DNA of 64,000 bases from an uncultured Pseudomonadota bacterium (lineage in GTDB: Bacteria > Pseudomonadota > Gammaproteobacteria > DASZBR01). The position numbers and the translations under genes were made by a program. This document shows, piece by piece, positions 1 to 64,000 of the stretch. The notes under the pieces are model-generated. The model made no database searches. It was not told where the DNA came from and saw nothing but the letters and a program-made list of their open reading frames with translations. How positions within the stretch are numbered: the stretch's first letter is position 1; each line of letters opens with the position of its first letter. The DNA lies in contig CAVQJZ010000003.1 of NCBI GenBank assembly GCA_963712965.1, positions 66,878 through 130,877 on the forward strand. The letters are read 5' to 3'.

Positions 1-1203
1 TAATTCGATGGGTTGTGCTTTGCCTACGACGCTTAAAATATCCGCGTTACTCGTTAAACATTCTTCCACTAAAATTTGCTTTTGTGCCATTTCATTTAAT
101 AATTGCTGCGAATTTTTTTCATAAGCAATATCAACGCCATGACCAATACGCGAAGCGCCGGCGATATTCACTGCCTCGCGCACGTGAAATGTCATATCTT
201 TGGGTGGTGTCGTGCCAGGTGCGAGTTCGCCGGCATGCAAATCAATTTCTACATTAGGATAAAGTTTATGAAAATATTGAAAAATACGCATATGCAATGT
301 GTAATCACGCAAGGCATAAAAACCATCTTCGGCTAAAACAATATTTACCGCGCGTACTAATTGAGGATCACGATGAGCAATTTCGAATGCCGCTTGCGTT
401 TGTGCAAATACTTCTGCAGGTGGCATATCGCGTAGCACAGCAAACTGATAAAGCATTTTTGTTTGGCAACCAGGATCTGCTTGAGAGGTGCCACAACGCA
501 TTAATTTCATCGCACTTGCCTGCATAGCATTGATATTTTTTACACCTAAGTTAACAACATTATTCATACCCAAAGCGTTTAATTTTTCACGCATGATGTC
601 GAAATTATTATTCCACCCTGCTTCATCACCTAAACGACTGGCGAAATCTTCGCCATTGGCATGCACTAAATGAATCATAAACGGTGCCAAGATAGGTTCT
701 AGATAATCAACATGTTCGCGTGCTGCACGATTGGCAATTTCTTGAATAATGTCTGGCGCGCTATTATTAACGATATTTTGTACGCGCAAAAATGTGTGGA
801 AAAAGTGTGTGAGATAGGATTGCGTTCCGCCTTGGTAATTTTCCATTGACCATGCATCAATGACTTTATTATAAAGCCCTGGGTTTTTGTGAATATTTTT
901 TAATTGATATTCAGCGGGACAGTTTTTTTCTTTAATGGCGTTAAATGTTTTAGGGTCAATGCAGTAGCCTTCTTTTGCGCCATAAGTGACTAAATTTTCG
1001 GCGTAAGTAGCGCCATCTAAGTGAATATGGATATCGCCGCCTTTAGGCATTTTGTGTAAAAACATTTGTAATTGCTCGGGACTGTTTTTGATCGAATTAA
1101 AATAAGCAGCGGTTTTTTCAGTGGCGGATGATTCAGCAAAAGCGGTAGTAGTAAAGAAAATAGCGGCAATAAGGCAGGTTTTGTATATTGTTTTAGCATG
1201 CAT
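1..1203 (-). CDS. Adenosine/AMP deaminase-family metallohydrolase with an N-terminal signal peptide. Partial: the 3' end runs off the window, so it is absent from the ORF track.
   Basis: My own minus-strand translation from the ATG at 1203 gives MHAKTIYKTCLIAAIFFTTTAFAESS..., followed by MPKGGDIHIHLDGA, HAGE and RIGHG motifs of the adenosine deaminase superfamily. The frame stays open to nt 1. Confidence 0.75.
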   Translation of the reverse strand, partial: MHAKTIYKTCLIAAIFFTTTAFAESSATEKTAAYFNSIKNSPEQLQMFLHKMPKGGDIHIHLDGATYAENLVTYGAKEGYCIDPKTFNAIKEKNCPAEYQLKNIHKNPGLYNKVIDAWSMENYQGGTQSYLTHFFHTFLRVQNIVNNSAPDIIQEIANRAAREHVDYLEPILAPFMIHLVHANGEDFASRLGDEAGWNNNFDIMREKLNALGMNNVVNLGVKNINAMQASAMKLMRCGTSQADPGCQTKMLYQFAVLRDMPPAEVFAQTQAAFEIAHRDPQLVRAVNIVLAEDGFYALRDYTLHMRIFQYFHKLYPNVEIDLHAGELAPGTTPPKDMTFHVREAVNIAGASRIGHGVDIAYEKNSQQLLNEMAQKQILVEECLTSNADILSVVGKAQPIEL

Positions 1204-1247
1204 TGAAGTAGTCTCTCCCGTTGGTCGTATAAAAGAAATGTGCTAGC

Positions 1248-2297
1248 ATGGCGCACTTTAATTTATTGGACTTCAAAATGCACGTCTTTGGTCAATTTCC
1301 GCAAACGCGCCTGCGACGCTTGCGTTACAACTCTCAAGTGAGAAATCTTGTTCAAGAAACGTATCTTCACCTCGATCAGTTGATTTTGCCTTTGTTTATC
1401 CGTCATGGAGCAAATATTAAAAATCCAATAGCCTCTATGCCAGGCCATTTTCAATGGAGTGTCGATAGGCTTCCCGAAGAAATTGCAGCGCTCAATAAAT
1501 TAGGCATCAAAAATATTATTTTATTCGGCATTCCTGAACACAAAGATCCTTTAGGTAAAGATTCTTATTCAGACAATGGCATTATTCAAACGGCTATTAA
1601 AGCTATAAAAAAAATATCTCCTACGATGTTGGTGATGACTGACGTTTGTTTTTGTGAATACGCTGATCATGGTCATTGTGGTGTTATTAATTCAGCGAAC
1701 GATGTCGATAACGATAAAACGCTGGAATTGTTAGCCAAACAAGCGGTGAGTCACGCTAAAGCTGGCGCAGATATTATTGCACCCAGTGGCATGATTGATG
1801 GCGCAGTAAAAGCAATTCGTATGGCATTAGACAAAGCTGATTTCATCCATATTCCCATTTTAAGTTACGCCGTGAAATATGCTTCAGGCATGTACGGGCC
1901 ATTTCGTGATGCGGCAGAAGGCGCGCCAAAATTTGGTGACCGTCGTACGCATCAAATGAATTTCGCCAATAGTGATGAAGCATTGCACGAGTGTGCGCTC
2001 GATATTCAAGAAGGCGCTGATATGTTGATGGTTAAACCCGCGCATACGTATTTAGATATTATTTATCGCGTCAAACAAACTTACCCCGCGCTGCCGTTGG
2101 GTGCGTATCACCCCAGCGGTGAATTTGCGATGATTAAAGCAGCGGCAGAAAAAGGTTGGATTGATGAAAAACGCGCAGTGCTTGAAGTATTAACATCGAT
2201 TCATCGTGCTGGCGCTGATTTTATTATTACTTATTTTGTGAAAGATGTTGCCAATTTTGTCATGCCGCACTTGTTGCGGCATCCGGAAAATGTTTGA
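1248..2297 (+). CDS. hemB: Porphobilinogen synthase (delta-aminolevulinate dehydratase)
   Basis: FPQTRLRRLRYN N-terminal signature and full-length HemB-like sequence. The start may be the ATG at 1278. The last ~12 codons ([12 protein letters not shown]) are encoded by a repeat element. Confidence 0.93.
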   Translation: MAHFNLLDFKMHVFGQFPQTRLRRLRYNSQVRNLVQETYLHLDQLILPLFIRHGANIKNPIASMPGHFQWSVDRLPEEIAALNKLGIKNIILFGIPEHKDPLGKDSYSDNGIIQTAIKAIKKISPTMLVMTDVCFCEYADHGHCGVINSANDVDNDKTLELLAKQAVSHAKAGADIIAPSGMIDGAVKAIRMALDKADFIHIPILSYAVKYASGMYGPFRDAAEGAPKFGDRRTHQMNFANSDEALHECALDIQEGADMLMVKPAHTYLDIIYRVKQTYPALPLGAYHPSGEFAMIKAAAEKGWIDEKRAVLEVLTSIHRAGADFIITYFVKDVANFVMPHLLRHPENV

Positions 2298-2334
2298 TTT
2301 TCACCAGACCCCGCAATAAATGCGGGGTGACAAA
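2259..2334. repeat. Family A palindromic MITE-like element, copy 1 (two hairpins, ~13-bp terminal inverted repeats)
   Basis: Sequence gtcatgccgcacttgttgcggcatccgg...accagaccccgcaataaatgcggggtgacaa. Near-identical copies lie at 30213-30290 and 62700-62775, with a half copy at 54294-54324. Confidence 0.8.
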
Positions 2335-2338
2335 TTAA

Positions 2339-3454
2339 TTATGAATAAATACTACCACCAGTTAATGGTTCAGGCACGCCGGTTGTTGCAGGAATGCTCA
2401 GTGGTAATTTCAAAATACTCCGCACAGCAAGCCAGGCAAATATTTGTGCTTCAAAAGACGCATTGTTCCAGCTAGTTTCACTGAGTGTTAACCCCAGGCG
2501 GGTTTCTAATTCTTTTTTAATCACGGGATTATGCGAACCGCCGCCAAGCAATACCCAATGTTTTGCATGATAACTTTTGTCTACAAGATGGATGCTTTGT
2601 GCAATGCAATCTGCGGTGAATGCTTCTAGTATTGCGCAACCATCTTCAATTGATAAATTATTTATTTCAGCAATTAAATCAAAATCATTAATATCAAATG
2701 ATTTCGGTGGTTTTTTTTGTAAATAAACATAATAAGTTTGGCGTAGTTTCTCTAAAGCTGTTTTATTTATTGTGCCGCGTAATCCGTATTGCCCATCATA
2801 ATCCATCGTTTCTTTGTTCTGTGTTTTTTGTTTAACGAATCGATCAATTAATCCATTGCCAGGACCTGTATCAAATCCTAAAAGATCATTAAATGTGGGC
2901 CCTTTAATGAAAGATACATTGGCAATGCCGCCGCAATTAACTATCGCTAAAGGAATTTTGTGATCGCGAATCGCTAATGCTTGATGATACAGTGGCGCAA
3001 ATGGTGCGCCCTGCCCGCCTGCTGCAATGTCATTTTTGCGAAAATCAGTGACGGTGGTAATACCTAATTTTTTGGCTAACCATTGCCCATCGCCTATTTG
3101 CACTGTAATTTTTTCATGTGGTGCGTGATACAACGTTTGACCGTGATAGCCAATGCAATCAATTTGTTTTGGAGTTAGTTTTAATTGATGAATTAATTCA
3201 GCAATGGCTTGATAATGTAATTCAGTAGAACGTTGTATGACAGTATGCGCTGTTTGATCAAGGTTGCCTTTGGCGGCTTTTGTTATTTTTTCTAATTGTT
3301 TAAGTTCGTGATGAAATTCAGGCGAGTATTTTAGTGAGTAATAACCAATTTCTTGAATCTGATTTTTACCATCCGTTTTTAATGCGCTCACATCAATGCC
3401 ATCCATCGATGTGCCGCTCATGGTGCCAATAGAAATAAATTCTTTATTGTTCAT
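2339..3454 (-). CDS. anmK: Anhydro-N-acetylmuramic acid kinase
   Basis: MSGTSMDGIDVS N-terminal motif and full-length AnmK-like sequence. Confidence 0.9.
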   Translation of the reverse strand: MNNKEFISIGTMSGTSMDGIDVSALKTDGKNQIQEIGYYSLKYSPEFHHELKQLEKITKAAKGNLDQTAHTVIQRSTELHYQAIAELIHQLKLTPKQIDCIGYHGQTLYHAPHEKITVQIGDGQWLAKKLGITTVTDFRKNDIAAGGQGAPFAPLYHQALAIRDHKIPLAIVNCGGIANVSFIKGPTFNDLLGFDTGPGNGLIDRFVKQKTQNKETMDYDGQYGLRGTINKTALEKLRQTYYVYLQKKPPKSFDINDFDLIAEINNLSIEDGCAILEAFTADCIAQSIHLVDKSYHAKHWVLLGGGSHNPVIKKELETRLGLTLSETSWNNASFEAQIFAWLAVRSILKLPLSIPATTGVPEPLTGGSIYS

Positions 3455-4509
3455 TGGCGTACCTTTTTTAGTGCCAACGCTTTCTTCTCAATCCAAAACC
3501 ATGATGTCATGGCAAGCAATAATGTTATTGGCAGCGCACATAAAAATAACATAAAAGGATTAGATAAATGAAAAAAATGCATTAACGTTTGTTGTACGGG
3601 AAATGCATAAATATAAACGCCATAGGAAAAATCGCCATAACGCGTTAATCGATTAAAATGAATTTTTTGCTGATAGGTGAGCAATAAAATGCCATACGTA
3701 AGCGTTATATAGAACATGGTTGAATATAAAAAAGTATGTGAAAAAATAAAGCAACTTATCACAAGAGCAATAGCAGTAAATAAATTAAGTGTAATTACTT
3801 TGCGACAGAGATATGCAATAGCACCCAGGATAAAACATCCCTCCGGTATAATAGCTGGATATAACAAGGCTCGAAGTTTTGGATCAGCGCTGACAACTGT
3901 TGGCAAATAATGAAGTGTGAATATGAAAAATAACGTCGTTAATAAAATGCTGGCAAGCAATGATTTTTTTAATAAGCGAGTTATACCAAGAAATGCAACC
4001 ATCAGATACATGCTAAATTCTATGGGTAAAGTCCATAGCGATCCATTAACTGCTGTTGGATAGCTATTATGCAAAAACACGCCTGGCAGAGCATAAATAG
4101 GATATAAAATACTATTATAAAAAATATATGTATATGTTTCATGGTTTGTAAAATAAGCTTTCAGCGATAAACTGGTGACAATGGGGCCAACGATTAGCGC
4201 CGCAAATAATACAGCAATGATCAAAGCAGGAAAAATACGCAGAACACGTGCGCGTAAATAGACAAGTAGGTCATGACGTTGGCAATAACTTCGTGTAATT
4301 AAAAATCCACTGATAATAAAAAAACACGAAACAGCTAATCCTCCAAATGTGGTTAAGCCGTGGCTAAATACAGCCAAGGGTTCGTAGGTTTTCCCCGTAA
4401 GCGGATAGCTATGAGAAAAGATGACAGCTATGGCCGCCATTAAACGAATAAAATCAAAATTATTGTTTTTTGTTTCGGCGCATACGGCTAGCTGTTTGGA
4501 TTTGATCAT
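3451..4509 (-). CDS. Acyltransferase family 3 integral membrane protein (O-acyltransferase)
   Basis: Polytopic membrane protein with an FDFIRLMAAIAVIFSHSY-type acyltransferase-3 N-terminus. It has 4-nt overlaps with both neighbours. Confidence 0.75.
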   Translation of the reverse strand: MIKSKQLAVCAETKNNNFDFIRLMAAIAVIFSHSYPLTGKTYEPLAVFSHGLTTFGGLAVSCFFIISGFLITRSYCQRHDLLVYLRARVLRIFPALIIAVLFAALIVGPIVTSLSLKAYFTNHETYTYIFYNSILYPIYALPGVFLHNSYPTAVNGSLWTLPIEFSMYLMVAFLGITRLLKKSLLASILLTTLFFIFTLHYLPTVVSADPKLRALLYPAIIPEGCFILGAIAYLCRKVITLNLFTAIALVISCFIFSHTFLYSTMFYITLTYGILLLTYQQKIHFNRLTRYGDFSYGVYIYAFPVQQTLMHFFHLSNPFMLFLCALPITLLLAMTSWFWIEKKALALKKVRQ

Positions 4510-4958
4510 CTATCTTGCTCCGTTGCACAATTCACCAACCATTTTCGAATTAACTTTTCTTCTGCAGGTTTTAAATTTTTTAGCATATCAGCTTCAATAA
4601 CTTTAACGAGGCGTCGACATTGCTCTATTCTTTTTTTGCCCAGCGCCGTTACCGATACTTCCAATACGCGGCCATGTACTTTGTGCGGTGTTCGCGTCAC
4701 TAATTTAGCTTTCTCAAGATTGATAATAATTAAATTAACCGCTTGTGGTGAGAGCATGCAAATGCGCGCAATATCTGCAGCGTGAGAAGCTAAGCAAAGT
4801 CCAATGGCTTTTAATACGGCAAACTGTGGGTGTGTCATCGGTAGTTCACGTAACGCACGATCAATGCGTAGTCGAGTGATGTGCGCGGCTTGGCGTAAAA
4901 GATAGCCAATTTTTCCTTCAACACCACGATACCCTTCACCCGGTTGTGTTATTTTCAT
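4506..4958 (-). CDS. MarR family transcriptional regulator
   Basis: 150 aa with a winged-helix MarR pattern (LTHPQFAVLKAI..., ...RTPHKVHGRVLEVSVTALGKK). Confidence 0.85.
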   Translation of the reverse strand: MKITQPGEGYRGVEGKIGYLLRQAAHITRLRIDRALRELPMTHPQFAVLKAIGLCLASHAADIARICMLSPQAVNLIIINLEKAKLVTRTPHKVHGRVLEVSVTALGKKRIEQCRRLVKVIEADMLKNLKPAEEKLIRKWLVNCATEQDR

Positions 4959-4989
4959 AAAGTTCCTCGCCGACTATATTGACAATACA

Positions 4990-5004
4990 TTGATATTATA
5001 TCAA
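4990..5004. promoter_or_regulatory. Candidate MarR operator: perfect 7-1-7 palindrome TTGATATTATATCAA in the marR/MFS divergent intergenic region
   Basis: The palindrome is read directly. A TTGACA hexamer lies at 4979-4984. The site sits between the divergent marR (ends 4958) and the MFS gene ATG at 5014. Confidence 0.35.
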
Positions 5005-5013
5005 CATGTTGCC

Positions 5014-6204
5014 ATGAAAACTCAACAGCATTATTTAATCGCTATTATCGCTTTGCTCATTATTCCTATTTCAGGAATCAGCACTGATATTTATGTGCCT
5101 TCGTTGCCCGCGGTGGCCCACTTCTTTCACGCGGATAAAGCGCTAGTTCAATTAACCATTACCGCCTACATGATTGGTTTTGGTGCCATGCAATTATTTT
5201 CGGGAAGCTTATCAGATAGCATTGGGCGAAAGAAACCCTTTATTGTTTCGATGATCATCTATATTGCGGCAACGTTTTTAGTCACCCTATCGACAAGTAT
5301 TTACCAGTTATTGTTATTGCGCTTTATTCAAGGATTGATGGTCGGTTGTTTCAATGTTCCGATGCGTGCGTTAATCGCGGATTTATTTGAAGGTAAAGCA
5401 TTTTATAAAATGATGGGTTACATGACGATGGCTTGGTCCATTGGCCCGGTGATTGCGCCAGCGATAGGCGGTTATTTACAGCATTATTTTAATTGGCACG
5501 CACCTTTTTATTTTTTAATGGGTTATGGATTAATTTTTCTAGTGTTAAACATCTTGTTTGTGCCCGAAACATTAAAACAAACCAAACCTTTCCAAATTAC
5601 TAAAATATTTGAACGCTATAGCGAAGTGTTATTACATAAAGAATATATCGCTTGTTTGCTTTGCTCTGGCGCGCTGCTTTCCTTGCTTATTTTATTTAGC
5701 GTGGTGAATTCATTTTTTATACAAAGCGTATTGCATTACTCAGTGATTGATTTTGGACATATTGCATTGCTCATGGGGTTCGCTTGGTTTTTAGGTAACA
5801 CGACACATCGTTTAACGATTCATTATTCGATGCAAAATAAAGTAAAACTTTGTTTTTGGTTAATGTTGCTCGATGTTTTGTTGATGTTAGTGATGGCCTG
5901 TATTTGGCCTACGAGTATTTATAATATTGTGATCACGACATTTGTACTATTATATTTAGGCGGCATCGTATTTCCTAATTACTTTGCCAAGACAGTGGCT
6001 TTATTTCCACATATGGCTGGAATAGCCAGCGCATTATCTGGTGCTTTCAGTGTCTTAATTGCAAGCGTTATCTCAGCGCTTGCTGCTTTATTAAGATCCA
6101 ACACGCAAATTCCACTTGCACTTACCTATTTGGGGATTAGTATTGTATGTTTGCTAATCTTTTATTGGGAACAAATAGGAAAAACAAGTTCATGCAAAAC
6201 GTAA
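5014..6204 (+). CDS. MFS transporter, Bcr/CflA drug-resistance subfamily (copy 1)
   Basis: 12-TM-like profile with GRKKPFIVSMIIY and RFIQGL motifs. ATG at 5014 is preferred over the TTG at 4990 used by the track. Confidence 0.85.
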   Translation: MKTQQHYLIAIIALLIIPISGISTDIYVPSLPAVAHFFHADKALVQLTITAYMIGFGAMQLFSGSLSDSIGRKKPFIVSMIIYIAATFLVTLSTSIYQLLLLRFIQGLMVGCFNVPMRALIADLFEGKAFYKMMGYMTMAWSIGPVIAPAIGGYLQHYFNWHAPFYFLMGYGLIFLVLNILFVPETLKQTKPFQITKIFERYSEVLLHKEYIACLLCSGALLSLLILFSVVNSFFIQSVLHYSVIDFGHIALLMGFAWFLGNTTHRLTIHYSMQNKVKLCFWLMLLDVLLMLVMACIWPTSIYNIVITTFVLLYLGGIVFPNYFAKTVALFPHMAGIASALSGAFSVLIASVISALAALLRSNTQIPLALTYLGISIVCLLIFYWEQIGKTSSCKT

Positions 6205-7376
6205 AGCTTACGCCGTTTATATTTGGCATATTGGTATTGATGGGTTCTTTAGGTCAATTCGCTGCGGATATTTACGCCCCTTCTCTTCCAGCAATCAGCA
6301 AAGCATTTGCTGTGAGCAGTGCTGAAGTGCAAATTACCATGTCTGTTTTTATGTTGGCATTTGCTATTTCACAATTATTTTATGGTCCATGGTCTGATAA
6401 AGTCGGGCGACGCAAACCGGTATTAAATGGCATTTTGTTAGCGCTTGTAGGAAGTATTGCTTGTTTGTTGGCACCCAACATTTACGTATTAATGGCTGGG
6501 CGCTTTTTGCAAGGGTTAGGCGCTGGTGTCACATTGTGTTTAGGTCGCGTGATCCTGCGCGATATTATGTCTGGCACGCAGCTTGCTAAATTCGGTTCAT
6601 TTTTTAATATTATTTTTTCAACGGTCGTTGCTATTGCGCCAATGCTTGGCGGGTACTTGCAAGATTATTTTGATTGGCGCGCATCATTTATTTTTTTATT
6701 ACTCTATGGAATATGCCTATTTATTATTATTTGGCGTGCGTTTCCTGAAACACATTTTAATTTAAATCCCCTAGCCACTAAAGTTAGTGAAATGACTAAA
6801 AATTATCTTATCTTGTTAAAGTGTAGAACATTTATTGGTTATGTGATTTCTTCAAGCTGCGCCTATAGCGGTTTAGTTTGTTACATGACGGTGGCGAGTT
6901 TCTTATTGCAACGTGTGGTAGGTTTAACCGCATCGCAATTTGGTTGGTTATCGTTTGTCACCGCCGCCGCTGTTTCATCCACTGCCTTTATTAATAGTCG
7001 ATTGGTGGCGAAAAAAGGCATTAATTACATGGTTAATCTGGGCAATTTATTGATGTTGCTTTCGGGTATAACTATGTTGACGCTTGCCCTGTTTGGTTTA
7101 ATTAATGTATGGGTCATCATGATTCCGATGGTATTTTTTAGCATGGGTTGTGGTTGCACATTTGCTAATGCATTTGCCGGTGCTTTTCACCCTTTCCCGC
7201 ATATGGCAGGAAGTGCAGGCGCGTTATATGGATGCTTGCAAATTTTAGGCACATCATTAGCCATAGGTATTATCGCGCTTGCGCATACATCGAATCAGTT
7301 GCCATTGGCGATTATGTTATTTTCATTAGGATTAATTTCACGATTGTCTATGCGCTATTTGGTGGGGAATGCGTAA
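6192..7376 (+). CDS. MFS transporter, Bcr/CflA drug-resistance subfamily (copy 2)
   Basis: Paralogous to copy 1 (DIYAPSLPAI, GRRKPVL, GRFLQGLGAG). ATG at 6192 is the likely start. Confidence 0.85.
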   Translation: MQNVKLTPFIFGILVLMGSLGQFAADIYAPSLPAISKAFAVSSAEVQITMSVFMLAFAISQLFYGPWSDKVGRRKPVLNGILLALVGSIACLLAPNIYVLMAGRFLQGLGAGVTLCLGRVILRDIMSGTQLAKFGSFFNIIFSTVVAIAPMLGGYLQDYFDWRASFIFLLLYGICLFIIIWRAFPETHFNLNPLATKVSEMTKNYLILLKCRTFIGYVISSSCAYSGLVCYMTVASFLLQRVVGLTASQFGWLSFVTAAAVSSTAFINSRLVAKKGINYMVNLGNLLMLLSGITMLTLALFGLINVWVIMIPMVFFSMGCGCTFANAFAGAFHPFPHMAGSAGALYGCLQILGTSLAIGIIALAHTSNQLPLAIMLFSLGLISRLSMRYLVGNA

Positions 7377-8022
7377 TATGATGAAAACCATTTTATGTTA
7401 TGGCGATTCACATGTATGGGGTTTTATTCCAGGCAGTTTCGATGCCAATACAGGTTTGTCTAAGCGTCATCCGAGAAACAAACGCTGGACTGGTGTGCTG
7501 CAAGAATTACTTGGCAATAATTATTATGTTATTGAAGAAGGTATTAATGGTCGCACAACAGATTTAGATGAAATCACTCCCGGGCGACCTAATCGCAATG
7601 GCTTCGCGTTATTATCCGCGGCGTTTGATGCGCACTACCCCGTGGATCTTGTTATTTTTATGTTGGGCAGCAACGATACCAAAATACAATTTAATCGCGC
7701 AGTTAATGAAACAAAAGAAGCGATGAGAAAATTAATTCATTTTACTAAAACATCTGCATTGCATCAGCCAAAAATATTATTAATTGCCGCACCACCTATT
7801 ATCAAAATAGCAACACTACATCCTCAGTTAACAGATGAATCTGTTGAAAAATCAACAATGCTTGGCGCGCTTTATCAAACATTAGCGAAAGAAGAAAATT
7901 GTGCTTACTTAGATGCTTCTCAGATTGTGACAGCGAGCGAATTAGATGGTGTTCATTTTGATGAACAACAATGTACATTGTTAGCGCAAGCTGTGGCGGA
8001 AATGGTGAAGAAGATAATTTAG
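7369..8022 (+). CDS. SGNH/GDSL-family hydrolase (arylesterase/lipase-like)
   Basis: ILCYGDSHVWG (block I GDS), GINGRTT and GSND blocks, and a C-terminal DGVHF block. Confidence 0.8.
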   Translation: MRNMMKTILCYGDSHVWGFIPGSFDANTGLSKRHPRNKRWTGVLQELLGNNYYVIEEGINGRTTDLDEITPGRPNRNGFALLSAAFDAHYPVDLVIFMLGSNDTKIQFNRAVNETKEAMRKLIHFTKTSALHQPKILLIAAPPIIKIATLHPQLTDESVEKSTMLGALYQTLAKEENCAYLDASQIVTASELDGVHFDEQQCTLLAQAVAEMVKKII

Positions 8023-8045
8023 TCCGGGATTCATTTGAGACAATT

Positions 8046-8094
8046 GTCATTGCGAGACGACAAAGCCGAAGGCGAAGTCGGCGTGGCAATCCAG
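8046..8094. repeat. Family D GC-rich element (gtcattgcgag...ggcaatccag)
   Basis: Shares gtcattgcgag and caatccag blocks with the large palindrome at 44991-45096. It lies exactly at the 5' truncation point of the MFS pseudogene. Confidence 0.55.
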
Positions 8095-8095
8095 T

Positions 8096-8977
8096 ATCTT
8101 TTGTTTATGCGCTGCATCCTATCAATTTCTTCTTATTGGCCGTTTTCTCCAAGGTATAGGAATAGCCGCGTCCGCAATTCTCAGTTTTTTAATTATTGCT
8201 GATGCTTATTCCCTTAAGAAGCAACAATACTTTATGGCAATGTTGAATGGATCAATGAATGCTACTGCCGCTTTTGCTCCCGTCATTGGAAGTTATGTAA
8301 CACTGTATTTTCATTGGCAAGGTAATTTTATGGTGCTTTTATTTCTAGGGCTAACAGCGTTAGTAATGATGGCGTTTTTTATTCCCGCGCATAAACCACC
8401 TGAACATAAAGAAACTCTTTCGTTGCGCGGATATATTCCGCTATTTCAATCAAAACCTTTAATGCTTCTCATCACCTAGCTATACATGAAAGATTTGGGC
8501 GTGAGTCTCTCGTACTTTGATTATTATCAGGGTGTATTGGCTTTGGCATTTGCGCTTGGAAGTATAGGCTTTGGTTTGATCATCAAAAAATACGATCATC
8601 AGAAGAAAATGCTATATATTTCAAATCAAATTTTCGTTGCCGCTTTAATTGGCATTGCGTTAACGGCTTTTCTGGATAATTCTAATCCATTATTTATTAC
8701 TCTCGCATTGCTTCTTTTTGTGATAGGTCAGATTATCCCAAGCGCAATACTTTATCCCCTCTGTTTAAATTTTATGCCGCAAGCAAAAGCGCGAGTATCC
8801 GCCATTATTCAGGGCGCCCGTCTTATCTTCTCAGCGCTTAGTCTTCAGCTTGCCGGATATTATTATCAAGGAACGTTTCGAAATATTGGAATTATTCTCA
8901 TTGGCTTCATTTTCCTTGCGATTGTTACTTTGTTGTTGGTCATAAAAAATCGTGACCTCGTAAAGCAGATGAGTTAA
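8096..8977 (+). pseudogene. Decayed third Bcr/CflA MFS transporter: 5'-truncated with an internal stop and deletion
   Basis: The frame of ORF 8234-8479 extends upstream to ...LIGRFLQGIGIAASAIL, a motif that sits ~100 aa into the intact paralogs, with no N-terminal part. A TAG at 8477-8479 is followed by a second fragment (8486-8977), and a TM segment appears to be missing. Confidence 0.7.
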
Positions 8978-9008
8978 GTTACAACATAACCTATGAAGGA
9001 GACCGAGC

Positions 9009-20200: not shown

Positions 20201-20207
20201 TAATTAC

Positions 20208-20510
20208 TTAACCTTTTAATGTATCCATGTTGGCAACATTAATATCGCCACGTTGACGATACAGTACCATTAAAATTGCTAACCCAATGGCCGCTTCAGC
20301 GGCGGCAACTGCTAATATAAAAAATACAAAAATTTGTCCGCTGATATCATGAAGATAATAAGAAAACGCCACTAAATTAGTATTCACCGCTAATAACATT
20401 AATTCGATACACATTAATAAAGAAATAATATTTTTGCGATTAATCACAATACCTGCCATACCAAGACCAAAAAGCAATGCGCTAACGATTAAACAATTAT
20501 TTAATGTCAT
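20208..20510 (-). CDS. nuoK: NADH-quinone oxidoreductase subunit K
   Basis: 100-aa 3-TM protein with a NuoK-like sequence. Confidence 0.93.
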
Positions 20511-21091
20511 TTCACTAACCTCACTCGATCTTCTTTTCGGGCTTTCACTTGATCACTCACATTTTGTTGTTTACGACGAATCGGATCAGACAACGTCAAA
20601 CTAATAGCGGCAATCATTGCAACCAATAAAATAACCGCGGTAATTTCAAAAGGAAAAATATATTGCGTATACAGAAGCTCACCTAATTGTGTCGTGTTAC
20701 CGATTTGCGCAACCGGTTGCATTTGACCCATGTGTGGGATAACGCTATGCGTTGGTTCGATCGCATAAAATAATAATCCACCTAATAACGCCGCCATCAC
20801 CAAACCCATGGGCACGTAATAACGCAAAAAGGGTTGTTTTAATGTATTAAAATCAACTTGAATGGTCATCACGACAAATAAAAATAATGTCATGACCGCA
20901 CCGACATAAACTAAAATTAATACTAGTGCCAAAAATTCTGCTGTTAACAACAACCATAAACCAGTCGCTGCAAAAAAAGTCAGCACCAAAAATAAAACGC
21001 TTTTTACTGGATGCTGACTAACCACAACCATCAATGCCGAACCCAGCATTAATAAAGAAAAGCACCAAAATAAAATAGTAGGAATCGGCAT
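20507..21091 (-). CDS. nuoJ: NADH-quinone oxidoreductase subunit J
   Basis: NuoJ-like membrane protein, in operon order. Confidence 0.9.
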
Positions 21092-21579
21092 TATCTAAAC
21101 CTCGAATCTTTTTCTCTATCAGAGGCAATTTGTTTTTCATAACGATCGCCAATCGCTAATAATTTTTCTTTGGTCATAATGGCTTGCGCAGGATTATCAA
21201 ACGCATAATGCAATTGATCAGTTTCAACGATGGAATCCACAGGGCACGATTCTTCACAAAAACCACAGTAAATACATTTGAATAAATCAATTTCATATTT
21301 TGTCGTACGGCGTGAACCATCGTCACGTGGTTCGGCCTCAATAGTAATTGCCAATGCGGGGCATACTGCTTCACAAAGTTTGCAAGCGATGCAACGTTCT
21401 TCACCATTGGGGTATCGTCTTAATGCATGCAATCCACGAAAACGTGGTGAACGTGGTGTTTCTTCTTCAGGATATTGAATGGTAATTTTGCGTGCAAAGA
21501 AATACCGCCCCGTTAAGCGCAAGCCTTGGAGAATTTCCCAAAGAAAAAATGTTTTAAAAAAATGTTTCAGTCTTTGCAT
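21091..21579 (-). CDS. nuoI: NADH-quinone oxidoreductase subunit I
   Basis: Two CxxCxxCxxxCP 4Fe-4S motifs ([24 protein letters not shown]). Confidence 0.95.
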
Positions 21580-21603
21580 TACATCTTCCTTAAAAAAACA
21601 TTT

Positions 21604-21742
21604 CCCCTCTCCCCTTGGGGGAGAGGGTTAGGGTGAGGGGTAAATTTCAACGTTTTACCCTCACCCGTTCGCTTCGCCCACCTACGTGACTTCGTCACTT
21701 CGGTGCGCCTAGCTCACGACCTCTCCCATAAAGGGAGAGGTG
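21604..21742. repeat. Family B composite GC-rich palindromic element inside the nuoI-nuoH spacer
   Basis: Sequence ccctctccccttgggggagagggttagggtgagggg + accctcacccgttcgcttcgcccacctacgtgacttcgtcacttcggtgcgcctagctcacgacctctcccataaagggagagg. The second module is essentially identical at 34592-34676. The first module recurs at 25539-25578 (inverted), 31933-31969 and 47955-48112. Confidence 0.8.
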
Positions 21743-21744
21743 AA

Positions 21745-22770
21745 TTAACTAAACCATGGCCCTAATTTTAATTGCACAGCTACTGCAACGACCGCAATCC
21801 ATACCAATGTGACTGGAATTAATATCTTCCATCCCAAACGCATAATTTGGTCGTAACGATAACGCGGCAATGTGGCACGCATCCATAAAAATAAAAACAA
21901 CAGCAAGCTGGTTTTTATTAACAACCATACGATACCGGGTATCCAAGCAAATAATAGCGCTATTCCTGGAATACCTTCAAAGGGCGACAACCAACCGCCT
22001 AAAAACAATAAACTTCCAATCATTGATACTAAAATCATGTTGGCGTATTCAGCTAAAAAGAAAATACCAAATGTAATGCCTGAATATTCCACATGAAATC
22101 CAGCTACAATTTCCGATTCGCCTTCGGCCACATCAAAAGGCGCGCGATTGGTTTCAGCCACCGCTGAAATCCAATACACCACAAATAACGGCAATAAAGG
22201 TAATAAATACCAATGCCAGATTCCACCTTGTTGATGCATTACAATTTTTTCTAAGTTCATGCTGCCAGCAGCAAGTAACACACCCACAAACGCAAAGCCC
22301 ATGGCAATTTCATACGAAATAGTTTGTGCGGCTGAACGCAGCGCGCCTAAAAAAGCATATTTAGAATTAGCCGCCCATCCTGCAATTAAAATTCCATAAA
22401 CACCTGTAGAGCTCATTGCAAATAAAAACAACACACCGGCATGCACATTGGCTAATACCAATTGTGGTTGAAATGGAATCACAGCCCATGCTGATAATGC
22501 AGGAGCAATCGCCAATACAGGCGCTAATAAATATAAATAACGGTTAGACGCTGTGGGTATAATAATTTCTTTGCAAAACATTTTAATAATGTCGGCAATC
22601 GGTTGCGCCACACCAAAATAACCGACGCGATTAGGTCCAATACGCCCTTGAATAAAACCGACCACTTTACGTTCAACGAAAGTTAAATAAGCAACGGCCG
22701 CTAATAACGGAACGACAATTAAAATAATTTTTACTAATGTCCAAACAATAAACTCAATGGTTTCTAACAT
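21745..22770 (-). CDS. nuoH: NADH-quinone oxidoreductase subunit H
   Basis: NuoH/ND1-like ([20 protein letters not shown]). Confidence 0.95.
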
Positions 22771-25024
22771 TGACGTACCCTACGCTGTGATCCAACGCTG
22801 CTGTTTCACTAAATCCACTTGGAATAACCACGCATTGATTAACAACACTTTCATCAATGACAACAGGTAATGCCAATTCGCGATTAGCTTGTTGTATGGT
22901 TAATGTATCTCCTGCACGAACTTTTAATAATGCCGCTGAGTGCGAATTAATTTTTACAACTGCATTCGTATTTAATGCGGCTTTTTGTAATGCAGGCGAT
23001 TTGCGTAGCAACATATCTTGTCGATACATTGGCCAAGCACTGACACAGTCCCATACATTACTTGGATTTTTTTCAAGGGTCTTGCGCATTAGCGGAATTT
23101 TTAGATTAATTTGCGCATCAGTTTGTGGTGTTAACGCACGAATTTCTTTAACTACATCATCGGCTGTCTCGTAATTAAAATTCTGCAATTCCAATAAATT
23201 ACCTAACACACGTAAAATTTTCCATGCCGGTCGCGCTTGATCAATCGACGAAACACACTGAGCAAAATTTTGCCAACGTCCTTCGATATTAATATAGGTG
23301 CCTGTGTTTTCTGCAAAAATGCTGATCGGCAATAATATCTCTGCGTGATCTAATAGTGATGCTGTTTTATAAGGCGTGAAGGCAATCACAGATTCTGCTT
23401 GTTCGAGTGCTTTTAATGCTTGCGAACTATTCGCTAGATCACAATCAGGCTCAATATTAAGTAATACATAGGTGTTTAATTTTGCTTCAAAAGCTTGCTG
23501 GGTATTTAATCCCGCCATCGTGAGTGATTCACCTGCTGTTTTTCGATGTGGCACTGCACCTGCTAACCATGCACCCGCACTATTGGCACCTTCACTCAAA
23601 TACGCAACTTTTGCATTAGAACCTTGCGCGATTTGATGCACGGTTGCACGCAATACAGAAGCATACGGATGATTCATCGCATCAGCACCTAACATAATTA
23701 AGGTGTTTTCATTGTCTGAAAGGTATTGTGCCATATCTTCAATGGCAGAAATAAATGTGGATGGCGAAACAATTTTCTTTTGTGTTAAGGCAAAATGCAT
23801 CGGGTAATCTACGCTGTTTACACATAATACTTTCGTGCCTTGCAAACTTGCTTTGCGAATACGATGCGCAATAATAGGTTGTTCATGACGAATATTGCTG
23901 CCAATAATCAAAATAGTTTGTTGTTTTTCAATATCGGCAATATTAATACCTAATGAAGGATACAGCGGCATCTGCCCTTGGTCTTCCATATCGGTTTGAT
24001 GCAAACGGTGATCAATATTATTGGAGCCTAAGTCACGCATTATTTTTTGTAATAAATAAAATTCTTCGAGTGTGCTATTAGGTGATGCGATAGCCGCAAG
24101 TTGTTGAGGTTGTGTGTGTTTTAATTTTTTCGCTACCGTATTGAGCGCTTCTGTCCAGTCCGCTTCTTGCCACTGCCCTGCTTTTTTAATCATGGGTCTG
24201 GTTAAACGATCTTTGCTGTACAACCCTTCGTAACTAAAACGATCGCGATCACTGATCCATGTTTCATTAATGCTTTCATTTTCTTTTGGTACAACGCGCA
24301 TCACAACACCACGACGCGTATGCAAATAAATATTCGAACCAACCGCATCATGTGGTGCAATAAATTCTTGTTGCTCTAATTCCCACGCACGTGCAGTAAA
24401 ACGAAATGGTTTTGATGTCAGCGCGCCCACGGGACATAAATCGATAACATTGCCAGACAATTCAGAACTTAACATTTCACTTTTTAAATAGGTGCCAATT
24501 TGCATATGTTCGCCGCGACCAATTGTGCCTAATTCACGTTGGCCTGCCACTTCTTGACCAAAACGCACACAGCGTGTGCATTGAATACAACGTGTCATAT
24601 CCGTTGCAATAAGCGAACCTAAATCTTCATCTTTCACAGAACGTTTTGTTTCACTGTAACGAGAAACATCAGGGCCATAACCCATCGACATATCTTGTAA
24701 TTCACACGCACCCCCTTGATCACAAATGGGGCAATCGAGTGGATGATTAATCAATAAAAATTCCATCACTGATTTTTGTGCATCAATGGCTTTGGCTGAT
24801 TTTGTAAATACTTTCATGCCAGGTGTGACAGGTGTGGCACATGCCGGTAATGGTTTGCCGACTTTTTCAACTTCGACTAAACACATACGGCAATTCGCCG
24901 CGACTGATAATTTTTTGTGGTAACAAAAACGTGGAATAGCAATGCCTGCATTATCAGCAGCTTCGATAATCATCGTTCCTTGCGGAATTTCTAATTTTTG
25001 ACCATCAATTTCTATTTCGATCAT
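22754..25024 (-). CDS. nuoG: NADH-quinone oxidoreductase subunit G
   Basis: 2Fe-2S and 4Fe-4S Cys motifs plus a molybdopterin-like domain. The start is set at MIEIEIDGQ (ATG 25024) rather than the track's 25075, which would overlap the upstream ORF. Confidence 0.93.
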
Positions 25025-25028
25025 GAAT

Positions 25029-25292
25029 TTACCCGTGTTTTTGTGTTGTTGCAGATACATGCAACAAACCATCAATGCTTAAATCTTCATCAATTTCTGG
25101 CCAATGTATGCCATAACCACCGCCAGAAATTTGCCAGTGTTTTCGTTGTGCAACAGAAGCACTACGCAATTTTGGATACCATGTTAGCGGTACAGAAATA
25201 ATGCGTCCGTCCATTAAGTCGACGACAAGAAATTTTTCCGATATATGAACGTTTGCTACACGCTCATCAATTTTTTTTGCTAAAAAATTCAT
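25029..25292 (-). CDS. DUF2442 domain protein
   Basis: FLVVDLMDGRIISVPLTWYPKLRSAS...W.ISGGGYGIHWPEIDEDLSIDGLL is the typical DUF2442 pattern. Its stop lies 4 nt before the nuoG ATG. An alternative start is at 25307. Confidence 0.75.
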   Translation of the reverse strand: MNFLAKKIDERVANVHISEKFLVVDLMDGRIISVPLTWYPKLRSASVAQRKHWQISGGGYGIHWPEIDEDLSIDGLLHVSATTQKHG

Positions 25293-25509
25293 ACCAAGCC
25301 TCAACAAAAATTAATCTATATTCAATAACGATTTCTTTTATTTTTCGTAACTCTTTTTCACTAAACCCAATATTATAAGCAGGCTCAATAGGCAATAACC
25401 AAAATTTTGCACTTAAATTGTCTCGATCAACATGAATATGTTCTTTTTCACCCTGCTCATTACTATAAAAATAGAACCGATAAGGTCCATAACGTAATAT
25501 TGTTGGCAT
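25267..25509 (-). CDS. DUF4160 domain protein
   Basis: GPYRFYFYSNEQGEKEHIHVDRDNLSAKFWL is the typical DUF4160 pattern. It overlaps the DUF2442 gene. Confidence 0.75.
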   Translation of the reverse strand: MPTILRYGPYRFYFYSNEQGEKEHIHVDRDNLSAKFWLLPIEPAYNIGFSEKELRKIKEIVIEYRLIFVEAWYEFFSKKN

Positions 25510-25538
25510 ATCTTATTATTGTCCTTTATTGTAAAAAT

Positions 25539-25578
25539 TACCCCTCACCCTAACCCTCTCCCACAAGGGGAGAGGGGG
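25539..25578. repeat. Family B element (first module, inverted orientation)
   Basis: acccctcaccctaaccctctcccacaaggggagaggggg lies between nuoF and the DUF4160 gene. Confidence 0.7.
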
Positions 25579-25581
25579 AAC

Positions 25582-26850
25582 TTAATTCAAATTACACTTC
25601 TTATGTTCAATGTGATACACAAACTCATTGCGAAAATGTTTAATAAAACTTTGGACAGGCATAGCTGCTGCATCACCTAATGCACAAATGGTGCGGCCCA
25701 TAATTTTACCCGCGACATTATCTAATAATTCTAAATCACCGACTTTACCTTCACCATGCAAAATACGATGTAATATACGCGCCATCCAACCGGTTCCTTC
25801 ACGGCATGGTGTGCATTGCCCGCAAGATTCTTCATAATAAAAATGCGCGATGCGCGCGAGAACTTTTACCATGCAGGTATGTTCATCCATCACAATCACA
25901 GCACCTGAACCTAACATGGACCCTGCTTTGGAAATGCTGTCGTAATCCATATTGGTTTCTAACATGACATCACCGGGTAATACTGGCATCGATGATCCAC
26001 CAGGAATTACCGCTTTAATCTTGGCGTTGTTTTTTACGCCACCGGCAAGCGCTAATAAATCTTTGAATGGCATACCTAAAGGCACTTCGAAATTACCTGG
26101 GTTATTAACGTGCCCAGACACACTAAAAACTTTGCAACCACCATTGTTGGGTTTGCCTAATTCTAAAAACCATTGCCCGCCTTTTTCTAAAATCACAGGA
26201 ACAGAGGCAAATGTTTCGGTATTGTTGATCGTTGTTGGTCGACCATATAAACCATAATTTGCAGGGAATGGTGGTTTGAAACGTGGTTTCCCTGGTTTGC
26301 CTTCGAGAGATTCCATCAATGCAGTTTCTTCACCGCAAATATAAGCACCTGCGCCTCGATGATTGTACAAATCAAAATCAATCTCAGAGCCAGCAATATT
26401 TTTTCCTAACAAACCAGCGGCGTAGGCTTCTTTTAATGCTTCTTCACAACGCTGAAAAGGTTCGTCATATTCACCGCGAATATAGTTATAACCAACTGTC
26501 GCGCCCATCACGTATCCACCAATCGCCATTCCTTCGATGACTTGATGTGGATTGAAACGCAAAATATCACGATCTTTACACGTACCTGGTTCGCCTTCAT
26601 CAGAATTACATAAGACATATTTTTGCCCAGGCGTTAAACGTGAAATAAAACTCCATTTCAGTCCGGTAGGAAATCCAGCGCCGCCTCGACCACGCAACGC
26701 AGAAGCTTTAAGTTCAGCAATAATTTGTTCGGGTGGTGTTTTTTCACGCAAAATTTTGCGCCACGTGGAATATCCACCCACGCTTTCATACGTTTTGAGT
26801 GTCCAAGATTTCTCTAAATGTCGTGTTCTAAAACAAATGTCATTAGCCAT
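25582..26850 (-). CDS. nuoF: NADH-quinone oxidoreductase subunit F
   Basis: [17 protein letters not shown] site and an [12 protein letters not shown] 4Fe-4S motif. Confidence 0.95.
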
Positions 26851-26867
26851 AATTTATTCCAATAATT

Positions 26868-26968
26868 AAATCCCCCAGCTTTGCTTCGCAAAGCTACCCC
26901 CTTTTTCAAAGGGGGTTTTTCTCTTTCGCTTTTCGCCCCCTTTGGAAAAGGGGGCCACGGGGGATTTT
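26868..26968. repeat. Family C palindromic element (aaatccccc...ccccctttttcaaaggggg...ccccctttggaaaaggggg...gggggattt) in the nuoE-nuoF spacer
   Basis: Terminal inverted repeats AAATCCCCC/GGGGGATTT and two internal hairpins, read directly. It abuts the nuoE stop. This is the only copy in the window. Confidence 0.6.
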
Positions 26969-27434
26969 ATTTTAGTTTCTCCAAAATGTTATCAATCCTC
27001 TCCGGCGTTAACTTTTCGTGATACTCATGTCCAACATGCATCACTGGTGCATGCACACACGCACCTAAACATTCCACTTCTTTCAAACTAAATTTGCCAT
27101 CCGGCGTTGTGTCTAATTTCTTTTTAATATGTTTCACAATAGAGTCGCTGCCAGCTAGCATACAGGAGATATTGGTACAAACATTTAACTTATGTTTAGC
27201 GGCGGGTTTTAAATCATACATTGAATAAAACGTAGCAACTTCATAAACCGCAATATAGGGCATTTGTAAATAATCAGCGACTGCACGCATTAATTCTTCA
27301 CTTAACCAACCTTCATGTTGTTCTTGCACTAATAATAAAACAGGCAACACTGCAGATTGCTTTTGTTCGGCAGGATATTTTGCAATCCAATGATCAATTT
27401 GTTTTTTAAGTGCTTCTGAAAATATGGTTGTCAT
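26967..27434 (-). CDS. nuoE: NADH-quinone oxidoreductase subunit E
   Basis: NuoE 2Fe-2S pattern (CTNISC...CLGAC). Confidence 0.93.
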   Translation of the reverse strand: MTTIFSEALKKQIDHWIAKYPAEQKQSAVLPVLLLVQEQHEGWLSEELMRAVADYLQMPYIAVYEVATFYSMYDLKPAAKHKLNVCTNISCMLAGSDSIVKHIKKKLDTTPDGKFSLKEVECLGACVHAPVMHVGHEYHEKLTPERIDNILEKLK

Positions 27435-28687
27435 TAGCGATCAATCTCTCCAAACACAATATCTTGACTGGATAAAATAGCGACAACATCTGCTAACAAA
27501 TGTCCGCGACACATTTCATCTAATGCTGCCAAATGTGGAAAACCCGGTGCGCGAATTTTGAGGCGATACGGTTTATTCGCACCATCCGAAATTAAATAAA
27601 TACCAAACTCACCCTTGGGATGTTCAACGGCGGCATACGCTTCACCTGCGGGTAAACAATAACCTTCGGTAAATAATTTGAAATGATGAATTAATGATTC
27701 CATATCTTCTTTCATCACTTCGCGCGAAGGTGGTGTAATTTTATGGTTATCTAACATCACCGGACCAGGATTTTTTTTCAGCCACTCAACACATTGGCGA
27801 ATAATTAAATTCGATTGACGCATTTCTTCAATGCGTACTAAATAACGATCATAACAATCGCCATTCACACCAACCGCCATCGCAAAATCCAGCTTGTCAT
27901 AAACTTCGTACGGTTGTTTTTTGCGTAAATCCCATTCCACACCTGAACCACGCAACATGGGTCCTGTAAATCCTAACGCTTTGGCGCGTTCTGGTGAAAC
28001 TACACCAATACCAACAGTGCGTTGTTTCCAAATGCGATTGTCAGTTAATAATGTTTCATACTCATCCACACAGGTTGGAAAACGTTCAGTGAAATCCCAA
28101 ATAAAATCTAATAATGAACCTTGGCGATTAGCATTACGTCTTTTAATTTCTTTGCTTTTCACCCATTTTGATGGTTGATATTGCGGCATGCTTGAGGGTA
28201 AATCACGATACACACCACCCGGTCGATAATAGGTAGCATGCATGCGCGCACCTGACACAGCTTCATAACAATCCATTAAATCTTCACGTTCACGAAACGC
28301 ATATAAAAATACGGTCATCGCACCTAAATCTAAACCATGCGCACCGAGCCATAACAAATGATTTAAAATACGCGTGATTTCATCAAACATCACACGAATA
28401 TATTGTGCACGCACGGGAATTTGCACACCTAATAATTTTTCAATCGCTAACACATAACCATGTTCATTACACATCATCGATACATAATCGAGACGATCCA
28501 TATAACCAATACTTTGATTATAGGGTTTGCTTTCCGCTAATTTTTCTGTGGCACGATGCAATAAACCAATATGGGGATCAGCGCGCTCAATGACTTCACC
28601 ATCTAATTCTAAAATTAAACGCAATACACCATGTGCGGCAGGATGTTGTGGACCAAAATTAATGGTGTAATTTTTAATTTCAGACAT
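27434..28687 (-). CDS. nuoD: NADH-quinone oxidoreductase subunit D
   Basis: [14 protein letters not shown] signature. It is separate from nuoC, not fused as in E. coli. Confidence 0.95.
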
Positions 28688-29252
28688 GGCGAATTACCTT
28701 CGGTACTAATACGCGTGGTTCAATATCAACAGGCACATAAATAACACGCCCTTCTTTTGCATCGTAACGAACTTCAACCGTACCACTTAAAGGAAAATCT
28801 TTGCGGAACGGATGACCAATAAATCCATAGTCGGTCAAAATTCGGCGTAAATCAGGGTGACCATCAAATAAAATACCGTACAAATCAAATGCTTCACGTT
28901 CAAACCAATTTGCCGCAGGCCAAATGTTTACGACAGAAGGAATAATGGGTGGTTCGTCATCTAAAAATACTTTCAAACGTAAACGACGATTGTGCGTGTA
29001 CGATAACAAGTGATACACCACAGCAAAACGTGGTTTATCCCAAACAATATTCGTGTACTCATTTTTTCTTTCGGCGGCACGATCAAATCCTGTGCCCGTT
29101 GCTTTTGTTGTAACCCATTCGCTTTTGCCATATTCGCTGTAATCGACACCACATAAATCAATTAAGGCTTCATAAGCTTGTGCAGGATCATCACGTAATT
29201 CTTTGGCAGTTTTTAATAAGGCTGATTTTTCAATTTCTAAAGTCTCAGTCAT
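28680..29252 (-). CDS. nuoC: NADH-quinone oxidoreductase subunit C
   Basis: NuoC-like ([24 protein letters not shown]). The start is set at MTETLEIEK (29252) to avoid a long overlap with nuoB. Confidence 0.9.
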
Positions 29253-29736
29253 TTTTGTTATCCTTTTTGGCCAAACGCTTGCGTACTTTATTTTGTAATT
29301 GAATAACGCCATAAACTAATGCTTCAGCCGTTGGTGGACAACCAGGAACATAAATATCCACAGGAACAATACGGTCGCAACCACGCACGACAGAATAAGA
29401 GTAATGATAGTAACCACCACCGTTGGCGCAAGATCCCATCGAAATTACCCATTTCGGTTCGGTCATTTGATCGTAAACTTTGCGCAATGCGGGAGCCATT
29501 TTGTTACATAATGTGCCGGCGACAATCATGACATCAGACTGACGTGGGCTGGGGCGAAAAATCATACCGAAGCGATCAAGATCATAACGTGATGCACCAG
29601 CGTGCATCATTTCAACCGCGCAACAGGCTAAACCAAATGTCACTGGCCACAGTGAACCACTGCGTGCCCAGCTGACTAATTTATCCAGTGATGTAGTGAC
29701 AAAACCATGTGATTGCAATTCTTGTGCTAGCGCCAT
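29245..29736 (-). CDS. nuoB: NADH-quinone oxidoreductase subunit B
   Basis: [10 protein letters not shown] ... GCPP motifs. An alternative start is at 29757. Confidence 0.93.
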
Positions 29737-30083
29737 TCCAACGCTCCTTTGCACCATTCATAAATAAACCCAACAACTAATAAGCCAATGAAAATGGCCA
29801 TCGCTACAAATCCAACCCAACCAATGTCACGCAAAACAATGGCCCAAGGAAATAAAAAAGCTGTTTCTAAATCAAAGAGGATAAAAAGAATAGCAACTAA
29901 ATAATAACGCACATCAAAAGGTATGCGTGCATCATCAAACGCGGGAAACCCACATTCATAAGGCGATAATTTTTCTTGTTGTGGATTGTGAGGGCTGAAA
30001 AATCTGCCTAAAATCATGGGCACAACACCAACTAAAATACCAATGGCAATAAAGATTAGCACTGGCAAATAATTCGTTAGCAT
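29727..30083 (-). CDS. nuoA: NADH-quinone oxidoreductase subunit A
   Basis: 118 aa, 3 TM, YECGF motif. Confidence 0.93.
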
Positions 30084-30119
30084 TGATTACCCTTATCGAT
30101 TCAACATTATCTTTAAAGA

Positions 30120-30204
30120 TGGTGCCGAAGGTGGGACTCGAACCCACACGACTTTCGCCACCACCCCCTCAAGATGGCGTGTCTACCAATTCCACCACTT
30201 CGGC
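30120..30204 (-). tRNA. leuU: tRNA-Leu, anticodon GAG, type II long variable arm, CCA encoded
   Basis: Reverse complement is GCCGAAGTGGTGGAATTGGTAGACACGCCATCTTGAGGGGGTGGTGGCGAAAGTCGTGTGGGTTCGAGTCCCACCTTCGGCACCA. I folded it by hand: 7-bp acceptor stem, anticodon stem CCATC/GGTGG, loop TTGAGGG, T-arm GTGGG-TTCGAGT-CCCAC. It sits after secG, as leuU does in E. coli. Confidence 0.9.
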
Positions 30205-30212
30205 GAATATGT

Positions 30213-30290
30213 GTCATGCCGCACTTGTTGCGGCATCCGGTAAAATTTCAAACATTTACCAGACCCCGCAATAAATGCGGGGTGACAAAA
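30213..30290. repeat. Family A MITE-like element, copy 2 (between the secG stop and tRNA-Leu)
   Basis: tgtcatgccgcacttgttgcggcatccgg...accagaccccgcaataaatgcggggtgacaaaa. The TIR pair is TTGTCAtgCCGCA / TTGTCAccCCGCA. Confidence 0.8.
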
Positions 30291-30599
30291 TTAATTTTTA
30301 CTCGGTACTTTTGTTTGTGACTGTTGCAATAATACCGACGGTGTATTCGCCATTTGTTCTTGTTTTACGTCGACTGCAATTAAATGTCCTAACAACAAAT
30401 TCGTGACAAAGAAAATAGCGGCTAACACAGCAATTAACTTTACTAAAAATGACGTAGAGCCTTGGCTACCAAAAACAGTTTGTGATGCACCACTACCAAA
30501 GGAAGCACCAACATCAGAACCTTTACCACGTTGCATCAAAATTAATACGATGATTAAAAGCGCAATGATTAGATGAATAATTAATAACAGTTGTTGCAT
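30291..30599 (-). CDS. secG: Preprotein translocase subunit SecG
   Basis: LILMQRGKGSDVGASFGSGASQTVFGSQG is the SecG signature. Confidence 0.92.
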   Translation of the reverse strand: MQQLLLIIHLIIALLIIVLILMQRGKGSDVGASFGSGASQTVFGSQGSTSFLVKLIAVLAAIFFVTNLLLGHLIAVDVKQEQMANTPSVLLQQSQTKVPSKN

Positions 30600-30607
30600 T
30601 TTAATCG

Positions 30608-31357
30608 TTACTCCGCGAATGCTTCTATAATTGCCATAAATTCTTGCGCATTTAACGATGCGCCGCCTACCAATGCTCCATCTATATCTGGCATTTGTAC
30701 AAATTGAGCAGCATTCGCTGCTTTGACACTGCCACCATAAACAATAGGGATATTGGCTAATTGGCTATTTTCAGTTTTTAAACGATCACGCAATAACGCA
30801 TGAACTTCTTGTGCTTGTTCAGCATTAGCACTGAGTCCAGTACCAATTGCCCAAACGGGCTCGTAAGCGATGATACTGTGCTGCAATAGCTCCAAATTAG
30901 CGCGCAAGTCTAGCATACTCTGAAGCTGTGCCAAGACCACCCGAGCGGTATTTTGGCTTTCACGTTCACTTAATGTTTCACCGACACACAAAACAGGGCG
31001 AACTCCTTGCTCATAGGCACGCTGCAACTTTTGTTGAATCATACTTTCTGTTTCGCCAAAAAGCTGACGTCTTTCTGAATGCCCTACTAACGTAAATTGA
31101 CAGCCTAATTCTTTGATCATGCGTGCTGAGATCTCGCCCGTATAGGCACCGTCTTGGTAAGCACTAATGTTTTGTGCACCCCAATGTACTTTGCTGTGTT
31201 GCAGCAGCTTTTTAGTTTCTGGCAGATAAATAGCGGGAGGGAAAACAGCAACTTCAGGATTCAGTGCCACTTTACTTAAAGCGCCTAACAAATCAGTTAC
31301 CATGGCGTGATTACCATTCATCTTCCAATTGCCCAGCACATATTTTTTTCTAGTCAT
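30608..31357 (-). CDS. tpiA: Triosephosphate isomerase
   Basis: GNWKMNG, VGHSERR, AYEPVWAIGTG motifs. Confidence 0.95.
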   Translation of the reverse strand: MTRKKYVLGNWKMNGNHAMVTDLLGALSKVALNPEVAVFPPAIYLPETKKLLQHSKVHWGAQNISAYQDGAYTGEISARMIKELGCQFTLVGHSERRQLFGETESMIQQKLQRAYEQGVRPVLCVGETLSERESQNTARVVLAQLQSMLDLRANLELLQHSIIAYEPVWAIGTGLSANAEQAQEVHALLRDRLKTENSQLANIPIVYGGSVKAANAAQFVQMPDIDGALVGGASLNAQEFMAIIEAFAE

Positions 31358-51658: not shown

Positions 51659-52521
51659 GTTGGCTCCTTAAAAATTTCATTAACTTCCTGCGCATTAAAA
51701 GCATGCTCTTTTCGACAAAATTCACACGTCACCACAATATTTTTATATTCTTTAATTAATGCAAGCGCATCTGTTTTGCCCAACGTTAAAATAGCATTGG
51801 CCATACGCTCTTGATTACAACGACAAGAGAACATGACATCTTGCTCGCTCAACAAACGTAAATCATGCTCATGAAAAAGGCGATGCAATAATTGCTCATT
51901 AGGTAAATTTAATAATTCATCATCCGTAATTGTTGCCGCCAAATGTTTTATTTCTTCCCAGAGCAACCCTTTGCGTTCATTCACGTGCACAGCTTCGTTT
52001 TCCGGCATTAATTGCAATAAAAATCCTGCGGCACCATCATTATTTGCGGTGAGATAAAGATGTGTTTCTAATTGCTCAGATTGATGAAAATAATTTTCGA
52101 TGACTTGTGCTAACGATTTACCTTCCAAATTGACGACACCTTGATAACGTTCACCACCGGTACCAGGATCAATGGTAATCATCAAGCGCCCTTGCCCTAC
52201 ACTTTTGGCAAAATCGTCACTTACTAATTCATCGTCTTGCCAATTGGCTAACCCTCTTAATTGCTGTTCACTATTGGCTTGTGCCAACAACAAAGAAATC
52301 GGCCCATCACCTTGGACTTGTAAAATGAGCGAGCCTTGATATTTCAACGTAGCACTTAGCAAACTTACAGCTACTAATGTTTGACCTAAAAATTGTTTGA
52401 CTGTCTCAGGATACGGATGGCGCAACGAAACCTCTTGATAGGAATCATGAAGCCTAACGATCTCACCACGGATGGGTAGATTTTCAAAAATGAAGCGCTG
52501 TATTTGGTCGGTTTGTGACAT
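51655..52521 (-). CDS. hslO: Redox-regulated chaperone Hsp33
   Basis: C-terminal CRC...CEFC zinc centre and an Hsp33-like N-domain. Confidence 0.9.
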
Positions 52522-52596
52522 CCGGCAATGATAACAAACAGTTGCTTATTTAGTAATCATCCGCTACTTTTCTGCGCTCTAGCAAAAGGATACCCC

Positions 52597-54228
52597 ATGG
52601 CTCAATACGTTTTTACCATGAATGGCGTTGGCAAAGTCGTTCACCCGAATCGTTTTATCTTAAAAGATATTTATTTGTCATTTTTCCCTGGCGCCAAAAT
52701 TGGCGTGCTGGGTTTAAACGGTTCTGGAAAATCCACCCTACTTCGTATCATGGCAGGCCTCGATAAAGACTATATAGGTGAAGCGCGCCCACAACCCAAT
52801 CTGAAAATTGGTTATTTGCCTCAAGAACCACACTTAGACCCTACGAAAGATGTCCGCGGCAATATTGAAGAAGCGGTTAAAGAAACCAAAGCATTGCTAG
52901 ATCGCTTTAATGAAATCAGCATGAAATTTGCCGAGCCCATGTCTGATACGGAAATGGATAAATTACTCAACGAACAAAGCGAATTACAAAATAAAATTGA
53001 TGCAGCCGGTGCGTGGGAATTAGATCGCCAATTAGATATTGCTGCTCATGCGCTACATTTGCCACCTTGGGATGCCGATATTACAAAATTATCCGGTGGT
53101 GAAAAACGCCGCGTCGCCTTGTGTAAATTGGTGCTTTCTAATCCTGATATGATTTTACTTGATGAACCAACGAACCATTTAGATGCAGATAGCGTGGCGT
53201 GGTTAGAAAAGTTTTTGAAAAATTTTGCTGGCACCGTGGTAGCTGTCACTCATGATCGTTACTTTTTAGATAATGTCGCAGGTTGGATTCTAGAATTGGA
53301 TCGTGGACAAGGTATTCCTTATGAAGGCAATTATTCTTCGTGGTTAGAACAAAAAGAAAAACGTTTAGAGATTGAAGAAAAACAAGAAACAGCGCGACAA
53401 AAAACCATTAAACATGAATTGGAATGGATTCGCGCCAATCCCAAAGGGCGACACGCAAAAAGCAAAGCGCGTATTGCGCAATTTGATGAACTCATGTCGC
53501 AAGAATTTCAAAAACGTGCTGAAACGCAGGAAATTTATATTCCGCCGGGCCCTCGTTTGGGTGATGTTGTCATTGAAGCCAAAGGGTTAAAGAAAAGTTT
53601 TGGCGAACGCACATTATTTGACAATCTAGATTTCTTTTTACCACCCGGTGGCATTGTTGGTGTGATCGGTCCTAATGGTGCGGGAAAAACCACACTCTTT
53701 CGCATGCTTGCGAATCAAGAAAAACCTGACAGCGGTGAAATTCGTTTTGGTGATACGGTACAACTTGCTTATGTCGATCAAAGTCGCGATAGCTTAAATG
53801 GTGATAAAACCGTGTGGGATGAAATTTCCAACGGCCAAGAAATTATGATGGTCGGTAGTTATCAAACGCAATCACGTGGTTATGTGAGTCGTTTTAATTT
53901 CAAAGGCGCTGATCAACAAAAATTAGTGAAAAATTTATCGGGTGGTGAACGCAATCGTGTTCATCTCGCCAAACTTTTAAAAAGTGGCGGCAATGTTTTA
54001 TTGCTCGATGAACCTACCAATGATTTAGACGTTGAAACATTGCGCGCGCTTGAAGAAGCGTTATTGTCTTTCCCTGGTTGCGCGGTAGTGATTTCACATG
54101 ATCGCTGGTTTTTAGATCGTATCGCGACACACATGCTTGCGTTTGAAGACGATAAAGTCGTGTGGTTTGAAGGCAATTACGCGGATTATGCGGCGGATCA
54201 TGAGAGACGCACGGGTAAGACTGTTTAA
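52597..54228 (+). CDS. ettA: Energy-dependent translational throttle protein EttA (ABC-F ATPase)
   Basis: [15 protein letters not shown]...[26 protein letters not shown] is nearly collinear with my recollection of E. coli EttA. The start is set at 52597. Confidence 0.95.
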
Positions 54229-54233
54229 ACAAT

Positions 54234-54324
54234 GTCATCCCGGCCAAGCGAGTGAAACGAGTGCGAGCCGGGATCTAGCAATTTAATCCTACTTGTCACC
54301 CCGCATTTATTGCGGGGTCTGGTA
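54234..54324. repeat. Family F hairpin (gtcatcccggc...gccgggatc) followed by an inverted half copy of family A
   Basis: gtcatcccggccaagcgagtgaaacgagtgcgagccgggatc, then ttgtcaccccgcatttattgcggggtctggta. Confidence 0.7.
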
Positions 54325-54669
54325 GATGTTAAAGCACCAGCAAATGCACTCTCGCATAGCTTCATCCAAGCTCACACAAACCCCATGCGCACGGGAATTC
54401 AAACGCTTGTAACAACAAGAAAAAGTTATTTCTTTAACGTGTCCTTAAGAAAACCTTAAGATTTCTCTGTTAGTCTTTAAAAATCAAAGGGTTTTATGTA
54501 CAATTTTTCGTATAATGGTGTAAGCTTAAGTGTGCGAGAGTCGTCAGCATTTTTCCCAATATAAAATTCTACAAACAAAACAACAGCACTGTGAATGGCA
54601 GATTGATGAGCATGCTGTATTGTGTTTTTTATAAGAAGACTGCGAGAGTTAAATTGAGGCTTAGAGAGA

Positions 54670-55866
54670 ATGTTAACTAAAGTAATATTTCCAAACTTGA
54701 AAAAAGGAGACAAACCTAGATGTCTTCTCGTAATCAGTCTTGGTCAAGATCTTCAATCGGGTGAAAAACTTAAAGTAACTATTGAAGGCATAAATAAACA
54801 ATTTTCAGAATGCACTGTTGTTATCGCTGATTCCCTGCAAAAACATAATCAAAGAATTTTAGGCCTAGATGAAAATGCAGCCACAGAAGCTGCTTTAGCA
54901 AGCGGCAAAAAATGGCTTGAAGAAAATAAAATCACTTTAGATGCTTTACAAATACCACATGCTATTCATCATTGGACTGAATACACATCAAGCGCAGACT
55001 TCCAAAATGCATTACGTAGCGTAAAAGATAGATATAACACGGATGTCGATTATAAAGCTGATCTGGATGACGCAATCGCCAGTTTTTATGCCAACTTCTC
55101 CTCCGCTCACAAAGACAAAAAAAGACTCCCAAGAAGAGAAGCAGAGGAATTTATACGAGAATATATAGAAGAAGAATATGCGGTAATGAAAGTATGGGAA
55201 AAAACTCTTGGCGACGTAAGACTCACATATCCAATAAGCCACAGCAAGATTGCCGCGTTAGTCTACGATGCTTTTAAAGCTCATCTTGCAGTAAAAAAAT
55301 CTAGTTTAATTTTTCAAGATATGCAATTTACAGGTGAAAAGAAAAATGGAGCTGCCAAAAATGGCGCAGCTAACGGAAAATCTATTCCTAGTGCAAAAAA
55401 AGAAAGCTCTGACGAACACTCATCTCGATCACGAAGCAATTCCAGTTCTTCAGGTGAAGATAACGACGAAGAGAAAGCTCTACGCAAAATAGCAAAAACC
55501 ACTTTCGAAATAATGAATGGTTTACCAAAAGAGCAGCAGCTTGACGATACTTTTACGATTGCCGCTAAGTCTGCGGCCGCTGCCATAAACGCAATCAAAA
55601 CAACAAATGCGGTGTCGATATCCAGACTTGGAATTCTCAAAGTATCGACAACACCACGAACCAGCCCTCCTCTGTCGCCACATTCTTCCCCTACAGAAGA
55701 AATACCTCCTCGTGTATCGCCGCCAAAACGTTCTTCAGCTCCTAGCGATGATAGAATCGAAGAAGGCGCGCAAGAAACAACAAGCAACGAACGGCCTAAA
55801 AGCTTAACTATTGCTGAATTGGAAGATTTTGCAAAGCATCATAATAACGGATTTACTAAAAAGTAA
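54670..55866 (+). CDS. Cyclodipeptide synthase (CDPS)-like protein, XYP-type, with a ~175-aa Ser/Pro-rich low-complexity C-terminal extension
   Basis: V-I-S23-L-G-Q26, Y165-x3-E169 and Y187-P188 correspond to AlbC G35-I-S37-A-G-N40, Y178/E182 and Y202/H203. Ser-to-Tyr spacing is 142 aa versus 141. Residues 221-398 are low complexity. Confidence 0.7.
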   Translation: MLTKVIFPNLKKGDKPRCLLVISLGQDLQSGEKLKVTIEGINKQFSECTVVIADSLQKHNQRILGLDENAATEAALASGKKWLEENKITLDALQIPHAIHHWTEYTSSADFQNALRSVKDRYNTDVDYKADLDDAIASFYANFSSAHKDKKRLPRREAEEFIREYIEEEYAVMKVWEKTLGDVRLTYPISHSKIAALVYDAFKAHLAVKKSSLIFQDMQFTGEKKNGAAKNGAANGKSIPSAKKESSDEHSSRSRSNSSSSGEDNDEEKALRKIAKTTFEIMNGLPKEQQLDDTFTIAAKSAAAAINAIKTTNAVSISRLGILKVSTTPRTSPPLSPHSSPTEEIPPRVSPPKRSSAPSDDRIEEGAQETTSNERPKSLTIAELEDFAKHHNNGFTKK

Positions 55867-55870
55867 TTTT

Positions 55871-56245
55871 CTAATTTCGAGTTAATTGGTTCAAATATTC
55901 TTCGACAGTTTCTTTAGCAAGTGGTTTCGTAATGTATCCATTCATTCCTGCTTCAGAAGCTTGTTTTTTATATTCATCACTGTTGTGAGCTGTTAAGCCA
56001 ACAATGCATATATGAACCTTTTCTTCCAATGCGCGAATTATTTTTGTCACAGCAAAGCCATTTGTATCAGGCAATCCAATATCCATGAAAATAATATCAT
56101 AGTGATTTGTCTTAAAAAGATTTAAAGCGGATTCACCATTACTTGCTGTATCTACATCACAACCTACTTCGATCAAAACCATTGACGCGATTTTTTGTGC
56201 GATCATATTATCTTCCACAAGCAATGCTCTAATTTTCTTATTCAT
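55871..56245 (-). CDS. Stand-alone response-regulator receiver (CheY-like) protein
   Basis: LLVEDN, FMDIGLPD (Asp55), GLTAH, ITKPL. There is no output domain. Confidence 0.9.
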   Translation of the reverse strand: MNKKIRALLVEDNMIAQKIASMVLIEVGCDVDTASNGESALNLFKTNHYDIIFMDIGLPDTNGFAVTKIIRALEEKVHICIVGLTAHNSDEYKKQASEAGMNGYITKPLAKETVEEYLNQLTRN

Positions 56246-56251
56246 AAAAAT

Positions 56252-57814
56252 TTACTCCTCCTTACTCGTCGTCTCATTTGATAATGGTAATTTAAACGGC
56301 AAAATGCAAACAAAAGCACTTCCTTTGCCAACCTCGCTATTCACTTCAATCTCGCCTTCCATTTCTTCGACGAATTGTTTAACTACTCGCAATCCCAAAC
56401 CTAAACCTTTGTGAACTCCTTGGTTAGCCGGTGTTCCTCGCGTAAATTTTTCATAAATATACTCTAATTTTTCTTTTGGAATACCGCTTCCTGTGTCTTT
56501 AACAACTATTTTAATGAGTACACTTTTACCCTTTTTTTGTATCTCATATAACTCAACTTTGATAGACCCTGCTTGAGTAAACTTGATTGCGTTGCTTAGC
56601 AAATTAATAAGTATACGCTGCAGACGATAGTCATCACCCAAAAGAATAGCAGATATACTCTCATCATACGCGGCAATTAATTCTAAGTTTTTGTTTTTGG
56701 CCGCAGGCATTTCCATTGCAACAACACTATCAACCAATTTCTTCAGTTCAAACTTTTTAACAATAACAGGTCTATTACCATGCTCGATATTAGAAAAATC
56801 AAGCACGCCATTGCAAAAGTCTAATAATTCCTTTGAAGCCATCGCCAAATAATTAAGTAACTCTTTTTTTTCTGAATCATTTTCTTTTTCAAATAGATTA
56901 TTGGCCAAATAATAAATGCCGGCGCATGGTGTTCTAATGTCATGTTCCATATTATGGATAAAATCCATTTTTACTTGGTTAGCGATTTTCAGTTGCTCCT
57001 CGTATTTTTTTCTTTCACTAATATCAATAGATATACCGAGCAGACCATTTACATGTCCTTGCTTATCCTTCAACGGAACTTTTCTCGTTAGATATACGGC
57101 GTGATTTCCTTTGGAATCAAAAGCATCTTCTTCTATAGAATGCTCAAAACCTAAAGCCATTATTCTTTCATCTTCGTTGGAAACCACATGAGCGACATCC
57201 CCATCATTTTTTCCAATTATTTCTTCAAGAGTTTTTCCGATAACATCCTGCCTTGAGCTGGCATTAATCAATTTTAATATATTGTAATTACACCCAAGAT
57301 AAACACCTGATCTGTTTTTCCAATAAACATTCCCTGGCATTAACGCAATAATTTCATGAAGATTTTCCAATTCATCTGACAACTTTAGACGTTCACTTCT
57401 TATCGATTTCAATTCCTGCTCGTAAAATTTTATTTTTTGCTGAGCTTGTTCTTGATCAATCTCTTCTTGGCAAATAGTGATTAGACCAGAAGAACTCGTT
57501 TGAATATCATTAAATGGAATTCGAGTAATCGTTGCATTAGAAACAATACCGTCATCACTTGAGCGACTTTCTCTCTCGGTTAATCTTTGTTGAGTTGATA
57601 TGGCTTCTTCATCAAACTTAGTAACATGATCAGCGATTGATTTTTTGACCAAATCGTAGATAGTCTTTCCAACGATTTCTTGGGGTGAGGATAAATTATA
57701 AGATTTTGCAGCACTATGACTACAGAATAGATAACGACCATCTTTATCTTTGACAGCAACATTCAGTGGCAAAACAGAAACCAGCTCTTTCAAAAAAACT
57801 AAATTCATATCCAT
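56252..57814 (-). CDS. Soluble PAS-PAS sensor histidine kinase (HisKA + HATPase_c, no TM, no receiver)
   Basis: Two PAS modules (second: LMPGNVYWKNRSGVYLGCN), H-box FIHNMEHDIRTP, N-box LLSNAIKF, G-boxes DTGSGI and GLGLGL. Confidence 0.9.
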   Translation of the reverse strand: MDMNLVFLKELVSVLPLNVAVKDKDGRYLFCSHSAAKSYNLSSPQEIVGKTIYDLVKKSIADHVTKFDEEAISTQQRLTERESRSSDDGIVSNATITRIPFNDIQTSSSGLITICQEEIDQEQAQQKIKFYEQELKSIRSERLKLSDELENLHEIIALMPGNVYWKNRSGVYLGCNYNILKLINASSRQDVIGKTLEEIIGKNDGDVAHVVSNEDERIMALGFEHSIEEDAFDSKGNHAVYLTRKVPLKDKQGHVNGLLGISIDISERKKYEEQLKIANQVKMDFIHNMEHDIRTPCAGIYYLANNLFEKENDSEKKELLNYLAMASKELLDFCNGVLDFSNIEHGNRPVIVKKFELKKLVDSVVAMEMPAAKNKNLELIAAYDESISAILLGDDYRLQRILINLLSNAIKFTQAGSIKVELYEIQKKGKSVLIKIVVKDTGSGIPKEKLEYIYEKFTRGTPANQGVHKGLGLGLRVVKQFVEEMEGEIEVNSEVGKGSAFVCILPFKLPLSNETTSKEE

Positions 57815-57850
57815 ACGAATACTTTACACCCTCACGTTTAACGCTGATCT

Positions 57851-57880
57851 TTGACACATGCTACAAAATACCTTTATATT
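57851..57880 (+). promoter_or_regulatory. Candidate sigma70 promoter for the Hpt gene
   Basis: TTGACA (57851-57856), an 18-nt spacer, then TATATT (57875-57880), ~58 nt upstream of the ATG at 57938. Confidence 0.35.
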
Positions 57881-57937
57881 GCAAGGACATAAATTCTAAC
57901 GTTTTTCCCTGACTAAGTCTTTATTATCGAGCCTAAA

Positions 57938-58216
57938 ATGACCGATTTTACTAAAGAAGCCCTTAAAATGTTCGCTCAAGTCATCCCAGAAGAGCTCGCT
58001 GCTCTGGAAAGTGCTCATCGAGCTCAAGACTGGAAAGTGATTTATGAATACATTCATAAAATGAAAAGCTCGGCGGTTTATTGCAAAGCCTTCAAATTGC
58101 GCGATGCATGCGCCGATTTAGAACAATATTTGAGATCATCGGAAAATATTGAACATCGTGAACAGCTTTATCAGGTAGTTTTAGACGAAATTGATGTGGT
58201 GAGAAAAGATCTCTGA
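57938..58216 (+). CDS. Stand-alone Hpt (histidine phosphotransfer) domain protein
   Basis: YIH40KMKSSAVYCKA fits the Hpt HxxKG/S motif. The 92-aa size is consistent with a four-helix bundle. Confidence 0.75.
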   Translation: MTDFTKEALKMFAQVIPEELAALESAHRAQDWKVIYEYIHKMKSSAVYCKAFKLRDACADLEQYLRSSENIEHREQLYQVVLDEIDVVRKDL

Positions 58217-58242
58217 TCATGAAAGACATAATATGTATTCAT

Positions 58243-58268
58243 AGGGGCAGACCTATGTGTCTGCCCTG
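58243..58268. repeat. Family E-variant hairpin (aggggcagacctatgtgtctgccc)
   Basis: The 18-mer aggggcagacctatgtgt is exactly inverted at 59661-59678. Confidence 0.7.
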
Positions 58269-58275
58269 TTTTTGC

Positions 58276-59544
58276 TCAAACCAAATTCTCACTAAAAATC
58301 TTTGCGATTAATTCTGATTTAGACACACATCCTAACTTATCTTTTGCGTTATCAACATAAAACTCCACGGTACGTGGTGATAAACCCATTTTTTTTGCTA
58401 CTAACTTAAGCGTCATACCACGAACTAAATAATGAATACATTCTGACTCACGCTTAGAAAGCCCTAAATACTTGTGCGCCTTATGCAACTCATTTATTTT
58501 CTCTTTTGGTAGTGTAATTGGCATATCTTCAATGGCAATTTCTTGAGCTTCAGCATTTAGATTAAAATGAGCAAAACCCTCGACATCTATCGCCATGTTT
58601 TCTAAATCTTCGCTGATTTTCTTAAGCTCAACAGCTGATTTTTTGGGTGATTTCAATCCTTTGAGCGCCAAACGAAAATCCTTCGCCAAATTAGACAGAA
58701 ATTCCGTTTTTGCACGATTGGCATTCTCCGCAATTTCTTTTGCCGCAAGAAGCTGCTCTTCCATTTTCTTTCTTTCAGTGATATCTATCGAAACACCCAA
58801 TAACCCAACTACTTTCCCCTGATCATCATGTAATGGAAGTTTCTTTGTGAAAAACAATGCCTTCTCATTTTTAGAATTAATACCCGGCTCTTCATAAATT
58901 AGTTCTTTGTCAGACGCCATAATTTTTTCATCATCAGCAGTCACTTGATCTGCAAGTTTTTTATTAAGGATGGCGTGTATTTTTTTGCCAATTAAATCTT
59001 TTGGTGCTTTAAGTCCAAGATTGTCTACATTATTTTGATTGCTACCAAGATACACACCTTCTCGATTTTTCCAGTACACATTCCCAGGCATCAAAACAAT
59101 TAATTCCTCTAGGTAATGCATCCTGTTAATAAACTCCGCTTTGGATTTATTTGATTCTTCTAATGCTTTTTCCATTTTTTTACGTTCGGTGATATCAAAA
59201 GAAACGCCTAACAAACCAACAACGCTATTATTTTCATTAACTAAAGGGATTTTTTTAGTTAAAAAAATCATGGGTTCTACACCAGAGGGCGCGTAGATTT
59301 CTTCAAGCATAACTTCTTGATTCGTTGACATGACTTTCTCATCAACCACATAAATTTTATCTGCATCATTCTTATCAACTAAATCGTACGTCTTTTTCCC
59401 TATAAACTCTCTCGAGGATTTTAATCCGAAAGTTTTCACAAGATTCTCATTACACCCCAAATACACCCCGTCTCTATTTTTCCAATAGACGTTACCTGGC
59501 ATAACAGCAATTAATTGTTCAAGAAGAACATTATTGAGATCCAT
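58276..59544 (-). CDS. PAS-PAS-LuxR/GerE HTH transcriptional regulator with a His-less HisKA-like remnant (no receiver domain)
   Basis: Two PAS modules paralogous to those of the kinase (MPGNVYWKNRDGVYLGCN; MPGNVYWKNREGVYLGSN). NRAKTEFLSNLAKDFRLAL sits in the H-box position. The C-terminal LSKRESECIHYLVRGMTLKLVAKKMGLSPRTVEFYVDNAKDKLG is a LuxR-type HTH. Confidence 0.85.
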   Translation of the reverse strand: MDLNNVLLEQLIAVMPGNVYWKNRDGVYLGCNENLVKTFGLKSSREFIGKKTYDLVDKNDADKIYVVDEKVMSTNQEVMLEEIYAPSGVEPMIFLTKKIPLVNENNSVVGLLGVSFDITERKKMEKALEESNKSKAEFINRMHYLEELIVLMPGNVYWKNREGVYLGSNQNNVDNLGLKAPKDLIGKKIHAILNKKLADQVTADDEKIMASDKELIYEEPGINSKNEKALFFTKKLPLHDDQGKVVGLLGVSIDITERKKMEEQLLAAKEIAENANRAKTEFLSNLAKDFRLALKGLKSPKKSAVELKKISEDLENMAIDVEGFAHFNLNAEAQEIAIEDMPITLPKEKINELHKAHKYLGLSKRESECIHYLVRGMTLKLVAKKMGLSPRTVEFYVDNAKDKLGCVSKSELIAKIFSENLV

Positions 59545-59622
59545 AAAATTTCCTGTAAAAATCTAGATGAGAGAAACAATAGGTGGACAAAGCAAGAGAC
59601 ATTACCGTATTTTTTACGTGAA

Positions 59623-59680
59623 GTCATGGCGCGCTTGTGTGAGCGCCCAAGACATGGCGGACACATAGGTCTGCCCCTAC
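59623..59680. repeat. Degenerate family A-like hairpin plus an inverted copy of the 18-mer
   Basis: gtcatggcgcgcttgtgtgagcgcc... then acacataggtctgcccct (59661-59678). Confidence 0.55.
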
Positions 59681-59702
59681 ACGAGAATGATATATTATCT
59701 AG

Positions 59703-60137
59703 TTAATTTTTGAGCAAAATTTTGCTTAATTGCTTACGGTTTTTGATTACATCTGCCAAAGTGTATTGCGCTAAAACTTTGATAAAACTATTTTTAGCTT
59801 CATCTAAAACATGCTTTAGTCGACATACGGGTGAAATCACACACTTCCCGTTTGCTTGATCAAAACATTCAACGATAAAAAAATTAGGCTCTATTTTTTG
59901 AACCAGGTCACCAAGGTTAATATGTTCTGGCTTTGCATTAAGCTGCAAGCCACCCTTTTTACCTCGAATCGTTTTAAGCACACCAAGCTTACTCAAGCGA
60001 TGGATAACTTTCATCAAGTGATTTTTAGAAATTTTGTAGCTGTCGGCAACTTCAGAGATGGTGCAGACCTCATCGTTACGCAGCGCAATATAAATCAGTG
60101 CGCGTAATGAATAATCTGTAAATTGTGTGAGCTGCAT
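59703..60137 (-). CDS. Rrf2 family transcriptional regulator (NsrR-like, three-Cys Fe-S cluster ligands)
   Basis: MQLTQFTDYSLRALIYIA is an Rrf2 N-terminus and wHTH. Cys91-x7-Cys99-x5-Cys105 is present. The start is set at 60137. Confidence 0.85.
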   Translation of the reverse strand: MQLTQFTDYSLRALIYIALRNDEVCTISEVADSYKISKNHLMKVIHRLSKLGVLKTIRGKKGGLQLNAKPEHINLGDLVQKIEPNFFIVECFDQANGKCVISPVCRLKHVLDEAKNSFIKVLAQYTLADVIKNRKQLSKILLKN

Positions 60138-60183
60138 AATGAAAACCTCATGGAAAGTATTGCATAGTGAAGCCACAATGTTT

Positions 60184-60206
60184 AACATTCATTTTAAATA
60201 CATGTT
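60184..60206. promoter_or_regulatory. NsrR-box-like 11-1-11 inverted repeat AACATTCATTT-T-AAATACATGTT
   Basis: The half-sites match each other at 9 of 11 positions and resemble my recollection of the gammaproteobacterial NsrR consensus (AAnATGnATTT-n-AAATnCATnTT). It lies between the divergent Rrf2 and globin genes. Confidence 0.5.
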
Positions 60207-60234
60207 ATGGCATTCTTACTATTAGGAGCAATTG

Positions 60235-64000: not shown

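What the first reader, a model, noticed from the sequence alone, without database searches (positions are those of the whole stretch)
25029..25581. DUF4160/DUF2442 gene pair intercalated between nuoF and nuoG
Two small overlapping co-oriented genes (80 aa DUF4160; ~87 aa DUF2442) sit inside the complex I operon. The DUF2442 stop is only 4 nt from the nuoG start codon, so nuoG translation is probably coupled to it. A family B repeat flanks the pair upstream. This two-gene module is widespread and often suspected to be toxin-antitoxin-like, but it has no demonstrated function. Embedding it in an essential respiratory operon would be an effective addiction or hitch-hiking site, and I do not know it as a nuo component.
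Basis: partly seen in the sequence, partly recalled or inferred. Interest (0 to 1): 0.6.

Follow-up and report, generated by a model that had tools for sequence, protein, structure and literature searches.

The report
Toxin-antitoxin pair inside complex I operon
A small toxin-antitoxin gene pair of a family already shown to work in Dickeya sits between two essential respiratory genes (nuoF and nuoG); the same arrangement turns up patchily in five related uncultured bacteria, so it looks like a selfish cassette lodged in a respiratory operon and not a part of complex I.

Summary
On the minus strand the order is nuoF (26850-25582), a 72-nt spacer with a GC-rich palindromic repeat, an 80-aa DUF4160 gene (25509-25267), an 87-aa DUF2442 gene (25292-25029, 26-nt overlap), 4 nt, then the nuoG ATG (25024).

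The claim of "no demonstrated function" is out of date. DUF4160/DUF2442 is the DhiT/DhiA type II toxin-antitoxin family, validated in Dickeya dadantii.

The nuo-embedded arrangement is not unique. I found it in five other lineages, including another genus of the same family whose toxin carries a fixed frameshift. It is absent from the closest sister of each bearer, from 28 of 30 class-level relatives, and from about 190 other loci of this pair.

The nuo-embedded copies cluster in the pair tree but are scattered on the NuoF+NuoG tree. Against its nearest relative, the cassette has 8% third-codon differences versus 36% in the flanking nuo genes (p=4e-14). This points to recent exchange by recombination through the conserved flanks.

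The spacers leave little room for a promoter. The antitoxin has its own ribosome-binding site, and nuoG has only a weak one. A relative also carries RelB/ParE between nuoH and nuoI.

Toxicity, co-transcription and coupling are untested.

The parts
25582..26850 (-). nuoF (422 aa), the upstream flank of the cassette
   Evidence: Pfam Complex1_51K, SLBB and NADH_4Fe-4S; 80-85% identical to the NuoF of relatives.
25540..25581 (-). GC-rich palindromic (REP-like) repeat in the nuoF-toxin spacer; hairpin at 25554-25576
   Evidence: 4 copies in the window against 0 in shuffles. 23 copies in the genome against 0 for the control. Present in L123 but not in the four other nuo-embedded lineages, so it is a later addition and not part of the cassette. 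The fold is not exceptional (z = -1.2).
25267..25509 (-). dhiT-like toxin gene (DUF4160, 80 aa)
   Evidence: PF13711 E=2.6e-15. Weak hit to NCBIfam toxin_DhiT, 15.7 bits against a cut-off of 100. AF2 model pLDDT 91.8 with five strands and two helices. No PDB or BFVD structural neighbour. The invariant H24, D28, K35, W37, G48 and W72 are present; the near-invariant H17 and P22 are replaced by N and K.
25029..25292 (-). dhiA-like antitoxin gene (DUF2442, 87 aa); overlaps the toxin gene by 26 nt
   Evidence: PF10387 E=2.5e-23. Its only solved relative is the uncharacterised protein 3K8R. 54-72% identical to hundreds of copies across phyla.
25299..25302 (-). Shine-Dalgarno core (GAGG) for the antitoxin, inside the toxin's 3' end
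   Evidence: Duplex energy with the anti-SD is -5.6 kcal/mol here. It is GGAGG, -9.3 kcal/mol, in G002, L128, L129 and L130.
25022..25028 (-). 4-nt spacer (ATTC) plus the nuoG ATG: a putative termination-reinitiation junction
   Evidence: Sequence. The nuoG SD is weak (-3.8 kcal/mol here; -0.6 to -3.9 in the other bearers). Spacing is 3-8 nt in four of the six bearers.
22754..25024 (-). nuoG (756 aa), the downstream flank
   Evidence: Pfam Fer2_4, NADH-G_4Fe-4S_3, Fer4_Nqo3 and Molybdopterin.
24966..25630 (-). Block of unusually low divergence from the nearest relative L123 (candidate recombination tract)
   Evidence: 93-100% DNA identity against 80-90% in the flanks. Third-codon differences are 14/169 in the pair against 247/685 in nuoF, nuoG and nuoH, Fisher p=4e-14. 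Only 1 difference falls in the last 48 nt of nuoF and 1 in the first 59 nt of nuoG.

Best explanation
This is a DhiT/DhiA-family (DUF4160 toxin first, DUF2442 antitoxin second) type II toxin-antitoxin cassette inserted exactly at the nuoF-nuoG junction of the complex I operon in an uncultured Coxiella/Rickettsiella-like gammaproteobacterium.

Shown: the domain pair, the gene order and overlap, and the tight packing. The arrangement recurs in six lineages and is missing from their sisters. The nuo-embedded copies cluster together in the pair tree.

Inferred: the cassette has no promoter of its own and is transcribed with nuo. The toxin uses its own ribosome-binding site. The antitoxin uses a stronger site encoded in the toxin's 3' end. 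nuoG, whose site is weak, is translated by reinitiation after the antitoxin stop; where the cassette is absent, nuoG overlaps the nuoF stop instead.

The cassette persists as a selfish resident for two reasons. Imprecise deletion would damage nuoF or nuoG expression, and loss may release a stable toxin. It moves between related species by homologous recombination through the conserved nuoF and nuoG flanks.

The toxin's biochemical target is unknown. A conserved His/Glu/His/His/Asp/Lys set suggests an enzyme, possibly a nuclease.
For: Pfam hits are far above the cut-offs. A DUF4160/DUF2442 pair was experimentally shown to be a TA pair with this gene order (PMC8198452; PMC12065111). The same nuoF-T-A-nuoG order occurs in G002/L014, L123, L128, L129 and L130. 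It is absent from 28 of 30 class-level relatives, from L131, L132, L133 and L135, from 80 GTDB loci, from 29 class-sample loci and from 80 metagenome loci. In the pair tree the nuo label needs only 2 changes (0 of 500 shuffles as low), and the AU test does not reject a single clade (p=0.46). On the NuoF+NuoG tree the label needs 5 changes, and each bearer has a pair-less sister. Presence/absence leaves no scars. Against L123, dS is 0.12-0.18 in the pair and 0.67-0.98 in the flanks, with omega 0.04-0.08 and Fisher p=4e-14. The ratio of amino-acid difference between the pair and NuoFG is 0.25 for own vs L123 and 1.0-1.9 for all other comparisons. Spacers upstream of the toxin are 4-30 nt in four lineages, and no sigma-70-like site lies in the 72-nt spacer here. 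SD strengths are given. In G002 the toxin has one fixed frameshift, identical in four independent assemblies, while the antitoxin is intact and ends 3 nt before nuoG. A second TA (RelB-like/ParE) sits between nuoH and nuoI in L246, ending 1 nt before nuoI.
Against: Toxicity and neutralisation are untested for this divergent member, which scores only 15.7 bits on the NCBIfam DhiT equivalog model. The toxin here and in L123 has lost the near-invariant H17 and P22, so it may be attenuated. The low-divergence block rests on a single pair of sequences, one of them a metagenome contig, and could reflect nucleotide-level constraint or a chimeric assembly. The host tree was built from the flanking genes themselves. 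L129 and L130 have spacers of 52 and 28 nt before nuoG, so tight coupling is not universal.
Confidence: 0.6

Rival explanations
1. Decaying or domesticated remnant. The toxin is no longer active (attenuated here, frameshifted in G002). What selection keeps is the antitoxin ORF, as a leader that delivers ribosomes to the poorly initiating nuoG, or as protection against related toxins.
For: G002 keeps an intact antitoxin 3 nt before nuoG after the toxin frameshift. The toxin here lacks the near-invariant H17 and P22. nuoG has a weak SD everywhere. About 14 of 65 GTDB loci have a truncated toxin next to an intact antitoxin.
Against: Five of the six nuo-embedded toxins are full length. The invariant residues are retained here. 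Against L123, omega is 0.04 for the toxin. Sister lineages translate nuoG without any cassette.
Confidence: 0.2
2. A single ancient insertion that was inherited vertically, with at least four independent clean losses and no lateral movement. The low divergence from L123 then reflects constraint on the nucleotide sequence (overlapping genes, embedded ribosome-binding sites, mRNA structure).
For: The AU test does not reject one clade for all six copies. The g2 genomes have a shortened, restructured NuoF C-terminus whose stop overlaps the nuoG ATG, as expected after a deletion that removed the nuoF end together with an insert.
Against: A four- to five-fold lower third-position divergence over about 660 nt that extends into both flanking genes is hard to explain by constraint. 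At greater distances the pair evolves faster than NuoFG, not slower. An 8-nt nuoF/nuoG overlap recurs in separate subclades, G001/G004 and L133.
Confidence: 0.15
3. A lineage-specific accessory factor of complex I (assembly or regulation of the NuoF/NuoG module), not a toxin-antitoxin pair.
For: The position between the two N-module subunits and the co-orientation.
Against: Close copies of the pair (54-70% antitoxin identity) occur in many phyla with no nuo genes within 4 kb. The pair is missing from the sister lineage of each bearer. The toxin is broken in G002. A relative carries an unrelated TA (RelB-like/ParE) at another nuo junction.
Confidence: 0.03
4. An anti-phage abortive-infection module.
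For: The DUF4160 domain occurs as an effector domain in Menshen NsnC proteins (PMC12065111).
Against: No PADLOC or PHROGs match. The pair stands alone, with no NsnA/NsnB-like neighbours and no defence-island context.
Confidence: 0.05

Closest known systems
DhiT/DhiA (dhiTA) type II toxin-antitoxin system of Dickeya dadantii 3937 (PMC8198452)
   Same: The same Pfam domain pair (DUF4160 toxin, DUF2442 antitoxin). The toxin gene comes first, the genes overlap, and the proteins are small (about 80-90 aa).
   Different: Only a superfamily-level relative: 15.7 bits on the NCBIfam DhiT equivalog model against a cut-off of 100. dhiTA is a free-standing bicistronic operon with its own autoregulated promoter. 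Here the pair is wedged into the nuo operon, with no recognisable promoter and with its stop 4 nt before nuoG.
Copies from the best-matching GTDB set (54-70% antitoxin identity) that abut housekeeping genes in other phyla (methylmalonyl-CoA mutase in Sphingomonadales; lpxC in a Desulfuromonadales MAG)
   Same: Co-oriented and packed within 2-12 nt of a conserved housekeeping gene. In Sphingomonadales the mcm linkage is found in 24 loci from many genera, directly abutting in about half of them.
   Different: A different host operon. Those copies lie at the end of a gene or before one, not shown to sit between two subunits of one enzyme complex.
Menshen NsnC proteins with a DUF4160 effector domain (PMC12065111)
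   Same: The same toxin domain, regarded there as an effector with no known structural homologue. My Foldseek searches also found none.
   Different: There the domain is fused to NsnC inside a three-gene defence system. Here it is a stand-alone protein paired with DUF2442.

Membership tests
DhiTA-type (DUF4160/DUF2442) type II toxin-antitoxin | Toxin carries the DUF4160 (PF13711) domain | tested here: met
   56.8 bits against a gathering cut-off of 23, E=2.6e-15.
DhiTA-type (DUF4160/DUF2442) type II toxin-antitoxin | Antitoxin carries the DUF2442 (PF10387) domain | tested here: met
   82.5 bits against 23.9, E=2.5e-23.
DhiTA-type (DUF4160/DUF2442) type II toxin-antitoxin | Toxin gene first, antitoxin second, co-oriented, with a short overlap | tested here: met
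   26-nt overlap here. Intact-toxin GTDB loci mostly overlap by 17-29 nt. The Dickeya pair overlaps by 3 nt.
DhiTA-type (DUF4160/DUF2442) type II toxin-antitoxin | Orthology to Dickeya DhiT (NCBIfam NF048015 equivalog, cut-off 100 bits) | tested here: not met
   15.7 bits, E=0.018. Same superfamily, not an equivalog.
DhiTA-type (DUF4160/DUF2442) type II toxin-antitoxin | Family-invariant toxin residues retained | tested here: inconclusive
   H24, D28, K35, W37, G48 and W72 are present. The near-invariant H17 and P22 are replaced by N and K here and in L123.
DhiTA-type (DUF4160/DUF2442) type II toxin-antitoxin | Own promoter upstream of the toxin, repressed by the antitoxin or the complex | tested here: inconclusive
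   No sigma-70-like match in the 72-nt spacer. Spacers are only 4-30 nt in G002, L128, L129 and L130. A promoter inside nuoF cannot be excluded.
DhiTA-type (DUF4160/DUF2442) type II toxin-antitoxin | Toxin inhibits growth and the cognate antitoxin neutralises it | not testable with these tools
   Needs expression in E. coli or another laboratory host.
Complex I (nuo) structural subunit or conserved accessory gene | Present at this position throughout the nuo operons of related bacteria | tested here: not met
   Absent from 28 of 30 relatives, from 3 of the 5 species of the GTDB order and from L131, L132, L133 and L135.
Menshen (NsnABC) defence system | DUF4160 fused to NsnC, with NsnA and NsnB neighbours | tested here: not met
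   A stand-alone 80-aa protein whose neighbours are nuoF and DUF2442. No PADLOC hit.

The most novel reading that the evidence does not exclude
In this clade of intracellular-type gammaproteobacteria, the junctions of the complex I operon act as safe harbours for promoter-less toxin-antitoxin cassettes: DhiTA between nuoF and nuoG, and RelB/ParE between nuoH and nuoI. The cassettes take over translational coupling to the downstream nuo gene, which makes imprecise loss costly. They spread between species by homologous recombination, using the highly conserved nuo genes as homology arms. Toxin release would then be tied to nuo operon transcription.
Probability: 0.3. Interest if true: 0.65.

Novelty: new variant of a known kind. 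Interest (0 to 1): 0.5.

Why it matters
Toxin-antitoxin modules are usually described as free-standing, self-regulated operons on mobile or variable DNA. Here a validated TA family appears to have no promoter of its own, sits between two subunit genes of an essential respiratory enzyme, and ends a few bases before the next subunit's start codon. The arrangement recurs in several lineages, and an unrelated TA occupies a second junction of the same operon in a relative.

If the inferences hold, this gives a concrete, testable case of three things. First, selfish cassettes can exploit conserved core genes both as protection against deletion and as homology arms for spread. Second, an orphan antitoxin can be retained after the toxin dies. 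Third, respiratory-operon expression could be linked to growth arrest.

For annotation, the practical point is that these two genes are not complex I subunits.

Tried and rejected

2. Toxin mechanism by fold: the model is confident (pLDDT 91.8), but Foldseek found nothing below E=0.3 in the PDB or BFVD. A PDB sequence search gave only noise for the toxin, and only the uncharacterised 3K8R for the antitoxin.

3. Defence and phage libraries: no PADLOC or PHROGs hits.

4. The hairpin as a terminator: its fold is not better than shuffles (z = -1.2) and no U-run follows it directly. I treat it as a genome-wide REP-like repeat.

5. Wider searches for more nuo-embedded copies all found none. These were the GTDB-wide scan (80 loci), a 400-species class sample and JGI metagenomes (80 loci). 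The extra cases came only from matching contig lengths between the NuoF and DUF2442 hit lists.

6. Upstream gap statistics for non-nuo copies were unreliable, because spurious antisense ORFs in GC-rich genomes dominated them. I did not use them, apart from the Pfam-verified mcm and lpxC neighbours.

7. Programmed frameshift in the G002 toxin: the lesion looks like the loss of one T from ATTTCT, with no slippery heptamer. I read it as a mutation.

8. Short direct repeats at the cassette borders (a possible target-site duplication) were inspected by eye. Nothing convincing was found.

9. Literature searches for TA modules inside nuo operons gave no precedent. This is an absence in the searched library only.

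Full report
**What is there.** All genes in this region are on the minus strand.
- nuoF lies at 26850-25582.
- A 72-nt spacer follows.
- An 80-aa ORF lies at 25509-25267.
- An 87-aa ORF lies at 25292-25029, counted from the ATG that aligns with relatives. A TTG at 25307 would give 92 aa.
- Four bases (ATTC) follow, then the nuoG ATG at 25024.

The two small ORFs overlap by 26 nt. Pfam assigns them to DUF4160 (E=2.6e-15) and DUF2442 (E=2.5e-23), both far above the gathering scores, and confirms NuoF and NuoG. The pair is single-copy in the 1.08-Mb, 7-contig assembly.

The spacer holds the hairpin CCCTCTCCCCTTGTGGGAGAGGG. It has 4 copies in the window (none in shuffles) and 23 in the genome (none for the control). 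It is a dispersed REP-like repeat and not part of the cassette.

**What the family is.** The statement that the pair has no demonstrated function is out of date.
- NCBIfam carries a model named "type II toxin-antitoxin system toxin DhiT". The toxin here hits it weakly (15.7 bits against a cut-off of 100).
- Boss et al. (PMC8198452) showed that the DUF4160/DUF2442 pair of Dickeya dadantii 3937 is co-transcribed with the toxin gene first.
- In that work the toxin stopped growth of D. dadantii and E. coli, the antitoxin prevented this, and the promoter was repressed by the antitoxin and more strongly by the complex.
- A later analysis of the Menshen system lists DUF4160 as an effector domain with no structural homologue, usually followed by DUF2442 (PMC12065111).

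The pair in this window is a superfamily-level relative of DhiTA, not an ortholog.

**Distribution of the nuo-embedded arrangement.**
- Among 30 class-level relatives, the nuoF-nuoG gap is 11-205 nt (one locus lacked a nuoG match). Only G002 has the pair there. G002 is in the same GTDB family but a different genus.
- The GTDB order holds just five species. The pair is present in two of its three genera.
- In the three g2 genomes the nuoF stop overlaps the nuoG ATG.
- The closest protein in a 5.8-billion-sequence collection (97% identical) lies on a Logan contig, L123, with the same nuoF-T-A-nuoG-nuoH order.
- Matching contig lengths between the DUF2442 and NuoF hit lists revealed three more cases, L128, L129 and L130. 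All three have intact toxins.
- Of the four NuoF relatives I looked up from the top of the hit list, none has the pair (L131, L132, L133, L135).
- No nuoF or nuoG lies near the pair in 80 GTDB loci, in 29 loci from a 400-species class sample, or in 80 JGI metagenome loci.

The arrangement is thus confined to one clade of Coxiella/Rickettsiella-like bacteria. The best named NuoF hits are Rickettsiella grylli at 82% and a Legionellaceae MAG at 80%. Within that clade the arrangement is patchy.

**History.**
- In a concatenated toxin+antitoxin tree, the six nuo-embedded copies form two groups: (L128,(own,L123)) and (L130,(G002,L129)). The second group is sister to copies from Chlamydiota and Verrucomicrobiota MAGs.
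- The label "nuo" needs only two changes on that tree (0 of 500 shuffles as low), and a single clade is not rejected (AU p=0.46).
- On a NuoF+NuoG tree the bearers are scattered and need five changes. Each bearer has a pair-less sister: L130 with L135, L128 with L133, and own+L123 with g2.
- Sister comparisons show clean presence or absence without scars.

Two processes fit these data, and both may act.
- Loss by deletion. The g2 genomes have a shortened, restructured NuoF C-terminus that runs into the nuoG start, as expected if a deletion removed the nuoF end together with an insert.
- Lateral replacement by homologous recombination. The strongest sign of this is the comparison with L123. The two sequences are 85% identical overall. 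dS is 0.67-0.98 in nuoF, nuoG and nuoH, but 0.12 and 0.18 in the toxin and antitoxin genes. Third-codon differences are 14/169 in the pair against 247/685 in the flanks (Fisher p=4e-14). The low-divergence block runs from about 48 nt inside nuoF to about 59 nt inside nuoG.
- At all greater distances the pair is 1.0-1.9 times as divergent as NuoFG in protein sequence, so a generally slow rate does not explain the block.

I read this as a recent exchange of the cassette between two species through the conserved flanks. The caveat is that it rests on one sequence pair, and one of the two is a metagenome contig.

**How it is probably expressed (inferred).**
- The distance from the nuoF stop to the toxin start is 72 nt here and 70 nt in L123, both with the REP element. 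It is only 30, 9, 26 and 4 nt in G002, L128, L129 and L130.
- No sigma-70-like site was found in the spacer here. The cassette most likely has no promoter of its own and rides on the nuo transcript.
- The antitoxin start is preceded by GGAGG (-9.3 kcal/mol with the anti-SD) in four lineages and by TGAGG (-5.6) here. This site is encoded by the conserved LEAW/VEAW codons of the toxin.
- nuoG has a weak site in every lineage, whether bearer or empty (-0.6 to -5.5).
- Where the site is empty, nuoG overlaps or closely follows nuoF. In four of the six bearers it starts 3-8 nt after the antitoxin stop. Termination-reinitiation after the antitoxin ORF is therefore a reasonable mechanism for nuoG translation.
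- That mechanism would make imprecise deletion of the cassette costly.

**The G002 case.** The toxin gene has a single 1-nt deletion that truncates it at 37 codons. The rest of the frame is still open. The lesion is identical in four independent assemblies from different samples. The antitoxin is intact and ends 3 nt before nuoG. About 14 of 65 GTDB loci likewise have a truncated toxin next to an intact antitoxin. This is the usual decay route of TA pairs. Here it also fits retention of the antitoxin ORF as the coupling ORF for nuoG.

**The toxin.**
- An alignment of 34 toxins shows invariant H24, D28, K35, W37, G48 and W72, and near-invariant H17, E18, E21, P22 and H26.
- The copy here and in L123 has N17 and K22. 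It sits on a long branch.
- It is nevertheless nearly identical between the two species, with omega 0.04.
- The AlphaFold model is confident (pLDDT 91.8; five strands then two helices). It has no neighbour in the PDB or BFVD.
- The target is unknown. An enzymatic, possibly nucleolytic, activity is a guess from the conserved polar residues and from the company the domain keeps in Menshen systems.

**Context that makes the case more general.**
- The relative L128/L246 carries three insertions in its nuo operon: an NMT1-family gene between nuoE and nuoF, DhiTA between nuoF and nuoG, and a RelB-like/ParE pair between nuoH and nuoI that ends 1 nt before nuoI.
- Among the best-matching GTDB loci, the pair is linked to the methylmalonyl-CoA mutase gene in 24 Sphingomonadales loci. 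It abuts that gene by 2-12 nt in about half of them. In a Desulfuromonadales MAG it lies 7 nt upstream of lpxC.
- Tight, co-oriented lodging against conserved housekeeping genes seems to be a habit of these close copies. The nuo junction is this clade's version of it.

**Comparison and verdict.** This is a new, divergent member of the known DhiTA family in an unusual operon-embedded configuration that apparently lacks its own promoter. It is not a complex I component. My literature searches found no report of a TA cassette inside a nuo operon.

Earlier notes of this scan call the organism Coxiella/Berkiella-like and record palindromic repeats in three nuo spacers. My repeat counts agree with the second point.

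Untested: co-transcription, toxicity and rescue, coupling of nuoG, and the recombination inference beyond one sequence pair.

Interest is moderate. The family's function is already known, but the arrangement, its recurrence and its apparent mode of spread are new and directly testable.

Noticed in passing
L246 (Logan SRR21360301 contig, 29 kb): 721-1767, 3123-3633, 7037-7487: A relative's nuo operon carries three insertions: an NMT1/THI5-like gene between nuoE and nuoF, the DUF4160/DUF2442 pair between nuoF and nuoG, and a RelB-like/ParE toxin-antitoxin pair between nuoH and nuoI whose stop is 1 nt before nuoI.
   Followed up: partly
L014 2800-2913 (G002); also L125, L126, L127: The DUF4160 toxin in another genus of the same family is truncated by a single 1-nt deletion that is identical in four independent assemblies. 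The antitoxin remains intact 3 nt upstream of nuoG.
   Followed up: yes
L072, L088, L092, L096, L103, L107, L114, L115, L119 and other Sphingomonadales loci, about 3780-4260: Close copies of this TA pair are linked to the methylmalonyl-CoA mutase gene in 24 Sphingomonadales loci and directly abut it (2-12 nt, same strand) in about half. In a Desulfuromonadales MAG (L049) the pair ends 7 nt before lpxC.
   Followed up: partly
window 21605-21627, 25554-25576, 31933-31955, 47954-47976: The GC-rich hairpin repeat CCCTCTCCCCTTGNGGGAGAGGG has 23 copies in the 1.08-Mb assembly. Two of them lie in spacers of the nuo operon (nuoI-nuoH and nuoF-toxin).
   Followed up: partly
L015, L016, L017 (G003, G004, G001), nuoF-nuoG junction: In the sister genus without the pair, NuoF lacks the conserved C-terminal HKKC motif, and its stop codon overlaps the nuoG ATG by 4-8 nt. 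This pattern could be the footprint of a deletion that removed an insert.
   Followed up: no
window 25447-25461 (toxin codons 17-21) and the same codons in L123: The toxin here reads NEQGEKEH where 90% or more of relatives read HEPNEPPH, so the near-invariant His17 and Pro22 are lost. The toxin lies on a long branch yet is almost identical between the two species.
   Followed up: partly
L060, L062, L064, L046 (Chlamydiota MAGs): The nearest non-nuo relatives of the G002/L129/L130 cassette group are copies in environmental Chlamydiota and one Verrucomicrobiota MAG. This hints at exchange among bacteria that share protist hosts.
   Followed up: no

What the first reader, a model, noticed from the sequence alone, without database searches (positions are those of the whole stretch)
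54670..55866. XYP-type cyclodipeptide synthase-like enzyme with a long Ser/Pro-rich disordered tail and no tailoring genes
Residues 1-220 carry the diagnostic CDPS residues at the right spacing. CLLV-I-S23-L-G-Q26 corresponds to AlbC G35-I-S37-A-G-N40. Y165-IEE-E169 corresponds to Y178/E182. Y187-P188 corresponds to Y202/H203, and Tyr-Pro with a non-Asn at position 40 defines the XYP subfamily. Ser-to-Tyr spacing is 142 aa versus 141 in AlbC. A gap-free stretch (IHHWTEYTSSADFQNALRSVKDRYNTDVDYKADLDD) also parallels my recollection of YvmC ([36 protein letters not shown]). To my recollection, XYP CDPSs have been characterised from Legionellales (Rickettsiella, Fluoribacter). Residues 221-398 (SSRSRSNSSSSGEDNDEE; TPRTSPPLSPHSSPTEEIPPRVSPPKRSSAP; C-terminal IAELEDF) have no counterpart in canonical 230-290 aa CDPSs. 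They look like a eukaryote-style disordered region with proline-directed phosphosites and possibly a secretion signal. No oxidase, P450 or methyltransferase is adjacent.
Basis: partly seen in the sequence, partly recalled or inferred. Interest (0 to 1): 0.8.

Follow-up and report, generated by a model that had tools for sequence, protein, structure and literature searches.

The report
Tailed cyclodipeptide synthase wired to sensor kinase
This gene encodes a real but very divergent cyclodipeptide synthase with a long disordered tail, and in nearly every relative that could be checked the enzyme sits beside, or is fused to, a PAS-type sensor kinase relay, which suggests its small cyclic dipeptide is a signal and not an antibiotic precursor.

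Summary
ORF 54670-55866 (+) encodes 398 aa. Residues 1-222 form an XYP-subfamily cyclodipeptide synthase (CDPS) domain: phmmer gives E 9e-20 to the Fluoribacter dumoffii CDPS, the AlphaFold2 domain has pLDDT >90, and Foldseek TM is 0.84. All catalytic and signature residues are present (S23, Y165, E169, Y187, Q26, P188). Residues 223-398 are a Ser/Pro/Thr-rich, mostly disordered tail with one helical hairpin. The tail has no detectable homologue, but codon statistics show it is genuinely coding.

The protein is an orphan: the nearest of 1.84 billion cluster representatives (standing for about 15 billion proteins) is 35% identical.

The gene lies tail-to-tail with a receiver, PAS-PAS histidine kinase, Hpt and PAS-LuxR cluster. 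Nine of ten distinct relatives with readable flanks also have a PAS_4 kinase or receiver gene next door or one gene away. About 10% of the top 150 relatives are CDPS fusions to PAS, kinase, receiver, LuxR or Hpt domains.

I read the enzyme as the small-molecule arm of a cytoplasmic phosphorelay in a Legionella-like bacterium.

The main rival is a Dot/Icm-translocated effector. It is supported by a PmrA-like promoter shared with an F-box gene in the window and by an E-block-like C-terminus. The product and its sensing are inferred, not shown.

The parts
54670..55866 (+). Whole gene: 398-aa XYP-type cyclodipeptide synthase with a C-terminal tail
   Evidence: ORF. It is an orphan: the only protein with E<=1e-30 in the exhaustive search is itself, and the nearest representative is 35% identical. 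Its 90% cluster has a single member.
54670..55335 (+). CDPS catalytic domain, residues 1-222. Catalytic residues S23, Y165, E169, Y187. XYP signature Q26 and P188. Predicted pockets P1 LVVAWVML and P2 ASFNIHS.
   Evidence: PDB phmmer E 9.1e-20 to 5ocd. AlphaFold2 pLDDT >90. Foldseek 5ocd TM 0.84, AlbC 0.69. Residue mapping. The pocket mapping reproduces the published cGG motifs.
55336..55866 (+). Tail, residues 223-398. S+T+P+N+Q make up 39% of residues 232-398. Predicted disordered at 223-264 and 324-380.
   Evidence: No detectable homologue. In-frame GC3 0.30 against 0.49/0.51 out of frame.
55462..55638 (+). Predicted helical hairpin inside the tail (helices 265-283 and 287-323), moderate confidence
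   Evidence: AlphaFold2 DSSP, pLDDT 63-73. By my reading of the sequences, relatives' tails also contain an amphipathic helix-like stretch, but none shows phmmer similarity to another.
55765..55863 (+). Last 33 residues (GAQETTSNERPKSLTIAELEDFAKHHNNGFTKK). D/E at -13, -14 and -16 and Phe at -4 give an E-block-like, Dot/Icm-signal-like end. A short helix covers residues 381-390.
   Evidence: Only 1 of 62 window ORFs meets this simple heuristic. Helix. This is a heuristic, not a trained classifier.
54433..54476 (+). Candidate PmrA-type promoter: TTTAAC-N5-CTTAAG-N5-CTTAAG, then 11 nt, then TAGTCT as the -10 element, 194 nt before the ATG
   Evidence: The same architecture lies upstream of the F-box gene and of relative P0049 in L087/L088. 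Published PmrA consensus cTTAA-N2-TT-N2-cTTAA (bioRxiv 10.1101/679134).
55871..56245 (-). Single-domain response regulator (D55 present), convergent with the CDPS gene; the two stop codons are 4 nt apart
   Evidence: Pfam Response_reg 6.8e-26. 42% identical to the receiver beside relative P0004. The same convergent receiver lies beside P0049.
56252..57814 (-). Soluble PAS-PAS-HisKA-HATPase histidine kinase (H291 in HDIRTP)
   Evidence: No transmembrane segment. Collinear and 38-42% identical to the kinases beside P0004 and P0098.
57938..58216 (+). Stand-alone Hpt phosphotransfer protein (H41)
   Evidence: Pfam Hpt 1.4e-12. Relative P0141 carries, directly after its CDPS domain, a tail with an Hpt-type HxxxG motif (my reading of the sequence, not a profile hit).
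58276..59544 (-). PAS-PAS-GerE (LuxR-type helix-turn-helix) regulator
   Evidence: Relative P0138's C-terminal extension reads as a PAS module followed by a LuxR-type helix-turn-helix (my reading of the sequence, not a profile hit). The PAS motif YWKN..GVYLGCN occurs in the 64-kb window only in this gene and the kinase.
42017..42049 (+). Second copy of the PmrA-like promoter (CTTAATAAAACCTTAAG, 11 nt, TACTAT), upstream of the F-box/HEAT gene 42091-44346

Best explanation
The gene encodes a catalytically competent but strongly diverged XYP-subfamily cyclodipeptide synthase from a Legionella-like (Legionellales) bacterium.

Mechanism by homology (inferred): it takes two aminoacyl-tRNAs in turn, forms an acyl-enzyme on S23, and with Y165, E169 and Y187 releases an untailored 2,5-diketopiperazine. 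The pocket residues suggest a small first side chain such as Ala; confidence in that is low.

It is not a stand-alone secondary-metabolite gene. It is the small-molecule arm of the adjacent soluble phosphorelay: receiver, PAS-PAS histidine kinase, Hpt and PAS-LuxR.

Working model (inferred): the cyclodipeptide, whose production rate depends on charged-tRNA supply, is read inside the cell by the PAS domains of the partner kinase or the LuxR-type regulator.

The 176-residue tail is a fast-evolving, lineage-specific extension. It consists of disordered Ser/Pro/Thr-rich segments around one helical hairpin. It most likely tethers or targets the enzyme. Its role is not settled.
For: Shown: it is a CDPS.
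- phmmer E 9.1e-20 to 5ocd; family profile 5.8e-93.
- AlphaFold2 domain pLDDT >90; Foldseek hits to CDPS structures at TM 0.82-0.85, then AlbC, Rv2275 and YvmC.
- S23, Q57, N60, F139, Y165 and E169 align with N. brasiliensis S34, Q69, N72, F149, Y172 and E176.
- Y187-P188 sit in conserved family columns (Y187 invariant in A1 and A2, P188 invariant in A2).

Shown: it is coupled to a phosphorelay.
- In the window the receiver and PAS kinase lie 4 nt downstream, convergent, followed by Hpt and PAS-LuxR.
- The PAS motif occurs nowhere else in the 64 kb.
- Relatives only about 24-37% identical keep a PAS_4 kinase or receiver neighbour, immediately adjacent or one gene away, despite different orientation and different flanking genes:
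  - P0004: receiver plus kinase, convergent.
  - P0098: kinase downstream, same direction.
  - P0039: divergent hybrid kinase.
  - P0155: divergent kinase plus receiver-Hpt, with a 65-aa ORF between.
  - P0151: methyltransferase-PAS-kinase-receiver-Hpt protein one gene away.
  - P0049: receiver; P0054: kinase C-terminus; P0002: PAS_4.
- That is 9 of 10 distinct loci including the window. The one exception is P0157.
- The partner kinases are collinear and 38-42% identical.
- Domain fusions confirmed with Pfam: ten proteins are CDPS+PAS_4+HATPase kinases (nine with a HisKA hit, five with a receiver). P0009 and P0123 carry the PAS motif in C-terminal extensions of 506 and 360 aa. The extensions of P0069 (PAS), P0138 (PAS plus LuxR-type HTH) and P0141 (Hpt-type motif) were read from sequence.
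- The fused CDPS domains keep the S-Y-E-Y tetrad.
- All five cluster proteins lack transmembrane segments, and the phospho-acceptor residues are present.

Background: diketopiperazines acting as bacterial signals, including through LuxR-type receptors, is established (PMC13220807).
Against: - No product, ligand binding or regulation has been measured. The direction of the coupling is open: the enzyme could feed the kinase, be controlled by it, or merely be co-regulated with it.
- The query departs from the family consensus at 13 of 43 conserved columns. These include four conserved arginines (R58K, R85E, R101H, R142N). The last corresponds to N. brasiliensis R152, which contacts the A76 phosphate. 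Activity or tRNA preference could therefore be altered.
- The gene is convergent with the kinase operon, not co-transcribed with it.
- A PmrA-like promoter shared with an F-box gene and an E-block-like C-terminus fit a secreted effector.
- One short relative has no kinase neighbour.
- The source organism was not identified.
Confidence: 0.55

Rival explanations
1. It is a Dot/Icm (type IVB) translocated effector. The tail carries the C-terminal translocation signal and host-facing linear motifs. The CDPS domain would use host aminoacyl-tRNAs to make a cyclodipeptide in the host cytosol. This could coexist with the kinase link if the bacterium senses the product.
For: - A tandem cTTAA-N6-cTTAA box sits 11 nt upstream of a TAnTnT -10 element, 194 nt before the ATG. 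The same architecture precedes the eukaryote-like F-box/HEAT gene at 42091 and relative P0049. The box is expected 0.22 times per window, and 2 sites are seen.
- It resembles the published PmrA consensus.
- The C-terminus has 3 acidic residues at -17 to -10 and Phe at -4. It is the only one of 62 window ORFs to do so.
- The protein is an orphan with a disordered polar tail, as is typical of Legionella effectors from general knowledge.
- The window also encodes a TPR plus eukaryote-like kinase protein.
- Relatives' contigs carry IcmW and Legionella_OMP.
- S/T-P motifs are mildly enriched across 17 tails: 33 against 20.7 expected, P 0.001.
Against: - No dot/icm gene lies in the window, and no trained signal predictor was available.
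- By inspection of the relatives' C-terminal sequences, the E-block pattern does not appear to be shared; it was not scored.
- The central TT of the PmrA consensus is absent here.
- The box is found upstream of only 2 of about 10 relatives' genes.
- The same CDPS domain is repeatedly fused to cytoplasmic kinase and DNA-binding modules, which are not expected to be translocated.
- The search of held papers found none that links CDPSs to Dot/Icm translocation.
Confidence: 0.25
2. It is an ordinary stand-alone CDPS making a cyclodipeptide natural product. The tail is a neutral, drifting extension and the kinase neighbourhood is incidental.
For: - Many XYP CDPSs lack tailoring genes, and several from Legionellaceae were active alone in E. 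coli: cGG, cGE and cAA.
- The tails show no sequence conservation.
Against: - Adjacency to a PAS_4 kinase or receiver holds in 9 of 10 distinct loci with rearranged gene order, and there are repeated domain fusions.
- A tail is kept at 67-335 aa in many lineages, and in the query it has coding-type GC3.
Confidence: 0.1
3. It is a catalytically weakened CDPS-fold protein. It acts mainly as an aminoacyl-tRNA-binding sensor or scaffold for the kinase, not as a producer of a diffusible product.
For: - Four conserved arginines are lost, including the equivalent of the A76-phosphate contact, and the query ranks fourth most divergent of 50 family members.
- In the fusions the CDPS domain occupies the N-terminal position where kinases usually carry input domains.
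- Degenerate CDPS domains do exist: the first domains of P0003 and P0009.
Against: - The full S-Y-E-Y-P set and Q57, N60 and F139 are intact in the query and in nearly all fusions.
- R142N also occurs in fusion P0006, whose other residues are cGG-like.
Confidence: 0.1

Closest known systems
Fdum-CDPS (CDPS 33, WP_010654411; PDB 5OCD) from Fluoribacter dumoffii, an XYP cyclo(Gly-Gly) synthase
   Same: Best sequence and fold match: E 9.1e-20 and TM 0.84. Same catalytic tetrad and XYP signature. Likely the same bacterial order. A cGG-type relative (P0155) also sits next to a PAS_4 kinase.
   Different: Only about 25-30% identical. Pocket motifs differ: LVVAWVML/ASFNIHS here against LPLDWVME/NDFRSRN. 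No long tail: the 5OCD sequence is 266 residues. The query has lost several conserved arginines.
[quoted passage not shown] 2018, PMC5816076)
   Same: XYP CDPSs from Legionellaceae that carry an unexplained C-terminal extension and have no obvious tailoring enzymes.
   Different: The P1 motif of that group is LLLAWA(V/I)I with P2 T(D/N)FRG... The query's motif appears in no published group. I could not obtain those sequences, so whether the extensions are related is untested. Tails within the query's own neighbourhood are not homologous to one another.
Nbra-CDPS (N. brasiliensis; PDB 5MLQ, 9IAJ-9IAM), an XYP cyclo(Ala-Glu) synthase with RNA-microhelix complexes
   Same: E 2.8e-14 and TM 0.83. 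S34, Q69, N72, F149, Y172 and E176 are all conserved in the query. Ala at P1 position 67, as in the cAX groups.
   Different: R152 and R156, which bind the A76 phosphate, correspond to N142 and A146 in the query. No tail and no kinase context is known for it.
Legionella Lqs / Vibrio Cqs autoinducer modules, in which synthase, sensor kinase and response regulator genes are clustered (from general knowledge; CqsA/CAI-1 is cited in PMC13220807)
   Same: Same logic: a small-molecule synthase gene clustered with a sensor histidine kinase and a receiver protein.
   Different: The synthase is unrelated (a PLP-dependent acyltransferase against a tRNA-dependent CDPS). LqsS and CqsS are membrane receptors, whereas this kinase is soluble with PAS domains. 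Synthase-kinase fusions are not a feature of Lqs or Cqs.
PmrA-regulated Dot/Icm effectors of Legionella and Coxiella
   Same: Tandem cTTAA repeats replacing the -35 element, an orphan protein, a polar and acidic C-terminus, and eukaryote-like neighbours in the window.
   Different: Translocation is untested. The central TT of the consensus is absent. The conserved pairing with a cytoplasmic phosphorelay is not a known effector trait.

Membership tests
Cyclodipeptide synthase (CDPS), XYP subfamily | Significant sequence similarity to characterised CDPSs | tested here: met
   phmmer E 9.1e-20 (5ocd), 2.8e-14 (5mlq), 6.7e-5 (5mlp). A family profile gives 5.8e-93.
Cyclodipeptide synthase (CDPS), XYP subfamily | Passes the curated profile thresholds (Pfam PF16715, TIGR04539) | tested here: not met
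   17.4 bits against a cut-off of 27, and 36.3 against 45. Only 17 of 50 clear XYP relatives reach E<=0.001 against PF16715, so sub-threshold scores are usual for this clade and are not evidence against membership.
Cyclodipeptide synthase (CDPS), XYP subfamily | Class-I aaRS-like Rossmann (HUP) fold of CDPSs | tested here: met
   AlphaFold2 residues 1-222 at pLDDT >90. Foldseek: ranks 1-44 are CDPS structures (TM 0.63-0.85), followed by TyrRS. The structure is predicted, not solved.
Cyclodipeptide synthase (CDPS), XYP subfamily | Catalytic residues equivalent to AlbC S37, Y178, E182, Y202 | tested here: met
   S23, Y165 and E169 align with N. brasiliensis S34, Y172 and E176. Y187 is invariant in the family alignments. 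123 domains in the set show S-Y-E-Y-P.
Cyclodipeptide synthase (CDPS), XYP subfamily | Non-Asn at AlbC position 40 and Pro at position 203 (the X..YP signature) | tested here: met
   Q26 (three residues after S23) and P188 (after Y187). Definition from PMC13062777.
Cyclodipeptide synthase (CDPS), XYP subfamily | Makes a cyclodipeptide from two aminoacyl-tRNAs | not testable with these tools
   Needs expression and LC-MS. Pocket motifs LVVAWVML/ASFNIHS match no published specificity group.
Legionellaceae cAA-group CDPSs with a C-terminal domain | P1/P2 pocket motifs of the group (LLLAWA(V/I)I and T(D/N)FRG..) | tested here: not met
   The query has LVVAWVML and ASFNIHS. Group motifs are from Gondry supplementary file 7.
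Legionellaceae cAA-group CDPSs with a C-terminal domain | Homologous C-terminal domain | not tested
No tail homologue was seen in the listed output of two large protein searches.
Dot/Icm type IVB effector | Host genome encodes a Dot/Icm system | tested here: inconclusive
   No dot/icm genes among the window ORFs that were scanned; roughly half of the 62 ORFs, mainly in 1-40 kb, were not scanned. A relative's contig has IcmW. The source genome was not found among GTDB representatives.
Dot/Icm type IVB effector | C-terminal translocation signal (E-block, polar residues, hydrophobic residue at -3/-4) | tested here: inconclusive
   A simple heuristic is met by this ORF alone among 62. It is not a validated classifier, and by inspection of their C-termini relatives do not appear to share the pattern.
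Dot/Icm type IVB effector | PmrA/CpxR-type regulatory element | tested here: inconclusive
   cTTAA-N6-cTTAA plus a -10 element at 11 nt, shared with the F-box gene and P0049. The central TT of the consensus is missing. Binding is untested.
Dot/Icm type IVB effector | Dot/Icm-dependent translocation into host cells | not testable with these tools
   Needs a reporter-fusion assay.
Autoinducer synthase plus sensor kinase module (Lqs/Cqs-like logic) | Synthase gene clustered with a sensor kinase and receiver, conserved across relatives | tested here: met
   The window plus 8 of 9 other distinct loci, and also domain fusions.
Autoinducer synthase plus sensor kinase module (Lqs/Cqs-like logic) | Membrane-bound receptor kinase sensing an extracellular signal | tested here: not met
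   The kinase has no transmembrane segment: maximum Kyte-Doolittle(19) value 1.56 at its N-terminus. Any sensing would be intracellular.
Autoinducer synthase plus sensor kinase module (Lqs/Cqs-like logic) | The product binds the sensor and changes kinase output | not testable with these tools
   Needs biochemistry or genetics.

The most novel reading that the evidence does not exclude
In Legionella-like bacteria, XYP cyclodipeptide synthases form the input of a previously undescribed signalling circuit fed by charged tRNA. The enzyme converts aminoacyl-tRNA availability into a simple diketopiperazine messenger (cyclo(Gly-Gly)-like in the fused forms). Soluble PAS_4 histidine kinases or PAS-LuxR regulators read that messenger to control differentiation or virulence. 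Tailed stand-alone forms such as this one may additionally be delivered to the host. The bacterium would then read a product made from host tRNAs.
Probability: 0.2. Interest if true: 0.85.

Novelty: new variant of a known kind. Interest (0 to 1): 0.62.

Why it matters
CDPSs are usually treated as entry enzymes of diketopiperazine natural-product pathways. [quoted passage not shown]

The conserved pairing, and the repeated fusion, of this CDPS clade with PAS-type phosphorelay proteins gives a concrete and testable answer: the cyclodipeptide is a signal tied to two-component regulation. If that holds, it would be the first genetically defined CDPS-based signalling module that I could find. It would also link tRNA charging to kinase signalling in a group of pathogens whose life cycle is driven by amino-acid supply.

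The alternative, a secreted CDPS acting on host tRNAs, would also be new.

The experiments are simple: LC-MS of the product, PAS-binding assays, phosphotransfer assays and a translocation reporter.

Tried and rejected
- Word-index protein search with the full protein returned only the query itself. The 8000 candidates were probably dominated by low-complexity tail words. A search with a 9-sequence profile returned only 11 proteins.
- The search for related loci with the family alignments failed because no stretch was conserved enough.
- With the single protein, the search for related loci found no relative in the GTDB species representatives.
It returned only non-Legionella gammaproteobacteria at 74% identity or less. 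The organism therefore stayed unidentified and the syntenic locus in sister species could not be examined.
- Tails of 17 relatives compared all against all with phmmer gave no hit at E<10. I therefore dropped the idea of a shared C-terminal domain at sequence level.
- tblastn against plasmids found only distant hits in a sponge symbiont and a Vibrio, and no Legionella plasmid CDPS.
- Rfam scans of the window at gathering thresholds (only a tRNA) and of 54200-54700 at E<=1 found no RNA family in the upstream region. Folding of the putative 5' leader was unremarkable, z +1.1.
- Proline-directed phosphosite enrichment in the query tail is not significant on its own.
- The minus-strand ORF 55314-55787 (157 aa), which overlaps the tail, is treated as spurious because the plus frame has the genome-typical low GC3.
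- The cTTAA box in L084 lies beside icmW and not the CDPS gene, and it lacks the 11-nt spacing to a -10 element. It was not counted.
- Literature searches found no paper on CDPS-kinase fusions or on CDPSs as Dot/Icm substrates. The held library is incomplete, so this does not show that such work does not exist.
Full report
OBSERVATION

The quoted residues and spacings are all correct.

Curated profiles only graze it. Pfam CDPS scores 17.4 bits against a cut-off of 27, and TIGR04539 scores 36.3 against 45. This reflects the clade and not the protein. Only 17 of 50 unmistakable relatives reach E<=0.001 against the Pfam model. Direct comparison with solved structures is decisive:
- E 9.1e-20 to the Fluoribacter dumoffii CDPS (5OCD).
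- E 2.8e-14 to the Nocardia brasiliensis enzyme (5MLQ).
- E 6.7e-5 to the Rickettsiella grylli enzyme (5MLP) (organism names).
- A profile built from 50 relatives hits 5OCD at 5.8e-93.

An AlphaFold2 model built on a 67-sequence alignment gives pLDDT >90 for residues 1-222. Foldseek against the PDB returns CDPS structures at ranks 1-44: XYP enzymes at TM 0.82-0.85, then AlbC at 0.69, Rv2275 and YvmC. Tyrosyl-tRNA synthetases follow.

CATALYTIC RESIDUES

I mapped residues through the phmmer alignment to N. brasiliensis CDPS and the residue roles given in the 2026 NAR paper (PMC13062777).
- S23 corresponds to S34 (AlbC S37).
- Y165 corresponds to Y172 (AlbC Y178).
- E169 corresponds to E176 (AlbC E182).
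- Q57, N60 and F139 correspond to Q69, N72 and F149, which hold the aminoacyl-A76.
- Y187-P188 sit in conserved family columns (Y187 invariant in A1 and A2, P188 invariant in A2).
- Q26 fills the 'X' position.

The XYP assignment is therefore right.

I mapped the pocket positions (AlbC 33, 35, 65, 67, 119, 185, 186, 200 and 152, 155, 156, 159, 204, 206, 207) onto the alignment. The mapping reproduced the published cGG motifs LPLDWVME/NDFRSRN exactly for the cGG-type hits. The query reads LVVAWVML/ASFNIHS, which is in none of the published specificity groups. Ala at position 67 resembles the Ala-accepting groups, so a small first substrate is a weak guess.

The query is unusually diverged. It departs from consensus at 13 of 43 conserved columns. 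These include four arginines (R58K, R85E, R101H, R142N). The last is the equivalent of an A76-phosphate contact in the N. brasiliensis enzyme.

THE TAIL

- Residues 223-264 and 324-380 are predicted disordered.
- Residues 265-323 form two helices at moderate confidence.
- Residues 381-390 form a short helix.

The exhaustive phmmer search of 1.84 billion representatives found 747 relatives. Matches lie mostly within residues 1-240 (a few alignments extend to 253-351), and no listed hit has its best stretch in the tail. Only the best stretch of the top 150 hits is shown, so a tail-only match cannot be excluded. Nothing except the query itself scored below E 1e-30, and the nearest relative is 35% identical. 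The 90% cluster has one member.

The tail is nonetheless coding. Third-position GC is 0.30 in frame against 0.49 and 0.51 in the other frames, like the neighbouring genes.

Tails are not unique to this protein:
- Sixteen relatives carry extensions of 67-335 aa beyond the CDPS domain with no PAS, LuxR or Hpt sequence. Most are rich in S/T/P/N/Q and, by my reading, have an embedded amphipathic helix-like stretch.
- None of the 17 tails compared resembles another by phmmer.
- Gondry et al. [quoted passage not shown]
- S/T-P motifs are not enriched beyond composition in the query (5 against 3.1). They are mildly enriched over the 17 tails pooled (33 against 20.7, P 0.001).

CONTEXT: THE MAIN NEW POINT

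Upstream lie EttA, Hsp33 and other housekeeping genes. Four nucleotides after the CDPS stop codon, and convergent with it, lie four signalling genes:
- a single-domain response regulator;
- a PAS-PAS-HisKA-HATPase kinase;
- an Hpt protein;
- a PAS-PAS-GerE regulator.

All of these are soluble and keep their phospho-acceptor residues. The characteristic PAS motif (YWKN..GVYLGCN) occurs in the 64-kb window only in these genes.

I fetched the contigs of relatives that are only about 24-37% identical. The same partnership appears in different orientations and amid different flanking genes:
- P0004: convergent receiver plus PAS-PAS kinase, with IcmW nearby.
- P0098: kinase directly downstream, in the same direction.
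- P0039: divergent hybrid kinase.
- P0155, a short cGG-type enzyme: divergent PAS kinase plus receiver-Hpt, with a 65-aa ORF between.
- P0151: one gene away from a methyltransferase-PAS-kinase-receiver-Hpt protein.
- Short contigs: P0049 has a receiver next door, P0054 a kinase C-terminus and P0002 a PAS_4 N-terminus.
- Exception: P0157 has no such neighbour.

That is nine of ten distinct loci, counting the window. The partner kinases are collinear and 38-42% identical, and the receivers are 42% identical.

Independently, about a tenth of the 150 best hits are fusions of a CDPS domain to phosphorelay modules:
- Ten proteins confirmed with Pfam as CDPS+PAS_4+HATPase kinases, nine with a HisKA hit and five with a receiver; some have a further PAS N-terminal to the CDPS domain.
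- P0009 and P0123, with the PAS motif in C-terminal extensions of 506 and 360 aa.
- P0069 (PAS alone), P0138 (PAS plus LuxR-type helix-turn-helix) and P0141 (Hpt-type motif), read from their sequences.

The fused domains keep the S-Y-E-Y tetrad, and P0006 has cGG-like pocket residues. Three CDPS census papers do not mention such fusions. A full-text search for the two terms together turned up nothing relevant.

INTERPRETATION

Conserved neighbourhood plus repeated fusion is the classic signature of a functional link. I therefore read the enzyme as the small-molecule arm of this cytoplasmic phosphorelay. Diketopiperazines acting as bacterial signals, including through LuxR-type receptors, is established. 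A synthase, kinase and receiver cluster is also the layout of the Legionella Lqs system (general knowledge).

Which way information flows is inferred, not shown. I favour product sensing by the PAS domains because the kinase is soluble and because the CDPS sits in the input position in the fusions.

RIVAL: A SECRETED EFFECTOR

A tandem CTTAAG-N5-CTTAAG box, followed after 11 nt by TAGTCT, lies 194 nt upstream of the ATG. The same architecture precedes the F-box/HEAT gene at 42091-44346 (11 nt, then TACTAT) and relative P0049. The core box is expected 0.22 times per window, and two sites are seen. They are the only two matches in the window to the box-plus-minus-10 pattern, and both are correctly oriented in intergenic DNA.

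The box resembles the PmrA consensus cTTAA-N2-TT-N2-cTTAA, although the central TT is missing here. The last 17 residues carry an E-block-like ELED and a Phe at -4. This ORF alone among the 62 in the window meets that heuristic. The window also encodes a TPR plus eukaryote-like kinase.

Against this rival:
- The box is upstream of only 2 of about 10 relatives' genes.
- By inspection of their C-terminal sequences, the relatives' tails do not appear to share the E-block; this was not scored.
- Fusions to kinase and DNA-binding modules argue for a cytoplasmic role for the domain.

I give this rival 0.25. It need not exclude the kinase link.

ORGANISM

The organism was not identified. GC content of about 39% is compatible with a Legionella-like genome (general knowledge). 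Several observations point to Legionellales:
- The best structural match is from Fluoribacter.
- The window encodes eukaryote-like F-box and kinase proteins.
- The promoter boxes are PmrA-like.
- Relatives' contigs carry IcmW and Legionella_OMP.

This remains an inference, because both genome-collection scans were uninformative.

VERDICT

The finding gains interest from the conserved CDPS-phosphorelay pairing, which I could not find described. As an enzyme it is a new, orphan member of a known family. As a system it is a new variant of a known kind. Interest 0.62.

Noticed in passing
Relatives P0006, P0009, P0020, P0028, P0029, P0030, P0042, P0073, P0121, P0123, P0134, P0149, P0069, P0138, P0141; locus L083:2145-4328: CDPS domains fused to PAS_4-HisKA-HATPase (with or without a receiver). 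Read from sequence only: PAS alone (P0069), PAS plus a LuxR-type HTH (P0138), an Hpt-type motif (P0141). The catalytic tetrad is retained. I could not find this architecture described in the held literature.
   Followed up: partly
P0003 (460 aa) and P0009 (1069 aa): Proteins with two CDPS domains. The first has lost the catalytic Ser/Tyr set and the second keeps it, which suggests a pseudo-enzyme plus enzyme tandem.
   Followed up: partly
window 42091-44346 (+), with box at 42017-42049: A 751-aa protein with an N-terminal F-box (26.6 bits, above the Pfam cut-off) and HEAT repeats. It is a eukaryote-like effector candidate, preceded by the same PmrA-like promoter as the CDPS gene.
   Followed up: partly
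window 31984-34572 (-): An 862-aa protein with about ten TPR repeats and a C-terminal eukaryote-type Tyr/Ser-Thr kinase domain (PK_Tyr_Ser-Thr, 207 bits). This is another eukaryote-like effector candidate.
   Followed up: no
L083:1862-2158 and L093:8868-9146: A small PQ-loop (SemiSWEET-like) gene of about 92-98 aa lies directly next to the CDPS gene in two unrelated loci. It could be a transporter for the product.
   Followed up: no
L093:9179-12247 (-) and L083:4422-5228 (+): A 1022-aa SAM-methyltransferase-PAS-PAS-HisKA-HATPase-receiver-Hpt protein sits one gene from a CDPS. A weak 2OG-Fe(II) oxygenase-like gene follows a CDPS-kinase fusion. Tailoring-type enzymes therefore also appear in, or fused to, these kinase modules.
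   Followed up: no
window 55863-55874; L084:4919-4930; L087:1636-1642: The tail-to-tail junction between the CDPS gene and the receiver gene is extremely tight in three diverged lineages: a 4-nt gap, a 12-nt overlap and a 5-nt gap. No terminator was predicted between the genes in the window, which suggests convergent transcriptional overlap.
   Followed up: no
window 54229-54330: Two strong GC-rich hairpins lie just after the EttA stop codon (-39.1 kcal/mol, z -4.1). Neither is followed by a T-run, and there is no Rfam match.
   Followed up: partly
L089:4319-5848: A 509-aa Fic-domain protein lies immediately upstream of the tailed CDPS relative P0098.
   Followed up: no
window 59703-61567: An Rrf2-family regulator is divergent from a bacterial globin and a 2Fe-2S/FAD/NAD reductase. 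This looks like a nitrosative-stress type cluster and is probably unrelated to the CDPS.
   Followed up: no
window 52528-54228: The mechanical EttA ORF starts 22 codons upstream of the conserved MAQYVFTM. The true start is probably at 52594.
   Followed up: no

Follow-up and report, generated by a model that had tools for sequence, protein, structure and literature searches.

A gene for a cyclodipeptide synthase (CDPS) and a gene for an ArcB-type PAS histidine kinase lie together in the window (the whole 64-kb stretch of DNA analysed), and this genetic linkage is established across deeply diverged Legionellales loci. Since the synthase-kinase pairing recurs in about 25 genomes, it probably represents an uncharacterised chemical signalling circuit. 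We favour, with moderate confidence, the reading that the locus is a cyclodipeptide-based signalling cassette whose sensor proteins may bind the product of the neighbouring synthase.

Genes and DNA elements of the locus

An ORF check of positions 54670-59544 returned five ORFs at exactly the coordinates given beforehand. The five genes that an earlier note had listed (CDPS, soluble PAS-PAS kinase, receiver, Hpt and PAS-PAS-LuxR regulator) are real, as judged by ORF, domain and PDB matches. The features of the locus are:

54670..55866, + strand: predicted XYP-type cyclodipeptide synthase (CDPS), 398 aa; CDPS domain at aa 1-222
55871..56245, - strand: stand-alone receiver (REC), 124 aa; Pfam Response_reg, E=7e-26
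56252..57814, - strand: soluble PAS-PAS-HisKA-HATPase histidine kinase (HK), ArcB-like, 520 aa; Pfam, NCBIfam
57851..57880, + strand: sigma-70-like promoter match TTGACA-18-TATATT, 11/12 matches; consensus match only
57938..58216, + strand: stand-alone Hpt phosphotransfer protein, 92 aa; Pfam Hpt, E=1.4e-12; His40
58244..58267, + strand: terminator-like GC-rich hairpin with T-run; 9-bp stem, 6 GC pairs
58276..59544, - strand: PAS-PAS-LuxR/GerE HTH one-component regulator, 422 aa; Pfam PAS_4 x2 and GerE

The CDPS and REC genes are convergent, with stop codons 4 bp apart, and the terminator-like hairpin sits between the convergent Hpt and PAS-LuxR genes. The TTGACA-18-TATATT element is the best promoter match of the locus and lies upstream of Hpt in the divergent HK/Hpt intergenic region; the count of promoter-like sites in the region equalled the shuffle expectation. 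No operator-like inverted repeats common to the four intergenic regions were found, an Rfam search of the locus gave no match, and Pfam identified no tailoring enzyme in the CDPS locus of the window. Eukaryote-like proteins (a TPR-Ser/Thr kinase and F-box) are also encoded in the window, and a second PAS-LuxR paralogue, P0322, is present on the same contig.

From its sequence and AF2 model, the 398-aa protein is predicted to be an enzyme-competent XYP-type CDPS, with all the catalytic residues required for building a cyclodipeptide out of two aminoacyl-tRNAs intact. It scored below the cut-offs of Pfam PF16715 (17.4 bits, cut-off 27) and NCBIfam TIGR04539 (36.3 bits, cut-off 45); both models are weak for this divergent clade. 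The best PDB match by phmmer was the Fluoribacter dumoffii CDPS 5ocd (E=9e-20), and a custom CDPS profile-HMM scored the protein at E=5e-57. Residues 1-222 were modelled at pLDDT >90 (AF2) and superposed on 5ocd with a TM of 0.83, and the top Foldseek matches of the model were all CDPS structures (5ocd, Nbra, Rgry, AlbC, Rv2275 and YvmC), which have a class-I aaRS-like Rossmann fold. Ser37, Tyr178, Glu182, Tyr202 and Pro203 (AlbC numbering; Pro203 belongs to the XYP signature) served as the reference catalytic set, and S23, Y165, E169 and Y187-P188 (XYP signature) of the window protein were invariant in alignments. Substrate pockets were transferred from 5ocd, which is CDPS 33 with the motifs LPLDWVME/NDFRSRN. 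The P1 pocket reads L-V-V-A-W-V-M-(L/R) and the P2 pocket is ambiguous (…IHS); none of the specificity groups of Gondry et al. (Data Set 4) fits these motifs. Membership of the Legionellaceae cAA group, which has a known C-terminal domain, was considered and rejected. The C-terminal extension (aa 223-398) is mostly disordered, with S/P/E/K-rich stretches; AF2 places a helical hairpin of low confidence at 266-320 and one short helix at 381-391.

The HK contains PAS, PAS_4, HisKA and HATPase_c domains by Pfam (HATPase E=6.5e-26), with His291 in the H-box; Pfam found no membrane domain in the HK or the PAS-LuxR protein. Its residues 117-510 match ArcB PRK11091 (E=2e-68, NCBIfam). Homologues number 678 at E<1e-40, mostly from uncultured Gammaproteobacteria, and related genomes carry several paralogues of this type of kinase each. 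REC has the acceptor Asp55 together with E11/D12, T85 and K107, and in NCBIfam it is closest to the receivers of TorS, BarA and ArcB, the kind found inside hybrid kinases; its counterparts in 12 related cassettes, stand-alone or fused, are 34-49% identical. Hpt matches the BarA Hpt module (NCBIfam). Cassette L068 encodes a REC-Hpt fusion whose Hpt half is 40% identical to it, and the Hpt of a hybrid kinase in L070 is a further match. All phosphorelay residues are present (HK His291, REC Asp55 with its pocket, Thr and Lys, and Hpt His40), and the three proteins are better described as one split, soluble, ArcB-like tripartite kinase. With three genes, no Pfam membrane domain and no ArcA-type partner, the relay works like a split hybrid kinase and is not an ArcB ortholog. 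No OmpR-type or terminal response regulator was found within the 64-kb window.

The kinase and the LuxR protein had been proposed to share paralogous PAS modules, and this was confirmed: an alignment of 308 aa shows 38% identity (E=4e-61) and takes in the motifs originally quoted. The similarity extends into the DHp helix, where Lys288 of the LuxR protein replaces the phospho-accepting His. An AF2 model of the LuxR protein (pLDDT 80.5) places PAS domains at 4-117 and 155-254, helices at 256-297 and 304-325, and the HTH at 347-418. The protein is a paralogue of the HK sensor module that has retained a DHp-like hairpin from a kinase ancestor. Its best solved sequence relatives are the VqmA structures 6ide, 6ugl and 6kju (E about 2.5e-7), at 17-18% identity and with a PAS-only similarity of about 10 bits; the protein is a distant VqmA relative, not an orthologue.

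In VqmA, the Vibrio receptor of the pyrazinol autoinducer DPO, F99 and K101 stack on the ligand and hydrogen-bond its carbonyl. When the VqmA DPO-contact residues F67, F99 and K101 were compared, the 'FFTKK' of the second PAS domain fell under F99/K101, with F232/K234 aligned, and His190 aligned with F67. In a set of 38 related PAS domains, the three contact positions carry, in turn, Leu (30/38), a variable residue and Tyr (20/38), and the residue that follows is an invariant Lys. The HK PAS domains, like ArcB, have Arg at the VqmA Lys position in a by-eye alignment. The residues aligned with VqmA ligand contacts are a family-wide feature, which counts against the ligand reading. A Foldseek search with the PAS-LuxR model gave generic tandem-PAS matches only, which name no ligand.

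Linkage of CDPS and PAS kinase genes in related genomes

A cassette was defined as a CDPS gene and an ArcB-type PAS kinase gene no more than about 1.5 kb apart, with an adjacent receiver-containing protein. The window holds such a cassette, with CDPS, REC and HK contiguous, and the same triad was found in loci L004, L041, L048, L065, L067, L068, L069, L071 and L074. With the CDPS domain as query, a word-indexed search of proteins recovered nothing but the protein itself, which made an exhaustive search necessary; an alignment of 14 sequences proved too diverse for scanning loci. In a forward test, genomes were scanned with a CDPS alignment and the neighbours were inspected for the PAS-kinase family. 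A PAS kinase adjoined the CDPS in 11/12 Legionellales-type loci and in 0/26 Photorhabdus, Pseudomonas, Vibrio, actinomycete and alphaproteobacterial loci; linked genes were at most 1.3 kb apart, usually <100 bp and co-directional. Metagenome contigs supplied four more pairings. In a reverse test, kinase or LuxR homologues led to eight loci chosen regardless of CDPS, and a CDPS or CDPS-like gene was adjacent in six of them (E-values 2e-30 for L065, 1e-61 for L068, 6e-59 for L069, 4e-12 for L067 and 4e-10 for L071; the match in L066 was weak, E=2e-6). In L070, the CDPS position is occupied by a two-module NRPS (A-PCP-C-A-PCP-TE), a non-homologous dipeptide/diketopiperazine synthetase.

The pairing was found in about 25 independent loci of distantly related Legionella-like genomes, a recurrence that makes the adjacency more than chance. 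It is kept in convergent, divergent and co-directional layouts, and between kinase-linked CDPSs the median divergence is 69% of aligned positions. Flanking genes also differ (ruvABC/aspS in L041, a Rep3/ParAB plasmid in L069), and the L074 cassette lies on the 33-kb renieramycin plasmid of the sponge symbiont Ca. Endohaliclona. One locus, L042, has the order CDPS-HK-CDPS-HK, and two MAGs contain two cassettes each (L002/L017 and L003/L031); synthase and sensor duplicate together. A mirror-tree/Mantel comparison of the CDPS and kinase distance matrices gave r=0.47 (p=2e-4), which fell to about 0 without a few close pairs, and co-evolution cannot be argued from a signal that those pairs produce entirely. 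Which way synthase and sensor are coupled cannot be read from co-location alone.

The earlier note would have been refuted if CDPS and signalling genes were never found together in other genomes. This is clearly not so, CDPS and PAS kinase being neighbours in deeply diverged Legionellales loci that differ in orientation and chromosomal context. Of the five-gene neighbourhood that had been put forward for conservation, the CDPS-kinase co-location is upheld (11/12; 6/8) and the five-gene set as a unit is not. The conserved core is CDPS, PAS kinase and receiver. The accessory genes are Hpt, seen in some cassettes as a fusion to REC or within hybrid kinases, and PAS-LuxR, seen in only two other contexts, with a LuxR-type HTH present in L071/P0279. 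Most cassettes encode a bare receiver or an LqsR-type response regulator only, and no DNA-binding protein. In cultured Legionella micdadei, an unrelated 428-aa protein that is not a CDPS is encoded between a PQ-loop gene and the kinase; it was tried as a cAA-type CDPS and rejected, having no match with a profile that picks up the enzymes CDPS 28 and CDPS 29, and no Pfam or PDB match.

Most related cassettes also encode a PQ-loop (SemiSWEET-like) 3-TM membrane protein, as a separate gene or fused to the kinase; no homologue of it was found anywhere in the 64-kb window. The response regulator of type-A cassettes matches PDB entry 6sy9, which we take to be an LqsR-type structure, over its full length (E=7e-53), and full-length homologues of 6sy9 are present in L002, L003, L017, L018, L020 and L025. 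The analogy with the lqs locus is stronger than first claimed, in that the response regulator of related cassettes is a full-length homologue of the only solved LqsR-type structure. The 'lqsR homologue' of pLELO (named in PMC8023197) matches the same entry. LqsR-like regulators on Legionella plasmids (pLELO, L. lytica) were examined as CDPS-linked candidates and rejected, their neighbours being HAMP kinases and a binding protein. Homologues of LqsR, LqsA and LqsS were absent from the 64-kb window. The LqsR family switches between quorum-sensing systems (PMC10653808).

A candidate signalling circuit and its alternatives

In a cyclodipeptide signalling cassette, the cyclodipeptide, or a compound formed from it spontaneously or enzymatically, would be the ligand of both paralogous cytoplasmic PAS modules. 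In a two-component branch, ligand occupancy would set autophosphorylation of HK His291, and the phosphoryl group could pass to REC Asp55, then to Hpt His40 and finally to a response regulator whose gene lies elsewhere. For the sister cassettes, this terminal regulator would be an LqsR-family protein. In a one-component branch, the PAS-PAS-LuxR protein would bind the same ligand and act directly on DNA, like VqmA with DPO. The PQ-loop/SemiSWEET-like protein of relatives probably transports the molecule or displays it at the membrane; where this protein forms the N-terminus of the kinase, dimerisation of the kinase would give a full 6-TM unit. As the window has no PQ-loop protein, its signal would have to act intracellularly or diffuse across the membrane.

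It is possible, though in our judgement doubtful, that the relay and the LuxR protein instead sense redox, oxygen or a host cue and merely switch the CDPS gene, the target of the cyclodipeptide lying elsewhere, in the host, in competitors or in metal binding. Among named proteins, the PAS and kinase regions match ArcB best, and the ArcB-type PAS modules keep a near-invariant Cys (36/38 domains) at the position of the redox-active Cys180 of ArcB, so that they could sense redox state instead of a cyclodipeptide. However, the second PAS domain of the window LuxR protein has Ser in its place, and the window kinase is soluble, unlike ArcB, which needs membrane anchoring to meet quinones. Regulators beside biosynthetic genes are common, and a LuxR-type HTH is encoded both here and in L071/P0279, but most cassettes lack any DNA-binding protein. 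Kinase-fused PQ-loop modules suggest that the sensor itself handles a small molecule, and the duplication of synthase and sensor as pairs likewise argues against simple pathway regulation. A target in the host would agree with the host manipulation proposed for CDPSs of intracellular bacteria by Aravind et al. (PMC2922099).

Use of the cyclodipeptide as a metabolic messenger is improbable and is really a sub-case of the signalling reading, with the same ligand-receptor pair in another compartment. The molecule would stay in the cell and its level would report the charged-tRNA pool (amino-acid sufficiency) to the kinase, tying translation capacity to a Legionella-like life-cycle switch. CDPSs use aminoacyl-tRNAs as substrates (PMC5816076), and the HK and LuxR protein have no Pfam membrane domain and the locus no PQ-loop homologue or transporter gene; the PQ-loop protein of most related cassettes, however, points to cross-membrane traffic.

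That the tailed CDPS is a Dot/Icm substrate using host aminoacyl-tRNAs in the host cytosol, with the neighbouring relay only co-regulating it with virulence, is very unlikely. Long disordered C-terminal extensions recur in REC-type cassettes (348-579 aa), and the last 20 residues of the window protein (…LTIAELEDFAKHHNNGFTKK), acidic at -13/-14/-16 and with Phe at -4, resemble Dot/Icm signals. The TPR-Ser/Thr kinase and F-box proteins of the window and the IcmW near cassette L068 are also consistent with secretion. Type-A CDPSs are nevertheless short and tail-less yet kinase-linked, and the tails are not alignable between loci.

We regard as highly improbable a joint reading in which private, mutually orthogonal cyclodipeptide 'languages' are combined with readback of a host-injected tailed CDPS. 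Each CDPS (or small NRPS) in Legionellales would have its own PAS kinase or PQ-loop-kinase transceptor. Dot/Icm would inject the tailed CDPS, the signal would be made from host aminoacyl-tRNAs, and the bacterial PAS kinase and PAS-LuxR protein would read it as meaning the inside of a translationally active host cell. If true, CDPS products would thereby acquire their first cognate receptors.

A functionally meaningless adjacency, due to chance or hitch-hiking, for which the abundance of two-component genes and the several paralogues of the window-type kinase in related genomes might speak, is effectively refuted by the neighbourhood data (11/12 versus 0/26 forward, 6-7/8 reverse, and varied orientations, replicons and flanks).

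Relation to known systems and significance

Like Lqs (LqsA-LqsR-LqsS/LqsT) and Vibrio CqsA/CqsS, the cassette clusters a synthase with a sensor kinase and a response regulator, and with Lqs it shares Legionellales as its taxonomic home. The window synthase is a tRNA-dependent CDPS whereas theirs is a PLP-dependent acyl-CoA transferase, and the kinases are soluble or PQ-loop-anchored ArcB-type PAS proteins in place of the 6-TM LqsS/CqsS. Diketopiperazine cross-talk with LuxR-type receptors had been cited beforehand; for the PAS-LuxR protein, VqmA-DPO of Vibrio cholerae and phage VP882, where a cytoplasmic ligand-binding PAS domain is joined to a LuxR-type HTH without a receiver, is a nearer precedent than AHL-type LuxR cross-talk. 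DPO is a small six-membered N-heterocycle that derives from amino acids and carries a carbonyl, which brings it chemically near to a diketopiperazine. VqmA homologues are reported from Vibrio and a single phage only. The window protein differs from VqmA in its two PAS domains and its DHp-like hairpin; DPO depends on Tdh instead of a dedicated synthase encoded next door, and has no known kinase branch. The PAS-HisKA-HATPase, receiver and Hpt modules are all best matched to ArcB, BarA and TorS, and related loci hold true single-chain PAS-PAS-HK-REC-Hpt hybrids like ArcB, but in the window the modules form three genes with no ArcA-type partner and a linked biosynthetic enzyme. The PAS4-LuxR 'solos' of Photorhabdus and Xenorhabdus also join an N-terminal PAS to a C-terminal LuxR HTH, lack an AHL-binding domain and probably respond to small molecules other than AHLs; no PAS4-LuxR-type gene was found within 10 kb of the Photorhabdus CDPS loci L009-L015.

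Known CDPS clusters (albonoursin AlbC, pulcherrimin YvmC-CypX and mycocyclosin Rv2275-CYP121) share the enzyme family and fold, but surround it with tailoring oxidases, P450s and methyltransferases that lead to antibiotics or chelators, whereas the window has signal-transduction proteins only. PAS domains as frequent CDPS neighbours, with quorum sensing suggested, were mentioned in one sentence without further analysis by Skinnider et al. 2018 (PMC5767969). The association had been noted already, whereas the earlier note was not aware of any described circuit in which PAS sensors read a CDPS product.

CDPS genes were noticed in 2010 in Legionella, Coxiella-like organisms and Rickettsiella, and the role of their product has been a question since. 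Diketopiperazines have long been proposed as quorum-sensing molecules, and we know of no dedicated receptor for them. A synthase consistently wired to one sensor family offers a concrete ligand-receptor candidate for in vitro work. If the signalling reading is true, bacterial signalling would gain a new chemical class and, with soluble or SemiSWEET-anchored ArcB-type PAS kinases and a VqmA-like branch, a new receptor architecture, and the LqsR family would have a wider role. Such a circuit would also offer a way into life-cycle control for a large, mostly uncultured host-associated group, which includes a sponge symbiont with the cassette on its drug-producing plasmid.

The synthase and its adjoining phosphorelay

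An open reading frame check of the window recovered all five genes exactly where the earlier note had placed them.

Genes of the locus at 54670-59544
54670-55866, + strand: cyclodipeptide synthase (CDPS), 398 aa
Receiver: 124 aa, acceptor Asp55
Kinase: 520 aa, PAS-PAS-HisKA-HATPase, His291
Hpt protein: 92 aa, His40
PAS-LuxR protein: 422 aa, PAS-PAS-GerE/LuxR

The 398-aa protein is a true cyclodipeptide synthase, despite scoring below the cut-offs of the curated models (Pfam, 17.4 bits against 27; TIGR04539, 36.3 against 45). A phmmer search of the PDB returned the Fluoribacter dumoffii CDPS (5ocd) as top match (E=9e-20), followed by the CDPSs of Nocardia brasiliensis and Rickettsiella grylli. 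Searched exhaustively, a set of 1.8 billion representatives yielded 787 homologues, the nearest just 38% identical. Residues Ser23, Tyr165, Glu169 and Tyr187-Pro188 are invariant across the alignments and correspond to S37, Y178, E182 and Y202-P203 of AlbC, the XYP signature. The AlphaFold model has a pLDDT above 90 over residues 1-222 and a target-normalised TM of 0.83 on 5ocd; judged from sequence and model, the enzyme is predicted to be competent. The C-terminal extension (residues 223-398) is predicted to be disordered and S/P/E/K-rich at 228-265 and 321-380, with a low-confidence helical hairpin at 266-320 and a short helix at 381-391. The protein falls outside the Legionellaceae cAA group, which has a known C-terminal domain.

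The pockets of 5ocd (LPLDWVME/NDFRSRN) agree with those of CDPS 33, the cGG synthase in Gondry et al., and 5ocd was therefore identified with that enzyme. Carried over to the window CDPS, P1 reads L-V-V-A-W-V-M-(L/R) and P2 is ambiguous; neither matches a specificity group listed by Gondry et al. The A67-W119 pair resembles that of Ala-accepting enzymes.

The best named matches of the receiver, kinase and Hpt are modules of ArcB, BarA and TorS, and the three proteins are one tripartite hybrid kinase divided over three genes. Pfam detected no membrane domain in the 520-aa kinase, and the His-Asp-His relay is intact. Two kinase homologues (P0211 and P0238) carry fused SAM-methyltransferase domains, which may be a tailoring activity attached to the sensor.

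The CDPS and receiver genes converge at 55863-55874 with stop codons 4 bp apart, and overlap by 21 bp in the related locus L004 (1422-1442) and by 49 bp in L041 (10942-10990). Their transcripts must overlap, leaving room for antisense effects or transcriptional interference between the making of the signal and its sensing.

Linkage of synthase and sensor in other genomes

The CDPS alignment was scanned against one genome per GTDB species, giving 38 loci, and neighbours were detected by tblastn with the window's proteins, a search that sees only this PAS family. A kinase of the same PAS type lay beside the CDPS in 11 of the 12 loci from uncultured Gammaproteobacteria and Coxiellaceae MAGs, usually transcribed in the same direction and under 100 bp downstream. 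By the same search, none of the 26 loci from Photorhabdus, Pseudomonas, Vibrio, actinomycetes, Micavibrio and other alphaproteobacteria had this kinase type within 10 kb. A metagenome scan added loci L041, L042, L044 and L048; most of the related loci come from MAGs or metagenome contigs, and they are not phylogenetically independent. A neighbour-joining tree gathers the kinase-linked CDPSs in a deep group with long branches; the unlinked enterobacterial and pseudomonad clade is nested within it, and the alphaproteobacterial and actinobacterial enzymes fall outside.

The search was also run in reverse. For the window kinase, 678 homologues were recovered at E<1e-40, chiefly in uncultured Gammaproteobacteria; among the matches listed, two are from cultured Legionella (L. 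nautarum and L. micdadei). Kinase homologues chosen by rank and contig size only, together with PAS-LuxR homologues, gave eight loci with DNA, which were probed with a CDPS profile HMM. A plasmid search further located a CDPS and kinase on a 33-kb renieramycin-biosynthesis plasmid of the sponge symbiont Ca. Endohaliclona renieramycinifaciens (Legionellales), a genome-reduced organism.

Kinase neighbours in the reverse test and on the symbiont plasmid
L065: CDPS, E=2e-30
L068 and L069: CDPS, tblastn E=1e-61 and 6e-59
L067: CDPS-like, E=4e-12
L071: CDPS-like, E=4e-10
L066: CDPS-like, E=2e-6 (weak)
L070, 1026-9586: two-module NRPS (A-PCP-C-A-PCP-TE, 1928 aa), divergent from a single-chain PAS-PAS-HK-REC-Hpt kinase
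L072 (Legionella micdadei): unrelated 428-aa protein
L074 (plasmid MK748464), record 2693-5333: HTH protein, CDPS, PQ-loop-PAS-PAS kinase, unannotated receiver ORF

On the symbiont plasmid the CDPS is labelled 'hypothetical' in the record and the kinase has an N-terminal PQ-loop. The contexts of homologues P0176 and P0279 hold unannotated ORFs of fitting size at the CDPS position, which are candidate CDPSs. The NRPS of L070 sits where other cassettes have a CDPS, beside a kinase of the same family; although non-homologous to CDPSs, it would likewise release a dipeptide or diketopiperazine. Eukaryote-like protein kinases are encoded near it. In L. micdadei, a cultured human pathogen, the order at 6392-10158 is PQ-loop protein, 428-aa protein, PAS kinase and receiver, and a LetS-like hybrid kinase adjoins. 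The 428-aa protein is not a CDPS and has no detectable homology; it may be a third type of signal-producing enzyme.

The five-gene neighbourhood was conserved in part: CDPS, kinase and receiver form the core, and Hpt and PAS-LuxR are accessory. In type A cassettes a PQ-loop/SemiSWEET-like 3-TM protein precedes the CDPS (at times two), a kinase with one to three PAS domains and a response regulator of 335-366 aa. This regulator matches PDB entry 6sy9 over its full length (E=7e-53), an entry which we take to be L. pneumophila LqsR. Indirect support comes from the plasmid pLELO, since its regulator, an lqsR homologue (PMC8023197), also matches 6sy9. Type B (the window, L004, L041, L048, L005, L065, L067 and L071) combines a CDPS bearing a long C-terminal extension with a stand-alone receiver and a PAS-PAS kinase. 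Forms intermediate between these types have a kinase with the PQ-loop as an N-terminal fusion (L068, L069, L074 and many homologues in the databases), a REC-Hpt fusion (L068; REC 49% and Hpt 40% identical to the window's) or all modules in one hybrid kinase (L070). A PAS-LuxR gene adjoins the kinase again in L071, whose gene order is that of the window without Hpt, and in the context of P0279. LqsR-family regulators on pLELO (L073, L. pneumophila) and L. lytica plasmid 2 (L075) lie next to a HAMP-domain kinase, which is a further sensor partner of this family; on pLELO, genes for an ABC substrate-binding protein and an alpha/beta hydrolase adjoin the regulator as well.

Several features point to movement of the cassette as one unit. 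Its flanks vary (ettA/nsrR in the window, ruvABC/aspS in L041, plasmid genes in L069 and L074), its orientation is convergent, divergent or co-directional by locus, and the median difference between linked CDPSs is 69% of positions. In L042 the synthase has been duplicated along with its sensor (CDPS-kinase-CDPS-kinase, 1061-4718), and two MAGs each hold two separate cassettes (L002/L017 and L003/L031). Two adjacent CDPS copies precede one kinase in L002 and L003, with two PQ-loop copies also in L002.

In the window, GC content is 0.35-0.36 across 56001-60000 (kinase, Hpt and LuxR genes) against about 0.39-0.41 elsewhere, compatible with lateral transfer having placed the cassette between ettA and nsrR. 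Overall GC is about 0.39, and the window's proteins are singletons in 90% clusters. The following features surround the cassette.

Other features of the window
2306-2330, 30261-30285, 54296-54320 and 62748-62772: four identical 25-nt perfect hairpins, TCACCCCGCATTTATTGCGGGGTCT (0 expected by chance)
31984-34572, - strand: 862-aa TPR-repeat protein with Ser/Thr/Tyr kinase domain
42091-44346, + strand: 751-aa F-box/HEAT-repeat protein
59703-61567: Rrf2/NsrR-type regulator divergent from truncated (bacterial-like) globin and ferredoxin-FAD-NAD reductase

The hairpin, with one copy in the gap from ettA to the CDPS gene, resembles an intergenic element of REP/MITE-like type; similar 'HPAFIAGS'-type translations occur at the ends of some related MAG contigs. 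Both eukaryote-like proteins are of kinds characteristic of the effector repertoires of Legionella-like bacteria, which suggests that the organism is host-associated. The genes directly past PAS-LuxR are a probable nitric-oxide response module, whose position beside the cassette is not conserved among the other loci.

The PAS modules and their candidate ligand

The proposal that the kinase and LuxR protein share paralogous PAS modules was borne out by 38% identity over 308 residues (E=4e-61). The alignment extends into the DHp helix, where Lys288 of the LuxR protein replaces the phospho-accepting His. Its model (pLDDT 80.5) comprises PAS domains at 4-117 and 155-254, a DHp-like helical hairpin at 256-325 and an HTH at 347-418 preceded by a disordered linker. 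The family looks to have derived from kinases by a swap of the ATPase domain, because homologue P0346 retains PAS-HisKA with an intact H-box ('AHDFKTP') and has a LuxR HTH where the ATPase domain would be; P0346 looks like a transitional form between the kinases and the PAS-LuxR regulators.

Among solved structures, those closest in sequence to the PAS-LuxR protein are the VqmA entries 6ide, 6ugl, 6kju and 7dwm (E ~2.5e-7), the receptor of DPO (PMC8284805), and the Foldseek descriptions agree. In the HMMER alignment 'FFTKK' lies under VqmA F99 and K101, which stack on DPO and hydrogen-bond to its carbonyl. The resemblance is a lead rather than proof, since the PAS portion contributes only about 10 bits and the aligned residues are family-wide. 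The signature common to 38 PAS domains of linked kinases is PG(N/H)xYWK(D/N)…G(Y/F)LGCN…GK…(Y/F)L(S/T)xKxPL…GxxGxxxDIT, with one variable position beside the invariant Lys.

Readings of the locus

A CDPS, a relay, a PAS-HTH paralogue and a deeply conserved synthase-sensor linkage are established, and the locus would belong among the synthase-sensor signalling cassettes, a known kind. PAS domains have been described as frequent CDPS neighbours, with quorum sensing suggested (Skinnider et al. 2018, PMC5767969). The presence of CDPSs in intracellular bacteria has been reported, with host manipulation proposed as their role (Aravind et al. 2010, PMC2922099). In the literature searched, in which subscription journals were thinly covered, nothing was found on the kinase family, the split relay, the PQ-loop and LqsR-family partners, the NRPS substitution or the VqmA relationship.

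The reading given somewhat better than even chances is that the CDPS product is read by the PAS modules of both the relay and the VqmA-like regulator. The ligand would be a cyclodipeptide or a derivative, and would control the phosphorelay, ending at a regulator outside the window that is LqsR-type in sister cassettes; in a parallel branch it would control the one-component PAS-LuxR protein. PQ-loop proteins, where present, may carry or present the molecule at the membrane, and two kinase subunits with fused PQ-loops would, as a dimer, make up a full 6-TM SemiSWEET-like unit.

Co-location does not give the direction of the coupling, and the relay might sense something else and merely regulate the CDPS, a reading considered unlikely but the strongest of the alternatives. 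Its redox-sensing version is kept alive by a PAS Cys retained in 36 of the 38 domains (Ser in the second PAS of the window LuxR protein), at what we take to be the position of redox-active Cys180 of ArcB. It is rather doubtful that the same ligand-receptor pair is a purely intracellular gauge of charged tRNA. A CDPS acting as a secreted effector is very improbable. Chance adjacency is scarcely credible.

With cyclodipeptide signalling as the favoured reading, an old puzzle, the purpose of CDPS products in Legionella-like bacteria, becomes open to direct binding and phosphorylation experiments.

What the first reader, a model, noticed from the sequence alone, without database searches (positions are those of the whole stretch)
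58654..58761. PAS-LuxR regulator carries a His-less histidine-kinase dimerisation (DHp) remnant
After its second PAS domain the protein reads EEQLLAAKEIAENANRAKTEFLSNLAKDFRLALKGL. This is the canonical HisKA entry helix (..A..ANRAKSEFLANMSHELRTPLN..) with the phospho-accepting SHELRTP replaced by AKDFRLA. The ATPase domain is replaced by a linker and a LuxR HTH. The adjacent true kinase has the intact version (FIHNMEHDIRTP). This looks like a kinase-derived transcription factor. It could dimerise, or heterodimerise with the neighbouring kinase, through the relic DHp helices, coupling PAS sensing directly to DNA binding without phosphorylation.
Basis: partly seen in the sequence, partly recalled or inferred. 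Interest (0 to 1): 0.6.

Follow-up and report, generated by a model that had tools for sequence, protein, structure and literature searches.

The report
Kinase-derived PAS regulator with dead DHp
A bacterial DNA-binding regulator has kept the two-helix dimerisation stalk of a sensor kinase but lost the phosphorylated histidine and the ATP-using domain, and its rare relatives show the steps by which a kinase was converted into a direct, phosphorylation-free transcription factor.

Summary
The gene at 58276-59544 (minus strand, 422 aa) reads PAS-PAS, then a helix-loop-helix, a disordered linker and a LuxR/GerE HTH. Residues 262-297 are exactly the quoted sequence.

The helix-loop-helix is a degenerate DHp (HisKA) domain, not just an entry helix. 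Lys288 sits at the phospho-His position and there is no ATPase domain. Pfam HisKA does not detect it, and helix 2 of this protein alone is not significantly similar to kinases. Homology is established through the family:
- About 14 relatives share the DHp-like-plus-LuxR module. Only about 10 clusters were found among 1.84 billion representatives.
- Four relatives keep an intact H-box and a full-length DHp. Three of them pass Pfam's HisKA threshold.
- The His-less members carry K, N, S, T or G at that position. Their hairpins are progressively shortened, from 45 residues down to 23. The histidine was probably lost more than once.

In 6 of 8 informative loci a PAS histidine kinase lies within three genes. 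A seventh has a receiver gene directly downstream.

The most likely role is a catalytically dead homodimerisation and signal-transmitting bundle that places two LuxR HTHs under PAS control. Heterodimerisation with the neighbouring kinase or receiver docking remain possible but untested. This is a new variant of known kinds, of moderate interest.

The parts
58276..59544 (-). Whole gene: PAS-PAS-(degenerate DHp)-linker-LuxR HTH regulator, 422 aa (P0002)
   Evidence: ORF list and translation; Pfam domains; AF2 mean pLDDT 84.9
59185..59514 (-). PAS domain 1 (residues 11-120)
   Evidence: Pfam PAS_9/PAS; the NCBIfam ArcB model aligns residues 5-142 to ArcB 154-290
59092..59190 (-). Inter-PAS helix (residues 119-151). 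It carries an H-box-entry-like motif, SNKSKAEFINRMHY, a relic of a duplicated PAS-plus-helix unit.
   Evidence: AF2 helix 119-151; sequence read directly; the ArcB model alignment ends at ArcB residue 290
58768..59088 (-). PAS domain 2 (residues 153-259)
   Evidence: Pfam PAS_4, E 2e-27
58654..58779 (-). Signalling helix plus DHp helix 1 (residues 256-297). Includes the family-invariant residues N276, R277, K279, E281, F282 and L283.
   Evidence: AF2 helix 256-297; hhalign to true DHp, E 1.3e-11; invariant columns; heptad pattern
58681..58683 (-). Codon of Lys288, at the position of the phospho-accepting His of HisKA
   Evidence: Alignment with His-intact relatives and true kinases
58636..58653 (-). 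Hairpin loop KSPKKS (residues 298-303). The hairpin tip is about 13 residues shorter than in His-intact relatives.
   Evidence: AF2; spacing table 32 vs 45
58558..58635 (-). DHp helix 2 (residues 304-329), with the invariant residues D320, F324, A325 and L329
   Evidence: AF2 helix 304-325. The family profile aligns this helix to the iLdFsk end of DHp helix 2 in HK853 and 7z8n. hhalign A4 vs A5, E 3.5e-6.
58507..58557 (-). Variable, predicted disordered linker (residues 330-346), sitting where the ATPase domain would be attached
   Evidence: pLDDT <50 at 330-350 and at 75-90 of the C-terminal model; poorly conserved columns
58279..58506 (-). Extra helix (347-360) plus four-helix LuxR/GerE DNA-binding domain (362-418)
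   Evidence: Pfam GerE, E 5.9e-14. Foldseek hits to GerE, NarL and the VqmA HTH, rmsd 0.8-1.1 A, up to 37% identity.
57938..58216 (+). Stand-alone Hpt protein (92 aa), convergent with the regulator gene
   Evidence: Pfam Hpt, E 1.4e-12
56252..57814 (-). PAS-PAS-HisKA-HATPase histidine kinase with an intact H-box (P0103)
   Evidence: Pfam; 38% identity to the regulator over 70% of its length
55871..56245 (-). Stand-alone receiver (REC) protein, 124 aa
   Evidence: Pfam Response_reg, E 6.8e-26

Best explanation
The protein is a one-component transcription factor that evolved from an ArcB/BarA-type soluble PAS histidine kinase.

What it kept: the PAS sensors, the signalling helix and both helices of the DHp four-helix-bundle domain.
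What it lost: the ATP-binding domain, which is replaced by a flexible linker plus a LuxR-type HTH, and the phospho-accepting His, which is now Lys288.

The relic DHp most likely no longer takes part in any phosphoryl chemistry. It probably serves as the parallel homodimerisation bundle that (i) holds two LuxR HTHs together so they can bind a two-fold symmetric operator and (ii) receives the helical signal from the PAS domains. Ligand or redox sensing by PAS would then be coupled to DNA binding without phosphorylation.

Shown: domain anatomy, homology to DHp, absence of His and of the CA domain, conservation of the bundle-core residues, rarity of the family, and linkage to kinase genes.
Inferred: dimerisation, the direction of signal flow, and DNA binding.
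For: Homology to DHp:
- The profile of 7 family DHp regions hits solved histidine kinases over both helices (7z8n 4.3e-7; HK853 3dge 7.6e-6).
- hhalign to 11 true DHp domains gives probability 99.6% and E 1e-24.
- With only His-less members and without the entry helix it still gives 87.6% and E 3.5e-6, in register.
- His-intact relatives with the same PAS-DHp-LuxR architecture pass Pfam HisKA over model positions 2-64 of 66 (44.6, 37.6 and 30.5 bits, threshold 26.9).
- These relatives align with the window protein over the whole C-terminal module (P0094: 103.8 bits, E 1e-24).

Structure:
- AF2 predicts helix 256-297, a loop, helix 304-325, then a disordered linker and the HTH.
- Both helices carry conserved 3-4 spaced hydrophobic stripes.

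Selection acts on the bundle, not on the chemistry:
- N276, R277, K279, E281, F282, L283, D320, F324, A325 and L329 are invariant in 14 sequences at about 45% identity.
- The His column reads K, N, S, T, G or H, and the hairpin tip varies from 45 to 23 residues.
- His-less and His-intact clades interleave in the tree.

No HATPase_c is present. LuxR HTHs bind DNA as dimers; this is established knowledge (GerE, NarL, TraR and VqmA structures were returned).
Against: - No oligomer prediction or experiment was possible, so dimerisation is an inference.
- The 17-25-residue linker between helix 2 and the HTH is predicted disordered. Rigid helical transmission from the bundle to the HTH is therefore unlikely, and the coupling mechanism is open.
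- A sister group (P0006, P0009, P0011, P0017) joins PAS to LuxR through a plain helix without a hairpin. The hairpin is therefore not strictly required for a PAS-LuxR regulator.
- The strong linkage to kinase or REC genes (7 of 8 loci) hints at an interaction that a purely autonomous one-component model does not explain.
- Helix 2 of the window protein alone is not significantly kinase-like, and a Foldseek search of the C-terminal model returned only HTH hits.
Confidence: 0.55

Rival explanations
1. Heterodimerisation with a kinase. The relic DHp pairs with the DHp of the neighbouring PAS kinase, as RetS does with GacS. The regulator would then inhibit the kinase, or be sequestered or released by it, tying DNA binding to the state of the kinase.
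For: - A PAS-HisKA kinase lies within three genes in 6 of 8 informative loci: the window, L001, L003, L005, L099 and L101.
- The window's own genome has only 6 HisKA matches in 1.08 Mb.
- The regulator and the neighbouring kinase share paralogous PAS-helix modules (38% identity).
- DHp-DHp heterodimers between different kinases are documented for RetS-GacS (PMC8498467).
Against: - The hairpins differ in length: 32 residues from the His position to the helix-2 motif in the regulator, about 46 in the kinases.
- The paralogue P0068 in the same genome has no kinase nearby.
- The neighbouring kinase is not the regulator's closest kinase relative; other kinases reach 45-47% identity and it reaches 38%.
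- Adjacency could equally reflect origin by tandem duplication, or the regulator controlling the kinase operon.
Confidence: 0.12
2. Receiver-docking sensor. The dead DHp binds a phosphorylated receiver domain, either the stand-alone REC at 55871-56245 or a hybrid kinase's REC, as the pseudokinase DivL binds DivK~P. The His-Asp-His relay in this locus has no receiver-output protein, and in this model it would act on transcription through binding and not through phosphotransfer.
For: - The locus has a kinase, a REC and an Hpt but no REC-output regulator, and the PAS-LuxR protein is the only DNA-binding protein in it.
- The His-intact relative P0094 is followed 10 bp later by a stand-alone REC.
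- The window's own genome also has an 87-aa DHp-only ORF directly upstream of a REC.
- DivL shows that a His-less DHp can act as a phospho-specific receiver sensor (PMC4211667).
- The acidic residue at His+1 is retained in all 14 members.
Against: - In kinases the receiver docks on helix 1 below the His and on the start of helix 2. This is exactly the part that is deleted in the window protein (helix 1 ends 9 residues after position 288) and deleted even further in the P0068 group.
- The His+4 Thr/Asn of the phosphatase motif is Leu here.
- The remaining post-His positions are poorly conserved in the family.
Confidence: 0.13
3. Decaying spacer. After the kinase-to-regulator conversion, the DHp remnant has no specific function beyond being a helical linker. 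PAS-PAS contacts and the HTH provide all the dimerisation, and the hairpin is being lost by drift.
For: - The hairpin shortens progressively (45, 41, 32, 30, 24, 23) and the former His position is freely substituted.
- The sister group has a plain helix and no hairpin.
- Pfam HisKA detects none of the His-less members.
Against: - Ten positions in the two helices are invariant in 14 sequences that are otherwise about 45% identical. These include the helix-2 motif D-x-x-x-F-A-x-x-x-L, which survives in even the shortest hairpins.
- All deletions are confined to the hairpin tip and leave the upper bundle untouched, which is the pattern expected under purifying selection on the bundle.
Confidence: 0.15

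Closest known systems
ArcB/BarA/TorS-type PAS histidine kinases (Pfam HisKA PF00512 + HATPase_c), including the neighbouring kinase at 56252-57814
   Same: PAS modules, the signalling helix, the A-x-x-A-N-R-A-K-x-E-F-L entry into DHp helix 1 and the N-x-I-L-D-F-S-like end of helix 2. The best NCBIfam match is ArcB, and most full-length database relatives are such kinases.
   Different: No phospho-accepting His (Lys288) and no ATP-binding domain. The hairpin is about 13 residues shorter. The C-terminus is a LuxR HTH.
PAS-LuxR one-component regulators: VqmA (Vibrio cholerae DPO receptor), EL222 (LOV-HTH), PimM-type PAS-LuxR regulators
   Same: A PAS sensor is fused directly to a LuxR/GerE HTH with no receiver domain. 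The HTH is 35-37% identical to the VqmA HTH at rmsd 0.8 A, and whole-model Foldseek also returns VqmA.
   Different: Those proteins join PAS to the HTH by a short helix or linker. Here a kinase-type two-helix DHp module plus a disordered linker is interposed, and there are two PAS domains of the kinase type.
DivL pseudo-histidine kinase of Caulobacter (PMC4211667)
   Same: Multi-PAS protein whose DHp has lost the phospho-His (Tyr in DivL) and works without kinase activity. The DHp is repurposed for protein-protein interaction.
   Different: DivL keeps a CA domain and a full-length receiver-docking surface and has no DNA-binding domain. Here the CA domain is gone, the docking tip is truncated, and the output is a LuxR HTH.
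RetS-GacS multikinase network (PMC8498467)
   Same: Precedent for one DHp regulating another kinase by DHp-DHp contact. This is the model behind the heterodimer hypothesis.
   Different: RetS is a full hybrid kinase-like membrane protein. There is no DNA-binding domain, and the interaction has been shown experimentally there and not here.
NifL (PAS-PAS-H domain-GHKL anti-activator)
   Same: Top structural hit of the whole model (9qq6, E 2.9e-15). From general knowledge, not tested here: NifL is a kinase-derived PAS protein whose DHp-like H domain does not act in phosphotransfer.
   Different: NifL keeps the GHKL domain and acts by binding NifA, not DNA.
CA-less DHp phosphotransferases (Spo0B, ChpT) and stand-alone DHp mini-proteins
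   Same: A DHp fold without a working ATPase domain. The His-intact relatives (P0094, P0135-P0137) and the 87-aa DHp ORF in the same genome could in principle work this way.
   Different: The window protein has no His, so it cannot be a phosphotransferase.

Membership tests
HisKA / DHp domain (Pfam PF00512) | Significant match to the HisKA profile | tested here: inconclusive
   - Pfam HisKA: no hit for the window protein even at E<=10, nor in the six-frame genome scan.
- Custom true-DHp profile: helix 1 is significant (E 1.3e-11 including the signalling helix). The H-box stretch is borderline (18.2 vs a shuffle maximum of 17.1). Helix 2 alone is not significant.
- Family profile: E 1e-24, and 3.5e-6 for the stricter test; PDB kinases at 4e-7.
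- His-intact relatives pass Pfam's threshold.
HisKA / DHp domain (Pfam PF00512) | Antiparallel two-helix hairpin with hydrophobic core stripes | tested here: met
   AF2 helices 256-297 and 304-325, pLDDT 66-85; conserved 3-4 hydrophobic spacing in both helices
HisKA / DHp domain (Pfam PF00512) | Phospho-accepting histidine in the H-box | tested here: not met
   Lys288 is in the His column
Sensor histidine kinase | C-terminal HATPase_c (CA) domain | tested here: not met
   No HATPase_c match; after helix 2 come a disordered linker and a GerE HTH
LuxR/GerE (FixJ/NarL-type) HTH regulators | C-terminal four-helix GerE DNA-binding domain | tested here: met
   Pfam GerE, 51.9 bits (threshold 23.5), E 5.9e-14; Foldseek to GerE, NarL and VqmA at rmsd about 1 A
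PAS-LuxR one-component regulators (VqmA / EL222 type) | PAS sensor plus LuxR HTH in one chain, without a receiver domain | tested here: met
   Two PAS domains, a GerE domain and no Response_reg
PAS-LuxR one-component regulators (VqmA / EL222 type) | Ligand- or signal-dependent DNA binding | not testable with these tools
   No ligand or operator could be identified
Pseudo-histidine kinase acting as receiver sensor (DivL type) | Intact receiver-docking surface on helix 1 below the His position and on the start of helix 2 | tested here: not met
   Helix 1 ends 9 residues after position 288. The hairpin is 13 residues shorter than in His-intact relatives and the neighbouring kinase.
Histidine phosphotransferase (Spo0B / ChpT type) | Phosphorylatable His on a DHp-like bundle | tested here: not met
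   Lys288. The feature is met only in relatives P0094, P0135, P0136 and P0137.

The most novel reading that the evidence does not exclude
The PAS-DHp-LuxR family may be a hybrid between one- and two-component signalling, in which a transcription factor plugs directly into a kinase through its DHp.

In the His-intact members, the factor itself would be phosphorylated on histidine. This could happen in trans, by the CA domain of the adjacent PAS kinase in a mixed DHp bundle, or by reverse transfer from the adjacent receiver.

In the His-less members such as this one, the same contact would persist as a phosphorylation-free docking switch. The split kinase/REC/Hpt relay, which has no output regulator of its own, would then control transcription by binding the dead DHp.
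Probability: 0.12. Interest if true: 0.8.

Novelty: new variant of a known kind. Interest (0 to 1): 0.5.

Why it matters
Two-component systems are generally thought to have arisen from one-component regulators. This family shows the reverse route. A soluble PAS kinase lost its ATPase domain, gained a DNA-binding domain, and then repeatedly lost the phospho-histidine and trimmed the hairpin, while keeping the dimerisation core.

The family offers a natural series of intermediates: an intact H-box, then a dead H-box, then a truncated hairpin. That series could be used to ask which parts of a DHp are needed for dimerisation and signal transmission, as opposed to catalysis and receiver docking.

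If the conserved proximity to PAS kinases reflects physical coupling, it would be a new way of wiring a phosphorelay to transcription. As it stands the case is computational and the family is tiny and uncultured, so the practical impact is modest.

Tried and rejected
- **Pfam HisKA on the window protein.** No hit even at E<=10. The relic is invisible to standard annotation.
- **Single-sequence search of residues 261-361 against PDB.** Only a weak histidine-kinase hit (7z8n, E 0.56).
- **His-less-only profile without the entry helix against PDB sequences.** Not significant; the hits were generic helical bundles.
- **Foldseek of the whole model.** Dominated by PAS proteins (NifL, WalK, LOV-HK, VqmA). 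The C-terminal model returned only LuxR HTHs. Structure search therefore gave no independent confirmation of a DHp fold.
- **Scan of 185,579 GTDB species genomes with family patterns.** Only HTH-level relatives were returned. The four loci that seemed to cover more of the query (L007, L009, L042, L059) turned out to be unrelated LuxR proteins without a DHp. The four other genomes of the same order have only HTH matches.
- **Is the CDPS-like neighbour (54670-55866) part of the family's conserved context?** It is absent from the other family loci. It has a paralogue only beside another PAS kinase in the same genome.
- **Are the 'inverted 18-mers' flanking the gene signs of an invertible or mobile cassette?** They are two copies of a self-complementary REP-like hairpin. 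The downstream copy looks like a bidirectional terminator.
- **Is the inter-PAS motif SNKSKAEFINRMHY a second H-box?** Its His is one position out of register and no hairpin follows. It is read as a relic of a PAS-plus-helix duplication.
- **Literature searches for a described PAS-HisKA-LuxR architecture.** Nothing found. Absence from this library does not prove absence from the literature.

Full report
**Observation**

The minus-strand translation of window 58654-58761 is exactly EEQLLAAKEIAENANRAKTEFLSNLAKDFRLALKGL. This is residues 262-297 of a 422-aa ORF at 58276-59544.

Pfam finds two PAS domains (11-120 and 153-259) and a GerE/LuxR HTH (362-413, E 5.9e-14). It finds no HATPase_c, and no HisKA hit even at E<=10.

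The locus also holds three other signalling genes:
- a stand-alone Hpt (57938-58216, +);
- a PAS-PAS-HisKA-HATPase kinase with an intact FIHNMEHDIRTP H-box (56252-57814, -);
- a stand-alone receiver (55871-56245, -).

Several whole-kinase NCBIfam models (MASE3-PAS-HK, EpsF, NahK, PdhS, the scytonemin kinase) align to the regulator through residues 291-301, that is, through the H-box region.

**Is it really a DHp?**

For the window protein alone the evidence is strong for helix 1 and absent for helix 2:
- Residues 258-335 against a profile of 11 true DHp domains from related kinases gave hhalign E 1.3e-11, with 0 of 200 shuffles as good. Only residues 258-297 aligned.
- From F282 on, FLSNLAKDFRLALKGL aligns to FIxNMsHDIRTPLsGI with score 18.2, against a shuffle maximum of 17.1.
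- Residues 288-335 alone are at noise level.

The decisive evidence comes from relatives. A word-indexed search of 5.8 billion proteins and an exhaustive HMMER scan of 1.84 billion representatives with residues 262-422 were run. They found about 14 sequences (about 10 clusters at 50% identity) that share the whole helix-loop-helix-linker-LuxR module. All come from metagenomes, except a second copy in the same genome (P0068).

Four of these relatives (P0094, P0135, P0136, P0137) have an intact H-box (FLSNIAHDF(K/T)(T/V)P). Pfam HisKA matches them over model positions 1-2 to 63-64 of 66. Three are above the curated threshold (44.6, 37.6 and 30.5 bits against 26.9) and P0135 is below it (17.8 bits). 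None of them has an ATPase domain.

These His-intact proteins align with the window protein along the whole C-terminal module (P0094: 103.8 bits, E 1e-24).

The family profile gave these results:
- It hits solved kinases over both helices (7z8n at 4.3e-7; HK853 at 7.6e-6). The family motif lvNDIesFAk aligns to the iLdFSk end of DHp helix 2.
- Profile-profile comparison with true DHp domains gives 99.6% probability and E 1e-24.
- After removing the His-intact member and everything upstream of F282, it still gives 87.6% and E 3.5e-6, in register.

AlphaFold2 (21-sequence alignment, mean pLDDT 84.9) predicts helix 256-297, a loop, and helix 304-325. A disordered stretch at 326-346 follows, then an extra helix and the HTH. 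A second model of the C-terminal module alone gave the same result.

Both helices carry conserved 3-4 spaced hydrophobic stripes.

I conclude that the segment is a genuine but degenerate two-helix DHp, not merely a kinase-like entry helix.

One caveat applies. A similar entry motif (SNKSKAEFINRMHY) also occurs in the inter-PAS linker of the same protein and in relatives. PAS-plus-helix units were evidently duplicated in this lineage, so the motif alone would not have been diagnostic.

**Degeneration series**

At the His column the family shows:
- H in four members;
- K in the window protein and P0138;
- N in the P0068 group and P0134;
- S in P0008, T in P0026 and G in P0100.

The distance from that column to the invariant Asp of helix 2 is 45 residues in all His-intact members. 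I counted about 46 in a related kinase (sequence). In the His-less members it is 45, 41, 32 (the window protein), 30 and 23-24. All deletions map to the hairpin tip.

In contrast, N276, R277, K279, E281, F282, L283, D320, F324, A325 and L329 are invariant across 14 sequences at about 45% identity.

A maximum-likelihood tree places His-intact and His-less clades in an interleaved, partly unresolved arrangement. Together with the different replacement residues and deletion lengths, this suggests at least two independent losses of the His. Selection thus acts on the upper bundle and not on phospho-chemistry or the hairpin tip.

**Genomic context**

Eight loci were informative:

| Locus | Family member | Neighbouring signalling gene |
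|---|---|---|
| window | P0002 | PAS kinase within three genes |
| L001 | P0026 | PAS-HisKA kinase within three genes |
| L003 | P0124 | PAS-HisKA kinase within three genes |
| L005 | P0100 | PAS-HisKA kinase within three genes |
| L099 | P0135 | kinase 52 bp downstream |
| L101 | P0008 | hybrid kinase 114 bp upstream |
| L004 | P0094 (His-intact) | stand-alone REC 10 bp downstream |
| own genome | P0068 | none |

The window's own genome is a 57%-complete, 1.08-Mb MAG from an order with only five species genomes. It has just six HisKA matches. Chance proximity is therefore unlikely, roughly 3-4% per locus by my estimate.

The CDPS-like gene next to the relay is not part of the family's conserved context.

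**Mechanism**

The best-supported reading is a kinase-derived one-component regulator. The dead DHp would act as a homodimerisation and signal-receiving bundle that presents two LuxR HTHs.

Precedents for PAS-to-LuxR coupling without phosphorylation exist. VqmA and EL222 both appear among the structural hits, and the HTH is 35-37% identical to that of VqmA.

How the signal crosses the disordered linker is unknown. Sequestration and release of the HTH is one possibility, but that is speculation.

The rivals are:
- **DHp heterodimerisation with the neighbouring kinase** (RetS-GacS precedent, PMC8498467). Gene linkage supports it. Mismatched hairpin lengths and the kinase-less paralogue weaken it.
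- **Docking of a phosphorylated receiver** (DivL-DivK precedent, PMC4211667). It is attractive because the local His-Asp-His relay lacks an output regulator. It is weakened because the canonical docking tip is exactly what has been deleted.
- **A neutral decaying spacer.** The invariant core residues contradict it.

None of these could be tested directly here.

**Comparison and novelty**

The protein is not a member of the histidine kinases, because it has no His and no CA domain. It is not a phosphotransferase, because it has no His. It is a LuxR-family HTH protein and, by architecture, a PAS-LuxR one-component regulator.

The interposed kinase-type DHp and the set of intermediates were not found described in the searchable literature. 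None of the family members that carry source annotation has a specific name.

CA-less or His-less DHp proteins are a known and recurring theme (DivL, Spo0B/ChpT, stand-alone DHp proteins). I therefore rate this as a new variant of known kinds, of moderate interest.

Noticed in passing
Own genome contig C2:105788-106051 (-) = L102:1289-1552 (-), with a REC gene at L102:876-1274 (-): An 87-aa ORF encodes only a DHp with an intact H-box (EVSHAIRNPVTGILGM; Pfam HisKA 43.5 bits, model positions 7-53). It sits directly upstream of a stand-alone receiver and next to a 675-aa hybrid PAS kinase. It is either a stand-alone phosphotransfer or phosphatase hairpin, or a kinase fragment.
   Followed up: partly
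Own genome contig C3:193549-194412 (-) = L006:9547-10410 (-): A second, shorter paralogue of the regulator (P0068, 287 aa): one PAS, Asn at the His position, a hairpin spacing of only 24 residues, and the LuxR HTH. It has no kinase nearby. Its neighbours are an unknown 587-aa ORF and a Mur-ligase-like gene.
   Followed up: partly
window 58242-58272 and 59649-59679: Two copies of a GC-rich, self-complementary REP-like element (GGGGCAGACctatgtGTCTGCCC) flank the regulator gene; 31-nt arms, 90% complementary. The downstream copy lies between the convergent Hpt and regulator genes, and the scan called it terminator-like on the plus strand.
   Followed up: partly
window 54670-55866 (+) and L102:4573-4995 (+): A 398-aa protein with a weak Pfam CDPS (cyclodipeptide synthase) match (E 0.0039) and a Ser/Pro-rich tail lies next to the relay. 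A paralogue (30% identity over 141 aa) lies next to the other hybrid PAS kinase on contig C2. It is absent from the other DHp-LuxR loci.
   Followed up: partly
window 59703-61567: A 161-aa ORF, then divergently a 125-aa ORF and a 317-aa ORF, lie immediately upstream of the regulator gene. From the sequences alone they look like an Rrf2/NsrR-like regulator, a truncated haemoglobin and a 2Fe-2S/FAD reductase, i.e. a possible NO-detoxification module. I ran no domain search on them.
   Followed up: no
L001:4676-5698 and L101:3170-3886: In two metagenomic loci the DHp-LuxR gene is adjacent to a second PAS-GerE regulator gene, so these regulators occur in tandem pairs.
   Followed up: no
P0006, P0009, P0011, P0017, P0129 (metagenomic relatives): A sister group of PAS-PAS-LuxR proteins joins the same kinase-type PAS modules to a LuxR HTH. 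The connection is a single long helix (AKEKAEAALRAKEIAEAESREKS...) without a hairpin. This may be a parallel or further-reduced conversion.
   Followed up: no
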